Made by a program: the position numbers and the translations under genes
Shown here: positions 1 to 48,922 of the stretch, one piece after another
Position numbering within the stretch: the stretch's first letter is position 1
Layout: every line of letters begins with the position of its first letter
The notes under the pieces: generated by a model
Database searches by the model: none
What the model saw: only the letters and a program-made list of their open reading frames with translations
Told to the model about the DNA's origin: nothing
Assembly: GCA_902478725.1 (NCBI GenBank)
Contig: CABSMD010000001.1
Coordinates: 1-48,922, forward strand
DNA length: 48,922 bases
Reading direction: 5' to 3'
Source of the DNA: an uncultured Clostridia bacterium
Lineage (GTDB): Bacteria > Bacillota > Clostridia > HGM11514

Positions 1-39
1 TAGCAACAGGATACGGCAAAGCCTCTTTCTTACAAACAT
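1..39 (-). CDS. 5' end of an unidentified gene that runs off the window (MFVRKRLCRILLL...)
   Basis: ATG at 39-37 on the minus strand, with GAGGGGGA about 7 nt upstream and a good promoter further upstream. Only 13 codons are visible. Confidence 0.25.
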   Translation of the reverse strand, partial: MFVRKRLCRILLL

Positions 40-114
40 TTTTAAATCCCCCTCTTTTTTGTATTTTTATTATTTTTTAACCATTTATACTTATTTTTTA
101 CAAATATCAGTTTA

Positions 115-143
115 ATTGTATGATATATTCATAATTTTGTCAA
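115..143 (-). promoter_or_regulatory. Sigma-A type promoter (TTGACA, 17 nt spacer, TACAAT) for the off-window minus-strand gene
   Basis: The reverse complement of 138-143 is TTGACA and of 115-120 is TACAAT, with a 17-nt spacer. The setting is AT-rich. Confidence 0.45.
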
Positions 144-173
144 TGTTTTATGTGCAATTTTGTCACAAAAGGT

Positions 174-210
174 AAAAAAACACCCCTGTCGTGAAAGTTC
201 ACGACAGGGG
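174..210 (-). terminator. Rho-independent terminator of the isomerase-like gene
   Basis: Inverted repeat CCCCTGTCGTGA/TCACGACAGGGG at 183-210. On the minus strand it is followed by a 7-U run (174-180), directly after the stop at 227. Confidence 0.7.
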
Positions 211-226
211 CGTTTGGTTGAAACAG

Positions 227-1687
227 TTAAAACGGATTCTCGCCTGGATAGGGATGCTTTTGGTTATAGGCGATGTCTGTTACGCCAAGCAGCTTCACCG
301 CCTCAAACAGCACCCGGCCCGCATGGGCAAAGGCCACTCCCGCATGGTGCGGATAGTGCTTGGCAATCAAAACGTGACGGTAGAACCGCGCCATCTGGTC
401 GATGGCGAACACGCCGATGGAACCAAAGGACTGCGGATCGACGTCGAGCACCTCGCCCTGTGCCACATAGCTGTGCAAGGTCGCGTCCGCCGACGATTGA
501 AGCCGGAACAGGGTAATATCCCCGCTTCGGATCGTACCCTCCAGCGTGCCGCGGGTAATGTCCGGCTCGCCGCCATCCTCTAAGCCACGGTTCATGATTA
601 GCTGGTACTTCATCGAAGCATTTTTGAGCAGGCAGCTTGCAGTATTGCCACAATGGAAGCCCATGAACAGGTCGTCCAGCCGATATTGCCCAAACGCCGT
701 CCGGTTTGCCTCATACAGGTCACGCGGCACCGAGTTGTTGATATCAAGCAGAGTAGCGGGTTGCCTGGTGGCGCAGGTAATCATATATTCGCTCAGCGCG
801 CCATAAATATCGGTCTCACACGCCACCGGGATGCCGCGCGCGGCCAGGCGGCTGTTGACATAGCAGGGCACAAACCCAAACTGGGTCTGGAACGCCGGCC
901 AGCATTTATTCGCAAACACGGCATACTTTGCCGCACCCTTCTTTTCCTCATACCAGTCGAGCAGGGTCAGCTCATACTGCGCTAATTTTGGCAAAATACC
1001 CGGATAGGCGTTGCCGCCGCCCAGCTCCTCCTCCATCTCTTTGACCAGCGCGCCGATCCGGCTGTCGTCCGCATGGTTATGGAACGCTTCAAACAGGTCC
1101 AGCTCGGAATTTTCCATGATCTCCACGCCCAGATCGAAAAGCGGCTTGATCGGCGCGTTACAGGCAATGAAATCCTGCGGGCGCGGCCCAAAGCCGAATA
1201 TTTTCAGGTTTTTCACCCCAATATACACGCGGGCGATATCCGCAAAATCCGCGATCATCTCCGCAATCTCCTCCGCCGTGCCGACGGGATACTCTGGTAT
1301 GTAAGGCGTCAGGCCGCGCAGGCCGATGCTGTAGGAGGCGTTTAACATGCCGCAAAACGCGTCCCCCCGTCCGCCGATCAAGTTGTCTGCGGATTCCTCT
1401 GCCGCCGCGACAAACATGCATGGGCCGTCAAAGCGCTGTGCCAGCATGGTCTCAGGCCCCTCCGGCCCGAAATTGCCCAAATAGACGACCAGGGCATTCA
1501 CGCCCGCATCCCGCAGCTCCTCCAGCGCGCGCATAGCGTCGGTTTCATTCTCCACCACCGTTTTTGCCTCAAACAATCCCTCGCAGCAGGCCGCGACCGC
1601 CTTACGCCGCGATTCGCTCAGGGTAACGGGAAAACAGTCGCGGCTGACGGCGACGATCCCCAGCTTGACCTGTGGAATATTCTTCAT
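227..1687 (-). CDS. L-fucose/L-arabinose isomerase family protein
   Basis: 486-aa ORF with an AAGGGGG RBS. Its length and motifs (GNFGPE, CWPAF, ACETD, LLDINNS, FHCGNT) match my recollection of the FucI/AraA-like sugar isomerase family. It diverges from a GH95 gene. Confidence 0.75.
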   Translation of the reverse strand: MKNIPQVKLGIVAVSRDCFPVTLSESRRKAVAACCEGLFEAKTVVENETDAMRALEELRDAGVNALVVYLGNFGPEGPETMLAQRFDGPCMFVAAAEESADNLIGGRGDAFCGMLNASYSIGLRGLTPYIPEYPVGTAEEIAEMIADFADIARVYIGVKNLKIFGFGPRPQDFIACNAPIKPLFDLGVEIMENSELDLFEAFHNHADDSRIGALVKEMEEELGGGNAYPGILPKLAQYELTLLDWYEEKKGAAKYAVFANKCWPAFQTQFGFVPCYVNSRLAARGIPVACETDIYGALSEYMITCATRQPATLLDINNSVPRDLYEANRTAFGQYRLDDLFMGFHCGNTASCLLKNASMKYQLIMNRGLEDGGEPDITRGTLEGTIRSGDITLFRLQSSADATLHSYVAQGEVLDVDPQSFGSIGVFAIDQMARFYRHVLIAKHYPHHAGVAFAHAGRVLFEAVKLLGVTDIAYNQKHPYPGENPF

Positions 1688-1860
1688 TTATTTGACCCCC
1701 TTCGTTTTATCTTTGCTTGTATCGTACCACTTCTGTTCAAATTATGCAAGAAAAAAAGTGGCTGGCCGGTTAATTTTATCATGTAAACCTATTGCAAAAT
1801 AGGCTTCCAGACGGTAAGATAATGGAAGGATTTTTATTTTAACCGAAAGGCCGTGTTGCT

Positions 1861-4266
1861 ATGAAGGTTTGGTATCGGCAGGAGGCAAGGGTACACGAGG
1901 AGGCGTTCCCGATCGGGAACGGGAGCTTAGGGGGCATGGTGTTCGGCGGCGTGGAGCAGGAACGGATCTCTTTAAACGAGGACACGCTCTGGTCCGGCCC
2001 GGGCAAACCCGTCGGCAATAGCGGGGCGGCGGCTTACCTCCCGCGGGTGCGGGAGCTTGTAAGGGACGGGCAGTATTACAATGCCCAGACGCTGCTTGAG
2101 GCAAGGTGCCTCGGCAAGGACGCGGGTGCGTTTTTGCCGCTGGGCGACCTCGTTTTGGAGAGGAACGGGCAGGGAACCAGCAACAGTTACCGCCGCACAC
2201 TCGATCTGGATACCGCGACCGTCTCTGTGGAGTATGGGCAGGGCGGCGGAAAGTACCGGCGGGAAATGTTTGCAAGCTTTCCCGACCGTGTGATCGCGGT
2301 ACGGTTGACGGGGGAGGAGTTAGCCTTCTCCCTCCGGCTGGAAAGCGTGCTGCGGCACACTCTTACCTGGCGGGACGGAGTTCTGCTGCTGGAGGGCCGT
2401 GCGCCGGACTTTGTTTTGAGCCATTCCCGTCTGGAGGAGGAGCAAAGCCATATCTATTTTGACCCGCCGCAGGGGCTTACCTTCTGCGCAGCGGTTTTGG
2501 CTGAGACCGACGGGCGGGTCGACTGGGACGCCGGATATGTCCCGGTAAACAGGCCGGGTAGGGCAGGGAAGGACAACGCTGTGACCGGCGGCTATGCTGC
2601 AAACAGCGGACTCACCATCGATGGGACAGGGGAAGTTACCTTGTATATCGCTTGCGCGACCTCGTTTTACGGCGATGACCCGGCTGAGAATTGCCTGAAA
2701 ACAGTACGAAGGGCGGCCGCAAAGGGGTATGAAGCGGTCAAACAGGCACATATCGCGGATTTTCAGGAATTGCTGTCACGGTCTGCACTGGATTTGGGCG
2801 CGGAACCTGACCTGCCCACCGACGAACGGCTGGAGGCCCTCAAAAACGGGGCGGACGATCCCGCCCTCTACGCGCTGTATTACCAGTTCGGGCGCTACCT
2901 GCTGGCTTCCTGCTCCCGCGAGGGGACGCGCGCGGCAAACCTGCAGGGTATTTGGAACTGGAAGCCCAAGCCGCCGTGGAACTCCAATTACACCACCAAC
3001 ATCAACACTGAGATGAACTATTGGCCGGCCGACGTGGCGAACCTGTCCGACTGCTTCTCCCCGCTTGCCGACCTGCTGGGCGGGCTGGTGGAACCGGGGC
3101 GCAAGACGGCGCGGGAGTATTACGGCTGCAACGGGTTCGTGGTACACCACAACGTCGACCTGTGGGGCAAGACCGACCCGGCCGACGGGCAGGCGCGCTG
3201 GGCGGTATGGCCGATGGCGGCGGTGTGGATTTGCAGCAACCTTTATGACCACTACCGCTTTACGATGGACAAAGATTATCTGCGGGATACCGCATACCCC
3301 CTCATGCGGGAGGCGGCGGTATTTATCCTCGATTTTCTGACGGAAGAACCGGACGGATATCTGGCGACAAACCCATCCACCTCGCCTGAAAACGCCTTTT
3401 TTGACCAGGAAGGGAACACCTGCTTTGTGACAAGCGGCAGCGCAATGGACATGAGCCTTATCCGCGACCTGTTTATTAACTGCATGGAAGCGTGTGAGAT
3501 TCTGGATTCCGACAGGGAATTTGCCGTGCGTGTCGCAGACGCTTACAAACGCCTGCGCCCCTTTCAAACGGGAAGCTATGGGCAGCTATTGGAATGGAAC
3601 GGGGAACTCCCTGAAGCCGAACCGGGCCACCGGCACATCAGCCCGTTGTTTGGCATCTATCCCTCCGACGTGCTGTTCCGTGAGGGACCCGAATGGGTGG
3701 AGGCCGGGCGGAAGCTGCTTGATCACCGTTTGAAAAACGGCGGCGGACACACCGGCTGGAGCTGCGCCTGGATTATCAACGTGTTTGCAAGGCTATGCGA
3801 CGGAGAAAACGCCTGCCGCTTTTTAAAGACCCTGCTGACCCGCTCCACCTATCCCAACCTGTTCGACGCGCACCCGCCGTTTCAGATCGACGGCAACTTC
3901 GGCGGGGTGTCGGGCATCGCGGAGATGCTTCTGCACAGCCACAGGCGGACAGAAGGCGAGCAAGGCGGGACGCTGATCGACATTCTTCCCGCGCGGCCTT
4001 TGGGCTGGAAGCAGGGCAGGGTCACTGGGCTGCGCGCGCGCGGCGGATACACGGTGGACATTGCATGGGGCGGCCCATGCATCGGGGAGGACACGGACGG
4101 ACGGCAGGCCGTACCCGCTGCGGGCAAGGCAGAAAACATAGAAGGCCGTGTGCAGGTCAGGGTGCTCCCGTCGCTCGACGGGCCGTTTACGGTGTCCTGC
4201 GGTGGTGTGTCCGTCCCTGTCACAGGCCGGGCAGGGCAGGCGGTTGCGCTTTCCTTTGGCGATTGA
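1861..4266 (+). CDS. Glycoside hydrolase family 95 (alpha-L-fucosidase type)
   Basis: 801-aa ORF. The N-terminus ([16 protein letters not shown]...[13 protein letters not shown]) and later NYWPA, SPEN and DGNFG motifs are typical of GH95. Confidence 0.85.
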
Positions 4267-4325
4267 AAGCATATGAATAAAACGATAAAATAAGCCGCAA
4301 TTTGCGGCGGAAACGGAGTGATTGT

Positions 4326-5213
4326 ATGAAAAAAATTAATGTGGCGGTTGTCGGTTACGGCAACATTGGAAAATATGCGGTGGAGGCGGTGCAGGCCGCA
4401 CCGGACTTTACCCTCGCGGGGATTGTGCGGCGGACTGCCGGCGATCCGATCAACGGGATTCCCATGGTTACGGATATCAAAGAGCTGGGGAAGGTCGACG
4501 TTGCCATCCTCTGCGCCCCGACCCGCCAAACCGAACAATATGCGCAGGAGTATCTTGCCATGGGGATTCACACGGTGGACAGCTTTGATATCCATGGCCA
4601 GATTTGGGACCTGAAATGCCGCCTGGACAAGACCGGCAAACAAAACGGGACGGTTTCGGTCATCTCCGCCGGCTGGGATCCGGGCAGCGACTCGGTTGTA
4701 CGCACCCTGCTGTTGGCCATGGCGCCGAAAGGGATCACCTACACCAACTTCGGCCCCGGCATGAGCATGGGCCATTCCACCGCCGCCAAGTCGATCGACG
4801 GGGTGCGGGAAGCGCTTTCGATGACCATTCCAATGGGAACGGGCATCCACAAACGGATGCTCTACATCGAACTGGAGGAAGGCGCGGCGTTTGCCGATGT
4901 GGAAAAACGCATTCTCGCGGATGATTATTTCGCGCACGACGAGACCCATGTGATCGCCGTCGATTCGGTCGATGTTCTTAAAGATATGGGACATGGCGTG
5001 AACATCACCCGCAAGGGGGTATCCGGCACCACGCAAAACCAGATGTTTGAATATAACATGCGGATCAACAACCCCGCACTCACCGCCCAGATTCTGGTCG
5101 GGTGCGCCCGCGCCGCCATGAAGCAGCAACCGGGCTGCTACACTATGATTGAATTGCCTCCAATCGACCTGGTGTACGGCGAACGGGAGGATTTAATCAA
5201 AAAATTGGTTTGA
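4326..5213 (+). CDS. ddh: meso-diaminopimelate D-dehydrogenase
   Basis: I place the start at MKKINVAVVGYGNIGK (a Rossmann GxGxxG motif), inside ORF 4302..5213. Size of about 295 aa and WDPGSDS and GPGMSMGHS motifs fit Ddh. Confidence 0.8.
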   Translation: MKKINVAVVGYGNIGKYAVEAVQAAPDFTLAGIVRRTAGDPINGIPMVTDIKELGKVDVAILCAPTRQTEQYAQEYLAMGIHTVDSFDIHGQIWDLKCRLDKTGKQNGTVSVISAGWDPGSDSVVRTLLLAMAPKGITYTNFGPGMSMGHSTAAKSIDGVREALSMTIPMGTGIHKRMLYIELEEGAAFADVEKRILADDYFAHDETHVIAVDSVDVLKDMGHGVNITRKGVSGTTQNQMFEYNMRINNPALTAQILVGCARAAMKQQPGCYTMIELPPIDLVYGEREDLIKKLV

Positions 5214-5302
5214 TCCGGTTCTATCCGGCCGATTCACCGATATATATAGTATAGATACCGTTATAATTTGTGCGAAAATATCGTTATAGGAGGTTTGAAA
5301 CG

Positions 5303-5911
5303 ATGAAAACAAGAGCAGAACTGAAGATGGACGCAAAGCAACAGCTAAAAGGGAACTACGGATTGGCAATCGGGGTCCTGCTGACGATGGTGGCGATATC
5401 ATTGCTGGTATTCGTGCCCTTTATCGGCGGAATCCTGGTTTTCTTAGCCGCACCGTCACTGGCTCTGGGCGTCATTATGGTATACCAGAGGTTTGCACAC
5501 TACGAAAAGCCAAGCTATGAGGAGATGTTCCATGGCTTTCAGTATTTTGGAAAGGCACTGCTACTGTACATTCTGGTTTCGGTGTTTACCTTCCTGTGGA
5601 GCCTGCTGCTGGTCGTACCGGGCATTGTCAAGTCGTTCTCCTATTCGATGTCGTTCTACATCCTGGCGGAGCATCCGGAGATGACGGCTCTGGAGGCGCT
5701 CAACGAAAGCAAGCGGATCATGGATGGACACAAGCTGGATCTGTTCGTGCTAATGCTGTCCTTCCTCGGCTGGATGATTCTGTGCAGCCTGACCTTCGGC
5801 ATCCTGCTGCTGTATGTCGAACCATACATGTACGCGACCTATGTCAATTTCTATAACATGGTTAAGGAACAGCACACCATAAGCGGGCCGGAGATCGTAC
5901 AAGGTCAATAA
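5303..5911 (+). CDS. DUF975-like integral membrane protein
   Basis: Start at MKTRAELK, downstream of a GGAGG RBS. Several hydrophobic spans and an N-terminal AKQQLKGNYG motif recall DUF975. Confidence 0.6.
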   Translation: MKTRAELKMDAKQQLKGNYGLAIGVLLTMVAISLLVFVPFIGGILVFLAAPSLALGVIMVYQRFAHYEKPSYEEMFHGFQYFGKALLLYILVSVFTFLWSLLLVVPGIVKSFSYSMSFYILAEHPEMTALEALNESKRIMDGHKLDLFVLMLSFLGWMILCSLTFGILLLYVEPYMYATYVNFYNMVKEQHTISGPEIVQGQ

Positions 5912-5917
5912 CAGATT

Positions 5918-5950
5918 ACACGCCCCTGCATCTTGGATGCAGGGGCGTGT
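5918..5950. terminator. Hairpin terminator between the convergent DUF975 and pyk genes
   Basis: Perfect 15-bp inverted repeat ACACGCCCCTGCATC/GATGCAGGGGCGTGT with a 3-nt loop, followed by a T-rich run on the plus strand. Confidence 0.7.
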
Positions 5951-6011
5951 ATTTTATAACGATTCATTTTAATTTTTCCTGTCAACATGGCGGTATACCT
6001 TAAAAACTGTC

Positions 6012-7757
6012 CTACCGTTCGTTGCAGGAGACGATGCCGCGCGTCGCGTCGAGCGTCACGACCGCACCGGACTTTAACACCTTCGTCGCATTCTGGGCAC
6101 CCACAATAACCGGAATGTCCATCGCCAACCCCGCAACCGCCGCGTGGGAATTTAAACCGCCCGCCTCGGTTACGATGCCAGACGCTTTCTTTAGGATCGG
6201 GAAGATGGCGTTTGAGGTCTGGGGGATCACCAGGATATCGCCATCGTGAAATTCGGACAACGCCTCCTCCTCGGTCTTGCAGACGCATAGGCTGGCGCAG
6301 GCCGTCCGCTGAGTGATGCCGGAACCGGACACCAGAATATGCCCCGCCACATGCACCTTCATCAGATTGGTGGTGCCGGAGATGCCAAGCGGAATGCCCG
6401 CTGTAATCACCACCAGGTCACCCTGGGAGACGATCCCCGTTTTTTCCGCCGACTCGACGGCATGCTCAAACAGCGCATCGGTATCATCCATCTCCTGTAT
6501 CAAAAGCGGCGTGACGCCCCATGACAGGTTCAACTGCCGGTAAACATGCTCAAAGGTAGTACAGCCGATGATCGGACAGAGGGGACGGTATTTGGAAATC
6601 ATCTTGGCGGTGCGCCCGGACTTGGTCACCGTTACGATCGCCGAGGCCGCCAGGTCGTGGGCGGTGGTGCAGGTCGCGTGCGAAATCGCGTTGGTTACGT
6701 CGTGCGCGTTGTCAATCTCACGCAGCTTGAAGCGTTTAATATAGTCAATATCGTGCTCCGCGCTCACCGCGATCCGCGCCATCGTCCGCACCGCCTCGAC
6801 CGGGTACAAGCCCGCCGCCGTCTCGCCGGAGAGCATGATCGCGCTGGTGCCGTCGTAAATGGCATTGGCCACGTCGGTTGCCTCCGCGCGGGTAGGACGC
6901 GGGTTTTTCATCATGGAATCGAGCATCTGGGTCGCGGTAATCACCTGCTTGCCGCCGTTATACGCCTTTTTGATAATCATTTTTTGCAGCACCGGTACAT
7001 CCTCTAGTGGAATTTCCACCCCCATATCGCCACGCGCCACCATCACACCGTCGGACACGCGCAGGATCTCGTCGATGTTCTCCACACCGTCCATATTCTC
7101 GATTTTGGCGATGATGTTGATGGTATGGCAGTCGTATTCCTCCAATAACTTGCGGATCTGCAAAATATCGTCCGCACAGCGGGTAAACGACGCGGCAATA
7201 AAATCATAACCGTTTTTGATGCCGAAGATGATATCCTCCTTATCCTTCGGGCTGATAAACGGCATAGACAGGCGGGTGCCGGGCACATTGATCCCCTTTT
7301 TGTCCGAGATGACGCCGTTGTTTAACACCTTGCAGACGATATCATCCTGATCGAAGCTGAGCACTGTCAGTCCGATCAGACCGTCGTCCAGCAGAATGGT
7401 CGTACCGGTCTTGATATCGTCCACCAGCCCCGGATAAGAGATGGACGCCATGGTAGTATCACCTTCCACCGCACGGGTGGTGAGGGTAAAAATCTCATCC
7501 TTTTTCAGTTCCGCCCGTCCGCCTTTAAAATTGCCCAGCCGGATTTCAGGGCCTTTTGTATCCAGCAACGCACCGATGGGCAGGTTCAGCCGTTTGCGCA
7601 CCGCCTTTAACATGGTCAGCCGCTTTTTATGCTCCTCATGGCTCCCGTGGGACAGGTTGAACCGCGCCACGTTCATCCCCGCCAGGATCAGCTCCTGCAT
7701 GGTCTGTTCCGTGTCGGTCGCGGGCCCCAGGGTACAGATGATCTTTGTTTTTCTCAT
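6012..7757 (-). CDS. pyk: Pyruvate kinase with a C-terminal PEP-utiliser mobile domain
   Basis: 581 aa. The N-terminus MRKTKIICTLGP, the MVARGDMGVE motif and an extra C-terminal domain of about 100 aa resemble Bacillus-type Pyk. Confidence 0.95.
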   Translation of the reverse strand: MRKTKIICTLGPATDTEQTMQELILAGMNVARFNLSHGSHEEHKKRLTMLKAVRKRLNLPIGALLDTKGPEIRLGNFKGGRAELKKDEIFTLTTRAVEGDTTMASISYPGLVDDIKTGTTILLDDGLIGLTVLSFDQDDIVCKVLNNGVISDKKGINVPGTRLSMPFISPKDKEDIIFGIKNGYDFIAASFTRCADDILQIRKLLEEYDCHTINIIAKIENMDGVENIDEILRVSDGVMVARGDMGVEIPLEDVPVLQKMIIKKAYNGGKQVITATQMLDSMMKNPRPTRAEATDVANAIYDGTSAIMLSGETAAGLYPVEAVRTMARIAVSAEHDIDYIKRFKLREIDNAHDVTNAISHATCTTAHDLAASAIVTVTKSGRTAKMISKYRPLCPIIGCTTFEHVYRQLNLSWGVTPLLIQEMDDTDALFEHAVESAEKTGIVSQGDLVVITAGIPLGISGTTNLMKVHVAGHILVSGSGITQRTACASLCVCKTEEEALSEFHDGDILVIPQTSNAIFPILKKASGIVTEAGGLNSHAAVAGLAMDIPVIVGAQNATKVLKSGAVVTLDATRGIVSCNER

Positions 7758-7833
7758 ACTCTTCCTCCTAATCTTACTCCTTGTATCATATCACGGATGA
7801 GGAACGTGCGCAACGGTTTTTGTGTAAAATTTA

Positions 7834-7858
7834 GCCGGGGAAGGATTTCTTCCCCGGC
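7834..7858 (-). terminator. Probable terminator after the Fe-S paralog pair
   Basis: GCCGGGGAAG/CTTCCCCGGC stem with a 5-nt loop, 5 nt after the stop at 7863. The minus-strand tail is moderately U-rich. Confidence 0.5.
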
Positions 7859-7862
7859 ACGT

Positions 7863-8975
7863 TTAAATCTTCTGTTGTTCGCCCGCGCGGAGGCCCGGAT
7901 ACCGTTCGTCCAGATACGCCTCGCGGTATGGATTGACCGCCCCGGTCTGCTTTTCCTTTCGATAGGAAATTTTCCAGGACGGCTTTTTATAAAATTTGTT
8001 TTTGAAGGTATTTTCGATCCGGCCGGTTTTTTCCAGCTGGTCCATGCAGGCCCGGATACAGCCTTTGGCCCCGCATACGGCAAAGTAACCGGTATGGCTT
8101 TTGACATAGTGATAATACTTCAGGATAGAGCTGTCGCCCTGGTCATAGACGGTGTTCGTCCACTGGGCGCCGGCTAAGGGATAGCAGATGCGGTATGCCT
8201 CCTCCTCGGTGATCTCGGTGTTGGCAACGTCCAGCTCCAGGTTGGGCATATCCTTTTTGAGGAAAGGGGAGGCGACGTTGTTCATGCCATGGTGGGTAAG
8301 GGTACACTTGCCCATGTGCACATTGCCCCAGCTGATGGCCTGCCCGCCGATATTGACGCTGATCTTCTCCCCGTTCACCGGCGGCACCGCGCCGCCCGGG
8401 CATTCCCGCACACAGCGTCCGCAGCGGGTGCAGATGCTGCCCGGCTCCACAATCGGATCGGGTTCCAGTACAGCGTCGGTCAGGATACAGCCCAGCCGAA
8501 CCCGCGGGCCGAAGCGTTTGTTCAAAAACACCTTGGCATGGCCCATTTCGCCCAAGCCCGCCCCCACACCGAGCAGACGGATGTTACAGATGATATCGCC
8601 CGGCAGCTTACCCGGTGCAACCGGCTCACGGGTAGGCGAGCGCTCCGGCACGGCCGGATAGTGGGGAACCGCTTCATAACCGTGATCCTCGATAAAGCAG
8701 GAGAGCGCGTAGGACAGGCGCGGGCGGAACTGGCTGTTTAAGCGGTTATAGGAATAAAAGGTATAGTTATGCCAATGGGTGCCCTCCTCAATCCCCCGGT
8801 AGCTCCCGCGCGGAATCCGCATCAACACCACTATAACGCTTTTCGCGCCCGGAAAGTAGTTGGCGGGATTCATCAGCGCGGGCGCTTCGGAGAACCGGCC
8901 GATGTCGGCGATCCCAACCGCGTCAATGCCCAGCTGCTCTGCTTTTTCTTTAATCATTTGGGACGTCAGTTTCAT
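7863..8975 (-). CDS. QueG/reductive-dehalogenase-superfamily-like 4Fe-4S protein (paralog 1, 370 aa)
   Basis: I place the start at MKLTSQMIKEKAEQLGIDAVGIADIGRF (ATG 8975, with a GGGGGTGGAG RBS). Contains CTRCGRCVRECP plus a second Cys cluster. The N-terminal region aligns by eye with the neighbouring paralog and with queG at 14513. Confidence 0.65.
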   Translation of the reverse strand: MKLTSQMIKEKAEQLGIDAVGIADIGRFSEAPALMNPANYFPGAKSVIVVLMRIPRGSYRGIEEGTHWHNYTFYSYNRLNSQFRPRLSYALSCFIEDHGYEAVPHYPAVPERSPTREPVAPGKLPGDIICNIRLLGVGAGLGEMGHAKVFLNKRFGPRVRLGCILTDAVLEPDPIVEPGSICTRCGRCVRECPGGAVPPVNGEKISVNIGGQAISWGNVHMGKCTLTHHGMNNVASPFLKKDMPNLELDVANTEITEEEAYRICYPLAGAQWTNTVYDQGDSSILKYYHYVKSHTGYFAVCGAKGCIRACMDQLEKTGRIENTFKNKFYKKPSWKISYRKEKQTGAVNPYREAYLDERYPGLRAGEQQKI

Positions 8976-8988
8976 TCGCTCCACCCCC

Positions 8989-9849
8989 TTACTGGACTTC
9001 CACGTTTTTGTTGTAGATATCCTTCGCCCAGGCCGGGGATTGGCGGAACGGGTTTTCAAACAGGTTGGACACCCGTTTCTCCTCCTCCAGATGGCACAGG
9101 CAGGTGCGGTTGCACAGCGCCGCGATCCGGTCGGGTTCAGCCTCTGGATGCAGGCGGTTTGGCTGCGCCCCGTTTTTACAGGATCGGCAGAGGTCATAAT
9201 CGATCGCCGCAACCTCCATCTGCTTACCGCAGACCTCAACCGTTTTGGTATGTATACTGTCAACCGCCCCCAGCGGACAGACAGCAGCGCACCGCCCGCA
9301 TTTGTCGCACACCGCTTTCTCCAAAAGCGGGTCAGGCTCGATTACGGCGTCGGTAATAATCATCTGAAACCGCTGGCGGGTACCGAACTGCGGGGTGAGT
9401 ATTTCACCGTTTAAGCCGATCTCGGCAAGGCCACATGCAACCGCCGCGTAAGCGAAATCAGGCGCGACGTTGGGGGCCGGCCGGCCCGGGTCCACCGGTA
9501 CACCCATACCATAGGTTTCTTTTGGGTTGGGGAAGACGGGTACTGCCTCGTAGCCCGCGTCCTCAATAAACCGCGTGACATCGTAACAGGACTGCGAGAT
9601 AAACTCGTCCTCCAGCCACGACCGGCCAAACAGCTGGTAATCATAAAAGCTGCTGCCTTCCTCCACGCCGCGCAATGTCCCGCGGGTAATCCGCCTGCCC
9701 AGCAGGATGACCGTGTTGGCCTCCGGAAAAATGCTCAAGGGGTTGTACCGTTCATCCTGCCCCTCAAACCGTTCGGCGGGGGCAAACCCGATCAGGTCGA
9801 TTCCATTCTCTCTGGCAAACGCCTGGATTTTTTGCTTGAAACTGTCCAT
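8989..9849 (-). CDS. QueG/reductive-dehalogenase-superfamily-like 4Fe-4S protein (paralog 2, 286 aa)
   Basis: N-terminus MDSFKQKIQAFARENGIDLIGFAPAERF, then CDKCGRCAAVCP plus CRSC...CNRTCLC. AAGGAG RBS. It lies 13 nt upstream of paralog 1. Confidence 0.65.
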   Translation of the reverse strand: MDSFKQKIQAFARENGIDLIGFAPAERFEGQDERYNPLSIFPEANTVILLGRRITRGTLRGVEEGSSFYDYQLFGRSWLEDEFISQSCYDVTRFIEDAGYEAVPVFPNPKETYGMGVPVDPGRPAPNVAPDFAYAAVACGLAEIGLNGEILTPQFGTRQRFQMIITDAVIEPDPLLEKAVCDKCGRCAAVCPLGAVDSIHTKTVEVCGKQMEVAAIDYDLCRSCKNGAQPNRLHPEAEPDRIAALCNRTCLCHLEEEKRVSNLFENPFRQSPAWAKDIYNKNVEVQ

Positions 9850-9892
9850 ACTACCGCTCCTTTTTTATTCACGGGATATTTCCCGATTTGAT

Positions 9893-9908
9893 ACTAAATC
9901 GTTTTAGT
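9893..9908. promoter_or_regulatory. LacI-family type operator palindrome (O1), ACTAAATCGTTTTAGT
   Basis: 16-bp near-palindrome centred on CG, 44-59 bp upstream of the Fe-S operon start codon. An identical 16-mer recurs at 10253-10268. Confidence 0.6.
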
Positions 9909-9952
9909 AATGGATAAAAAAATATAACGGTTCCTCCCGGCACGGTTGCGGC

Positions 9953-10945
9953 TTACGCCGAATCTCCCTTTTGTATCTCAGATGGCAGGGCTGTTTTGAC
10001 CGGCGCGGGCTTGCCGTCCGCCAAGTCAAGCGCGGCGGCCGCCGCACGCCGCCCGATCTCGCCAAAGGGCAGGCGGGCACAGGTGATGGACGGGTACAAA
10101 AACCGGATTTCAGGGTCATAATGCGCACAGGTGATGGCCAAATCCGTTCCGACCCGGATCCCCATTTCCATACACAGCTTATAGACCTCAAAGGCATAGC
10201 TCAGCTTATTCACCACCACAGCCGGATACCGTTTTCCTGCCGCCATTGTATCACTAAATCGTTTTAGTGTCAAGACCGAATCCGGATTTTTTTGAAATTC
10301 CCGCATACAGTCGCAAAATCCCCGCTGGCGCTCTGTAGCCTGGCGGGCAAGGTTTTTGTACTCCCCCTCGTCCGGCGCGACATACACCACCTCTTGATAC
10401 CCCGCCTCGAGCAGGTAACGCGTGGCCTGATAACCGCAGCTGTAAAAATCAAAATCGACACAGGGCAGGGGAGTCTGCCCGCTGCTGTTGACCAGCACGG
10501 CCGGCATGCCAAGCTCCTGCACCGCACGGACGTTTCCCGCCTCATCAAACGGGATCCCGGTACCGTTGGGGCAGATGACCACAGCCGCGTCCACCCGCCT
10601 TTGGCGGTACAGGCTGCAAAAGGCATAAGGATCATCCCTGACGGGACAAAGCACCAGCGCATAGCCTTGTTGCTCACATATTTCATAAATCCCCTCAAGG
10701 ATCTCGCCGAAAACCCCCTGCGACACACCCAGATAGCTCACGACCGCCAGCGCCATGCTCTTTTTGCTCCGCAGGGTTTTGGCAATTGCGTTGGGGGTAT
10801 ACCGCAGCTCCGTGGCGGCCCGCAATACCTTTTGGCGCGTTTCCTCCGATATGCTTTGGTTTTTGGTGTCGTTTAAAACAAAAGAGACCGTCCCGATACT
10901 TACGCCGGCCCGGTCCGCTACCTCACGTATGGTCACCCGTTTCAC
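9953..10945 (-). CDS. LacI family transcriptional regulator
   Basis: 330 aa. N-terminal HTH (MKRVTIREVADRAGVSIGTVSFVLN) followed by a periplasmic-binding-protein-like sugar-binding fold. Confidence 0.9.
   Translation of the reverse strand: MKRVTIREVADRAGVSIGTVSFVLNDTKNQSISEETRQKVLRAATELRYTPNAIAKTLRSKKSMALAVVSYLGVSQGVFGEILEGIYEICEQQGYALVLCPVRDDPYAFCSLYRQRRVDAAVVICPNGTGIPFDEAGNVRAVQELGMPAVLVNSSGQTPLPCVDFDFYSCGYQATRYLLEAGYQEVVYVAPDEGEYKNLARQATERQRGFCDCMREFQKNPDSVLTLKRFSDTMAAGKRYPAVVVNKLSYAFEVYKLCMEMGIRVGTDLAITCAHYDPEIRFLYPSITCARLPFGEIGRRAAAAALDLADGKPAPVKTALPSEIQKGDSA
10253..10268. promoter_or_regulatory. Second copy of the operator palindrome (O2), inside the lacI-family CDS
   Basis: ACTAAATCGTTTTAGT is identical to O1. 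The flanks C...G extend the palindrome to 18 bp. Centre-to-centre distance to O1 is 360 bp. Confidence 0.55.
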
Positions 10946-10957
10946 TGTAACACCCCT

Positions 10958-11932
10958 TTAGTCCAGCAATTTTTGCTTTCTGATATCCGTCCCGTCAAAT
11001 TTCAGCAGGGTGTATTCCCCCAAAATGCGCGACTGCACACGCGGCGAATACAGCTTGCCCAGATCGTTCATCGACAGGTTGGTGCTGATGACGGTGCTTT
11101 TTTTGTTCATCAGACGGGAATTAAGGATGTCAAAAAGAGCCGCGCTGGTATAGGAGGTGATAAACTCGGTGCCAAGGTCGTCGATGATCAGCACCGGCGT
11201 TTCATACAGCATTTTGATCACACGCTCCAGCGCGCTGTCGCCCTGGTATTTAAACTTGAATTCCTCCATCGAGGAAAAGATCTTATAGGCCGACTGGTAA
11301 AACACAAACTCATCCTGCTCCAGAAGTTTCTTGGCAATGCAACTGCACAGAAAGGTCTTGCCGATTCCGGCCGGGCCATACAGAAACAAATTTTTTCCCT
11401 GCCTGCATTCCTTTTTCTCCGCAAAATCCCGGCAGGTCTGGTAGATCGAACGCACATTATCGAATGGGGCAACGCCGCGGGCCGCCTTTTTAGAATAGTA
11501 ATCGAACCGGAAGCTGTCAAACGACTGCTGCTGCATGACAGGGGAGATATTGGCATACTCATAGAGGTACTTGAGACGCTTCTCTCGGTAACACCGGCAG
11601 GGTTTGGTACGGATATAGCCGGTGTCCTGACAGAGCGGACAGGTATAGATCACGGCAGTATGGTTCTCATCATATCCCGCGCCCGTCAGCAACCGCTTGC
11701 GCTCTGCAAGCAATGATTTCACCTGGCTGCGGGCGGTTTCCATTTTCCCTTTCCCACCGGAAAACAGCTCCCGCGCCATAGCGGCATTGAGCCGGACGGT
11801 TTCCTCATCGATCTGCCTGACACGGGGCAGCCGCAGGTAAACCTCCTGCAGGCGTTTCTGCCGCAGCTCCTCATTCTCCTGACGGATAGCCTGGTATTCC
11901 TGTTCAATTTTATGGTGTACGGGTATCTCCAT
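10958..11932 (-). CDS. DnaC/DnaI-like helicase-loader AAA+ ATPase
   Basis: 324 aa. Walker A motif LYGPAGIGKTF, Walker B LIIDDLG, a CPLCQDTGY zinc-ribbon-like motif, and a DnaD-domain gene immediately upstream. Confidence 0.8.
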   Translation of the reverse strand: MEIPVHHKIEQEYQAIRQENEELRQKRLQEVYLRLPRVRQIDEETVRLNAAMARELFSGGKGKMETARSQVKSLLAERKRLLTGAGYDENHTAVIYTCPLCQDTGYIRTKPCRCYREKRLKYLYEYANISPVMQQQSFDSFRFDYYSKKAARGVAPFDNVRSIYQTCRDFAEKKECRQGKNLFLYGPAGIGKTFLCSCIAKKLLEQDEFVFYQSAYKIFSSMEEFKFKYQGDSALERVIKMLYETPVLIIDDLGTEFITSYTSAALFDILNSRLMNKKSTVISTNLSMNDLGKLYSPRVQSRILGEYTLLKFDGTDIRKQKLLD

Positions 11933-11948
11933 TCCAGCGCCCCCTCTC

Positions 11949-13076
11949 TCAGCTTCCGCCGTTCATTCGTTTTTCCAGCGCGGCCTGCTCCAGCTGCGAA
12001 ATATCGTAGTCGTTCTGCTCAAAATTATTGAAACGGGTCTTCTTCGGCTGCTGCTTGCCGCTGCGGTATTCTTCCACCTCTTTGGCCGCATCCGCCGCAG
12101 TGGCGACCCCTTTTTTCTCCCAATTGGCAAGGACTGTGTCCATATAAGGGAAGGAAATCTTTCCGATATTTAAAATCATCTGCTCATAGGCAACCTGAAT
12201 GACCGAAAAATCAAATTTCCCGGCCCATCCGTCCAGATATTGCTGCTCCCGTTCGGTCAGGGCACGGTCCTGCCCACTCATCTGCATAAACTGCGCGGCG
12301 CGCTGCTTTTGCTGCTCTTTCTTTTGAAAAAAGTCCTCCGCCGCCTCGACCGACAAGATTCCCTGGTCCGCCCAGGAGACCGCAACCCTCTCGATATAGC
12401 GCAGGTTCAGCTTGCCAAGCGAATCGCAGTACTCAAACAGCATCACGATTACCTCGACCGGCAACTTCAACCAGTCATACAGGGAATACAGGGTACGGAT
12501 TTCGGAATTGCTCAGAATGTTCCCCATCTTCTGCTCGGCATAGGTATAAAGCTCCTTAAGCTCAGGGTTTCTTTGCAGGGTATCGTTGATCTGCGCGGGG
12601 GAGTAGGCGGGCCGTTTTTTCCCCTTCTCCTGCGCGCCGGCCGCCTCCTGGATTTGCCTGTCCGCCGGCGGCGCGGGTTCAGCCGCCCCGGGTGTCATAG
12701 ACATCCCATCCGGCATAGAATCCCCGTCCGTCAATGGAGGTACGCCGGCTATGCCAACCTTCTCCGGCTCCCTGCTCTTTGCCTGTATGCCCGTAAGAGG
12801 CAAAAACACGACCTCGATCCCGTCCCCCTGCCCAAGCAGCGACACGGCACCGGCCTCCTGCCAGTACTTCCAGGCATTTATCACATCCGACTCCAGTATG
12901 CCCAAAATCCGGGCGATCTCCCCGTTTGTGACCGCGCGGGCGGTTTCACAGCAATGCAGGGCATACAAATAGACCTTCACAAAGGTCGCGTTCGCGGCCG
13001 GAAGGTATTCCTCTATAAAAACATTGGAAACGCAAGTCACGCCTCCCTGCGCATTATGTAGTTTCATCGCCGACAT
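11949..13076 (-). CDS. DnaD-domain replication initiation protein (DnaB/DnaD-like)
   Basis: I place the start at MSAMKLHNAQ (ATG 13076, with an AGGAGG RBS). A winged-helix-like N-terminus, an Ala/Pro-rich linker and a C-terminal DnaD-type repeat (YIERVAVSWADQGI, YMDTVLANWEKKGV). Confidence 0.75.
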   Translation of the reverse strand: MSAMKLHNAQGGVTCVSNVFIEEYLPAANATFVKVYLYALHCCETARAVTNGEIARILGILESDVINAWKYWQEAGAVSLLGQGDGIEVVFLPLTGIQAKSREPEKVGIAGVPPLTDGDSMPDGMSMTPGAAEPAPPADRQIQEAAGAQEKGKKRPAYSPAQINDTLQRNPELKELYTYAEQKMGNILSNSEIRTLYSLYDWLKLPVEVIVMLFEYCDSLGKLNLRYIERVAVSWADQGILSVEAAEDFFQKKEQQKQRAAQFMQMSGQDRALTEREQQYLDGWAGKFDFSVIQVAYEQMILNIGKISFPYMDTVLANWEKKGVATAADAAKEVEEYRSGKQQPKKTRFNNFEQNDYDISQLEQAALEKRMNGGS

Positions 13077-13095
13077 GGTTGCCTCCTGACTCGAT

Positions 13096-14118
13096 TTACA
13101 GGCCGTCCACAAACTGGTTATAGCCCTTTTTATCCACCGGTACGCTGATCTCACCGCTTATGATTCTGTCCCGCACCGCCTCAGCCTGCTTTTGAAGCTT
13201 GCTGTCATCCGCCGGGAAAGCCAGCTTAATCCCCCCGTCGGACAAGCCGAAGTGGATATTATTCACACGTTTTCCGCTTAAATAGTCCTTCATGACGGTA
13301 TACACCACATTGTCCACCCGGTTGGCCACCGTCATCAGCACAGCCGGCTGGTCCTTATACAGCTTTGTACTGATGAACTTCGCCCCCGCGTCAGACGTGG
13401 CTTTTAAGACCAACGGGTCGGCATTGACCGCCATGGAAAACACAACGTCCGCCCCATCCTGACAGAGCTCGCTCGTAATCTGATAGGCCTTATCACTGCC
13501 TGCCTTAATGGTATCCTCCAGCACCTTTATCTCACCCTTGCCCGCTTCCTTGCCTCCCAGCACCGCACCGGCCTTGAAGGCGTACAGGCAATCCTTATCC
13601 TCCTTATCGCCGCCTATGAAGCCCACCGTGCCGCTATTGCCCGCAGCCGCGGCTGTGTAGCCGGCAACAAAGGCTCCCTCCGGCTCGCGGAACAGCACGC
13701 CGGTCACGTTGGGATATTTGTCCGGGTCGGGATTGCGCATTCCAACCACGGCATAGCCGATCCCGGGATGCTTGCGGCTGCTGTCCAACAGTTCGTCCAG
13801 CGCGGGTGTTTCACTCATCCAGATAAAGTTGTGCTCATCCTTATAGCAGCTGTCAAACGCCTTTTGGTATCCCTTTTTATCGGTTTCCTCCGGAATGACG
13901 TAGCTTGAGACGACGCCAAGCTCATCCTGCACACGCACCAGCGCATTCCAGATGGCGGTGTCGTTCTCATTGTCATTGACGTCCTCCCCGTTTGTCACCA
14001 GTGCCGCCCGAATGCTCTCGGTATTCAGGTTATCCGACCGGACCTGCGGCGCCGATTTGCCACAGGATACCGTCAAAAGCAACAGGCAGACGGACAGGAT
14101 CAAACATCTCAATTTCAT
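13096..14118 (-). CDS. BMP-family (PnrA/Med-like) substrate-binding lipoprotein
   Basis: 340 aa. Lipobox LLLTVSCG. The overall pattern recalls BMP family ABC-type binding proteins. No permease or ATPase genes are adjacent. Confidence 0.8.
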   Translation of the reverse strand: MKLRCLILSVCLLLLTVSCGKSAPQVRSDNLNTESIRAALVTNGEDVNDNENDTAIWNALVRVQDELGVVSSYVIPEETDKKGYQKAFDSCYKDEHNFIWMSETPALDELLDSSRKHPGIGYAVVGMRNPDPDKYPNVTGVLFREPEGAFVAGYTAAAAGNSGTVGFIGGDKEDKDCLYAFKAGAVLGGKEAGKGEIKVLEDTIKAGSDKAYQITSELCQDGADVVFSMAVNADPLVLKATSDAGAKFISTKLYKDQPAVLMTVANRVDNVVYTVMKDYLSGKRVNNIHFGLSDGGIKLAFPADDSKLQKQAEAVRDRIISGEISVPVDKKGYNQFVDGL

Positions 14119-14149
14119 TGGGGTTGCTCCTCACAATTTGGTATGGGTT

Positions 14150-14217
14150 AAAAAGCCTATGGCTTTTTCAGCGTGTCGATAAAGTCGACACGCTCAAAAA
14201 AATGCAAGCATTTTTTT
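14150..14217 (-). terminator. Three consecutive hairpins between the RNA candidate and the BMP RBS (possible attenuator or expression platform)
   Basis: On the minus strand: A7-UGCUUGCA-U7 palindrome (14196-14217), a GC-rich 10-bp stem AGCGUGUCGA/UCGACACGCU (14170-14194), and AAAAAGCC-AUA-GGCUUUUU (14150-14168). Confidence 0.4.
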
Positions 14218-14221
14218 GAAA

Positions 14222-14403
14222 ACTGGTCGTAGAAAGCGCCGCTGATTCAACTATGCAGAAAGTCTATGAAGCCTTGAATCAACGGACTTTCCGGCCCGCT
14301 TCGGCGGAATGAATCCGCCTGCTCGAACGGCATGGAAACTCTTCGTTTCCATACCTTCCGCTGATAGAAGTGGGCTTTTCGACAGTCTGTTTTTTCCTCT
14401 GTC
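14222..14403 (-). ncRNA. Candidate structured RNA (unclassified leader/riboswitch or sRNA), about 180 nt
   Basis: Lies immediately downstream of a TTGCAA / TGcTATAAT promoter. A closing helix between 14386-14372 and 14240-14222 encloses four hairpins. G-U wobbles occur only in the minus-strand reading. Confidence 0.45.
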
Positions 14404-14404
14404 G

Positions 14405-14453
14405 TGTTTATTATAGCATATTCTTATCCATTTGCAAACCCATTCTGAAAAAT
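14405..14453 (-). promoter_or_regulatory. Extended -10 promoter module, copy A (TTGCAA, 16 nt spacer, TGcTATAAT)
   Basis: The -35 is at 14432-14437 and the -10 at 14410-14415 (reverse complement TATAAT), with TG at -15/-14. 45 of 49 nt are identical to 17221-17269. Confidence 0.65.
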
Positions 14454-14512
14454 CTCCATGGAGGGATGCATCAGGAGGCCGGATATGTTATACTATAAGA
14501 CAGGTGAGAAGG

Positions 14513-15352
14513 ATGAAAACAAATTCTGAAATCATAAACTTTGCCGGGGAGCTGGGTCTTTCCTGCTGCGGCTTTGCCGCATGGGAGGGGAGGCGTGCGT
14601 TTGTCTGCCTGTTCCCTTATTATACCGGAGAGCTGCCGCCCTTTCCCATGGCGCGCTACGCGCGGATCCCGGACTATCACAGGGTGGCGAAGGGCTATTT
14701 ACAAAAAATCGCGGATTTTACCGGGGAGGATTGCCAGATCTTTGCGGATTCCGGCCAACTGCCGGAACGACGGCTGGCGTATCTGGCGGGTCTTGGATGG
14801 ATTGGGAAAAATGCCTGCCTGATTCACCCTGTCTATGGCTCCTATGTCTTTATCGGCGTACTGCTGTTGGACTGTTTGGACACGACGGTCGATCCGTCTG
14901 ACGCCGGAAGGGAGGATGGCGCGGCGGAGCGTTTGACCACAGCGTGTATCCCGGATGGGTGCGGGGACTGCACGGCCTGCATCCGGGCCTGTCCCGGCGG
15001 GGCTTTGTCGCCGATGGATTTTTCACGCTGCATTTCCCACCTGACCCAAAAAAAAGAGCTTTCCGGGGAAGAGGAGGAACTGGTGCGGCGGGCGGGCTCT
15101 GTCTGGGGCTGTGATGTATGCCAGGCGGTTTGTCCCAAAAACAAGGGGATTCCAAAAACGTCGATTCGGGAATTTTATGGGCTTACGCTGACCTCTTTTG
15201 AGGGGATCGAAGCGTTGTCGAACCGGGGGTTTTTGAAAAAATACAAGGAGTATCCGTTTACGTGGCGGGGAAGGGGTCCGCTGGTGCGCAACAGTAAGTT
15301 GACCGGACTATATTTCCCGGGAAATAAACAAGATGGAGGTAAGCAAAAATGA
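14513..15352 (+). CDS. queG: Epoxyqueuosine reductase
   Basis: Start at MKTNSEIINFAGELGL. Motifs LAYLAGLGWIGKN, CGDCTACIRACP and WGCDVCQAVCP fit QueG. Confidence 0.8.
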   Translation: MKTNSEIINFAGELGLSCCGFAAWEGRRAFVCLFPYYTGELPPFPMARYARIPDYHRVAKGYLQKIADFTGEDCQIFADSGQLPERRLAYLAGLGWIGKNACLIHPVYGSYVFIGVLLLDCLDTTVDPSDAGREDGAAERLTTACIPDGCGDCTACIRACPGGALSPMDFSRCISHLTQKKELSGEEEELVRRAGSVWGCDVCQAVCPKNKGIPKTSIREFYGLTLTSFEGIEALSNRGFLKKYKEYPFTWRGRGPLVRNSKLTGLYFPGNKQDGGKQK

Positions 15353-16017
15353 CGGGCGTTTTATTGATCCATGGTTTTGCCGGCGCGCGCTACGAGGTGA
15401 GTCCACTGTACGATTTTTTTAAAGTTCGAGGGTATCCGGTGGCCATGCCGCTGTTGGCGGGGCACGAGGGCACCAAGGCGGATCTGGCGAAATCCACCTA
15501 CCAGCAATGGATTGCCTCGGCTGACGAGGCCTATTGCGGCCTGCGGAAAGAGTGCGACGAGGTTGCGGTGATCGGATTTTCGATGGGTGGGCTGATCGCC
15601 ACCCAGCTTTACCAAAAATACCGTTACCACTCACTGGTCACGGTCAACACGCCGGTGTATTACTGGAATCTGATCAAGATTATGGAGAACCTCAAAAGCG
15701 ATTTCAGGGTCTATGCCAAAAAATATTTCAACTCCGGCACCGACAAGCCGGTTTCCGCTCTGGTGGAGTTTGAAAAAATACTGAAAAAAACAAAGCCGCT
15801 GTTTCGGCTGATTGACTGCCCCCTGCTGGTGGTGCAGACGCAGGACGACGACGTGGTCAAGCCGAAAAGCGGCGGGTATATCTTTCAAAACGCAACCGGA
15901 TATAAGGAAATGCTGCGTGTGGAACGGGGCGGACATATCGTGCTGCCGACGGACTCGTTCCCGCAGATCGCCGGCGCCGTGCTCGACTTTCTCAAGCGCA
16001 CGGGGGAAGAAGGATAG
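15349..16017 (+). CDS. Alpha/beta hydrolase (carboxylesterase-like)
   Basis: 222 aa. HGF oxyanion motif, GFSMGG nucleophile elbow, and a late D...H pair. ATGA overlap with the queG stop. Confidence 0.8.
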   Translation: MTGVLLIHGFAGARYEVSPLYDFFKVRGYPVAMPLLAGHEGTKADLAKSTYQQWIASADEAYCGLRKECDEVAVIGFSMGGLIATQLYQKYRYHSLVTVNTPVYYWNLIKIMENLKSDFRVYAKKYFNSGTDKPVSALVEFEKILKKTKPLFRLIDCPLLVVQTQDDDVVKPKSGGYIFQNATGYKEMLRVERGGHIVLPTDSFPQIAGAVLDFLKRTGEEG

Positions 16018-16056
16018 GGCCGCACCGGGGAAAAGCCGGATTCCCGCCGGGCCGAT

Positions 16057-17091
16057 TCAGCCGTCCCGGCCCCGGCGGGGCAGGGGAGCAAGCGAGGAAA
16101 CCTGCTCTATGGAAGGCATGGACGCCATCCCGCCCCGTTTTGTGGCAGCCAGCGCCCCAACGGCGTTGGCAAAGCGGATGATATCCTCCAATTCTCCGCG
16201 GCTGAGGACGGACAACGGCTTGTCATATTGCAAAAAGGCATACAGGAAGCCGCCGAAAAAACCGTCCCCCGCGCCGGTGGCGTCTACGGCGTGAACCGGA
16301 AACGACGGTACGCCGCCCGTCTCTTCCCCACGGCGGTAGAAGCAGCCGTCTTTGCCCAAGGTTACTAACACAAACTGTGCCGCGCCCTGCTTTGACACCG
16401 GCTGCTTACTCTGCGCCGGTATAGGCGGGTGCTCTTGTGGCTGCCGGCCGCTTAGCTCCATTAAAAGCCGGCTGCCCTGCTCCAAATCTTTGCTCCCGGT
16501 TAAGAAAAACAGTTCCTCCCCCGACACCTTGACGATATCAGCACAAGAAAGGCCGAACAGCATCTGTTCCTTCGCTGTCTCCAGGCTGTCCCACAGAGAG
16601 GGGCGCAGGTTGGGGTCGAAGGAGATGGGGATCGCTTTTTTCCTGGCGTACGCAAGCAGCTTTTTTGTCGCAGACCGCGCCGGTTCGGCGGTCATGGTCA
16701 GGGAACCGAAATGGAACAGTTTTGTTTGATCCAAAAGGCGCAGGGGAAGCTCCTCCGGCGACAATTTCACGTCCGCCGTGTCTTGGCGGTAAAAGCTGAA
16801 ATCCCGCTCCCCATCCGGCGCAAGGTGGACGAACGCAAGCGTTGTCGGGTCATCCGACTGCAAAAGCCCGCTGGTATCGATCCGAAAATCCTCCAGCATT
16901 TTTTTTAAAAAACGGCCGAACGCGTCCTGTCCCACCTTGCCGATGAAGGCGCCCTTCCCGCCCAGGCGGGACACCGCCGCCAGAAGGTTGGGCGGCGCAC
17001 CGCCTGCATTTTGCTCAAACGCGGTCTTTCCATCCTTTTCAAACGGGGTAAAATCGATCAGCAGCTCACCGACTGCAACAACGTCAAACAT
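16057..17091 (-). CDS. PfkB-family sugar kinase (fructokinase-like)
   Basis: Start at MFDVVAVGELLIDF (ATG 17091, with an AAGGAGG RBS). NAGGAPPN and DATGAGDGF motifs. Carries a Pro/Gln-rich insert near aa 216-238. Confidence 0.85.
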   Translation of the reverse strand: MFDVVAVGELLIDFTPFEKDGKTAFEQNAGGAPPNLLAAVSRLGGKGAFIGKVGQDAFGRFLKKMLEDFRIDTSGLLQSDDPTTLAFVHLAPDGERDFSFYRQDTADVKLSPEELPLRLLDQTKLFHFGSLTMTAEPARSATKKLLAYARKKAIPISFDPNLRPSLWDSLETAKEQMLFGLSCADIVKVSGEELFFLTGSKDLEQGSRLLMELSGRQPQEHPPIPAQSKQPVSKQGAAQFVLVTLGKDGCFYRRGEETGGVPSFPVHAVDATGAGDGFFGGFLYAFLQYDKPLSVLSRGELEDIIRFANAVGALAATKRGGMASMPSIEQVSSLAPLPRRGRDG

Positions 17092-17220
17092 GGGTATTGC
17101 CTCCTTTTGGCCAATATTCTTTCCGGAAACCACCGGTTCCATTCAGACAGGCAAGAGTTTTGCGAAGCAAAATCTCCACCGGCAGGGTTTGCGTCAGCAA
17201 ATCCCGAGAGGTACATACTA

Positions 17221-17269
17221 TGTTTATTCTAGCATATCCGTTTCCATTTGCAAACCCATTCTGAAAAAT
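17221..17269 (-). promoter_or_regulatory. Extended -10 promoter module, copy B (TTGCAA, 16 nt spacer, TGcTAGAAT), upstream of the kinase
   Basis: The -35 is at 17248-17253 and the -10 at 17226-17231. 45 of 49 nt are identical to 14405-14453. Confidence 0.6.
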
Positions 17270-17325
17270 ATCGGCAGGAGACGAGGCGATACACCCACTG
17301 TAAGACTGGCGGGCAGGGGACAGGC

Positions 17326-20300
17326 CTATTTGTCCAGCAGCCGCCTGAGCAGGCTCGCCGCCTGTGCGCGGGTCGCGTTTTCTTTGGGAGCGAAGGTGTC
17401 CGCCGTCAGGCCGGAGATCAATCCCACGCTCACAGCCTGGTCTACATAATCCGCCGCCCATTCTGCGATCTCGCCCCGGTCGGCAAACCGGTCAAGCTGG
17501 CCCCGGACGGTTTCTTTTTTCTGGAACAGAAGGGCTTTTACAACCACCACCGCCATTTCTTCCCGGGTAATCAAATCCTCCGGCCGGAAATAACCGCCGT
17601 AACCCTGGAGCAGCCCCGCGCTGGCGGCGGCATTGACGGGCTGTTCATACCAGGCGCCGGACGCCACGTCGGAAAAACCTGCCGGTGAATTGCCGGTCAG
17701 GTGCAGCGCCCGGGCAATCAGGGCGGCGAATTCCGCGCGGGTAATGGGCCGGTCGGGTTCAAAGGTCGTTTCGGTCACGCCGGACACGATTCCCCTCTCC
17801 GCCATCTCATTCACGTCCGCCTCCGCCCAATGGCCGGCCATATCGGCAAAGCGGGAGGCCGGTGCATTGCTTTGCGGTTTATTATTATTTGTGTTATCAA
17901 CGCCGCTGTTACCGCCGCCTATGATACTGCCGGATCCACCGCCCGGGGCAGGTCTGGCTGTTACTGTAGGCGCGGGACCGGGGTTCGGGGAAACCGTCGA
18001 AGCCGTCTTATTTACGCTGGAGGCAAAGGTCCGTATCGCCTTTTCAAGCGCCTTCACCGCCTGGTCGACCTCCTCCTGGCTGTTTGCCTCTTCGATTGCT
18101 TTCACTGCCTTTTCGATCGCTTTGTTCAGAGCGTTTACCGCCGACTGGGGATAGGTTCCTTCCGCCGTGCCGATCACCGCTTCGCTGACCTGTTTTCGGG
18201 CGTCTTCCAGCACCTGTTCGGCCAAAGCTATATCAAAGGGAACCCGGACTGTGCCCGACCATGTTTCCTCGCCGGTTCGCCCGTTTTCATCGACGGGAAT
18301 GACGGAATAAACAAGCTCCTTTCCAACCAGCACCGGGGTGACCGAAAGCCTTGCACCACTCTGTCCGACGGCGGTTTTCCCGCCGTTACCGTCTATGGTA
18401 TACCATTGGATGACGCTGTTGCCCTGTCTGTCGCCGTCGGCGTCTACAAAATCATATTTGGCCGTGAGGAGGCCGCCCTCCTTGTTTTCGCCTTCCATCA
18501 CCGCATGGCTTACAGAGGGCGCATACCCGCCGGGGATTTTTGTAATACCCGAAGATTCATACGCATGGATTCCGATCCGGCTTGTATCGATGTTTTTAAA
18601 ATCCGGCGCCTTCTCTCTGACCGCCGCCAATCCCTCCTGCGTCAGCGCAAAATCCTCTCCGTACGCCACAAACATGGAATGTCCGGAAGGGAGGATATCC
18701 GTTGTCGCAAGATAGGAGTTGGTCTCGGTGCCTGCGGAATCCGGATAAAGGCCATGGCCGGAATTTGCCGATTTTATGATGACATTATCGGTCATGCTGT
18801 TTGTTGCGGGGTCATAATTCGCCTGGGCAATCTCTACAAGCTTGGCATAATCGCCGGCGTTGTTGGGGTCGAGGTCTTTTATTTCTTCATACTGCGCCAG
18901 GTCTATGGAATTAATATAGTCCTCCCACTGGGTACCCGCATACTGTTTTTTATGCGCCTGTGTCAGCAGCTGCCCCTTGCCGACATAGTATTTCCACCAG
19001 TTGTATGCCGCGGATGGCTCTTTATCCCGCAGCGCAAGCCACCAACGCACGCCCCAATCCTGAAATTGGACGGCGTAAGGGTTTTCAACAAAGATATTGT
19101 TTTTGACAAGGCCATACTGGCCGCCATAGGTTTTGATGGCAAAGTTCTTTTGATCGCCCGTACCTTTGGAGTATGTTCCCTGGTAAAAAATATTCCCCTC
19201 GATTTTAGGCCCGATAGAACCGTCATCCCAGAAAATGGATTGCTGCCAGCCGTTTGCAAACGAGGTCCCGATATGATGGAAATAATTATTCGTTATTTCA
19301 TAGCCGATGCTCGTCGGGGTTCTGCCCCAATAGATCGCCGCCATATCTCCCGCCCAGGTTACGCCGTGATGGATCTCATTGTTGGCTATTGTATGATTCT
19401 TGCCGTTTAAGCGGATCAGCGCGTGCGCGCCGTTGCATATTTCGTTGTTTTGCAGGGTTATGCCGCAGCCGGACACGATAATGGCCGACGCGTACGCCTT
19501 GCGTAAGGTGTAGGTCGAATCGAACAGGTTATTTTCCACCACCGTCCCGCTGGGTTCCAGGGTGTTGGGATCCCCGCCGCTTACCGTCATTCCGCCCGCG
19601 GCCCCGTTGTAAACAAAGCTGTTGCGGAATAGGTTGTTTGAACCGTCCAGTGTATTCCGTTTGGTAAAGGATTTGAAATTACAGCCGTCGAAGGTAAAGT
19701 TGTCCGCCGATACGTCAAATACGCGCTCCCGCACATATTCAAAATCCATATCCTTGATTGTTATGTTTTTCGCGCCGTTTACCGTCAAAAACGCTTTTTG
19801 CGATACGGGAACGATGATCTCGGCGTTCTCCATATCAGCGAAGGGGTAGAAGTACACTATTTTATTCGCACGGTCTATGTAGCTTTCGCCGGGCAGGTCT
19901 ATTTCCTCAATCAGATTTTTGAAGTAGAAGCTTGTACCCGCCACAGGAAGGTAGGCCGCATGCCTGTTTTTGAATGTAACCTGATGCGCGGCCGCATCAA
20001 GCTGGCCGACCCGGTATTCGGAATAGGTCCAATGATACTGCGGATGGCCTTCGTAAAACAGCCCGTCAAGCGCCTTTTCAGACCATTTGGAAAGGCGGTT
20101 CGCCGAATCCGCAAAGGTGAACGAAGAGATACCCTCGGGATTGGAATCCGCCTTGGTTATCACCAGTTCTTTCTCACCCTCGTTGGGCCAGCGCGCCGGC
20201 GTCAGTGCGGTTCCGTTGACAAAAACCTGAACCTGCGACGCAAACAGGCCGTCGGCTGTCTGGTCGGCTTCATTCGTATGGCTATATTCAGCAGACTCGG

Positions 20301-21870
20301 GTATTTCTTCATAAATTTCCGACAGGTCAAGCTGCATCAGCTGTTCGGCGGCGGATTTGTCGATCACCCTGCTCAGAATGTTCTCGTCGGTCACCTTGGA
20401 AAGCTTATCGGCCCGCACTCCGCCGGTAAATACAGCCCTTTCGCCGGGATAGGAGGCATAGGTGATCGAACAATCAGCCGCCGCGGAATCGGCGCCCTCC
20501 AGCACAAACGTCTCGTCACGATAGTATTCTCCGCCTCTGAAATAGACAATGACATTTTTATTAAGCCCATTCGCTTTCAAGGCCCGGATGGCGTCCCTTG
20601 CCTGCTCCGGCTGGGCAAACGGGTCGCTGAAGGAGCCTGCCGCGTCCGGTTTTCCGTTGGGCGCGACATAAAATATGACCTCCCCGTCCTGGATTTTCAA
20701 CGGGTCGGAGGTTTTTGGTTCTCCCGCAACGCCGTCCGCATCCTTCGGCAGGACGGTCACCCGGACAAAGCCGGTAAGCCCCGCCGGGGCAAAGACAGGC
20801 GACGTTCCTTTGGAAACCGTTGTCCAGCCGTCCGTCCCGTTTTCTGAAACCTGCCACTCAAACACAGTTTCCCCTTCGGCCTTTCCGTCCTCGGGTTTTA
20901 CATACTCATAAGCAGCCGTTATTTCCCCGTTGCTTTGTTGCAGGGAAACCCCGTCCACGGACGGGGGCGTGCGCAACGGCAGAATTTGTTTGCCTTCCGA
21001 TACGATTACGCCGGAGGGTTCGGCGCTCCCCGCCCGAAACCATTTTACGGTGACCCTGATACAGTTTCCGGCTGACCCGGCGGGAACCACGCAGGAGGCC
21101 TGGGAGTCCGCCAAATCCGTCCACGTCTGGTTATCCTCTGAGATCTGCCACAGATATTCGGTTTTTTCCACTACGCCGTCCACATCCGTATAATCGCAAA
21201 CGGCGGAAACACTGGAGGATTCCATGGGGGCACTGTCAATGGAAACAGATCTGAATTCCGGTTCCTTCTCAGGCCGGATCAGCTCAATCTTGAGATAATC
21301 GATCGAGAACGCATTGCCGGCTCCCGCTAACAAGAGAAAAAGCTTTTCCGCTGGGATGGTGATGGAATCGATGGACGCACCCGCTTTGTCTTTTAGGCCA
21401 TACACCGAAAATTCATAGGAAACGTCGGTCCAATCCTCAGAACCGTTCTTCGCGCTGCCTCTGTATTCAGGAGAATTGTCATAGATTTTTGATGTGAACT
21501 CTCCGTTTTCGGCAAGCTGCCATTGCCCGGCCGCGTATACCTCAAGCCCCAGGAAATAGGACGCATCTCCCGCCATTTTTGTCCGGTAGCTGACCCGGTA
21601 TGTTGCATTTTGGGACAGCTTTACATCCCCTCCCGTATAGGCTATCCGCGCGGACTGGCTATAGCCGGATACCGTCAATGCCCCGTCCTCCACGGCCATG
21701 GCTGCCGCTTCGTTTTTGTTGTCGGTTAACTTCCAGTTTGCCAGGGACGCACTGGTAGTAAAGGTATCTTCGAATACCGTTTCAGAAACGGTATCGGCTT
21801 TGATTTGCGGCGTTTGGGTAAAGCAGGTCAGCAAAACCGCCGCCGCAAGCAATAAGCTTATTTTTTTCAT
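17326..21870 (-). CDS. Giant S-layer-anchored secreted protein of 1514 aa. Domains: signal peptide, CBM-like jelly-roll, Ig-like repeats, right-handed beta-helix core, FIVAR-like helical module, three SLH domains
   Basis: Signal peptide MKKISLLLAAAVLLTC. Repeated NN-x-I/F beta-helix turns (about aa 640-900). C-terminal 175 aa (17329-17853) contain three SLH repeats (FADMAGHWAE..., FSDVASGAWY..., FADRGEIAEW...). Confidence 0.85.
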   Translation of the reverse strand: MKKISLLLAAAVLLTCFTQTPQIKADTVSETVFEDTFTTSASLANWKLTDNKNEAAAMAVEDGALTVSGYSQSARIAYTGGDVKLSQNATYRVSYRTKMAGDASYFLGLEVYAAGQWQLAENGEFTSKIYDNSPEYRGSAKNGSEDWTDVSYEFSVYGLKDKAGASIDSITIPAEKLFLLLAGAGNAFSIDYLKIELIRPEKEPEFRSVSIDSAPMESSSVSAVCDYTDVDGVVEKTEYLWQISEDNQTWTDLADSQASCVVPAGSAGNCIRVTVKWFRAGSAEPSGVIVSEGKQILPLRTPPSVDGVSLQQSNGEITAAYEYVKPEDGKAEGETVFEWQVSENGTDGWTTVSKGTSPVFAPAGLTGFVRVTVLPKDADGVAGEPKTSDPLKIQDGEVIFYVAPNGKPDAAGSFSDPFAQPEQARDAIRALKANGLNKNVIVYFRGGEYYRDETFVLEGADSAAADCSITYASYPGERAVFTGGVRADKLSKVTDENILSRVIDKSAAEQLMQLDLSEIYEEIPESAEYSHTNEADQTADGLFASQVQVFVNGTALTPARWPNEGEKELVITKADSNPEGISSFTFADSANRLSKWSEKALDGLFYEGHPQYHWTYSEYRVGQLDAAAHQVTFKNRHAAYLPVAGTSFYFKNLIEEIDLPGESYIDRANKIVYFYPFADMENAEIIVPVSQKAFLTVNGAKNITIKDMDFEYVRERVFDVSADNFTFDGCNFKSFTKRNTLDGSNNLFRNSFVYNGAAGGMTVSGGDPNTLEPSGTVVENNLFDSTYTLRKAYASAIIVSGCGITLQNNEICNGAHALIRLNGKNHTIANNEIHHGVTWAGDMAAIYWGRTPTSIGYEITNNYFHHIGTSFANGWQQSIFWDDGSIGPKIEGNIFYQGTYSKGTGDQKNFAIKTYGGQYGLVKNNIFVENPYAVQFQDWGVRWWLALRDKEPSAAYNWWKYYVGKGQLLTQAHKKQYAGTQWEDYINSIDLAQYEEIKDLDPNNAGDYAKLVEIAQANYDPATNSMTDNVIIKSANSGHGLYPDSAGTETNSYLATTDILPSGHSMFVAYGEDFALTQEGLAAVREKAPDFKNIDTSRIGIHAYESSGITKIPGGYAPSVSHAVMEGENKEGGLLTAKYDFVDADGDRQGNSVIQWYTIDGNGGKTAVGQSGARLSVTPVLVGKELVYSVIPVDENGRTGEETWSGTVRVPFDIALAEQVLEDARKQVSEAVIGTAEGTYPQSAVNALNKAIEKAVKAIEEANSQEEVDQAVKALEKAIRTFASSVNKTASTVSPNPGPAPTVTARPAPGGGSGSIIGGGNSGVDNTNNNKPQSNAPASRFADMAGHWAEADVNEMAERGIVSGVTETTFEPDRPITRAEFAALIARALHLTGNSPAGFSDVASGAWYEQPVNAAASAGLLQGYGGYFRPEDLITREEMAVVVVKALLFQKKETVRGQLDRFADRGEIAEWAADYVDQAVSVGLISGLTADTFAPKENATRAQAASLLRRLLDK
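21412..21560. repeat. Nucleotide-level duplicate of the CBM-like module (copy in the giant gene)
   Basis: About 150 bp are highly similar to 22576-22725, including a near-perfect core of about 55 bp (ttcataggaaacgtcggtccaatcctcagaaccgtt...). Confidence 0.6.
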
Positions 21871-21882
21871 CCCTCTTCCTCC

Positions 21883-23535
21883 TTACGATATGACAACCGT
21901 TTTCCACTCTCCGGTCACCATTTCACCGTTGATCACCGCATATACCCTTGCCTCATAGGTGCCGGGCTGGATCCCGCGGCCGTAGGCCCGGATGCCGAAC
22001 AGGTTATTCGTTTCCGAAATCTCGGTCACTCCTTTTAAACGAATAATCTCTGCACCGCCCGCTTTTTTCAGCTCGACCCCAAACTCGGAAACAGTGTTTC
22101 CCTGCGCTGAAACCGCAGAAAAGACAAGAATACTGTTTTCGTTGTTATACTGATCCGTCAGAATCTTTCTTTCTGTAACAGACGGGGCCGGCGCCGCCTC
22201 AAATACCGCAATAATTGTGCTGTCCGTATCAAACGCCAGGTCGATACGGTCTAATCCCGGGTATTCCACCGTTTCTCCAGCCTTGTTTGTCACAGTAAAT
22301 TTGCTGAAGAGACAGCCCGGCTTCGCCTCGGCCGACACCGTTGCTTTGGCCGCCGTCACCCGGCCGCCGTTTGCCACCGAAGCGCCGTCTATAGACACCG
22401 TTCCCATTGAGCTGTCATAGGAGACGCCGACATTTTCGATGATCTCCTCGATTTTGAGATTGTCTATATAAAAGGTCGTATCGGCATACGGCAGATTGAA
22501 AAACAGCAAATTTGCAGGAACAGTAATGGAATCGATGGCCTCTCCGGCTGTGTTTTGTAACTCATACATCGTAATTTCATAGGAAACGTCGGTCCAATCC
22601 TCAGAACCGTTTTTCGCGCTGCCTCTGTAGCCGGTGGAATTGTCATAGATTTTTGATGTGAACTCTTCGTTTTCGCCAAGCCGCCACTGCCCGGCTGCAT
22701 GTACCTCCAGCCCCATAAAATAGGCCTTGTCTGAGATCATTTTTGTTCTGTAGGATACGCGGTATTTCGTGTTGCTTCCAAATTTCAGGTTCCTGCCCTT
22801 GTACGCAAACCGGCCCGAACCAACATACTTCAGCGCCCCGTCTTCCGCCGTGAGTTCGCCGCCGGTCGCGCTCCAATTTGCTAACGACGCCTCATCAAAG
22901 TGATCCTCAAAAACCGTGTTTACCAACGAATTGCCTTGCCGGGCAAACGGTATTTTTTCGATCTTAAAATTCTTTATGTAATAGTCGGTCGCTGTATTCA
23001 GCTGGAAAAAAAGTTTATTGGCCGGAATGGTAATGGAATCGATCGAAGCTCCGGCATCATTTTTGATGTCATAGACGGTAAAATCATACGAAATGCCGAC
23101 CCAGCCGCTGGTTCCGTTCGACCCGCCTCCCCGGTAGGTATTGTCATAAATCCCTGAGGAACCGGAGCCGTTCGGCGAAAGCTGCCAGCTTGCCTTTGTA
23201 CCGCCGGTATTCAGCTCAATCCCCAGAAAATAACTGCCCGCCGCAGGCGACATGGTTTCATAGGAAACGCGGTACCTTGCTTTTTTAGAGAATACGATAT
23301 CGCCGCCGGTATAGCTGACCCTCTTCGGGCCGGAAATGCCGCCCGCTGAAAACTTAACCGCGCCCTGCGCGGCGTCAAAGCTTGCGGTGACGCCGTCCTC
23401 ACAGACCCAGCCGGTCAGGGAACCGTCCGCATGAAAGGCTTCGAACACGACGGTTTCGTCCGCGGCGGATACGCTCCCACACACGCATGTTAACAGGAAA
23501 ACGAAGATGGAAAGTAACAGAATAGACTTTTTCAT
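21883..23535 (-). CDS. Secreted protein with two CBM-like jelly-roll modules plus C-terminal Ig-like domains
   Basis: Signal peptide MKKSILLLSIFVFLL...SVSA. The ATG at 23535 is preferred over the GTG at 23547. Two internal copies of the module are also found at the giant protein's N-terminus. Confidence 0.7.
   Translation of the reverse strand: MKKSILLLSIFVFLLTCVCGSVSAADETVVFEAFHADGSLTGWVCEDGVTASFDAAQGAVKFSAGGISGPKRVSYTGGDIVFSKKARYRVSYETMSPAAGSYFLGIELNTGGTKASWQLSPNGSGSSGIYDNTYRGGGSNGTSGWVGISYDFTVYDIKNDAGASIDSITIPANKLFFQLNTATDYYIKNFKIEKIPFARQGNSLVNTVFEDHFDEASLANWSATGGELTAEDGALKYVGSGRFAYKGRNLKFGSNTKYRVSYRTKMISDKAYFMGLEVHAAGQWRLGENEEFTSKIYDNSTGYRGSAKNGSEDWTDVSYEITMYELQNTAGEAIDSITVPANLLFFNLPYADTTFYIDNLKIEEIIENVGVSYDSSMGTVSIDGASVANGGRVTAAKATVSAEAKPGCLFSKFTVTNKAGETVEYPGLDRIDLAFDTDSTIIAVFEAAPAPSVTERKILTDQYNNENSILVFSAVSAQGNTVSEFGVELKKAGGAEIIRLKGVTEISETNNLFGIRAYGRGIQPGTYEARVYAVINGEMVTGEWKTVVIS
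22576..22725. repeat. Nucleotide-level duplicate of the CBM-like module (copy in the 550-aa gene)
   Basis: Partner of 21412-21560. Confidence 0.6.
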
Positions 23536-23555
23536 CACAAAAAACACTCCTTTTT

Positions 23556-24773
23556 TTATGCCCGGCAGACCGTCTCCAGGCTCTCTTTCATAGCGTCCAG
23601 CTGCGGATTTTCCGCAAAATGCTTGAGCATGACGATCGATTCGGTTTCTGACGTGTTGGTTATGGAAATCCCGTCCCGCGCCGCGCGTTCTGTAACGAAA
23701 AATTCATCGTTTGTAAGCGTGCCGTACCGGATGAGTGTGGGCGTTTCGATCTCCCATACGCCAAACCGTCCCCGTCCTTGCAAAAGGATAAAGCCATACG
23801 CCGCCGCGTCTTTTACCGTCACGGTTTTGCCGGGGTAGACGGTAAGCCGCTTTGCGCTTACCGTTTTGCACTTGTAACAGATCCACTCCTCGGTATGGCG
23901 GTCGTCGGAGGTGATCACAACGGGCTTCATGAATCTGTTTTTGCTGAAATTCGGGTCGACGTTTTTCTCCCAGTCGATCACATCCACCAGATAATCATAG
24001 TTCCCCTTTTCTTCGTCGGGACAGTTTTTCCACAAAAGATCCTCCGACACGCAATGGCCTCCGTGAAGCACTGACTGATACATGGCATACACATCGCTTG
24101 CAAACTGCGGTTCATAGGTACAGAGGCTCGCGGGGGCATGGAGCACGCCGGGAGGCACGTCCCAGCCGGTGTCGAGCGTGATTTGATAGCTCTGGGACAG
24201 GTCAAGCAGCCGGTTGTCCCCCTTGGTAAAGTCCATCAGGCATTGCTTTACCTGCGCTTTTGTGGTTTCGGGGCGGAGCCCGAAAAAGGTGCAGCCAAAC
24301 TCCCCCTCATGGTTATTGCACTGGGACGGAAAGAAATACATCTCCGGCTTTCCCGCCTCGCCGACCCGCGCGGCATGCTCGTCACGGTGATGGATATGGT
24401 GCGGCAATGGCCCAAGGTTGTCGAAAAATTTGGAAAACATAGGCCACTTTTTATACTTGCCCCAAAGCGCTTCGCCGATGATTTCCCCCTTCCGCTCGTC
24501 TACCGCGTCGCGCAGCAGCAGCCGTTCCTCGCCGCTTTTGGACACGATATAGCTCAACCCCTCATCCGCCGGTGTTTTAGGGCCGTTGTCGGCGGGCGTT
24601 GTAGAGGCAAACCACCTTTCGTCTATGCCGCCCCTTTCCTGGCCCAATACATAATAATCGTCGGGATGGAGCTTTAGCCTTTTGGCCGGCCGGCAAAAGG
24701 CCCGGGGTACCCAGGTGGGGGCCAGGCGGAAAACCCCCCTGCCTTCCTCCAGCAATTTTTTTGCAATGGACAT
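23556..24773 (-). CDS. Cupin-fold sugar isomerase-like protein (class I phosphomannose isomerase-like)
   Basis: 405 aa with no signal peptide. A His-rich motif LPHHIHHRDEH and a later GVLHAP motif resemble PMI-type metal sites. The assignment is from memory only. Confidence 0.4.
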   Translation of the reverse strand: MSIAKKLLEEGRGVFRLAPTWVPRAFCRPAKRLKLHPDDYYVLGQERGGIDERWFASTTPADNGPKTPADEGLSYIVSKSGEERLLLRDAVDERKGEIIGEALWGKYKKWPMFSKFFDNLGPLPHHIHHRDEHAARVGEAGKPEMYFFPSQCNNHEGEFGCTFFGLRPETTKAQVKQCLMDFTKGDNRLLDLSQSYQITLDTGWDVPPGVLHAPASLCTYEPQFASDVYAMYQSVLHGGHCVSEDLLWKNCPDEEKGNYDYLVDVIDWEKNVDPNFSKNRFMKPVVITSDDRHTEEWICYKCKTVSAKRLTVYPGKTVTVKDAAAYGFILLQGRGRFGVWEIETPTLIRYGTLTNDEFFVTERAARDGISITNTSETESIVMLKHFAENPQLDAMKESLETVCRA

Positions 24774-24787
24774 TTTGATTCCCCCTT

Positions 24788-26827
24788 TCAGAATTTGATT
24801 CTATACATTTGAAAAATTTCAAGGTGTTCGGATTGAAACGTGACGGTATTGTTTTCATAGGTAAAAGCAACCGTTTTATCCCTGGTTAGAAGTTCAATAT
24901 ACAAAGGCTTTTGCTCCGTCTTGATACGGATCGTAAAATTCTCCACTTTTCGTGCCTGATCGTCCTCTGTCAGCAATACCGTACTGCAAAGATAGTCCTT
25001 TCCGTCGCGGAAGGTTATGATCTCTACATCCTTCGGCGCGTCGGAGCAAACGCTGCTTTCATAGCCGAGAACGTCGGTAAGCAGATGGACAAAAATATTC
25101 CTGTACTCATAAAAGCCGCTGTCCTCAACGGGAAGCGCCGACCAGAGCACCTTGCCTTTGCCATAGTCGCGGCAAAGCATGGCGGGCAGTCCGGTTTTTA
25201 CCCCAGGCGGGTTGGAATGAATGGATGCGAATTTTATAGTATCCTGCCGCGTATACGGAAGGGTTATGGTTGCGAGTACAGCATCCTCATCCGCCGGCGC
25301 AACGATCGGAGCGGACGCATCAAAATGCATGGGATAGCTGCTGTTAAAATAGCTAAAACTTCCTTCATATTCCTCTCGCGGGGCAAGGTACACCACCCTT
25401 TCCGGGGTAGTCCCGCCGACGGACGCCCCGAAAAAGGCTTTTAGAAGGCCGCGGCAGTTCCCGCCGCTTAGGTACAGCTTTCCGCCCTCTTGCACATACC
25501 GGATGATCCTGTCATAATCGTCCTGATCCACATCGGTCAGATATGGCGCAACGATCAGCTTGTAGGAATCAAGCGGGTGAAATGTCCCGGTTACACCGCA
25601 GGGGATATGATGCTGGATCATGGTTTTGACCACATTGACGGCGCTTTTGTGATTTGTATACGGTTCGCCCTGGGGGTTGAACTTACTTTTTAAGCTGTAA
25701 TAAACGCCTACCTCTTCCAGCATATCGCCTGATAAGTATGGCTCATAAGGAATTTCTTTTTCAAATACCCGGCCAAGCGTATCGTATACCCGGCTGTCCA
25801 TTGTACCAACGGGGTCGATGGCATCGATCACCAGGGTCGCTCCATGGTGCGCGCAGGTTAGAAAGACGGCGCTTGCCAGCTCGTCCTCAGACTTTGTTAC
25901 CGTATGGTACGAAAGCGACGGCGTACACCGGGAAAGCATATACTCAAAAGGCGGATGCTTTGTCGCGTTTTTATACAGCTTACAGACAAAGGACTGCGCG
26001 TATATGCCGCCGTAAAGATCCCCGCCGGCATAGTCGGACTGGTTTAAAACCTCCTCCGCAAGCGCTTTGGTAGCGTCGGGAAGCGCGGCATACGCGGCAT
26101 TGTGATACACGCTTGCCCGGGGCGTATATTTTTTGACTTCCTCCGCCGCAAAGCCAGCAAACTCGCCCATCCATTCACGGCGTTTTTTCATATGAAGAAG
26201 CCAGGCCGGGTCGTTCCAGTCTTCTATGGTTGGAAGCTCTCCGCCCACCTCCTCCCTCCACCGCTTTTTGCAGCTCTCGCAATAGCAGGTATGCGGCCAG
26301 AACAACATATCAAAAAACATGCCGTCAAAGGTAAAATACTCACAGATCTCTTTGATCTGCCGCGCTGTAAACCGCCGGTATTCCATGTTATTGGGGCAGC
26401 AAAGGCCGTATCTATGGACAGCCTCTCCCTCGGCGCACGCAAGCGTCGTTTTCTTATTTGCTTCTAAAAGAGATATGCCATCCTGGGTCACCATCCGCCA
26501 CTGCGGATGGGTATCATGCGCCCAGTTGTTATAAATCAGGCTATAGTAGCCTGTTACGTAGATGCCGTTCTCCCTGCACAGGCCGCATAGCTTTTTGACA
26601 GCGTCCTCCCTTCCCAAAAACGCCCGGTGGAGCTTGCCGGCCGCTGTCGGATAATGGCACAGCCCGACATGGGATTGAAAATATATCATAGCATTTTGAA
26701 TCTTTGCCGCTTGTAGATTTTGCAGATAGTTTTCCGGTGAAAACGCAGACAGGAACTCTTCGTTCCAATCGTCTATATGCATATCACACAGATGACGCCG
26801 GAACACATTTTTGTACCACAATACCAA
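24788..26827 (-). CDS. Putative cytoplasmic glycoside hydrolase (GHL6-like TIM barrel plus a beta-galactosidase-trimerisation-like domain)
   Basis: 679 aa with no signal peptide. The N-terminal FRRHLCDMHIDDW...YFQSHVGLCHYPT pattern resembles my recollection of the GHL6 family. Confidence 0.5.
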   Translation of the reverse strand: MVLWYKNVFRRHLCDMHIDDWNEEFLSAFSPENYLQNLQAAKIQNAMIYFQSHVGLCHYPTAAGKLHRAFLGREDAVKKLCGLCRENGIYVTGYYSLIYNNWAHDTHPQWRMVTQDGISLLEANKKTTLACAEGEAVHRYGLCCPNNMEYRRFTARQIKEICEYFTFDGMFFDMLFWPHTCYCESCKKRWREEVGGELPTIEDWNDPAWLLHMKKRREWMGEFAGFAAEEVKKYTPRASVYHNAAYAALPDATKALAEEVLNQSDYAGGDLYGGIYAQSFVCKLYKNATKHPPFEYMLSRCTPSLSYHTVTKSEDELASAVFLTCAHHGATLVIDAIDPVGTMDSRVYDTLGRVFEKEIPYEPYLSGDMLEEVGVYYSLKSKFNPQGEPYTNHKSAVNVVKTMIQHHIPCGVTGTFHPLDSYKLIVAPYLTDVDQDDYDRIIRYVQEGGKLYLSGGNCRGLLKAFFGASVGGTTPERVVYLAPREEYEGSFSYFNSSYPMHFDASAPIVAPADEDAVLATITLPYTRQDTIKFASIHSNPPGVKTGLPAMLCRDYGKGKVLWSALPVEDSGFYEYRNIFVHLLTDVLGYESSVCSDAPKDVEIITFRDGKDYLCSTVLLTEDDQARKVENFTIRIKTEQKPLYIELLTRDKTVAFTYENNTVTFQSEHLEIFQMYRIKF

Positions 26828-26972
26828 AAACCCCCATTAATGTCCGATTTGATTTATCTAAGATGCTTTGATAGTACCAAAAAAACAGATAGAATGAAAT
26901 AGACAATCGTATTTAAAAATAGCATTTTCGGTTTCTATTTATGAACTTTCAGATTGGATTGCGATATCCCTA

Positions 26973-27001
26973 TTGTTTTTCGGACAAAAACAATTTATAA
27001 T
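26973..27001 (+). promoter_or_regulatory. Inverted repeat abutting a TATAAT box upstream of the PocR/AraC gene
   Basis: TTGTTTTT-cggac-AAAAACAA (26973-26993), followed by TATAAT at 26996-27001. Confidence 0.35.
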
Positions 27002-27060
27002 GAAAATTGACAGGTATGTCAGCATTTTGGGTTACTATTTCCTATTGGAGTGATTCGGTT

Positions 27061-27894
27061 ATGCTTGAAATTGCTGCAAATGAGTTGAAATATGCCACCG
27101 AGAATTTTTACAATATAACAGGCGTTATGATCGTGCTTTACGATAAATCCAGAACGCTTATCTACTCGTACCCGGAACAGATGTATGGTTTTTGCGACCA
27201 GATCAGGAAGGTTCCAAAGCTTGCCGGAAAATGCTTTGAATGTGATAACAGGGGCTTTGACATATGCGACAAAACCAAAAAGCCATACATTTACCAGTGT
27301 CATATGAATCTGCTGGAAGCCATTGCTCCCATTATTGAAAACGGTATCATCATAGGATACATGATGCTCGGCCAGCTGCTTGCAAAGGATGACATGGAGG
27401 CCGTAAAGGAAAAGGTATCGCTCATTTGTGACGAATACATGCTTGATGAGGAAAAGCTGTTATCCGAACTGAAAAAAATAAAGAAGATCGACAGCCGCTT
27501 TATCGATTCGGCTGTGAGTATCATGAGCATGTGCGCATGCTATCTTTACTACAACCGCATTATAAAAAACAAAAGCAGTATGCTGTCTTATGAAATAAGA
27601 ACCTACATCGAAACGCATTTGAGCGAAGAGTTGTCCATCCAACAGCTCTGCGACCGGTTTTTTGTGTCAAAAACCAAGCTCTACCACCTGTCTCAAAAAG
27701 ACTTCGGGATGGGAATATCCGACTACATTCGCCGGCTCCGCCTCGAAAAAGCAAAGCTGCTATTGCAAAAGGAGGACAAAAGCATCAGCAATATCGCGTT
27801 TTCAGTCGGCTTTAAGGATGCTAACTATTTCACGCGCATCTTTAAAAAATACGAAAACATGACGCCAAAGGCATACAAAGCCAGTATGCAGTAA
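27061..27894 (+). CDS. AraC-family regulator with an N-terminal PocR-type sensor domain
   Basis: Start at MLEIAANELKY. PocR-like Cys/His pattern (CDQI...CFECD...YQCHMNLLEAIAPI). C-terminal AraC double HTH (SISNIAFSVGFKDANYFTRIFKK). Confidence 0.85.
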   Translation: MLEIAANELKYATENFYNITGVMIVLYDKSRTLIYSYPEQMYGFCDQIRKVPKLAGKCFECDNRGFDICDKTKKPYIYQCHMNLLEAIAPIIENGIIIGYMMLGQLLAKDDMEAVKEKVSLICDEYMLDEEKLLSELKKIKKIDSRFIDSAVSIMSMCACYLYYNRIIKNKSSMLSYEIRTYIETHLSEELSIQQLCDRFFVSKTKLYHLSQKDFGMGISDYIRRLRLEKAKLLLQKEDKSISNIAFSVGFKDANYFTRIFKKYENMTPKAYKASMQ

Positions 27895-27942
27895 GCCAGA
27901 TGCAGATAACAGCAATAAAAAAGGATAGATTGGAGATTCGCT

Positions 27943-28755
27943 ATGATTGCCTACGAAGAAGGAAAAATCTGGACTGTTGCGCACAGAGGGGTTTCAGGCG
28001 CCGATATCCCATGCAACACAAAAGTAGCGTTTCAGATCGCCCTCAGCCAGGGCGCCGATATTCTGGAGCTGGACGTTGCGAAAAGCCTTGACGGGGAATT
28101 GTTTGTGTTCCATCCCGGTATGGAAAAACCACATCTCGGAATCGACACCTATTTAAAGGACATGCCCGCAAAGGAGATCAAAAAGCTCCGGTATTTGAAT
28201 CAGGACGATGTAACGACCCAATACGGCGTCGTGCCGCTCGATGAAATGTTTGCATTTTTAAAAGACAAAGCCTACATAAATGTCGATAAATACTGGATGT
28301 ACATGGAGGAGATCACGCACTGCATTCGCAGGTGCGGTGTGGAAGATCAGGTCATTGTTAAAATCGAAAACAGCCTCGAGCAGGTGGACATGCTGGAGAA
28401 AATCGCCCCAGACCTGGCGGTTATGCCGGTTCTCAGAGAAGATGAAAATTTTACAGACTATGCGCTTGACAAAAACATCCGCTATATCGGCGCGGAACTC
28501 CTGTTTGAAACGGACAATGATAAAATAGTTTCTGACGAATACATTGAAAAAATGCATAAAAACCGGCTTGTTGTATATGGTAACGCCATTGTATACAACT
28601 ACAAAGCCAATATCTCCGCCGGACATACCGACAACCTGGCTCTCTCCGGCAATCCGGATCAAGGCTGGGGCTGGTTTGCAGATAAAAAATTTGACATGAT
28701 CCAAACCGACTGGTGCCTCATGCTGAAAAAGTATCTCAAAACACGCTTTGCTTGA
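27943..28755 (+). CDS. Glycerophosphodiester phosphodiesterase (GDPD) family protein
   Basis: 270 aa. AHRG and ELD motifs near the N-terminus (VAHRGVSG...ADILELDV), typical of GDPD. Confidence 0.75.
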   Translation: MIAYEEGKIWTVAHRGVSGADIPCNTKVAFQIALSQGADILELDVAKSLDGELFVFHPGMEKPHLGIDTYLKDMPAKEIKKLRYLNQDDVTTQYGVVPLDEMFAFLKDKAYINVDKYWMYMEEITHCIRRCGVEDQVIVKIENSLEQVDMLEKIAPDLAVMPVLREDENFTDYALDKNIRYIGAELLFETDNDKIVSDEYIEKMHKNRLVVYGNAIVYNYKANISAGHTDNLALSGNPDQGWGWFADKKFDMIQTDWCLMLKKYLKTRFA

Positions 28756-28782
28756 TTCTGATACCCGAATTTTAACATAAGA

Positions 28783-28832
28783 AAAAGAGGCAAACACACG
28801 GAAAACAAAAACGTGTGTCTGCCTCTTTTTTT
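28783..28832. terminator. Bidirectional terminator between the convergent GDPD and secreted-protein genes
   Basis: AAAAAGAGGCAAACACACG / CGTGTGTCTGCCTCTTTTT long stem, with an A-run and a T-run on either side. Confidence 0.75.
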
Positions 28833-28879
28833 ATTTCATTTATTTGATTGATTCTACCCGGATGATTTCGCCTTTTGTT

Positions 28880-31711
28880 TTATTCCTGTGGTACGGTGAA
28901 GGCCTGGGACTGTGCATAGATGGTCTCGGTCTGCGTTTCACCGTCCTTCTGCACCACTACATAAGGACGCATGACATAGGTCTTGCCGGGGATCAGAGCC
29001 GCACCGAACACCCGCACGCCGTATTTCCCATTGGTTACCTCGTTCACCTCAAGCGGCAGGGAAAGGGTAGTATCGTCCTCAGCGTATATCTCAACGCCTT
29101 GTTTTACAATCGTATAGCCATAGCCTTCGTTCATGTTGGCGAACATCGTCGCGCAATACTGGCCGGTACCCTGCGGGTAGGTTCCCGCTATGGGCGCGCT
29201 GGTCTGGGCGAAGGATGGCTTCTCCTCCGTCTTTTCCACAAAGGTCACCGAAAGAGCTGTCGTATCCTGTATGTTTTTCAACTCCAGGGTATCATTTGTT
29301 ACGACAGCCGCCTGGTTGTTTACGGTTACCTCGCCGGTCTGCCAGCCCGCTTCCGGCTGGAACGTGATGGTTTTGTTGCTCGCAAACGGCACAGTTACCT
29401 TCCCACCGGTGACGATCTCCTGCCCATCCGCCACCACCTTGCCGCTGCCGGCAATGGTTACGGTAAGGTCCACGTTATTGGTACGGCGCAACGGCGAGAA
29501 GCTCAGGTCGTCATAAATGGAACCAATGGTTCCGGAATCGTCGTTATACAAACCGCGCGCACGGACATAATGCATGGCGCGGTAGACGTTGGTCGAGCTG
29601 CTGACCAGCACGCCGTCGAGATAGATTTCGGTGTTATTCACTGTTTTCGGGCTGGCCGGATTGGGATCGTCGTTATAGCCGATCAGGGTTACCTGATGCC
29701 ATCCCTTGGACCGGGGCATATTGGCCCGTCCGTCCTTTCCGTCAAGCAGGGCGGAGCCTGCAGAATAGTAATCCTTGGTGTCGTCGGTCACGCCCACGTC
29801 GACGCTGTAATCGGTCAGACCATCCGTTTTTCCAAGCCCATTTGTTGAAAACTGGATCTGCGCCTTGGCGTTTGTTTTCTCCCCGCTATCATAGAACCAG
29901 CCCTCCGCGATATAACTGGTAGAGGGATTGGCGTTATCGTTGTAACAATCGACATACACGCTCGTGGAATGCACCTTAACCGCGCCCGCGCCGGTGCGTA
30001 CGATTTTATCCTCAAAGGTACTCTTTTTGGCGGTAAAGCCCGAATTAGGATTGTTGAAATCCTTCCGAGCGCCGGACGCAGATGGCAACACACTGATTAG
30101 AATGGAGGCCTGTGCGCTGGAAGTGTCTGTATTTGTTAAAGTCGCGGTGATGATCGTCGTTCCAAGGCCTTTGATGGACAAAGCACCGGCTGCATCCACG
30201 CTTATAACAGCCTCATCACCGGAGGTATAGGTCAGGCGGGAATCACCGCTGATCTCATAGTCGCCGGCCGATGACCTTCCCCAAACAGTGAGGGCCGCGC
30301 CGGTCTCTCCATACACATAGGACGAAACCGATTTGCCCAAGGAAATGGAGGTGAAGGTCATATTTTCGATATCCGGCGCCACCTCCACCGGCCCGATGAC
30401 GTTGGACTCGATCAGATTGCTGTCATAAGGTTCGGCGGTAGATTTCGCCTGCACGGTTGCTTTTATGTATTTTCCGACGTCGCCTGCGGTCAGGGAATAG
30501 GTTTTTCCGGTCCCGACCGGCTCGCCCCAATCGCTCTGGTCGGCGCTCACGTACCACTTGATCTGGACGTTCGCGGCGTCCTCCGCATCGCCATTTTCAT
30601 CATGGTAGGAATACGAAGAAAGAGACAGCTCCTGGCCGGTATAGGCGTTGCCCGCGATCACGGCATTGCGGATCTGGGGCGCGGCAGCCTCTGTTTTTTG
30701 GATGTTGTATACCTTAAAATCATCCAGATAGATCGTCGTATCCGCCTTGCTGTTTTTCGGGGTACGATCGATTTCAACGCTCGAAAGCCCCTGGTTCCAG
30801 CCACTCAGGTCGCGTGTCGCCAGCACCTGGCCGTCGATGTAAAGGGTATACAGGTCATCCCTGGAATAGTCGATAATCAGCTGGTGCCAACCCTTGCTGC
30901 GGGGAAGATTCTTTTTGGCAAACGCCGGATTGGTACCATCCTCATGATAGCTATAGGTATTGTCGGCAGAATACAGCCGGATATATCCACGGATGGACTG
31001 GGTGGACAGACCGTTGGCCATATTGCCCATGATCCAGAAATGGACGTACTTTTTCGACTCCTCCATCCCGTCATAGAACCACATCTCCGCCACACCGCGG
31101 AAGGAGGCGGCGTTGGCGCCGTTGGTAAACGGCCAGGGGTTCATACGAAGCCATTTTCCATCCCCGAGCTTCTCGGCAGCGGTTGCGTCCGCCGCCGCGG
31201 CCTCTTTGTTTGTATTTGGGTCTATCTGGCGCAGAAAAAGGGACTGGCCTGTTCCCGTGCGGGTCAGATTGTTTTGCGCGTAGACGGGCTCGTCATAGGT
31301 GTATGGCCCGCCGCCCTGTGGGCAGGAATAATTATAGGTCTCGGCTGTGTCAAAGTTTTTCTGCGCCTTGATTTCCTTATAAACCACCAAGTTTATGTTT
31401 TTGCTCAAGCTGCCATAGGCTGCGGTGATGACCACCATACCCTCGCTCCTGGCGGTTACAGCGCCACTTGCCGCGTCAATCTGCACGACGGAAGGGTCGC
31501 TGCTTGTAAACGACACCCCCTCGGTCAGCCTGGTTTTCGCACCGGACGCATCCACTCCATAGACTTCTACTGTGCTGGTCGCGTTTAGGGCATAGCTTGT
31601 CTGGTTATTTGACAAATCAAGCGCGGTATAGTCCGCCGCGAACGCGGGAAACGCAAAGCTTGACAGCGCAAACACCAGCACAACAGCCAGCAGCAATGCT
31701 TTGTTCCTCAT
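28880..31711 (-). CDS. Secreted 943-aa protein with Big_2 Ig-like domains and two LamG/concanavalin-like modules
   Basis: I place the start at MRNKALLLAVVLVFALSSFAFPAFA, using the frame of the ORF track. My hand index of the ATG differs by 1 nt. Two Big_2-like segments, and two jelly-roll modules sharing the motif PRSKGWHQ. Confidence 0.7.
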   Translation of the reverse strand: MRNKALLLAVVLVFALSSFAFPAFAADYTALDLSNNQTSYALNATSTVEVYGVDASGAKTRLTEGVSFTSSDPSVVQIDAASGAVTARSEGMVVITAAYGSLSKNINLVVYKEIKAQKNFDTAETYNYSCPQGGGPYTYDEPVYAQNNLTRTGTGQSLFLRQIDPNTNKEAAAADATAAEKLGDGKWLRMNPWPFTNGANAASFRGVAEMWFYDGMEESKKYVHFWIMGNMANGLSTQSIRGYIRLYSADNTYSYHEDGTNPAFAKKNLPRSKGWHQLIIDYSRDDLYTLYIDGQVLATRDLSGWNQGLSSVEIDRTPKNSKADTTIYLDDFKVYNIQKTEAAAPQIRNAVIAGNAYTGQELSLSSYSYHDENGDAEDAANVQIKWYVSADQSDWGEPVGTGKTYSLTAGDVGKYIKATVQAKSTAEPYDSNLIESNVIGPVEVAPDIENMTFTSISLGKSVSSYVYGETGAALTVWGRSSAGDYEISGDSRLTYTSGDEAVISVDAAGALSIKGLGTTIITATLTNTDTSSAQASILISVLPSASGARKDFNNPNSGFTAKKSTFEDKIVRTGAGAVKVHSTSVYVDCYNDNANPSTSYIAEGWFYDSGEKTNAKAQIQFSTNGLGKTDGLTDYSVDVGVTDDTKDYYSAGSALLDGKDGRANMPRSKGWHQVTLIGYNDDPNPASPKTVNNTEIYLDGVLVSSSTNVYRAMHYVRARGLYNDDSGTIGSIYDDLSFSPLRRTNNVDLTVTIAGSGKVVADGQEIVTGGKVTVPFASNKTITFQPEAGWQTGEVTVNNQAAVVTNDTLELKNIQDTTALSVTFVEKTEEKPSFAQTSAPIAGTYPQGTGQYCATMFANMNEGYGYTIVKQGVEIYAEDDTTLSLPLEVNEVTNGKYGVRVFGAALIPGKTYVMRPYVVVQKDGETQTETIYAQSQAFTVPQE

Positions 31712-31792
31712 AAAATATCTCTCCTTTTTATGTAGTGTACTCTCTTCATTCCTTTCCATTATATCTTTTTTTGCTTCGACCGTCAACGAATT

Positions 31793-31847
31793 AAAAAACA
31801 TGCTTTGTTTTTTGTATGTAATATACAAGTAACAAAGCATGTTTTTT
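31793..31847 (-). terminator. gyrA terminator (long nested hairpin)
   Basis: 17-bp outer stem AAAAAACATGCTTTGTT/AACAAAGCATGTTTTTT enclosing an inner TTGTAT/ATACAA stem, 17 nt after the gyrA stop. Confidence 0.75.
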
Positions 31848-31863
31848 ATGAATCGGACAGTAT

Positions 31864-34356
31864 TTATTCCTGCGGTTCGCTCTCCGGCGCGCTGTTTTCC
31901 ATTCCCTCTGACACCTCCGTGCCGGGTTCCTCCTCTTCCTCCTGCTCGGTACGCGCCATCGAAACCACCTTGACCCCGTCATCCAGCCGCATGAGCCGCA
32001 CACCCTGGGTCGCACGCTTATATTTACTGATGTCGCTGGCCGCCATGCGGATGATGGTTCCCTCGTCAGTAATGAGCATGATATCATCCAGATCGGTCAC
32101 GGCACGGATTCCTACCAGCGCGCCGGTTTTATCGGTGATCTTATAGGTCGATATGCCAAAGCCGCCGCGGGTCTGGACGCGGTATTCGGAAAAATCAGTC
32201 CGCTTGCCGTAGCCGTTTTCGGTTACGGCCAACAGGTCGCTGTCCTCCCGGATGGTGGACATGCCGATGACATAATCGCCCCCGCGCAGGTGGATGCCGC
32301 GCACACCATGCGCGGTTCTGCCCATCGGGCGGACGTCGGTTTCCTCAAACCGGATCGCCATACCCTGCTGGGTACCGATCACAATCTCATTGTTTCCATC
32401 GGTCAGCTTCACCCGGATCAGCTCGTCCGTCTCATCCAGCGTGATAGCATTTAAGCCGCCTTTTCGCATCGATCCATACTGCACCAACGGCGTCTTTTTG
32501 ATAATGCCGCACCGGGTCGCCATTAAGAGGTATTTCCCGTCCTCAAAATCCGAAACAGGAATCATCGCGGTGATCTTCTCCTCCGACTCCACAGGAAGCA
32601 GGTTGACGATCGCGGTTCCCTTGGCGTGCCGCCCGGATTCTGGTATTTCATAGCCTTTGAGATGGTACATCCTTCCCTTATTGGTAAAGAAAAGGATGTG
32701 GTCATGGGTAGAGGCGACAAACAGGGTTTCGACAAAGTCCTCCTCCCGCGTGCTCAGGCCCATGATCCCCTTGCCGCCGCGCTTTTGGCTGCGGTAGGTA
32801 TCGGTCGGCTGGCGCTTGATATAGCCAAAGTGGGTGAGGGTAATGACGGTTTCCTCTTCCTCGATCAGGTCCTCAAGATCGATGTCATCCACCGCCGGCA
32901 CCAATTCGGTACGGCGTTCATCCCCGAACTTGTCCCGTACTTCAATCAGCTCATCCTTGATGATGCTGCACAGCAGCTCTTCATCCGACAATATCTGCTT
33001 ATAATAAGCCACATTTTTCATCAGCTCGTTGTATTCATCCTCAATCTTTTCGCGCTCGATCCCCGCCAGGCGTGCCAGACGCATGTCCAAAATCGCCTGC
33101 GCCTGCAGGTCGCTCAAGCCGATCTGTTCCATGAGGTTCTCTTTCGCATTGTCATAGCTGCTGCGGATGATGTTAATGACGCGGTCGATATCGTCCAGCG
33201 CGATGCGGAAGCCCTCTAAGATATGAATACGGGCCAGCGCCTTATCCAGATCGTACTGGGTGCGCCTGGTGACGACCTCCTCCTGGAATTTCAGGTATTC
33301 CTCCAGCATCTGCTTCAGGCTCAATACCTTGGGCTTTTGATCCACGATCGCCAGCATATTGATGCTGAACGTTTCCTGCAGCTGGGTATATTTATAAAGC
33401 TGGTTTAAGACCACGCTTGCGTTGGCGTCCCGCTTCAGCTCGATGACGACCCGCATACCGTCGCGGTCGGACTCGTCGCGCAGGTCGGAGATACCTTCCA
33501 CACGCTTGTCCCGCACAAGCTCGGCCATTTTTTCGATCAGCCGCGCTTTATTGACCTGGTAGGGGATCTCGGTCACAACAATGCGCTGGCGTGTCTCGGT
33601 CATCTGCTCAATCTCCGCACGGGCGCGCATGGTGATTTTGCCCCGCCCAGTCTCATATGCCGCACGGATACCGCGCGTACCCAGAATCAGGCCGTAAGTC
33701 GGGAAGTCCGGCCCTTTGATATGCGCCATCAGCCCGTCGGTGGTGATGTCGGGGTTATCGATCAGCGCAACGGTGCCGTTGATAAGCTCGGTCAGGTTAT
33801 GCGGCGGGATATTGGTCGCCATGCCTACCGCGATACCGGACGAACCGTTCGCCAGCAGGTTGGGGAAGCGGGAGGGGAGCACGGTCGGCTCCTTTTTGCT
33901 CTCGTCGTAGTTCGGCATGAAATCCACGGTATTCTTTTCGATGTCCCGCAGCATTTCCATTGAAATTTTAGACATACGGGATTCGGTATACCGGTATGCA
34001 GCGGGCGGGTCACCGTCCACCGAACCGAAATTGCCCTGCCCATCTACCAACGGGTAGCGCATAGAAAAATCCTGTGCCAGACGCACCAGCGCGTCGTACA
34101 CCGACGCGTCGCCGTGCGGATGGTAGCTGCCGAGCACGTCGCCGACGGTGGTGGCACACTTTTTATATGCCTTCTCCGCTGTAATGCCGTCCTCGTACAT
34201 GGTATATAAAATCCGCTTATGTACGGGCTTGAGCCCGTCTCTCACATCGGGCAGCGCACGGCCGATGATGACGCTCATGGCATAGTCGATGTAGGAGGTC
34301 TTCATCTCTTTCTCGATCCCGACGTTTATGACGTTTTGTCTTTCCTGTTCATCCAT
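31864..34356 (-). CDS. gyrA: DNA gyrase subunit A
   Basis: 830 aa. Motifs [27 protein letters not shown] and GKYHPHGD-type ([20 protein letters not shown]). Confidence 0.97.
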
Positions 34357-34408
34357 ACTTTATCATGCTCCGTTCTGCTGTATTCTTTTCTATACGGGCC
34401 TATTTTCA

Positions 34409-36617
<2,209 letters not shown>

Positions 36618-36637
36618 ATATTTAAATTCCTTTCGGT

Positions 36638-37744
36638 TTAGTCTGTTCTGACGACCGAGCCGTCTTCTACGCAGAAAAAGCGTTTATGTTCCCCGGGTGT
36701 GAACACATGCGCGTCGGTACAGGTGATGAGCACCTGATGACGCTGGATCTGCCCCAGCAGGTATTCCTGCCGCTGGCGGTCAAGCTCGGACAGGATATCG
36801 TCCAGCAGCAGCACCGGGTATTCCCCCACAGCCTGTCTGACAAGCTCGACCTGAGCCATCTTCATGGTGAGCACCACGGTCCTTTGCTGCCCCTGCGAGG
36901 CATAGCTTTTGACATCTGTGCCGTTGATATAGAAATCGATATCATCCCGGTGCGGACCGCACAGGCTCATGCCGGACGCTCGTTCGCGCGCCGCGTGCCT
37001 GGTGAGCGCCTCCCAAAAAGCCTCCCGAATGGCCGATTCGCTCTCTAAATCCGCCTCCACCGAAGGATGATAGCGCAGAAGAAGATCTTCGGATTGTTTT
37101 GTAATCTCGCTATGTACCGCCCCCGCAAGCTCGTTTAAACGCCGCACAAACGCCGCACGGTACAGCATGATCCGCGCGCCGGTCTCGCACAGCTTCTGGT
37201 TCCAGACCGACAGCATTTCCTCATTCTGCGGGTCGGAAAACAGCTCCTTTAACAGCCTGTTTTTGTTCTCCAATATTTTATGGTATTGCATCAGCACCGT
37301 AAAATAGTTGGGTTTTAGGGGGCTGATGGCATTGTCTAAAAATTTACGCCGTTCCGACGGGCCGCCTTTGATGAGGTACAAATCCTCCGGACAAAACAGC
37401 ACGGTATTGAAATACCCGATCATCCGCCCCAGACGGTTCAGCGCCACCCCGTTTAGGCGCACCTTTTTGCGGCGGTCATGGAACAATTCCAGCTCCGCCC
37501 GGTTTTCCCTCTCATACGCATCAAAAAACAGGGTCAGTCTGGCATGTTCCTGCCCAAAGGAAATCATCTCCCGATCGCGCGACTGACGAAGGGATTTGGC
37601 GTTGGAAAACAGGTAGACGGCTTCCAACAGGTTGGTCTTGCCCTGCGCGTTGTTGCCATAGACCACGTTGACGCCGTCGCAGAAGGTGATCTCCTGCTCC
37701 TGGTAGTTACGGAAATTCTGCAACCGAATCTGCGAAATCTTCAT
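36638..37744 (-). CDS. recF: DNA replication and repair protein RecF
   Basis: 368 aa. N-terminus MKISQIRLQNFRNY, Walker A GNNAQGKTN, and signature SQGQQR. Confidence 0.95.
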   Translation of the reverse strand: MKISQIRLQNFRNYQEQEITFCDGVNVVYGNNAQGKTNLLEAVYLFSNAKSLRQSRDREMISFGQEHARLTLFFDAYERENRAELELFHDRRKKVRLNGVALNRLGRMIGYFNTVLFCPEDLYLIKGGPSERRKFLDNAISPLKPNYFTVLMQYHKILENKNRLLKELFSDPQNEEMLSVWNQKLCETGARIMLYRAAFVRRLNELAGAVHSEITKQSEDLLLRYHPSVEADLESESAIREAFWEALTRHAARERASGMSLCGPHRDDIDFYINGTDVKSYASQGQQRTVVLTMKMAQVELVRQAVGEYPVLLLDDILSELDRQRQEYLLGQIQRHQVLITCTDAHVFTPGEHKRFFCVEDGSVVRTD

Positions 37745-37746
37745 CG

Positions 37747-37980
37747 TTATTGCTCCCTGCGCACCGTGAGCTCCAATGGCTCATCCGCAAACCGGATGGT
37801 GACAACGTCCCCCGCCACGACCTGTTTGCCACGCTGCGTCTCCACCGCGCCGTTTAACAACACGATCCCGTCCTGGATCATCGCTTTGGCAAGTCCGCCG
37901 TTCTCCGCTGCACCACTCATTTTCAACAGCTGCCCCAGCCGGATCACATCGGTCTGTATCCAGACCTCCTCGCGCTTCAT
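37747..37980 (-). CDS. yaaA: S4-domain RNA-binding protein (YaaA/RlbA-like)
   Basis: 77 aa, starting at MKREEVWIQTD. ATGA overlap with the dnaN stop. Its position between dnaN and recF matches Bacillus. Confidence 0.8.
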   Translation of the reverse strand: MKREEVWIQTDVIRLGQLLKMSGAAENGGLAKAMIQDGIVLLNGAVETQRGKQVVAGDVVTIRFADEPLELTVRREQ

Positions 37981-39080
37981 CAGCTCTTCATCCGAACCGG
38001 CAGCACAAGGTAGAGGAAGCTGTCGCCGGTTTCCGGACGGATGATGCAGGGGCTTAAGGGGGTATTGAGCTCCATTTTTACCTTTTCGCAATCGCACACC
38101 TTGAGCGCGTCTAACAGGTAACGATAGTTAAAGCCGATCTCCAGATCATCCCCCTCGGTCACGACGGGAACGCTGTCGAACATCTTACCCATCTTGGACA
38201 CGCAGCTGACGTTGACCAGATCGGTTTTGATGGTGAGCTTGACTGGATATTTGGTGCTTTCGTTTTCAATCATAAGGGCAGCACGCTCGATCGTCTCGGC
38301 AATCGGGCGGGTCTCAGCCAGCACATTGAGCTTGCTCTGCTTGGGTAGAATCTGCTGGTAATCCAAAAACTCCCCTTCCAGCAGACGGCTGATCACACGG
38401 TAGCTGCCGATGTCAAACTGCACCTTGTTTTCCGCGATACCGATCGTGGTCTGCGCCTCGTCCTCTTTCAATATTTTTAACACCTCATTGAGGGCCTTGG
38501 CCGGAACCACAAAGGACATATCCTCACTCTCCACCGCTTCGCGGCGCAGGGCAAGGCGGAACCCGTCCACCGATACGACCGACAATACGCCGTTTTGGAT
38601 TTCAAACAGCGATCCGGTTAAAATCACCTTATTTTCGTCGGTACCGACAGCGAATAAGGTCTGCTTGATCATATTCTTTAAAACCTCGTCCGGGATGGTG
38701 AACTGACGGGTCTGGTTGACAGCCGCGATTTCCGGGAACTCATGGGCAGGAATGCCGGTTAAGGTAAATTCGGCGTTGCCGCACTTGATCTGGATATTGC
38801 ACTCCTCATCCGCTTGCAGGTACAGGGTCTCGTCCGCCATCTTTCTTATAATATCCCCAAAAAAACGGGCGTTTATAACTATACTTCCAGGTTCTTCCAC
38901 TATAGCGCTGATCTCACTTTCGATTGCGAGATCCAGGTCATTTCCGGAAAGATGAAGAACACCACCTGCGGCATCTAACAGGATTCCTTCCAGCACCGGC
39001 ACGTTGCTGCGGGTACTGACGGCCTTTTGTACGGTAGCTACCGCTTCATTAAGCGTACTTCGGTCGCATGAAAATTTCAT
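37980..39080 (-). CDS. dnaN: DNA polymerase III beta sliding clamp
   Basis: 366 aa. Begins MKFSCDRSTLNEAV and ends in LVLPVRM, downstream of dnaA. Confidence 0.95.
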   Translation of the reverse strand: MKFSCDRSTLNEAVATVQKAVSTRSNVPVLEGILLDAAGGVLHLSGNDLDLAIESEISAIVEEPGSIVINARFFGDIIRKMADETLYLQADEECNIQIKCGNAEFTLTGIPAHEFPEIAAVNQTRQFTIPDEVLKNMIKQTLFAVGTDENKVILTGSLFEIQNGVLSVVSVDGFRLALRREAVESEDMSFVVPAKALNEVLKILKEDEAQTTIGIAENKVQFDIGSYRVISRLLEGEFLDYQQILPKQSKLNVLAETRPIAETIERAALMIENESTKYPVKLTIKTDLVNVSCVSKMGKMFDSVPVVTEGDDLEIGFNYRYLLDALKVCDCEKVKMELNTPLSPCIIRPETGDSFLYLVLPVRMKS

Positions 39081-39097
39081 TGGTACAACTCCTTTGC

Positions 39098-39311
39098 GAT
39101 ATAATATCTTTTATAGATTTTATCCGTCATAGTCATAGGTGCTGTGTAATGTGTTAAAAAGTGTGCTGCTGCCTTCCGCGCGTAAGCGGGAGGGATGGGG
39201 AAAGGGATGTTGACGGATGGGGAGAAAAATAGGGTGTAACAGTTCCCTTTTTGTTTATACACAGGTTATCCATCCACAGTTGTGGAAAAGGCTGTGTATA
39301 ACTTATCCGCT
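39098..39311. other. oriC segment: DnaA-box cluster plus an AT-rich stretch in the dnaA-dnaN spacer
   Basis: One-mismatch DnaA boxes at 39255-39263 (TTATACACA), 39281-39289 (reverse complement TTTTCCACA) and 39293-39301 (reverse complement TTATACACA). Two-mismatch boxes at 39266-39274, 39270-39278 and 39303-39311. AT-rich run at 39098-39125. Confidence 0.6.
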
Positions 39312-40619
39312 GTGCTTGATGTTTTTGGTCAGATCGGTAATGGTATTTTTCAGCTCAATGTCCTGCTCGATCTCCTTTTCGATCTTGTCGCAGGCATACA
39401 GCACGGTGGAATGGTCACGCTTGCCGAAAAATTTGCCGACCTCCGAAAGAGAACTCCCCACAAGCTCCCGGCAGAGGTACATGGCGATCTGGCGGATATA
39501 GGCACACTCCTTGGTGCGTTTTTTGCTCAGCAGCTCTTCCTTTGAGATATTGAAATACCGCGAAACCTCGTTTAACACCAGGTCGTTGGACATCACGATC
39601 TCTTCCGCACGGGAGAAAAAGTCACGTAGCGCTTCCTCCGCAAACTCCTCCGTGAGTGGTTTGTCCGACAAAGTACGGTAGAGGTAGATGCGTTTTAACG
39701 CCCCCTCCAGCTCCCTGATATTGGACTTGATGGACTGGGCTACGAAGGTAATGATCCCGTCGGGTAGTTCCATCTTATTGTCCTGTGCCTTTTTGCGCAG
39801 GATCGCCATCCGCGTTTCAAAGTCCGGCGGCTGGATATCGGTCAGCAGGCCGCATTTGAACCGCGAGGTGAGCCGTTCGGACAACAGCGGTATCTCGGTC
39901 GGCGGACGGTCGCTGGTCAGGATGATCTGTCGGTTCGCCTCATACAGCGTCAAAAAGGTATGGAAAAACTCCTCCTGCGTCCGTTCTTTACCGGCGATGA
40001 ACTGGATATCGTCGATCAGGAGCACATCCAACGACCGGTAGAGGTTTCGGAATTCCTCGTTTTTATCCTCCTTAATCGAGTTGATCAGGTCGTTGGTAAA
40101 CTTCTCACTGGTGACATAGAGCACCTTGGCCTGGGGGTCCTGCTCCAGGATATAATGCCCCACTGATTGAATGAGATGGGTCTTTCCCAGTCCCGCCCCG
40201 CCGTATAAAAACAGCGGGTTATACGCACGCGCCGGATTTTCCGCCACTGCAAGGCAGGCGGCGTGGGCGTATTCATTATTCTTGCCGACCACAAATTCGT
40301 CAAAGGTATAACGCGGATTGAGCGAGCTCTCCGGCAGAGGACGTGCGGACGGCGCCTCCTTTGCCTCATACTCTCCGGCCAGCACCACCGAAAAGGTAAG
40401 CGGCGTGTCGGACACGACGTTTAAGGCGTTTACCAGCAAGGTTTTGTATTTATTTAAAATAGTATTTTTATGTATTTCATTCGGTGCGGATAAAATCAGC
40501 TCGTTTCCCTCCAAAGCCTGCGGCTCGATGGTAGCAAACCAGGTTTTAAACCCGACCTCGGTCAATTCATCCTTTAAAACAGACAGCGTTTTGTCCCACA
40601 AGGCGCGGACATCTGCCAT
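39303..40619 (-). CDS. dnaA: Chromosomal replication initiator DnaA
   Basis: 438 aa. Walker A GGAGLGKTHL, LLIDDIQF, and the C-terminal DnaA signature (RDHSTVLYA). Confidence 0.97.
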   Translation of the reverse strand: MADVRALWDKTLSVLKDELTEVGFKTWFATIEPQALEGNELILSAPNEIHKNTILNKYKTLLVNALNVVSDTPLTFSVVLAGEYEAKEAPSARPLPESSLNPRYTFDEFVVGKNNEYAHAACLAVAENPARAYNPLFLYGGAGLGKTHLIQSVGHYILEQDPQAKVLYVTSEKFTNDLINSIKEDKNEEFRNLYRSLDVLLIDDIQFIAGKERTQEEFFHTFLTLYEANRQIILTSDRPPTEIPLLSERLTSRFKCGLLTDIQPPDFETRMAILRKKAQDNKMELPDGIITFVAQSIKSNIRELEGALKRIYLYRTLSDKPLTEEFAEEALRDFFSRAEEIVMSNDLVLNEVSRYFNISKEELLSKKRTKECAYIRQIAMYLCRELVGSSLSEVGKFFGKRDHSTVLYACDKIEKEIEQDIELKNTITDLTKNIKHSG

Positions 40620-40800
40620 TGGTGATTCCCCCTCGTTTTCGCGCGTAAACTCTCAAAATCAGCCCTGGAAATGAACCACCCTGCATTTTGTCAAAATGAG
40701 GGCGGAATTAATCTTTTATCTATATTATCATATCAAATATGGAGAAAATAATCAATGTTTAAATGAAAATTATTTTATTCTAAGAATTTCCCTTTTTTTA

Positions 40801-40829
40801 TTGACAAGAGGACGGGTTTTGGGTATAAT
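40801..40829 (+). promoter_or_regulatory. Consensus sigma-A promoter of rpmH (TTGACA, 17 nt spacer, TATAAT)
   Basis: TTGACA at 40801-40806, a 17-nt spacer, and TATAAT at 40824-40829, about 60 nt upstream of rpmH. Confidence 0.7.
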
Positions 40830-40891
40830 AAGAACGGTGTCTTTTAAAATTGGAAAAAACATACTGTTTAGAATAGAAGGAGGTGCTGCGG

Positions 40892-41026
40892 ATGCTTAGG
40901 ACATATCAGCCCAAAAAGAGACAGAGGAGCAAGGAACACGGGTTCCGCAAACGGATGCGGACGAAGAATGGCCGCAAGGTTTTGGCCCGGAGAAGACAGA
41001 AGGGTAGAGTCAGGTTGTCAGCGTAA
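40892..41026 (+). CDS. rpmH: 50S ribosomal protein L34
   Basis: Not in the ORF track because it is only 44 aa. Translated by hand as [52 protein letters not shown]. Confidence 0.9.
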
Positions 41027-41088
41027 AGGCCACTGTCGTGGTCTTTTCTATTATGTACTTCCATTTTTATTTGGTAAGGGAAGCGAGT

Positions 41089-41439
41089 ATGAGGCATACG
41101 GTTGCAATCAACAGAAACGGCCAGTTTTTACGTATTTATAAAAAGGGAAGCTCGCTTGCCGGAAAGTATCTGGTGCTCTATTACAGAAAAAACCGCAATA
41201 AGGGCAACGGCCTTGGAATTACGGTGACCAAAAAAATAGGCAAGGCTGTGGTGCGTAACCGGATCAGAAGACTGGTCAAAGAGAATTACAGGCTAATGGA
41301 AGAATCAATCGACATGGGGTACGATATCATCTTTGTCGCGCGGATGAAGGCGCGGTACGCCGATTTTTACACGATACGAAAAGCAATGGAACAGCTTCTC
41401 AAACAGGCGGGACTGCTTCGGAAAGAGGGTAGGGAATGA
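41089..41439 (+). CDS. rnpA: Ribonuclease P protein component
   Basis: Start at [13 protein letters not shown]. The [20 protein letters not shown] motif (RNR box) is present. Follows rpmH. Confidence 0.9.
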
Positions 41440-41645
41440 AACGGGTTTTACTTGCGATGATCCGGTTTTACCGAAGATTTATTTCTCCCCTGAAACGGCC
41501 CTGCTGCCGGTTTTATCCCACCTGCTCGCAATACGCGCTGACTGCGGTTGAAACCTACGGCGCGGCAAAGGGCGGGTTGATGGCGATAAAAAGGATTTTG
41601 AAATGCCATCCGTTCCATGCCGGCGGCTATGACCCCGTAAAATAG
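41436..41645 (+). CDS. yidD: Membrane protein insertion efficiency factor YidD
   Basis: 69 aa. [11 protein letters not shown] motif. ATGA overlap with rnpA. Confidence 0.9.
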
Positions 41646-41661
41646 GAGGAATATATACTAG

Positions 41662-42555
41662 ATGTTAAACTTTTTGGCGTTTTTGGCGCCGGTCTTAGGG
41701 CCGATCCTGCGGTTTATCTATGAAATCGTGAAGAATTACGGCCTGGCAATTATCCTCTTTTCCCTGCTGATCAAGCTGGTGACGTTGCCGCTTGCCATCA
41801 AGCAGCAGAAGTCTTCCATGGAAATAAGGAAAATCCAGCCGGAGCTGCAGGTAATCAACAAAAAATACAAGAACGATAAGGAAAAGCTGCAAAAAGAAAC
41901 CATGAAGCTGTATGAAAAGCACAGCATCAACCCGGCGGCGGGCTGTTTGCCGATGTTGATTCAGCTTCCGATCATCTTTGCATTATACCGGGTGATTTAT
42001 CAGCCGGTGACATATATTCTTAATTTGAGCTTTGACACCATTAAGCAGATCGTGGAACGACTCGCGCTCGGCATCGACCTCTCAAACGCCAATGCGCTGA
42101 TGACCAAGGAGATCGACATCGCCAACGCTCTTACGCCGGACGCGATTGCAAAGCTATCCGACATCCTGCCCCACGCGATCGAGCCGATCGATTTTACCTT
42201 TTTGGGGCTGAATTTGGCGCAAACGCCACAGCTGAGTGTATTTAACATTCTGTGGATCATCCCGCTGCTCGCGGGTGTGACCACCTTTTTGACCAGCAAG
42301 TTTGCAGCCGCTGCGCAGCCGATGCCGGCGGGGGACAACCCAGCCGCGTCGATGAACAACAGCATGATGATTATTTTCCCGTTCATGACCGCGTATTTTT
42401 GTTTTATCATGCCGGCGGGCGTTGGTGTGTACTGGATCGTGAACAATGTTCTGTCGCTGTTGCAGCAGGTGTTCTTAAACAGGATGTGGCGGAGCAAGCT
42501 TGAGGATGATGTGATTGAAGTGAAAAAGAAGAAGGGCGGTGAGCCGAAAAAATGA
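41662..42555 (+). CDS. yidC: Membrane insertase YidC/SpoIIIJ family
   Basis: 297 aa with multiple TM spans. PLxxKQxxS and GCLPMLIQLPI motifs. Confidence 0.9.
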   Translation: MLNFLAFLAPVLGPILRFIYEIVKNYGLAIILFSLLIKLVTLPLAIKQQKSSMEIRKIQPELQVINKKYKNDKEKLQKETMKLYEKHSINPAAGCLPMLIQLPIIFALYRVIYQPVTYILNLSFDTIKQIVERLALGIDLSNANALMTKEIDIANALTPDAIAKLSDILPHAIEPIDFTFLGLNLAQTPQLSVFNILWIIPLLAGVTTFLTSKFAAAAQPMPAGDNPAASMNNSMMIIFPFMTAYFCFIMPAGVGVYWIVNNVLSLLQQVFLNRMWRSKLEDDVIEVKKKKGGEPKK

Positions 42556-43283
42556 ACAGAGAGATTGAAAAAGAGGGCAGAACGATAGAAGAGGCAATCG
42601 AGGCGGCGCTCTCTGAGTTGGGGGTTGCGCGTGAGGACGCGCAGATTGAGATTCTGGAAAAGGAACACAAAGGCATGTTCGGGTTTATGTCCAAGCCCGC
42701 AAGAGTCAAGGTATCGGTCATCGAGGATGACGAGATAGAGGCGGGCGGCATTGAAGCACAAGCCGAACGGTTTTTGCAGAGCATATTCGAAAAGATGGGC
42801 CTGACTGTTGAAATTACTACTAAGGTGGAGGAAAACGAAGTCAAAATTGAGATGACCGGAGACGAGATGGGCGCGGTAATCGGCAGACGGGGTGAAACTC
42901 TGGATGCCCTGCAGTATCTGACAACGCTGGCGGTCAATCGCGCATCGGAGGAGTATTGTAAGGTGTCACTCGATACTGAAAACTACCGCAGCGAACGGGA
43001 AAAGACCCTGATCGGCCTCGCAAACCGTCTGGCGGCAAAGGCCAAGCGCACCAAGCGTAACGTATCGTTGGAGCCGATGAATTCGTATGAGAGAAAGATC
43101 ATCCATTCCGCGCTTCAGGACGACAAGGAGGTTTCGACCTTCAGCGTCGGGGATGAGCCAAACCGCAAGATTATTATCAGCCCCAAGGGGGCGCAGAGGC
43201 GCGGCGGATACAACCAGCGGCCCAGGCAGGATATGAACCGCAGGCCGGAGCGCAGGCCAGAACACCGGGTGGCAGAGGATTAA
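42552..43283 (+). CDS. jag: Jag/SpoIIIJ-associated KH plus R3H RNA-binding protein
   Basis: 243 aa. GRRGETLDALQYL (KH) and YERKIIHSAL (R3H) motifs. ATGA overlap with yidC. Confidence 0.85.
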   Translation: MNREIEKEGRTIEEAIEAALSELGVAREDAQIEILEKEHKGMFGFMSKPARVKVSVIEDDEIEAGGIEAQAERFLQSIFEKMGLTVEITTKVEENEVKIEMTGDEMGAVIGRRGETLDALQYLTTLAVNRASEEYCKVSLDTENYRSEREKTLIGLANRLAAKAKRTKRNVSLEPMNSYERKIIHSALQDDKEVSTFSVGDEPNRKIIISPKGAQRRGGYNQRPRQDMNRRPERRPEHRVAED

Positions 43284-43295
43284 AAATGAAAAATC

Positions 43296-43348
43296 AAAAG
43301 CTGTCGGCAGCGCAGGCGGAAACCGTATGCGCCACAGGCAGCTTTTTT
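43296..43348 (+). terminator. Probable terminator after jag
   Basis: AAAAGCUG/CAGCUUUU outer stem and GCGCA/UGCGC inner stem, followed by a T6 run. Confidence 0.5.
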
Positions 43349-43380
43349 GAGTATTTGCATAGAAAAAGGAGGGCGAAAGC

Positions 43381-44766
43381 GTGAAGGAAACCGAAACCAT
43401 TGCGGCAGTTGCGACGGGTCCAGGTGTGGGCGCGGTTGCGATTGTGCGGATCAGCGGGGACAGGGCGGTTGCAATTGCTGAGAAAATTTGGGATGGCAGG
43501 AAAAGGCTTTGTGATCTGCCGGCCTATTCGTTTGCGTTCGGCCGGATTGTATGGGATGGCCGTATCATCGACGAGGTTTTGTGCGCGGTGTTCCGCGCGC
43601 CGCACTCCTACACCGGAGAGGATACTGTCGAGATTAACTGTCACGGCGGGCGCCGGGTACGGGAGATGGTGCTTGAAGCGGTAATCCACGCGGGCGCCCG
43701 GCTGGCAGAGGCGGGCGAATTTTCCAAGCGCGCTTTTATTAATGGCAAGCTCGATCTTTCCCAAGCGGAGGCAGTGATCGACATGATCCAGGCAAAGGGG
43801 TCGGGCAGCGTTTACAACGCGGCCGGCCAGATGGCGGGCGGCATCGCAGCTCAGATCAATGAAATCCGGGACGCTCTGCTGTCGATCCACGCACGTATAT
43901 TGGCGGTGATTGATTTCCCGGATGAGGAGATCGAGGAATGGGAGACCGCACAGTTTGCGCAGGAGATCGGGGAACGGATTTGTCAGATAGACAGATTATT
44001 GGATGGATTTTCGGTCGGCAGGCTTTTGCGGGAGGGATACTCTGTTGCGATAGTAGGTAAGACCAATGCGGGGAAATCCTCTCTTTTTAACGCCATGCTG
44101 GACTGCCAGCGGGCGATTGTGACAGACATCGCAGGCACCACCCGCGATGTGGTGGAGGAAATGATCGAGATCCGAGGGCTGCCGGTACGGCTGTTGGATA
44201 CGGCGGGCATCCGCGAGACCGACGACATTGTGGAACGGCTTGGGGTGGAACGCTCCAAGGAGATGATTACCCAAAGCGACCTGGTTCTGTATGTGGTTGA
44301 CGGCAGCCAGGTTTATGAAGAAAAGGATACGATCATTCCACTTTTAAAGGAAAAGGATTGCATTGTAGTACAGAATAAGGCAGACTTGCCACAGCGACTG
44401 GAGACGGTGAATTTAAAACGGGATTTAAGCCAGGCGGGAGTGGACGGCATACAGATTGCGCTGTCTTGCCGGGATGGGAAGGGCTTGGACAGCCTTTTTG
44501 AGCGCATCTATGAGATGGCCACACGCACGGCGGGCAATATGCGCGAAAACGAACCGCTTTTGAGCAATGTCCGCCATAAGCAATGCCTGGAGCAGGCCCG
44601 CCGCAGTCTGTGTGACGCGCAGGATGCAATCGCCGCAGGTATTCCAATGGACGTGGTATCGATTGACATTGGGCGGGCCTGCGAGCAATTGGGGCAGGTG
44701 ACCGGCGTTTCGGTCAATGAAGAGGTGGTACAAAAGATTTTTTCCCAGTTTTGTGTTGGGAAATAA
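43381..44766 (+). CDS. mnmE: tRNA modification GTPase MnmE
   Basis: 461 aa with a GTG start. GKTNAGKSSLFN G1 motif and a C-terminal CVGK. Confidence 0.95.
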   Translation: MKETETIAAVATGPGVGAVAIVRISGDRAVAIAEKIWDGRKRLCDLPAYSFAFGRIVWDGRIIDEVLCAVFRAPHSYTGEDTVEINCHGGRRVREMVLEAVIHAGARLAEAGEFSKRAFINGKLDLSQAEAVIDMIQAKGSGSVYNAAGQMAGGIAAQINEIRDALLSIHARILAVIDFPDEEIEEWETAQFAQEIGERICQIDRLLDGFSVGRLLREGYSVAIVGKTNAGKSSLFNAMLDCQRAIVTDIAGTTRDVVEEMIEIRGLPVRLLDTAGIRETDDIVERLGVERSKEMITQSDLVLYVVDGSQVYEEKDTIIPLLKEKDCIVVQNKADLPQRLETVNLKRDLSQAGVDGIQIALSCRDGKGLDSLFERIYEMATRTAGNMRENEPLLSNVRHKQCLEQARRSLCDAQDAIAAGIPMDVVSIDIGRACEQLGQVTGVSVNEEVVQKIFSQFCVGK

Positions 44767-44860
44767 GGAGCCGGATGCGTGCAAAAAGGCGCGCAAGGGC
44801 CCTTAATAACGGGAGAACAGGAAAAAGAACGAATGTAGCTGACGAAATGGGGATAATGCT

Positions 44861-46726
44861 ATGACGGTATACGAAGCGGGTGAATATGACATTGCGGTAA
44901 TCGGCGGCGGGCACGCGGGAATCGAGGCGGCTTTTGCAGCCGCACGGCTGGGCTGCCGCGTCGCGCTGTTTACCATGAATCTGGATGCGGTCGCCAACCT
45001 CCCCTGCAACCCCCGCATCGGCGGGACCTCCAAGGGGCACCTGGTACGAGAAATCGACGCGCTGGGCGGCGAGATGGGGAAGGTCATTGACAAGACATTC
45101 ATCCAATCAAGGATGCTAAACCGCGGCAAGGGCCCGGCGGTACACTCCCTGCGGGCGCAGGCAGACCGCAGGCAGTATCAGATGGAGATGAAGGAACGGC
45201 TGGAAAACCAGCCGGGAATCGACATCAAGCAATGTGAAATCACTGAACTTTTATTTGACAAAAAGAAGGTAACCGGGGTCAAGACACATATTGGCGCAAT
45301 CTACCGGGTACAGGCGGCTATTGTTGCAAGCGGCACCTATTTACAGGGAAAGATTATTATTGGGGAGACCGCTTACACAGGCGGGCCGGACGGGATGTTT
45401 GCGGCAACCTCGTTAAGCGCTTGTCTGCGGGACGCCGGGCTGACGCTGATGCGGTTTAAGACCGGAACGCCGGCGCGCGTCCACGCGGACAGTCTGGATT
45501 ATGACCAGATGGAGGAACAGCTCGGAGACGAGCCGGTAATCCCATTTTCGTTTGAGACGGAGGAGAGGTTACACAACCAGGCTTCCTGCTGGCTGACCTA
45601 CACCAATGAGGAAACTCACCGGATCATCCGCGAAAATCTGCACCGTTCGCCGCTGTATTCCGGAAAAATAGAGGGAATCGGGCCACGCTACTGCCCCTCC
45701 ATCGAGGACAAGGTGGTACGGTTTCCAGACAAGGAACGGCACCAGATTTTCATTGAGCCGACCGGTCTTCACACCAAGGAAATGTATGTACAGGGAATGT
45801 CGAGCAGTCTGCCCGAGGATGTGCAGCTCAAATTTTTGCGCTCGGTCGCTGGCCTTCAACGGGTGCAGGTCATGCGCACCGGGTATGCCATTGAGTACGA
45901 CTGTGTCGACCCCACGGAGCTCAACCACACGCTGGAATCCAAGCAGATCAGGGGATTATACGGCGCGGGACAGTTCAACGGCTCCTCCGGTTATGAGGAG
46001 GCGGCAGCGCAGGGGCTGATGGCGGGCATCAACGCGGCGCACGCGGTTTTAGGGCGGGAGCCGGTGGTGTTGGACCGCGCGCAGGGGTATATTGGAACGC
46101 TGATCGACGATCTGGTGACAAAGGGGACGCACGAGCCCTACCGGATGATGACCGCACGCTCGGAATACCGCCTGCTGCTCCGGCAGGATAACGCGGACAT
46201 GCGGCTGACCCCGCTTGGCTACCAAATCGGCCTGATTGAAGAGGAGCGCTACGCGCGCTTTTTGGAAAAGAAACGCCTGATTGAACAGGAAATCGCACGG
46301 CTGGAAAAAACGACGGTCGCCCCGGGAGAGGAGATCAACGCCTTTTTGGAGCAAAAGGGGCAGCCACCCTTAAAAACGGGCGCGAAGCTATCAGACCTCA
46401 TGAAGCGCCCCAGCATCGGGTATGAAGAACTGGAGTTTGCCGACAACGCGCGGGGACAGCTCCCTGACGCGGTACGCGAGCAGGTGGAAATTTCGATTAA
46501 GTATAAGGGCTACATTGACAAGCAGATGCAGCAGGTAGAGCAGTTTAGACGGCTGGAAGGACAAAAGATACCGCCGGATACCGATTATGACGCGGTATAT
46601 GGTCTGCGGATTGAGGCGCGGCAGAAGCTCAAAAAGATTCAGCCCGCGTCGCTGGGACAGGCGTCGCGTATTTCAGGCGTATCCTCAGCGGATTTGGCGG
46701 TGCTGATGGTTTATTTGAAAAAGTAG
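44861..46726 (+). CDS. mnmG: tRNA uridine 5-carboxymethylaminomethyl modification enzyme MnmG
   Basis: 621 aa. [19 protein letters not shown] motif and [11 protein letters not shown]. Confidence 0.95.
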
Positions 46727-46735
46727 GGGGCGGCC

Positions 46736-47440
46736 ATGATGCGGAATATTTTAGAGACGGGTGCGCACACGTTTGGAATTGCGCTGACCGAAGAAAAGCT
46801 TTCACAGTTTGAGCAATACTATGCCCTGCTGGTCGAGTGGAACGAACGGATGAATCTTACCGCGATTACCGACCCCGCCGCTGTGACAGTACGTCATTTT
46901 TTGGACAGCATCAGCTGTGCTCAAACCGGGCTGTTCGCGCCGGATGAAATGGTAATAGACGTAGGGTCGGGCGCGGGATTTCCGGGCCTGCCGCTTGCCA
47001 TCTGTTTTTCGGACACCAGCTTTATTTTGCTGGATTCCCTGCAAAAACGGGTGCAGTTTTTGAATACGGTCATTTCGTCTTTGGGACTCAACAATGTAAC
47101 AGCGGTGCACGCGAGGGCGGAAGATGCGGCGCGCGGCGAATGGCGGGAACGGTTCGGCATCGCACTCTCCCGTGCGGTCGCCCCTCTTAACGTGCTGTGC
47201 GAGCTTTGTTTGCCGTTTGTGAAGGTGGGGGGACACCTGATAGCCATGAAGGGGAAACAGGCCGCACAGGAGCAGGAAGAGGCTGCAAACGCTATCCATG
47301 TTCTTGGGGGAAATACGAAAAATTCAATGCCGGTTTCGATTGATGACCACACAAGACGACTTATTTTGATAGAAAAAACAGCCTCCACTCCCTTAAAATA
47401 TCCCAGAAAGGCGGGAAAACCGTCGAAAAACCCTATATAA
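46736..47440 (+). CDS. rsmG: 16S rRNA m7G527 methyltransferase RsmG
   Basis: 234 aa. WNERMNLTAI and DVGSGAGFPGLPLAI motifs. Confidence 0.9.
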   Translation: MMRNILETGAHTFGIALTEEKLSQFEQYYALLVEWNERMNLTAITDPAAVTVRHFLDSISCAQTGLFAPDEMVIDVGSGAGFPGLPLAICFSDTSFILLDSLQKRVQFLNTVISSLGLNNVTAVHARAEDAARGEWRERFGIALSRAVAPLNVLCELCLPFVKVGGHLIAMKGKQAAQEQEEAANAIHVLGGNTKNSMPVSIDDHTRRLILIEKTASTPLKYPRKAGKPSKNPI

Positions 47441-47504
47441 ATGAGATAAAAGAAGAAAGATTTTTGGGGAATGTCGAACGATTCCCTATTCCATTCTGGG
47501 AAAT

Positions 47505-47616
47505 ATATGGTATAATGTAAGCAACTTTGGTTTCAACAGGAAAGTTTCTACCGGTATAAATAGTTTTATTCGTAGAAACTAAAGTTGCTTAGTAGCAGTA
47601 AGATTTATGGTATATT
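47505..47616 (+). repeat. Promoter-plus-hairpin repeat unit N, upstream of noc
   Basis: TGgTATAAT (47509-47516), then a 16-bp stem 47519-47534 / 47575-47590, then a second TGgTATATT (47609-47616). Homologous to the units at 48569-48776. Confidence 0.6.
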
Positions 47617-47653
47617 TGCAGAAGATCTTTGATACATAAGAGGAGGAACTGGA

Positions 47654-48478
47654 ATGGCATTTTTTGGATTCGGGGCCGAAAAGATAGATAAGGACAAGAT
47701 TTATACCGTTGAGATAGAGAAGGTTGTAGCAAACCCCTATCAGCCAAGAAAGGAATTTGACACCGAAGCGATCAATGAATTGTGCCTGTCGATCAAGCAG
47801 TTTGGTATCCTACAGCCATTATTGGTGCGGAAAAAGAAGGATACCTATGAGCTGATCGCCGGGGAACGCCGGCTGAAGGCCGCGACACAGGCAGGTTTAC
47901 AGGAGGTTCCGGTTATCATCAAAGAGATGACCGACGACGATTCCGCAGTGGTGGCTCTGATTGAAAACTTGCAAAGACGGGATTTGTCTTTTATGGAGGA
48001 GGCCAACGCATTCCATCAGTTGGTAAACGTACATGGAATGACGCAGGAGATGCTTGCCGAACGGATCGGCAAGAACCAATCGACAATTGCCAACAAGATG
48101 CGTCTGTTGAAGCTGGCTGACCCGGTGAAGCGGCTCATCAGCGAACACAACCTCACCGAACGGCACGCGCGGGCTCTTTTGAAACTGCCGCATGAGCAGG
48201 CACAGCTTGAGGTGCTCGACCAGATCATAGAAAAAAACCTCAATGTCAAGGACAGCGAGGAACTGATCGAACAGTATCTGTCCAACTCCTTTGCGGAGGA
48301 AAAGCTACCCAAGCGCAAGAAAAAGGCAATGCGGCCGATTGTGTCAAAGGACGTGAGGCTATTCCTTAACACAATCAACCAAGCACTGGACACAATGAAA
48401 AATTCCGGAGTCGCGGCGGTCTCTGAGAAGAAGGAGTTTGACGACCACATCGAATACTCGATCATCATCCCAAAATAA
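47654..48478 (+). CDS. noc: ParB-family nucleoid occlusion protein (Noc-like)
   Basis: 274 aa. ParB box GERRLKAA and an HTH (QEMLAERIGKNQSTIANKMRLLKL). Its position between rsmG and soj matches Firmicutes. Confidence 0.8.
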   Translation: MAFFGFGAEKIDKDKIYTVEIEKVVANPYQPRKEFDTEAINELCLSIKQFGILQPLLVRKKKDTYELIAGERRLKAATQAGLQEVPVIIKEMTDDDSAVVALIENLQRRDLSFMEEANAFHQLVNVHGMTQEMLAERIGKNQSTIANKMRLLKLADPVKRLISEHNLTERHARALLKLPHEQAQLEVLDQIIEKNLNVKDSEELIEQYLSNSFAEEKLPKRKKKAMRPIVSKDVRLFLNTINQALDTMKNSGVAAVSEKKEFDDHIEYSIIIPK

Positions 48479-48480
48479 AT

Positions 48481-48496
48481 TGTTTCACGTGAAACA
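48481..48496. promoter_or_regulatory. parS centromere-like site, TGTTTCACGTGAAACA
   Basis: Perfect 16-bp palindrome matching the Firmicutes parS consensus TGTTNCACGTGAAACA, 3 nt after the noc stop. Confidence 0.85.
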
Positions 48497-48529
48497 AAAG
48501 GCCCAAATAATAAAAAATTTGGGCCTTTT
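48496..48529 (+). terminator. noc terminator
   Basis: AAAAGGCCCAAAT / ATTTGGGCCTTTT stem followed by a T-run. Confidence 0.8.
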
Positions 48530-48568
48530 GTATTGCCTATAAAATTACCCCTTTTATTTTTGATAAGG

Positions 48569-48776
48569 TTATGATATAATATAAACAACTTTGGTTTCAA
48601 CAGGAAAGTATTTGCCGGTATAAAAATTTATTTCAAAGAAAGCGAAGTCTTAGTAGCACTAAATTTTATGGTATAATATAAGCAACTTCGGTTTCAACAG
48701 GAAAGTTTCTGCCGATAAAATATTTATTTCAAAGAAAGCGAAGTTGCCTTAGTAGCACTAAATTTTATGGTATAAT
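48569..48776 (+). repeat. Two tandem promoter-plus-hairpin repeat units (S1, S2) plus a third promoter copy, upstream of soj
   Basis: TATAAT boxes at 48575, 48672 and 48771 (periods of 97 and 99 bp), each with an upstream TG. Stems at 48586-48598/48638-48648 and at 48682-48695/48734-48747. Confidence 0.6.
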
Positions 48777-48805
48777 AAGACAATCAATTGTAAGAGGGTG
48801 TTTCT

Positions 48806-48922
48806 GTGGGCAAAGTGGTAGCGATAGTCAACCAAAAAGGCGGCGTGGGAAAGACGACGACGGCCGTCAACCTGAGCGCGAGCCTGGCGGAGCTGGGAAA
48901 GCGCATTCTTGTTGTGGACATC
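48806..48922 (+). CDS. soj: ParA/Soj chromosome partitioning ATPase (N-terminal fragment, runs off the window)
   Basis: Hand translation from GTG 48806: [39 protein letters not shown], with the deviant Walker A motif KGGVGKT. Confidence 0.85.

Follow-up and report, generated by a model that had tools for sequence, protein, structure and literature searches.

The 394-bp gap between the divergent BMP and queG genes of an uncultured Clostridia bacterium raises the question of whether it holds a regulatory leader or a sequence of another kind. The window analyzed here is the whole 48,922-nt stretch of DNA. In it, the BMP gene (Pfam Bmp) occupies 13096-14118 on the minus strand and the QueG-like gene occupies 14513-15352 on the plus strand, so that start codons at 14118 and 14513 bound the gap. 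Downstream of BMP lie DnaD-like (DnaB_2), DnaI-like (IstB/DnaA-type ATPase), and LacI-family genes, as assigned by Pfam. A sequence-only reading had taken the gap to be too large for a plain promoter and had proposed that it encodes an unclassified structured element on the minus strand, possibly acting as a ligand-responsive leader of the BMP-dnaD-dnaI-lacI genes. The structured element itself is upheld, as it has no Rfam family and is conserved at other loci. Its assignment as a leader is not, and the structured stretch is probably a MITE-like non-autonomous mobile element inserted in the BMP leader of this strain.

The minus-strand promoter named in that reading is recovered by a promoter scan at 14410-14437, with TTGCAA at 14437-14432, a 16-nt spacer, and TATAAT at 14415-14410 preceded by TG. 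This TTGCAA-16-TGcTATAAT extended -10 promoter matches 10 of 12 consensus positions, and the surrounding 1 kb contains 4 promoter-like sites versus 0.8 expected. The BMP operon would be transcribed from ~14402. Further downstream on the same strand are a native 5′-UTR hairpin, AAAAAGCC-AUA-GGCUUUUU (14150-14168), and the GAGGAG ribosome binding site (RBS) of BMP (14127-14132), followed by the start codon at 14118-14116.

The 52-nt BMP promoter stretch at 14405-14456 (GAGATTTTTCAGAATGGGTTTGCAAATGGATAAGAATATGCTATAATAAACA) has a 90%-identical copy at 17221-17272, upstream of a pfkB-family kinase gene (16057-17142, minus strand). The BMP and pfkB operons may therefore share a promoter and operator, for example the TTTGCAAA palindrome that overlies the -35 box. 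If these are common to both, the binding protein and the kinase could be co-regulated.

Searches for known identities returned nothing that would account for the stretch. Rfam 15 gave no match at the gathering threshold over the whole window, and between 13900 and 14700 at E<=10 the sole match was a chance miRNA (E=5.9); the earlier reading had likewise matched the stretch to none of the riboswitch classes it considered. 6S RNA, which had been named as a family that could overturn the call, gave no Rfam match. The element resembles 6S RNA in its size (~180-200 nt) and its irregular closing helix, but it is not a conserved single-copy gene, and sister strains lack it. A tRNA/tmRNA scan of the region found none, Pfam identified no transposase in the window, and BLAST against plasmid and phage collections gave no match. 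A small ORF, 32 aa long in the frame of the window, was rejected for its non-conserved start and stop and its poor spacing to any RBS. A single frame is open across the element, but its start and stop differ between copies, and no conserved ORF crosses the unit. A retron, a group II intron fragment, an integron attC site, and 6S RNA were all ruled out by the Rfam negatives together with the presence of inverted repeats and target duplication, as was a PATE of the IS200/605 type.

The nature of the stretch emerges from a comparison of orthologous loci, which were located on other assemblies via exact and near-exact BMP proteins. In one of these contigs, L001, the flanks are 98% identical and the promoter (identical in sequence), hairpin, RBS, and operon are the same, but 226 bp are missing. 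The empty allele is GAGGAAAAAAACCATAGG, while the filled allele is GAGGAAAAAA[221 nt]AAAAAGCCATAGG; in context, L001 reads ...ACGACAGAGGAAAAAAACCATAGGTTTTTTAACCC... and the window reads ...ACGACAGAGGAAAAAA[221 nt]AAAAAGCCATAGGCTTTTTAACCC.... The comparison delimits a 221-nt non-coding insert, CAGACTGTCG...CGACACGCTG, at 14169-14389 on the minus strand. It is preceded by an A-run at 14390-14395, which holds the left copy of a 5-bp (A5) target duplication; the right copy is the A-run of the native hairpin, whose stem-loop is the target. The element thus begins 14 nt downstream of the predicted transcription start, in the A-run at the 5′ foot of that hairpin. The promoter is not part of the element and occurs in the empty alleles as well, and the RBS is unchanged by the insertion.

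Four further contigs (L002-L005) have the insert, and their sequence in this region is 100% identical to that of the window. In a sister lineage (L031-L050), whose BMP is 338 aa and whose flanks are ~89% identical to the window, 20 of 20 contigs are empty, with the promoter leading directly to the A-run and hairpin. Because all 20 sister-lineage contigs are empty, the empty state is, as judged from these alleles, ancestral, and the element was gained in the window lineage. The size of the gap is due to this insertion and not to a regulatory need. Homologs of BMP at 30-90% identity were not found, and a DnaI scan of GTDB genomes likewise yielded nothing.

The native hairpin is present in the sister lineage and in the empty L001, where it reads AAAAAACC-ATA-GGTTTTTT. 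Between the window (14150-14168) and L001 (2096-2114) it differs by a compensatory G-C to A-T double change, AAAAAGCC/GGCTTTTT versus AAAAAACC/GGTTTTTT, which suggests that this small terminator-like hairpin of the leader is maintained in its own right. Between the native hairpin and the RBS, the BMP leader of the sister lineage is also longer by ~100 nt (~2350-2470), and the added sequence includes a repeat of the TAATAAACAC(G/A)(G/A)CAGAG segment found after the -10 box. As its sequence indicates, this addition is a partial duplication of the leader and has no relation to the 221-nt element.

The same alleles could in principle be read in the opposite direction, with an ancestral leader lost from L001 by slippage deletion between the A-runs and no insertion at all, since short direct A-runs do flank the segment and could mediate its loss. 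Such a deletion is extremely improbable. The sister lineage contains six distinct intergenic alleles, each empty at exactly this junction, and the unit of 221-222 nt recurs with the same ends at two unrelated loci, one of which has its own empty allele and both of which show site-specific hairpin duplications.

These two loci were retrieved with an exact 22-23-mer probe placed over the second hairpin of the earlier hand-drawn fold and its 3′ flank (GGCGGATTCATTCCGCCGAAGC[G]). Full-length homologs of 222 nt, 85-88% identical to the window copy and with the same ends, are found on two metagenome contigs. In L018 the copy lies just after the typA stop codon; the L015 copy has a GHMP kinase gene on one side and spoIIR on the other. 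A lookup of the L015 SpoIIR protein led to eight further complete filled contigs with the copy in that same position (L021-L028), one partial contig (L030), and one empty contig (L029). In L015 the element sits between two copies of a 35-36-bp hairpin, GGAGTATAATAAACGCTTCTGCATTTATTATACTCT, and the empty allele of L029 has one 36-bp hairpin where the filled alleles have hairpin-element-hairpin. Because L029 has exactly one copy, the whole stem-loop was duplicated at the spoIIR site. In L018 the element is placed between two copies of a 26-bp terminator stem-loop, AGGCGTTCTTTC(G/A)TTGAAAGAACGCT, with a U-tract after the second copy only.

Target duplications thus comprise A5 (window versus L001), 36 bp (L021-L028 versus L029), and 26 bp (L018, seen in the filled allele alone); in the window, nothing beyond the A5 run at the native hairpin's 5′ foot is duplicated. 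TypA homologs were searched for an empty counterpart of L018; the best of them is only 80% identical, too distant for this use. The three target hairpins are unrelated in sequence: AAAAAGCC-ATA-GGCTTTTT, AGCGTTCTTTC-GTT-GAAAGAACGCT, and GAGTATAATAAA-CGCTTCTGC-ATTTATTATACTC.

A ligand-responsive leader controlling a nucleoside-type binding protein and replication-initiation genes is, against this background, highly improbable. The element does resemble riboswitches and other cis-regulatory leaders in its 5′-UTR position behind a strong promoter, its multi-helix junction, and its conserved unpaired junction and loop sequences, and it belongs to no known class. However, a 98%-identical strain (L001) and the whole sister lineage (L031-L050) lack it, yet keep the same operon and promoter, and its homologs 3′ of typA and upstream of spoIIR deprive it of any single gene-family association. 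Target duplications and inverted repeats border it, its Rfam matches at E<=10 are noise only, no expression platform covers the RBS, and a terminator scan of the region found none.

The ends of the unit are in keeping with a mobile element. The left terminal inverted repeat, CAGACTGTCGAAAAGC (14374-14389, minus strand), and the reverse complement of the right end, CAGCGTGTCGATAAAG, agree at 9 of the 11 outermost positions, for which the chance probability is ~1.2e-4. The right repeat (14169-14184, minus strand) forms the 3′ arm of the terminal hairpin P7. At the exact boundaries, CAGACTGTCGA versus CAGCGTGTCGA agree at 9/11 positions in the window and at 8/11 in L015 and L018, so that the repeats are short and imperfect.

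The MITE-like interpretation rests on a concurrence of features: the unit is small (221-222 nt) and has neither a transposase nor a conserved ORF, terminal inverted repeats occur at its exact boundaries, and a target duplication is evident against an empty site for A5 and 36 bp, although its length is not constant. MITEs are characterized by terminal inverted repeats, direct repeats, the lack of a transposase, stable RNA folds, and empty and filled sites (PMC3184786, PMC10969869). Bacterial MITEs and small repeats (Correia, RUP/BOX/SPRITE, ERIC, bcr1, Nezha, QMITE) share with the element a length of 100-400 bp, the absence of an ORF, inverted and direct repeats, empty and filled alleles between close strains, intergenic placement, co-transcription with neighbors, and very stable transcript folds (PMC3184786, PMC10969869). 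The element differs from them in that (i) its target duplication ranges from 5 to 36 bp and may take in an entire stem-loop, (ii) it forms a closed multi-helix junction with two 3′ hairpins rather than one long hairpin made by the ends, (iii) it is strand-asymmetric and G-U-rich, and (iv) it occurs as one copy per sampled region with no known parent IS. The element thus belongs to a known kind, while the family itself, from uncultured gut Clostridia, is undescribed.

Copy number is another respect in which the family stands apart. It is represented at three loci in three hosts, with one copy in ~67 kb of the window genome and one in ~20 kb of the L015 host. By nhmmer and blastn, no second copy was found in the window, in the ~18 kb beyond its ends, or in all other recovered loci. 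The exact 22-23-mer probe detected no full-length copies in 185,579 GTDB species genomes, five element tiles gave 0 matches to viral contigs, and a hairpin-1 22-mer gave 0 matches in metagenomes. MITEAba12, by comparison, is present in 1 to 22 copies per genome (PMC3184786, PMC10969869). Because the 22-23-mer retrieved full-length copies at two other loci only, the family looks rare or low-copy, unlike classic MITEs. DNA similarity between the window and L015/L018 is confined to the element, a second repeat family, and one 92-nt coding stretch at 77%.

The second non-coding repeat family lies at 47500-48785 of the window, upstream of parB-like and parA-like genes. Its ~98-nt units, AAGCAACTT(T/C)GGTTTCAACAGGAAAG...GAAAGCGAAGTTGCTTAGTAGCA, are each tied to a TATGGTATAAT extended -10 box, and their ends can form an 11-bp closing stem. 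In the species of L021-L030 (e.g., L023 12590-13025 and 4330-4740), they occur in 1-4 tandem copies whose number differs between strains. Rfam gave no match for this family in the window at 47400-48922. A further repeat, a 300-nt direct repeat with 75% identity at 21277-21576 and 22441-22740, is placed within a 1514-aa SLH/beta-helix surface protein gene (17326-21870) and the adjacent 554-aa ORF (21883-23547), and may represent a domain common to two neighboring surface proteins.

The mode of insertion offers clues to the enzyme that would move the element. The element has gone into three different hairpins, consistent with IS1182-type insertion at stem-loops regardless of sequence. A DDE transposase would move it in trans by attacking the feet of extruded stem-loops, and structure-dependent attack as in IS1272 (IS1182 family) would account for duplications that scale with the length of the hairpin. 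Confidence in any specific transposase family is nevertheless low: no autonomous IS with matching ends was found in the recovered loci, so that the family named is a guess. Other points that weigh against a MITE are duplications of 5-36 bp, which are unusual for a single transposase, inverted repeats that are short and imperfect, the single copy per genome region sampled, and an L018 duplication seen in the filled allele alone. Direct repeats of the IS1182 family range from 0 to 60 bp in ISfinder.

IS1272 and the IS1182 family likewise target inverted-repeat stem-loops whose sequences differ and which often lie immediately 3′ of genes, and in one pathway of the IS1272 model the whole stem-loop is duplicated when joining takes place at the 5′ feet (PMC5678879). 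In contrast to the element, IS1272 itself replaces the stem-loop and leaves no duplication, and it is ~1.9 kb long with a transposase gene and 16-bp inverted repeats; the two are likened by targeting and not by end sequence. The PATEs and omega RNAs of IS200/IS605 (HEARO, IS605-orfB) and REP/REPIN sequences resemble the element as small non-coding mobile units with a terminal hairpin and a strand-specific conserved fold. PATEs and REP/REPIN have neither target duplication nor terminal inverted repeats, whereas the element has both. Its left-flank ends differ between loci (AAAA, CTCT, CGCT), so that the fixed tetra- or pentanucleotide expected for an IS200/IS605 PATE or REP/REPIN is lacking. 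No Rfam match to HEARO or IS605-orfB was obtained, and no TnpA, TnpB, or RAYT gene is nearby.

The fold is less readily explained by a MITE-like identity. Strong folding of the minus strand, as claimed from the sequence, is well beyond chance: 14215-14405 has an MFE of -77.9 kcal/mol and a z of -6.6, with 0 of 200 shuffles as good, compared to a z of -3.6 for the plus strand, and the exact insert (14169-14389) reaches -101.8 kcal/mol with a z of -9.9. The hand-drawn fold proves partly correct. All of its base pairs are complementary, and its hairpins 1 and 2, the GAUUCAA/UUGAAUC helix, and the outer ACUG/CAGU closing helix are kept both in the MFE structure and in an RNAalifold consensus of the three full-length copies (window, L015, L018). 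It is not, however, the best-supported architecture. Its third hairpin and the inner half of its closing helix give way to a three-way-junction helix (14374-14367/14302-14295) and a long hairpin (14292-14275/14249-14231), and the proportion of paired cells over the three homologs rises from 88.9% in the hand fold to 96.9% in the consensus. The structured ~180 nt are real, but the unit runs further 3′, to 14169, adding two hairpins.

In the consensus, all on the minus strand, the structured core (14220-14388) is closed by P1, which pairs 14388-14383 with 14225-14220. Within it, the three-way junction is made up of the P2 helix already given, P3 (14361-14345/14339-14323; hairpin 1 of the hand fold, extended), and P4 (14319-14314/14308-14303; its hairpin 2). 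The long hairpin is P5 and contains the fourth helix of the hand fold. Beyond the core, consensus and MFE agree on P6, an A7/U7 hairpin (CAAAAAAAUGCUUGCAUUUUUUUG; 14195-14218). P7 is a perfect 10-bp terminal hairpin (AGCGUGUCGA-CUUUA-UCGACACGCU; 14170-14194) that ends at the element boundary and whose stem is invariant in 3/3 copies.

Variation among the copies is distributed unevenly over this structure. Variable columns make up 21 of 152 stem positions (13.8%) and 23 of 70 loop positions (32.9%; Fisher p=0.0018), for three copies and a structure derived from the same three. Stem cells in these three copies contain G-U over A-C at 24:1, and each of them folds better as the sense than as the antisense strand. 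Stem pairs with a change on one side comprise 11 that remain paired throughout the copies and 6 that do not pair in one copy or more. A double compensatory change occurs just once among the three sequences, and the shuffle controls do not reach significance. Taken together, the low stem variability, the large excess of G-U over A-C, and the better folding of the sense strand suggest that the fold of this strand is constrained, either as RNA or as single-stranded DNA. As the structure came from the same three sequences, these measures point to constraint but do not prove it. Such a constraint suggests that the fold serves the element itself or its transcript and not BMP regulation.

The most conserved part of the fold has a wider distribution than the element. 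P4 and its 3′ flank form a module, GGCGGAUUCAUUCCGCC-GAAGCG (14297-14319, minus strand), that is identical in all three full-length copies, and its exact 22-23-mer is also present in other multi-hairpin intergenic repeat families of other MAGs and metagenomes. The recovered loci of Hm464_bin68, an AT-rich Clostridiales MAG (L007, L008, L011, L012, and L013), hold six copies of the module, five of them exact and the sixth one loop base off. It is found as well in the MAG Firm_18 (L010, L014), three metagenome contigs (L016, L017, L019), and a Dormiibacterota MAG; one occurrence lies between two tRNA genes on a 67%-GC contig. In Hm464_bin68 and Firm_18 the module, as GGCGGATTCATTCCGCC-GAAGCG, is embedded in multi-hairpin intergenic units of ~90-125 nt; the genomes that hold the module, taken over all these occurrences, are unrelated and range from 38 to 67% GC. 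In the Hm464_bin68 units a second hairpin keeps the loop AGCTTGTC while its stem co-varies (TTTTCGGC, TTTTTGCG, TTTTTGGC), and one L014 copy has a compensatory GGCGAA/TTCGCC variant. None of these other module-bearing families (L007-L014) is in Rfam, which returned nothing relevant there.

This distribution lends itself to the alternative that the unit is a portable functional RNA module whose fold is selected for stability or processing, as a protein decoy, or as a mobilization cofactor, in which case the insertion signatures would show only how it spread. We regard this as unlikely, even though the multi-helix fold, the low stem variability, and the 24:1 G-U excess exceed what a plain dsDNA transposon would need. 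The alternative draws on the stem-loop contrast (p=0.0018), the predominance of one-sided changes that stay paired (11 versus 6), and the better folding of the sense strand. It also gains from the 85-88% identity of copies whose host contigs share almost no other DNA similarity, the recurrence of the invariant hairpin in other repeat families from low-GC to 67%-GC organisms, and the sense orientation of the element in 4/4 informative cases (flanking genes in the same direction). Against it stand the derivation of the consensus from the same three independent sequences, with their single double compensatory change and non-significant shuffle controls, and the fact that the element brings along neither a promoter nor a terminator and is dispensable in sister strains. 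Recent horizontal spread would equally explain the conservation, and a strand-biased mutation spectrum could yield the G-U excess. Also unlikely is a reading in which the element represents a previously undescribed class of mobile structured RNAs, with the strand-specific multi-helix fold, built around the invariant hairpin, as the functional part. The RNA could then be a cofactor or guide for insertion at stem-loops, or a portable protein-binding or stability module that host transcripts pick up at terminators and leaders.

Because the element in the window is sense-oriented and has no strong terminator, the host promoter would most likely transcribe it as a long structured passenger in the BMP 5′ UTR. 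The passenger structure may alter mRNA stability or read-through, and the operon would not need the element, because empty strains keep the same operon and promoter.

The window also contains the chromosomal replication origin region (28880-47440), in which gyrA, gyrB, recF, dnaN, and dnaA are on the minus strand and yidC, jag, mnmE, mnmG, a 234-aa ORF (46736-47440), and parB are on the plus strand. The counterpart of the 234-aa ORF on contig L051 has a GidB (RsmG) Pfam domain. If oriC lies near 40.7-41.6 kb, the sense strand of the element would be the lagging-strand template.

These results remove a tempting false lead, as there is no evidence for a ligand-sensing leader that couples nucleoside uptake to replication initiation by DnaD/DnaI. 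The apparent constraint on the fold and the module common to other repeat families keep a functional-fold reading alive. An undescribed non-autonomous family is documented with clean empty and filled alleles, and its whole stem-loop duplications are the outcome predicted by the IS1272 model, whose observed insertions replaced the stem-loop instead. Such insertions can put a stable structure of ~220 nt into 5′ or 3′ UTRs while sparing promoters, RBSs, and terminators, and they can therefore make expression differ from strain to strain and repeatedly give rise to false positives that look like riboswitches when genomes are scanned.

Follow-up and report, generated by a model that had tools for sequence, protein, structure and literature searches.

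A dispersed, lineage-restricted family of promoter-like hairpin repeats precedes noc, parA and other genes in an uncultured Clostridia bacterium

Introduction

In the window, by which we mean the whole stretch of 48,922 nucleotides analysed here (contig CABSMD010000001.1 of an uncultured Clostridia bacterium, assembly GCA_902478725.1), the spacer between rsmG and noc carries a promoter-like box, a long stem and a second box, and similar units lie downstream of noc. A previous reading of this DNA, made from the sequence only, regarded the unit as a feature of that spacer that might control noc, and explained the likeness between units by selection on an RNA or cruciform structure and not by recent copying. 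The locus therefore raises a simple question: is this unit a local regulatory element of noc and parA, or a member of a larger set that also stands in front of other genes? To answer it, we looked at the unit itself, at its copies in the genome and in relatives, at the pairing of its stem and at the genes that follow it.

Results

The unit of the rsmG-noc spacer and its surroundings

Repeat search and alignment placed the unit of the rsmG-noc spacer, hereafter copy A, at 47501-47617 of the plus strand, which is also the strand of the other features described below unless otherwise indicated. It opens with the box TATGGTATAAT (47506-47516), an extended -10, TRTG-type sequence resembling a sigma-A promoter, and its stem begins 2 nt downstream. 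The TGgTATAAT contained in this box had been recognized in the sequence-only reading; it occupies 47508-47516, one base before the start at 47509 that was given there. The stem (P1) is formed by the arms AAGCAACTTTGGTTTC (47519-47534) and GAAACTAAAGTTGCTT (47575-47590), exactly where they had been located, and reaches 47518 and 47591 when the outer pair is included. The repeat search returned arms of 20 nt (47518-47537 and 47572-47591), 90% complementary and 34 nt apart. Between the arms of P1 there is a loop (47535-47574) whose 5' half, approximately 47535-47557, contains AACAGGAAAGT and CCGG, and whose 3' half is AT-rich and variable. The tail (47592-47616) ends in the second promoter-like box that had also been reported before noc, TATGGTATATT at 47606-47616, which is 37 nt away from the noc start codon (47654), with a GAGGAGG at 47640-47646 in between. 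The gene downstream of copy A (47654-48478) is a noc-like member of the ParB family, with the Pfam domains ParB_N and HTH_ParB.

Two more units, S1 and S2, sit between noc and parA, which brings the window to three units. Unit S1 (48565-48660) has the box TATGATATAAT at 48570-48580, and a deletion of 2-3 nt in its 3' arm weakens the stem. Unit S2, together with a terminal box, spans 48662-48777; its own box is at 48667-48677, its arms are at 48682-48695 and 48734-48747, and the terminal box (48766-48776) lies 29 nt ahead of the parA start, a GTG at 48806. The alignment of the three units agreed with the changes that had been pointed out between copy A and S2: stem position 10 is U-A in the former and C-G in the latter, and position 11 is G-U and G-C, respectively. 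In addition, S1 presented U-G at position 10, intermediate between the other two, and S2 a G.G mismatch at position 12, where copy A has G-C. The loop core AACAGGAAAGT was identical in the three units and the 3' half of the loop diverged, also as described before.

When folded as RNA, copy A reached -23.8 kcal/mol (z -4.07) and S2 -20.6 (z -3.65), in both cases with none of 200 shuffled sequences as good; S1, at -10.5 (z -0.21, 85 of 200 shuffles as good), folded no better than chance. The minus strand folded about equally well (z -5.09 for copy A and -3.09 for S2), so the fold alone picks no strand. The alternative helix AGTTTCTAC / GTAGAAACT (47543-47551 / 47572-47580), which had been suggested to compete with the long stem, does exist; its 9 bp are private to copy A and were present in the minimum-energy fold obtained with DNA parameters.

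Other features were recorded in the same region. A perfect parS palindrome, TGTTTCACGTGAAACA, is found at 48481-48496, starting 3 nt past the noc stop (0 expected by chance), and was identified with what we take to be the parS consensus. A 15-bp perfect terminator-like hairpin follows noc at 48494-48531, its foot overlapping parS. About 30 nt upstream of the first box of copy A, TGTCGAA (47473-47479) fits what we assume to be the Spo0A-box consensus, TGNCGAA; it is a candidate only. On the minus strand, each unit of the window contains a promoter-like match (47536-47507, 48600-48571 and 48697-48668) formed by TTGAAA, 18 nt and TACCAT or TATCAT. Aimed back into the upstream gene, these matches could correspond to antisense transcription or to a chance by-product of the repeat, and we give them little weight. 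A contig from a sequencing run matches 47557-47788 exactly, from the loop of copy A into noc; the RNA label of that run is a guess, and the match is no evidence of expression.

A repeat family restricted to one lineage

A blastn search with S2 against the assembly of the same genome (3.08 Mb in 479 contigs, 92% complete, 5% contamination, 50.4% G+C) gave 53 matches, and with an nhmmer profile built on the three units of the window the number of hits rose to 70 at E <= 0.001. These 70 units form 54 arrays on 45 contigs (39 single, 14 double and 1 triple), and copy A, which had been taken for a feature of the rsmG-noc spacer and of noc control, is just one of them. The units make up 0.33% of the DNA and have a G+C content of 34.0%, compared with 50.4% for the genome. 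As expected of a repeat that breaks assemblies, 14 of the 54 arrays are located at most 130 nt from a contig end.

A covariance model (R1), built from 59 long-stem cores, was used to search 40 other genomes of the family and the class, 11 of them from the same family. No unit was found in 39; the borderline match in the relative G009 (E 9e-4) was discarded, as the hairpin there is short and unrelated and has no further copies in that genome. A 24-letter pattern of the loop core, run against approximately 185,000 species genomes, from which the organism's own records were possibly excluded, matched 3 contigs of unrelated phyla, about the number expected by chance. In metagenomes the same pattern matched 10 contigs, 9 of which carry 17 units in arrays of 1-3; these 9 contigs are 80-99.8% identical to contigs of the genome under study and therefore come from close relatives. 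Plasmids and phages searched by blastn, and viral contigs searched with the loop pattern, gave no match. At gathering thresholds, Rfam 15 had 0 matches in the whole window and in six further loci, and at E <= 10 the best sub-threshold matches in the last 1.6 kb of the window fell off the units. As far as these sequence searches go, the family is an interspersed repeat restricted to this lineage. Noncoding, present in many copies and shorter than about 300 bp, it belongs to the class of small interspersed intergenic repeats that includes BOX, RUP, ERIC, bcr and Correia.

Relatives that have a noc orthologue (53-61% amino acid identity) present AT-rich spacers of 98-170 nt between rsmG and noc and of 382-646 nt between noc and parA (four of seven loci read). 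A repeat search in the spacers of three of these relatives detected no such unit or hairpin.

Anatomy of the units

The units follow a common plan: a TRTGnTATAAT box, 2 nt, a stem of 16-17 bp, a roughly 40-nt loop and a roughly 15-nt tail, with a period of approximately 97-100 nt. The stem-loop measures about 74 nt. One to three units are arranged head to tail, and each array closes with one extra box located 20-100 nt ahead of a start codon. Conservation is high in the box, in the 2 nt that follow it, in the two stem arms and in the loop's 5' half (TTTC AACAGGAAAGT..CTGCCGG); the AT-rich 3' half of the loop is variable and the tail differs by subfamily, with a GTAG in many units, not in all. 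Nearly every stem has one purine-purine mismatch, either G.G at pair 14/68 or A.G at pair 12/70 according to the subfamily, and the stem of copy A is unusual in being paired throughout. The homology starts a few bases before the upstream box and stops a few bases after the last one, and several arrays continue past that box with the initial 6-8 bases of a further stem, so that an array consists of n units plus the beginning of the next. In one subfamily, the hairpins are chained by box-less linkers behind a single upstream box.

Several subfamilies (e.g. C32:17219-17384 and C130:6973-7138, where C numbers are contigs of this genome) have AGGAAAG in the loop followed, after 13-14 nt, by GAAT, and the main subfamily, which includes copy A, has AAAT. 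The former arrangement resembles what we take to be the -35/-10 pattern of sigma-H and is a candidate only. A box with the first bases of a stem (TATAAT/TATACT-GT-AAACAA/AAGCAA) and without a hairpin was seen at C16:17430, C111:5843 and C401:1609; these solitary promoter-like sequences may be relics of unit loss through recombination between boxes.

Covariation in the stem and the question of the strand

In 59 units of the genome, 87.4% of the pair cells were standard, against at most 60.7% when the 3' partners were slid. Cells changed on both sides numbered 61, compared with 27.1 ± 3.5 after shuffling, and none of 500 shuffles reached 61. Changes on both sides were present in 7 of the 17 pairs, and several variants were frequent: pair 13/69 is C-G in 31 units and G-C in 23, pair 11/71 C-G in 33 and U-A in 18, and pair 9/73 C-G in 47 and U-A in 6. 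The 16 distinct units from relatives behaved in the same way (89.3% of cells paired, compared with 56.3% at most after sliding; 18 cells with double changes, compared with 7.3 in shuffles, a count reached by 0 of 500) and contributed further compensated variants. At an orthologous locus shared by C62 and the relatives' contigs L124 and L130, with flanks 86-88% identical, the stem has been kept by two-sided changes and the 3' half of the loop has diverged. It should be noted that the copies are kin, and the double-change counts therefore overstate the number of events; our reading of the alignments suggests at least eight separate compensations, on several backgrounds. Judged by these alignments, the pairing of the stem is under selection, as had been argued from copy A and S2.

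With default settings, RNAalifold gave no consensus structure for the 59-unit alignment, and for this reason the stem was tested with a structure that we supplied. A mutual-information scan within the loop revealed no second covarying helix in the unit alignment. A possible pairing between the inner 5' arm of the hairpin and the loop GGAAAGT was also rejected, with no covariation and columns 14/29 only 42% paired.

The observation that G-U pairs exist only in the plus-strand reading did not serve to tell the strand once the whole family was considered, since the stems of this genome contain 45 G.U/U.G cells and 34 A.C/C.A cells (34 and 33 when three mismatch-prone pairs are left out). In the relatives the counts are 16 G.U and 3 A.C, in units that are close kin and where a few inherited changes dominate. 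As regards RNA or DNA as the form of the hairpin, the genomic context leans toward a transcribed element.

Promoter boxes and downstream genes

The sequence TRTGnTATAAT is a strong form of the sigma-A promoter in Firmicutes, following the extended -10 rule. Among the 82 perfect TRTGNTATAAT motifs of the genome, 24 lie inside units, all of them in sense orientation. The box upstream of the hairpin matched the hexamer at a mean of 5.20 of 6 positions, was perfect in 20 of 41 cases and conserved A2 and T6 in 39 of 41. For the gene-proximal box the mean was 4.80 of 6, with 11 of 40 perfect and A2 and T6 in 28 of 40; the upstream box scores higher even though the proximal one was chosen as the best match in a window. 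A two-hexamer promoter scan left the plus-strand boxes uncalled because of their poor -35 regions, and the only sites that it called in the units were the minus-strand TTGAAA-18-TACCAT/TATCAT sequences.

According to a greedy gene call, the next downstream gene is co-oriented with the array in 35 of 42 cases, and the other 7 arrays point away from it. Between genes of the same strand, 15 arrays were co-oriented and 3 were not; 10 arrays have divergent genes on their two sides and 4 have convergent ones. In 33 of 44 evaluable cases, an ORF of 70 aa or more with the same orientation starts 5-110 nt past the array, but a crude control in the reverse direction gave 21 of 44, which makes this proximity test a weak one. 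Pfam matches were obtained for 19 of the 23 downstream proteins scanned, and the families are unrelated and share no theme: they include NUDIX, PBP, DAHP synthase, UvrD-type helicase, cytidylate kinase and ABC transporter proteins, in addition to Noc and ParA in the window. Taken together, the co-orientation, the sense boxes, the better-kept upstream box and the chained hairpins speak for transcripts that begin at the upstream box and read through one or more hairpins into the gene.

Two familiar kinds of leader element were considered and set aside. Such unrelated downstream families make a ligand-specific riboswitch unlikely; the downstream pathways are unshared, and the unit is not conserved across genera (39 of 40 genomes lack it). 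Regarding intrinsic terminators, with a G+C-rich stem, a loop of 3-8 nt and a run of T, none was called at the units.

Dispersal of the units and mobilizing functions

The nearest neighbour of a unit was found at another locus in 52 of 59 cases. Identity to the nearest neighbour had a median of 85% over a core of about 80 nt and a maximum of 96%, and the median over all pairs was 66%, a distribution that indicates an old dispersal without a recent burst. Copy A itself shares its highest identity, 86%, with a unit on contig C75 and not with S1 or S2, which shows that the units spread by copying and then diverged for long. To that extent, the contrast drawn before between structural selection and copy-paste was not supported.

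Blocks bigger than one unit have also been copied: 4-5 loci (C37:5311-5574, C3:25347-25610, C28:6140-6402, C13:2573-2836, and also C200) carry the same composite of two units joined by a special linker. Its order is one stem subtype, the special linker with a weak -10 and then usually the other subtype. The C62 locus has one unit in this genome and at least two and three units, respectively, on two contigs of relatives. In the second unit of C155 (C155:6114-6225) the 5' arm is of the subtype of the neighbouring unit and the stem is broken, and the orthologue of a relative (L121:1397-1476) pairs; this arm replacement looks like gene conversion between tandem units. The two boxes that flank one unit were alike at 8.73 of 13 positions, against 8.15 after shuffling (reached by 2 of 10,000), a likeness that would suit target-site duplications differing from copy to copy and that inheritance within subfamilies explains equally well.

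In one relative, an ORF of the CAT family (chloramphenicol acetyltransferase, PF00302; L123:291-935) and a separate repeat of about 200 bp (L123:940-1200) lie just upstream of two units. Copies of a short hairpin mark both ends of this repeat, which shares 88-96% identity with sequences on C477, C4 (two stretches) and C9 of the genome under study. The orthologous site of the latter genome, on C90, has no CAT gene, ~200-bp repeat or units, just a solitary box-like promoter.

No Y1_Tnp/RAYT gene (PF01797) was found in the 92%-complete genome; the control search found the family in 6 of 14 reference genomes. DDE_Tnp_1 and RVT_1 are represented by three loci each, all on unit-free contigs. An ORF flanked by the 5' and 3' halves of a unit (arm-ORF-arm) was not seen in the genome, in a search whose short 3'-half profile is insensitive. 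As a check on the replication strand as the reason for the orientation, the GC skew was calculated over 10 kb on each side; 29 of 42 arrays had positive values on the strand of the unit, a figure confounded by gene direction and by the short contigs; among the arrays on the C-rich strand, 9 of 13 still follow the orientation of the downstream gene.

The units were also compared with established classes of mobile repeats. They depart from MITEs in that the arms are internal and the homology extends to direct-repeat boxes on both sides instead of ending in terminal inverted repeats; nor was an autonomous IS whose ends match recognised in the 92%-complete genome, where the DDE_Tnp_1 loci share no contig with the units and no ORF was seen between unit halves. 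A REP/REPIN-RAYT system was rejected in view of the missing PF01797 and of the units themselves (about 74 nt and 34% G+C), which are not G+C-rich palindromes of 20-40 bp with a GTAG or CGTC tag. Integron attC sites have core sites of the consensus RYYYAAC / GTTRRRY and lie 3' of cassette ORFs, in a single array beside intI; AAGCAAC / GTTGCTT deviates from that consensus, by eye, at two positions per side, and the units are dispersed 5' of housekeeping genes.

Discussion

What, then, is the unit that stands before noc? The evidence tips the balance, if slightly, toward a portable promoter with a transcribed 5' hairpin leader, as a new family of the kind of BOX, Correia elements and "mobile promoters". 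Transcription starts about 7 nt downstream of a -10 hexamer. RNA polymerase with sigma-A would then start from the upstream box at the very foot of the stem, and the hairpin would open the mRNA leader of any gene that follows, at its extreme 5' end; copy A would serve noc, and S1 and S2 would serve parA. The gene-proximal box, where intact, would provide a second start with a short leader. Most likely, such a 5' stem-loop would stabilise or mark the transcript, and the conserved half of the loop would be a candidate protein site. The units would have spread among loci by some copying route, the length of the arrays being altered afterwards by recombination between boxes or units.

Several observations argue against a promoter with a leader. 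The excess of G.U over A.C in the stems of this genome is not clear, contrary to what a strongly selected RNA helix would give; the stem of the second unit of C155 is broken; the 7 of 42 arrays that face away from the next gene and the 4 convergent ones are unexpected if the units were kept purely as promoters; the plus-strand boxes have poor -35 regions, so that the promoter prediction depends on the extended -10 rule; and a proximal box that fires would bypass the hairpin. A bolder form of the idea, which seems to us distinctly unlikely, is a self-propagating directional promoter-leader cassette of an undescribed kind and without a transposase partner, entering at, or recombining with, sigma-A -10 boxes, possibly through a single-stranded DNA or RNA intermediate that requires the hairpin. 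About 50 unrelated housekeeping genes would thereby have come under the same promoter and hairpin, and one host factor reading the invariant loop would make of them a regulon created by dispersal.

Part of what argues against a promoter would be natural in a selfish hairpin DNA element of the MITE, REP/REPIN or PATE type, in which a transposase or HUH enzyme recognises the folded strand or the paired ends, and the boxes and the co-orientation are by-products of tolerated insertion sites or of a replication-strand bias. Similar numbers of G.U and A.C and a tolerated broken stem suit selection during copying and not in place, and some arrays have no following gene; the high copy number, the restriction to one lineage, the dispersal between loci and the low G+C content also agree with it. 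Furthermore, in 29 of 42 arrays the G-rich strand is that of the unit, and in the window the sense strand would be the lagging-strand template, provided that the Bacillus gene order from rpmH to spo0J applies here. However, this genome, 92% complete, yielded no RAYT, its DDE_Tnp_1 and RVT_1 loci are all on contigs free of units, and no unit halves were found around an ORF. The arms are internal and the ends appear to be constant direct-repeat boxes, not variable target-site duplications, most arrays of the C-rich strand (9 of 13) still follow the downstream gene, and a selfish element explains neither why the 5' half of the loop is conserved nor why the upstream -10 box is the best kept. All in all, we regard a selfish element as rather unlikely. 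The uneven conservation that it does not account for, with a loop nearly invariant in its 5' half and free in its 3' half, is what would be expected of specific regulatory RNA leaders or small RNAs, whose loop (AACAGGAAAGT...CCGG) would be shown to one dedicated trans-acting protein, RNA or nuclease; the approximately 50 downstream genes would be members of one post-transcriptional regulon, or the arrays would give rise to unit-length RNAs by processing. The covarying stem, the hairpins chained behind one promoter, the 16 to 3 ratio of wobble to A.C in the relatives, and a GGA in the loop, presumably the kind of motif bound by CsrA-type proteins and here a candidate only, are compatible with such leaders. 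Nevertheless, Rfam matched neither the window nor the six further loci, no second helix covaries, the downstream genes lack a common theme, no candidate partner was recognised, and a dedicated regulator system would not usually be missing, as this family is, from all other genera searched, so that we hold a regulon of this type to be unlikely.

There remains the interpretation from which we started, a local hairpin, attenuator or cruciform specific to noc and parA and possibly tied to ParB/Noc binding. It has on its side that three units flank noc and that a perfect parS lies between noc and S1. Nevertheless, 67 of the 70 units are elsewhere, before unrelated genes, the closest relative of copy A is on another contig, relatives have noc spacers of similar length without unit or hairpin (four of seven loci read, three searched for repeats), and no terminator-like feature was called at the units, which makes a noc-specific element extremely improbable.

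The portable promoter with a hairpin leader can be compared with several known systems. Bacillus subtilis ermC and aprE mRNAs have 5'-terminal stem-loops in their leaders that stabilise the transcript. The resemblance is the stem within a few nt of the 5' end, here a prediction based on the constant spacing of 2 nt that separates the stem from the box; ermC and aprE have, however, single-gene leaders, and here the leader would belong to a dispersed family. Correia elements are classic MITEs, with terminal inverted repeats, a TA duplication and outward promoters at both ends. They resemble our family as small dispersed repeats with promoters and hairpins, and differ from it in that our boxes are one-way direct repeats whose orientation follows the gene. 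In Neisseria they have been described as gene-adjacent functional promoters and as RNA hairpins that can be targeted by nucleases (Siddique et al. 2011 and other work cited in PMC3575422 and PMC3049150).

BOX elements of Streptococcus pneumoniae have been described as intergenic and modular, with a variable number of tandem inner modules and predicted stem-loops when transcribed; their ends were reported to stimulate downstream genes, and array length differs between strains (Croucher et al. 2011, PMC3049150). The family described here is likewise a Gram-positive intergenic modular repeat with tandem units and stem-loops. BOX is described as consisting of boxA, boxB and boxC, with terminal inverted repeats that are said to resemble those of ISSpn2 (PMC3049150), whereas our units are of one type, with direct-repeat -10 boxes and no IS partner, and by description the two are set apart. 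The short dispersed palindromes of REP/REPIN-RAYT systems (Bertels and Rainey 2011, cited in PMC3575422) share with the units the maintenance of pairing, the tandem or composite arrangement and the restriction to a lineage; REPs, however, are G+C-rich sequences of 20-40 bp, tagged by GTAG or CGTC and served by a cognate Y1 transposase, and the units are AT-rich, with a loop of about 40 nt, in a genome without PF01797.

Putative mobile promoters (PMPs) were described as closely similar upstream stretches in front of non-homologous genes of one genome (Matus-Garcia, Nijveen and van Passel 2012, as presented in the commentary PMC3575422). In that account they are linked to no known mobile element, their route of spread is unexplained, and some are suspected of carrying RNA motifs (PMC3575422). 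The family of the window also precedes non-homologous genes without a known mobile element, and its median identity of 85% over the core of about 80 nt lies within the PMP definition by sequence (at least 80% identity over at least 50 nt, upstream of non-homologous genes); as PMPs, the units would have a promoter activity that is predicted from motifs. The PMP families reported are mostly pairs at about 92% identity (PMC3575422), and here we have approximately 70 modular, tandem units with a covarying hairpin. The repeat was not found in the collections searched (species genomes, plasmids, phages, viral contigs and Rfam). It is a new family that stands in kind beside BOX, Correia and PMPs, and is set apart from them by boxes that all point one way, by arms that lie inside the unit and by the absence of any partner enzyme in the searches made.

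For the annotation of this genome, the repeat accounts for many of the contig breaks in the assembly, and single copies should not be taken for riboswitches or attenuators of individual genes. Should the units prove to be active promoters, the 54 arrays would put about 50 genes of this uncultured bacterium, including noc, parA and those for a PBP, DAHP synthase and a UvrD-type helicase, on copies of one module. The family would then be a clear natural case of promoter propagation, in which the diverged copies (median pairwise identity 66%) would show what selection keeps.

Follow-up and report, generated by a model that had tools for sequence, protein, structure and literature searches.

A copy-number-variable intergenic repeat with promoter-like boxes and a conserved hairpin at the noc-soj locus of an uncultured Clostridia lineage

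Small dispersed repeats have, to our knowledge, been well studied in a few pathogens and hardly at all in gut Clostridia. The BOX elements of Streptococcus pneumoniae (boxA-boxB(n)-boxC) are predicted to form stem-loops when transcribed, and can affect the expression of neighbouring genes (PMC3049150). The Correia elements (CREE) of Neisseria can create promoters, and their RNA hairpins alter the fate of transcripts (PMC2649163). Correia elements end in 26-bp inverted repeats and carry an IHF site and a TA target duplication; they show no tandem amplification and are RNase III substrates. The enterobacterial REP/BIME sequences are dispersed, imperfect intergenic palindromes that are clustered, are transcribed with their neighbours and can protect mRNA ends; REP palindromes are about 35 nt long and G+C-rich, occur mostly in 3' regions in alternating orientation and are linked to RAYT transposases. 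In Bacillus subtilis, mRNA can be stabilised by 5'-terminal structures, as set out in a review citing work on the aprE leader and ermC (PMC3997798). Stabilisers of the aprE/ermC type are single, gene-specific leaders.

The repeat considered here has not been described before and matched no Rfam family. It came to light in a window of 48,922 nt (the whole stretch of DNA analysed), where an array upstream of soj is probably one locally amplified, copy-number-variable instance of a genus-specific repeat that is dispersed over intergenic sites and bears a promoter box and a hairpin. The repeat has the general features of small dispersed intergenic repeats: it occurs at many unrelated loci, its copy number is polymorphic and it folds into a stem-loop. 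Like BOX, it is short, dispersed and intergenic, with a number of tandem modules that varies between strains and an RNA stem-loop (PMC3049150). It falls outside the definition of BOX, however, as there are no end modules of the boxA/boxC type and only one type of unit (with subtypes A and B); a consensus -10 box lies at every junction, the orientation is uniformly sense, and there is no sequence similarity. It resembles the Correia elements in being dispersed, in belonging to the ~100–150 bp size class and in combining a promoter next to genes with an RNA hairpin (PMC2649163). Unlike these elements, and unlike canonical MITEs, it has no terminal inverted repeats: its inverted repeat is internal, running from 4–5 nt inside the left box to about 28 nt short of the right end, and the ends of the element are direct 11-nt repeats of the promoter box. 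Its mismatched 14-bp stem is also short for RNase III. As in the aprE leader and ermC-type stabilisers of another Firmicute (PMC3997798), the hairpin would lie a few nucleotides from the 5' end predicted for the mRNA, but the unit is a repeated, mobile or amplifiable cassette with its own promoter box, is also found in 3' regions, and has a stabilising effect that is putative. It shares with REP/BIME the dispersed, clustered palindromes transcribed with neighbouring genes, but its units are about 98 nt long, A/T-rich and arranged in direct tandem with promoter boxes. The closest systems are, in kind, the pneumococcal BOX and Neisseria Correia elements and, in presumed effect, the Bacillus 5' stabilisers. 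The combination of a promoter box at every unit boundary, a strict sense orientation and a copy number that differs between strains at several loci (among them the noc and soj promoters, next to the replication origin) is unusual.

The window carries, in order, dnaA (39303–40619, minus strand), rpmH, rnpA, yidC, jag, mnmE, mnmG, rsmG, noc (47654–48478) and soj, which begins with a GTG at 48806 and is cut by the end of the window. The noc-soj locus is thus 6–8 kb from the dnaA-rpmH origin region, on its right, and its genes run in the direction of replication. The dnaA-rpmH intergenic region (40620–40892), which presumably contains oriC, lies inside the window and includes an rpmH promoter of the form TTGACA-N17-TATAAT. 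The spacer between noc and soj measures 327 bp. It contains, outside the repeat, a perfect parS site (TGTTTCACGTGAAACA, 48481–48496), kept in contigs L009, L010 and L013, and the intrinsic terminator of noc (48494–48531, plus strand), the stem of which has 15-nt arms and shows compensatory changes in the sister species described below.

The spacer also contains a tandem repeat (48569–48777) with a period of 97, 2.1 copies and 90% matches (Tandem Repeats Finder). Three perfect TGnTATAAT boxes lie at 48572–48580, 48669–48677 and 48768–48776 (TATAAT hexamers starting at 48575, 48672 and 48771), and the first two are followed, after 4–5 nt, by a 14-nt inverted repeat with 38–39 nt between its arms. 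Boxes of this type are found five times in the 48.9-kb window, versus 1.1 expected, and four of the five are at the noc-soj locus; all four are perfect extended -10 boxes, with TG at -15/-14 and TATAAT. We take the box to be the TRTGnTATAAT promoter of Gram-positive bacteria, TRTG being the -16 motif. The sequence-only reading of this region had correctly given the coordinates of the array, the three boxes and the second inverted repeat, the presence of the parS site and the terminator, and the length of the spacer, and its account of the anatomy, with promoter-like boxes, a hairpin a few nucleotides past each of the first two, and parS and a terminator upstream, holds.

All the features of the array are on the plus strand. 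The first box, P1 (TATGATATAAT, 48570–48580), is the native soj promoter box and forms the left boundary of the array; its counterpart is TGTGGTATAAT in the sister species and in L010, and TATGGTATAAT in L013. The hairpin that follows, S1 (arms 48585–48598 and 48638–48649), is a degraded copy, with an A.C at the closing pair, a U.G and a 2-nt deletion in the 3' arm. It scores 92 bits with the covariance model and folds at -11.6 kcal/mol (z = -0.24); in strain L026, the 3' arm of S1 is intact (GAAGTTGC) and the stem is undamaged. The S1 tail and the internal box P2 (TGGTATAAT at 48669–48677) occupy 48649–48678 and are 100% identical to 48748–48777, which holds the tail of the second hairpin and the gene-proximal box P3 (TGGTATAAT at 48768–48776). 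This second hairpin, S2 (arms 48682–48695 and 48734–48747), has 14-nt arms that are 93% complementary with one central G.G mismatch, folds at -21.7 kcal/mol (z = -3.6) and is identical at 27 of 28 arm positions to its orthologue in the sister species, U2. P3 lies 29 nt upstream of the soj GTG and is followed by a ribosome-binding site (AAGAGGGTG); the sequence after it (AAGACAAT) resembles that found after the single native box of L010 (AAACAAAG).

A search for the 17-mer core GGTTTCAACAGGAAAGT revealed a third occurrence, at 47529, within a complete unit upstream of noc (S0, 47506–47616) that had been overlooked in the first reading. The left boundary of S0 is the native noc promoter box (TATGGTATAAT, 47506–47516, plus strand, of the TRTGnTATAAT type), the unit's own box TGGTATAAT being at 47508–47516; the noc box and its upstream context (GGGAAATATATGGTAwAAT) are retained in the element-free L010 and L013. 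The S0 hairpin (47521–47591, plus strand; arms 47521–47534 and 47578–47591, with a 43-nt apical region) scores 101 bits with the covariance model and folds at -20.9 kcal/mol (z = -2.4). All 14 base pairs of its stem are formed, 13 of them Watson-Crick and one a G.U wobble, and the comparison of S0 with S2 shows a compensatory difference (U-A versus C-G). S0 is 85–88% identical to S1 and S2, and its tail (CTTAGTAGCAGTAAGATT) with the proximal, slightly degenerate box (TATGGTATATT; together 47588–47617, plus strand) is 83% identical to the soj copies. Outside S0, S1 and S2, the other 47 kb of the window gave no match to a covariance model derived from the units. The three-unit noc/soj arrangement was seen in seven independent metagenome contigs, and is thus not an assembly artefact.

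Immediately upstream of the noc promoter, the block 47441–47520 is about 96% identical between the two species of this lineage (77/80 positions), versus 84–91% for coding DNA. It contains TGTCGAA, which is Spo0A-box-like, and an inverted repeat, ATTCCC-N11-GGGAAAT, that resembles a split Noc-binding palindrome; part of the block, TGTCGAACGATT, is also retained in L013, the Noc of which is 62% identical. These features suggest a possible autoregulation of noc by Noc and/or a regulation by Spo0A.

Relatives of Noc were found at 97–100% identity, and then none above 64%. The source organism comes from an isolated, uncultured Clostridia lineage of the human gut; contig L034 is labelled human gut metagenome. 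The 97% Noc cluster comprises two species, about 86% identical in DNA. In the sister species, the noc-soj spacer contains two tandem hairpins (U1 and U2); the first soj box is intact, and GATGAAAATTT (not a promoter) and GTATAGAAT stand at the positions of the second and third boxes. As the sister species has both hairpins and lacks the internal boxes, the tandem hairpins are older than the species split and the three-promoter stack is not. The number of units before soj is two in the window, in L001–6 and in L026, and one in L027–29; these three single-unit contigs come from three samples, have their own sequence differences and a spacer of 231 bp, versus 327 bp. The stack of three promoter-like boxes with two interposed hairpins is, therefore, a true feature of the window but not a conserved one, as the sister species is without the internal boxes and strains have one or two units. 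It had been proposed that a strain-specific duplication absent from close relatives would speak against a functional arrangement: the copy number does vary between strains, but the tandem pair is present in the nearest relative.

More distant relatives show what the locus looks like without the repeat. L010 and L013 (Noc 62–64% identical) have a single TGGTAwAAT box before noc and likewise before soj, with similar flanks, and the covariance model found no hairpin unit before either gene. The outer boxes of the noc and soj arrays lie at the position of these single promoter boxes; at both genes the element sits exactly in the native promoter, with the native -10 box on both sides. In L013, a 105-aa open reading frame without a Pfam match (3945–4262) lies between noc and soj, directly after a soj-type promoter box. 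The noc leader of the sister species was considered as a homologous leader past its first ~20 nt and rejected, its fold having a z of +1.35 and no match to the model. Two contigs show further variants. In L041 (379–549; the noc leader of the window species), 44 nt between GGTATAA repeats are missing, and with them the 5' arm of S0, so that the promoter box is joined to the TATAAAT of the loop; this could be either a natural hairpin-less allele or an assembly error. In the single-unit strain L027 (2557–3255), the gene after the unit encodes 232 aa without a Pfam match, versus the 253-aa Soj; a frameshift, a different gene or a chimeric contig could each account for this product.

The unit is about 97–99 bp long and consists of the box, 4–5 nt (GTAA), the hairpin and an A/T-rich tail ending in the next box. 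Over 33 units, the consensus before the stem is TATGRTATAAT-GTAAGCAAC (T-A-T-G-R-T-A-T-A-A-T-G-T-A-A-G-C-A-A-C), and the stem starts 4–5 nt past the -10 hexamer in 33/33, which would leave 0–3 unpaired nucleotides at the 5' end if the predicted start site is at the usual distance. Similarity between loci starts at the box and stops right after the next box, such that n units in an array come with n+1 direct copies of the box, two of them at the outer ends. In the hairpin, a 14-bp stem with conserved ends (GCAAC/GUUGC and UUUC/GAAA) carries an A/U-rich apical region of 35–45 nt. The ends of the stem are invariant, and the four central pairs covary, usually with one mismatch. Stem cells are paired in 91% of cases (38 distinct units), versus 32–59% in slid controls, with changes on both sides of the stem at five pairs (31 cells), and the closing stem is present in the minimum-free-energy fold of nearly all of 36 units. 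Folding favours the sense over the antisense strand (-17.8 against -15.7 kcal/mol; better in 25 units and worse in 11, p = 0.007, although the units are not independent). No covariation-backed helix was found elsewhere in the apical region or the tail, where mutual information reflects only the two subtypes of stem; the tail helix is weak (3–5 A-U pairs, 69% of cells paired) and is not conserved in the sister species. The two stem subtypes, CUUCGG/GCGAAG and UCACUU/AAGGGA, often alternate along arrays. Type A reads GCAACUUCGGUUUC and type B GCAAyUCACUUUUC, and the order is A-B-A or B-A in L060, L052, L061, L062, L051 and L009 (3579–3772). Such alternation would reduce pairing between neighbouring units; the soj array of the window is A-A, its first unit having apparently been converted.

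The comparison of the two species indicates which part of the unit is kept. Four-fold degenerate sites are 67–69% identical between them; against this rate, orthologous stem arms (soj and aroC units) are identical at 53/57 positions (P ~6e-6); identity is 66% in the apical loops and 56% in the tails, the internal boxes being counted with the latter. With stems above the neutral rate and loops and tails at it, the stem is what is kept, rather than a core motif in the loop or the internal promoters. The conserved core proposed in the sequence-only reading is real as a 17-mer present three times in the window, but between species the loop changes at the neutral rate. Conservation between the two species extends to the outer native boxes and to the sequence upstream of them. 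Gene conversion among copies could contribute to the conservation of the stem.

The search for the core in the genome and in relatives, suggested in that reading, yielded the third copy at 47529 and, once structure was taken into account, a family of loci. The exact 20-mer core gave a single match in the GTDB representative genomes, in a Salibacteraceae MAG; it is not recognised by the covariance model and was rejected as a chance match. The genus seems to be absent from the GTDB representative collection, or to lack the exact 20-mer. A gapped pattern fixing only the ends of the stem and the loop-proximal bases, scanned over metagenome contigs, returned 20 loci: the noc-soj locus of the sister species, three chance matches (L053, L057 and L063, inside open reading frames and without a model match) and 16 genuine loci. 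These 16 loci score 50–99 bits with the covariance model (R1), and they have no other similarity to the window except for one unrelated non-coding stretch; 50–106 bits is the range given by about 16 distinct loci of the family. The unit is therefore not specific to soj/parA, contrary to the first reading, given that it also occurs upstream of noc and at about 14 other unrelated loci. Functionally unrelated genes flank it, encoding an IspE-like GHMP kinase, NusB, chorismate synthase (aroC), a YbaK-type tRNA-editing domain, an AraC regulator, a radical SAM protein and a STAND NTPase-like protein. Some contigs bearing arrays (L049, 31% G+C; L059, 35%; L060, 41%) are far poorer in G+C than the window (53%) and encode a STAND NTPase-like protein or a putative recombinase, from which it follows that the repeat also occurs in island-like DNA. 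In Rfam 15, no family reached the gathering threshold in the window and nothing meaningful was found at E <= 10 on the locus, and 15 array-bearing loci gave tRNAs only. No similar element was found in viral contigs or plasmids.

Units occur singly or in arrays of two to four, with a period of 97–100 nt. The relatives of AroC from one unit-bearing contig are 99%, 99% and 93% identical and then at most 65%, the same pattern as for Noc. The window species has one unit before aroC, on contigs from samples that also yield window-type noc contigs, and the sister species has one or four; these aroC look-ups make it unlikely that the 16 metagenome loci are all chimeric. L047 and L060 represent one locus in different samples, with one and three units, respectively. 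The copy number is, thus, polymorphic between strains at soj (1 or 2), aroC (1 or 4) and the L047/L060 locus (1 or 3). Many contigs end within a unit, and the family breaks short-read assemblies at its loci. A repeat of this kind can also pass for gene-specific regulation, as it did in the first reading of the soj spacer.

Of the loci with a co-oriented downstream gene, 10/10 carry the unit in sense (p ~0.001). Three loci have a convergent downstream gene; there, the unit has the orientation of the upstream gene and lies between its stop codon and the terminator, or a little beyond the terminator. The arrays of L047/L060, L061 and L044/L050 have a stop codon on one side and a terminator on the other, or precede a convergent gene, and positions of this kind imply that a role as a 5' leader is not the whole story. 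The first and last boxes share rare variants of the hexamer at three of 11 loci (TATACT at L051, TATAGT at L055 and TAAAAT at L056, the internal box of which is TATAAT; permutation p ~0.0009), which fits either a duplication of the native -10 box at insertion or local homogenisation.

These patterns of placement can be read in another way, as the work of a selfish, non-autonomous element that inserts into extended -10 boxes, duplicates them as its target site and brings no benefit to the host; we hold this to be a possible, although not a likely, account. Such an element would be tolerated since the promoter is restored on both sides, and its hairpin would be what a transposase or recombinase provided in trans recognises, perhaps in single-stranded DNA, which would also account for the strand bias. 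Arrays bracketed by direct copies of the box, outer boxes at the native promoter position and rare variants common to the first and last box are as it would predict, but an 11-bp duplication of one fixed sequence would be unusual, and local gene conversion explains the shared variants equally well. The strictly uniform orientation and the presence of copies in low-GC, island-like contigs by a STAND NTPase-like gene and a putative recombinase also point to mobility; against this, no transposase candidate was identified, the viral contigs and plasmids contained no copies, and the loci gave no clean empty/filled pair. The imperfect palindrome with its conserved central mismatch and the neutral drift of loops and tails are compatible with a selfish origin, but the stems at orthologous loci have stayed alike in both species long after insertion, and a purely selfish relic would have no need of this. 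It is unlikely, in our view, that the unit is instead a promoter-targeting, non-autonomous cassette that integrates into sigma-A extended -10 boxes, duplicates them, expands by unequal recombination and serves as a natural expression amplifier of variable copy number. If it were, arrays of tunable promoters and 5'-protective hairpins would stand before housekeeping genes, including the chromosome-partition genes beside the origin.

For the copy-number-variable, genus-specific dispersed repeat that we favour, we infer promoter activity, a stabilising effect and a mode of spread along the following lines. RNA polymerase would start at each intact box, a perfect extended -10 box needing little else for promoter function. 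Transcripts from the distal boxes would begin 0–3 nt before the stem and would carry a 5'-terminal stem-loop, which would block 5'-end-dependent decay (access of RNase J1 or RNase Y), as known from Firmicutes. In arrays with decayed internal boxes, such as that of the sister species, the next hairpin could become a protected 5' end after cleavage in the A/U-rich linker, and a hairpin in a 3' position could impede 3' exonucleases. Unequal recombination between the direct repeats would alter the number of units and, with it, the promoter dose and the structure of the leader, thereby tuning expression. By analogy with Bacillus, the 5'-proximal stem-loop is probably an mRNA-protecting cap, and a 5'-terminal protective stem-loop is the most plausible of the predicted RNA-level roles, in view of the conserved, covarying stem, the better fold of the sense strand and a stem start 4–5 nt past the hexamer. 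Multiple promoters are not required, given that the amplified aroC array has no good internal -10 box and the soj array of the sister species has no internal boxes. Individual hairpins are dispensable, as seen from the degraded S1, the L041 leader without the 5' arm of S0 and the single-unit strains, and the effect of a hairpin may accordingly be small. The conservation and covariation of the stem could also be kept up by gene conversion, or by a mobility based on single-strand DNA hairpins, rather than by a function of the RNA. Provided that the boxes are active as promoters and that the hairpin does shield the 5' end, the number of units would be a simple heritable dial for expression, and the unit a portable promoter-plus-stabiliser module for the engineering of Firmicutes.

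Small RNAs had been named as an alternative in the sequence-only reading. In this view every unit would be an sRNA gene under its own promoter, and arrays would be tandem genes for trans-acting sRNAs; it is quite improbable. A consensus promoter box does precede most units, the hairpin is stable and conserved, and arrays followed by a terminator alone (L047/L060 and L061) would give non-coding RNAs of 100–400 nt. However, the units have no terminator of their own (a terminator scan of the spacer found none), and the tail hairpin is the weak, non-conserved helix described above; the loops, where a seed would lie, drift at the neutral rate, the sister species and the aroC array have no internal promoters, and most arrays adjoin a ribosome-binding site. 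The further suggestion of DNA-level binding of Noc, Spo0J or another protein of the ParB type to the units, in which TTTC...GAAA would be a pair of degenerate parS half-sites, is hardly credible: the copies in the window do lie beside noc, soj and a true parS, close to the origin region, and GTTTCA is common to the unit and a parS half-site, but the unit contains neither the 16-bp parS nor the 14-bp NBS palindrome (the sole parS being outside the units), its arms are 35–45 bp apart, its stem covaries and tolerates G.U, which is meaningless for the recognition of duplex DNA, it is also found at aroC, nusB, ispE-like and other loci, many of them housekeeping, and relatives with a 62–64% identical Noc are without it.

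Four other candidates were rejected. A decoy for CsrA, the binding motif of which we take to be a GGA loop, does not fit many units, in which GGA is replaced by AAA, GAA or GCA. In an invertible promoter (inverton), the arms would not be only 35–45 bp apart, and in an integron attC site the ends of the arms would fit RYYYAAC/GTTRRRY, which they do not; there are also no gene cassettes between the units. The tiny open reading frame ATG-GTA-TAA inside every box has no ribosome-binding site.

The one non-coding stretch that the window shares with an array-bearing contig is unrelated to the repeat. It lies at 14165–14405 on the minus strand, is preceded by TGCTATAAT (14418–14410) and is 85% identical over 221 nt to L048 (1119–1339), with different flanking genes. 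It had no Rfam match even at E <= 1. The L048 counterpart is bracketed by the direct repeat GAGTATAATAAATGCAGAAGCGTTTATTAT, and the minus strand of the stretch in the window is predicted to fold at -102 kcal/mol (z = -9.2), which makes it a candidate unannotated structured RNA.
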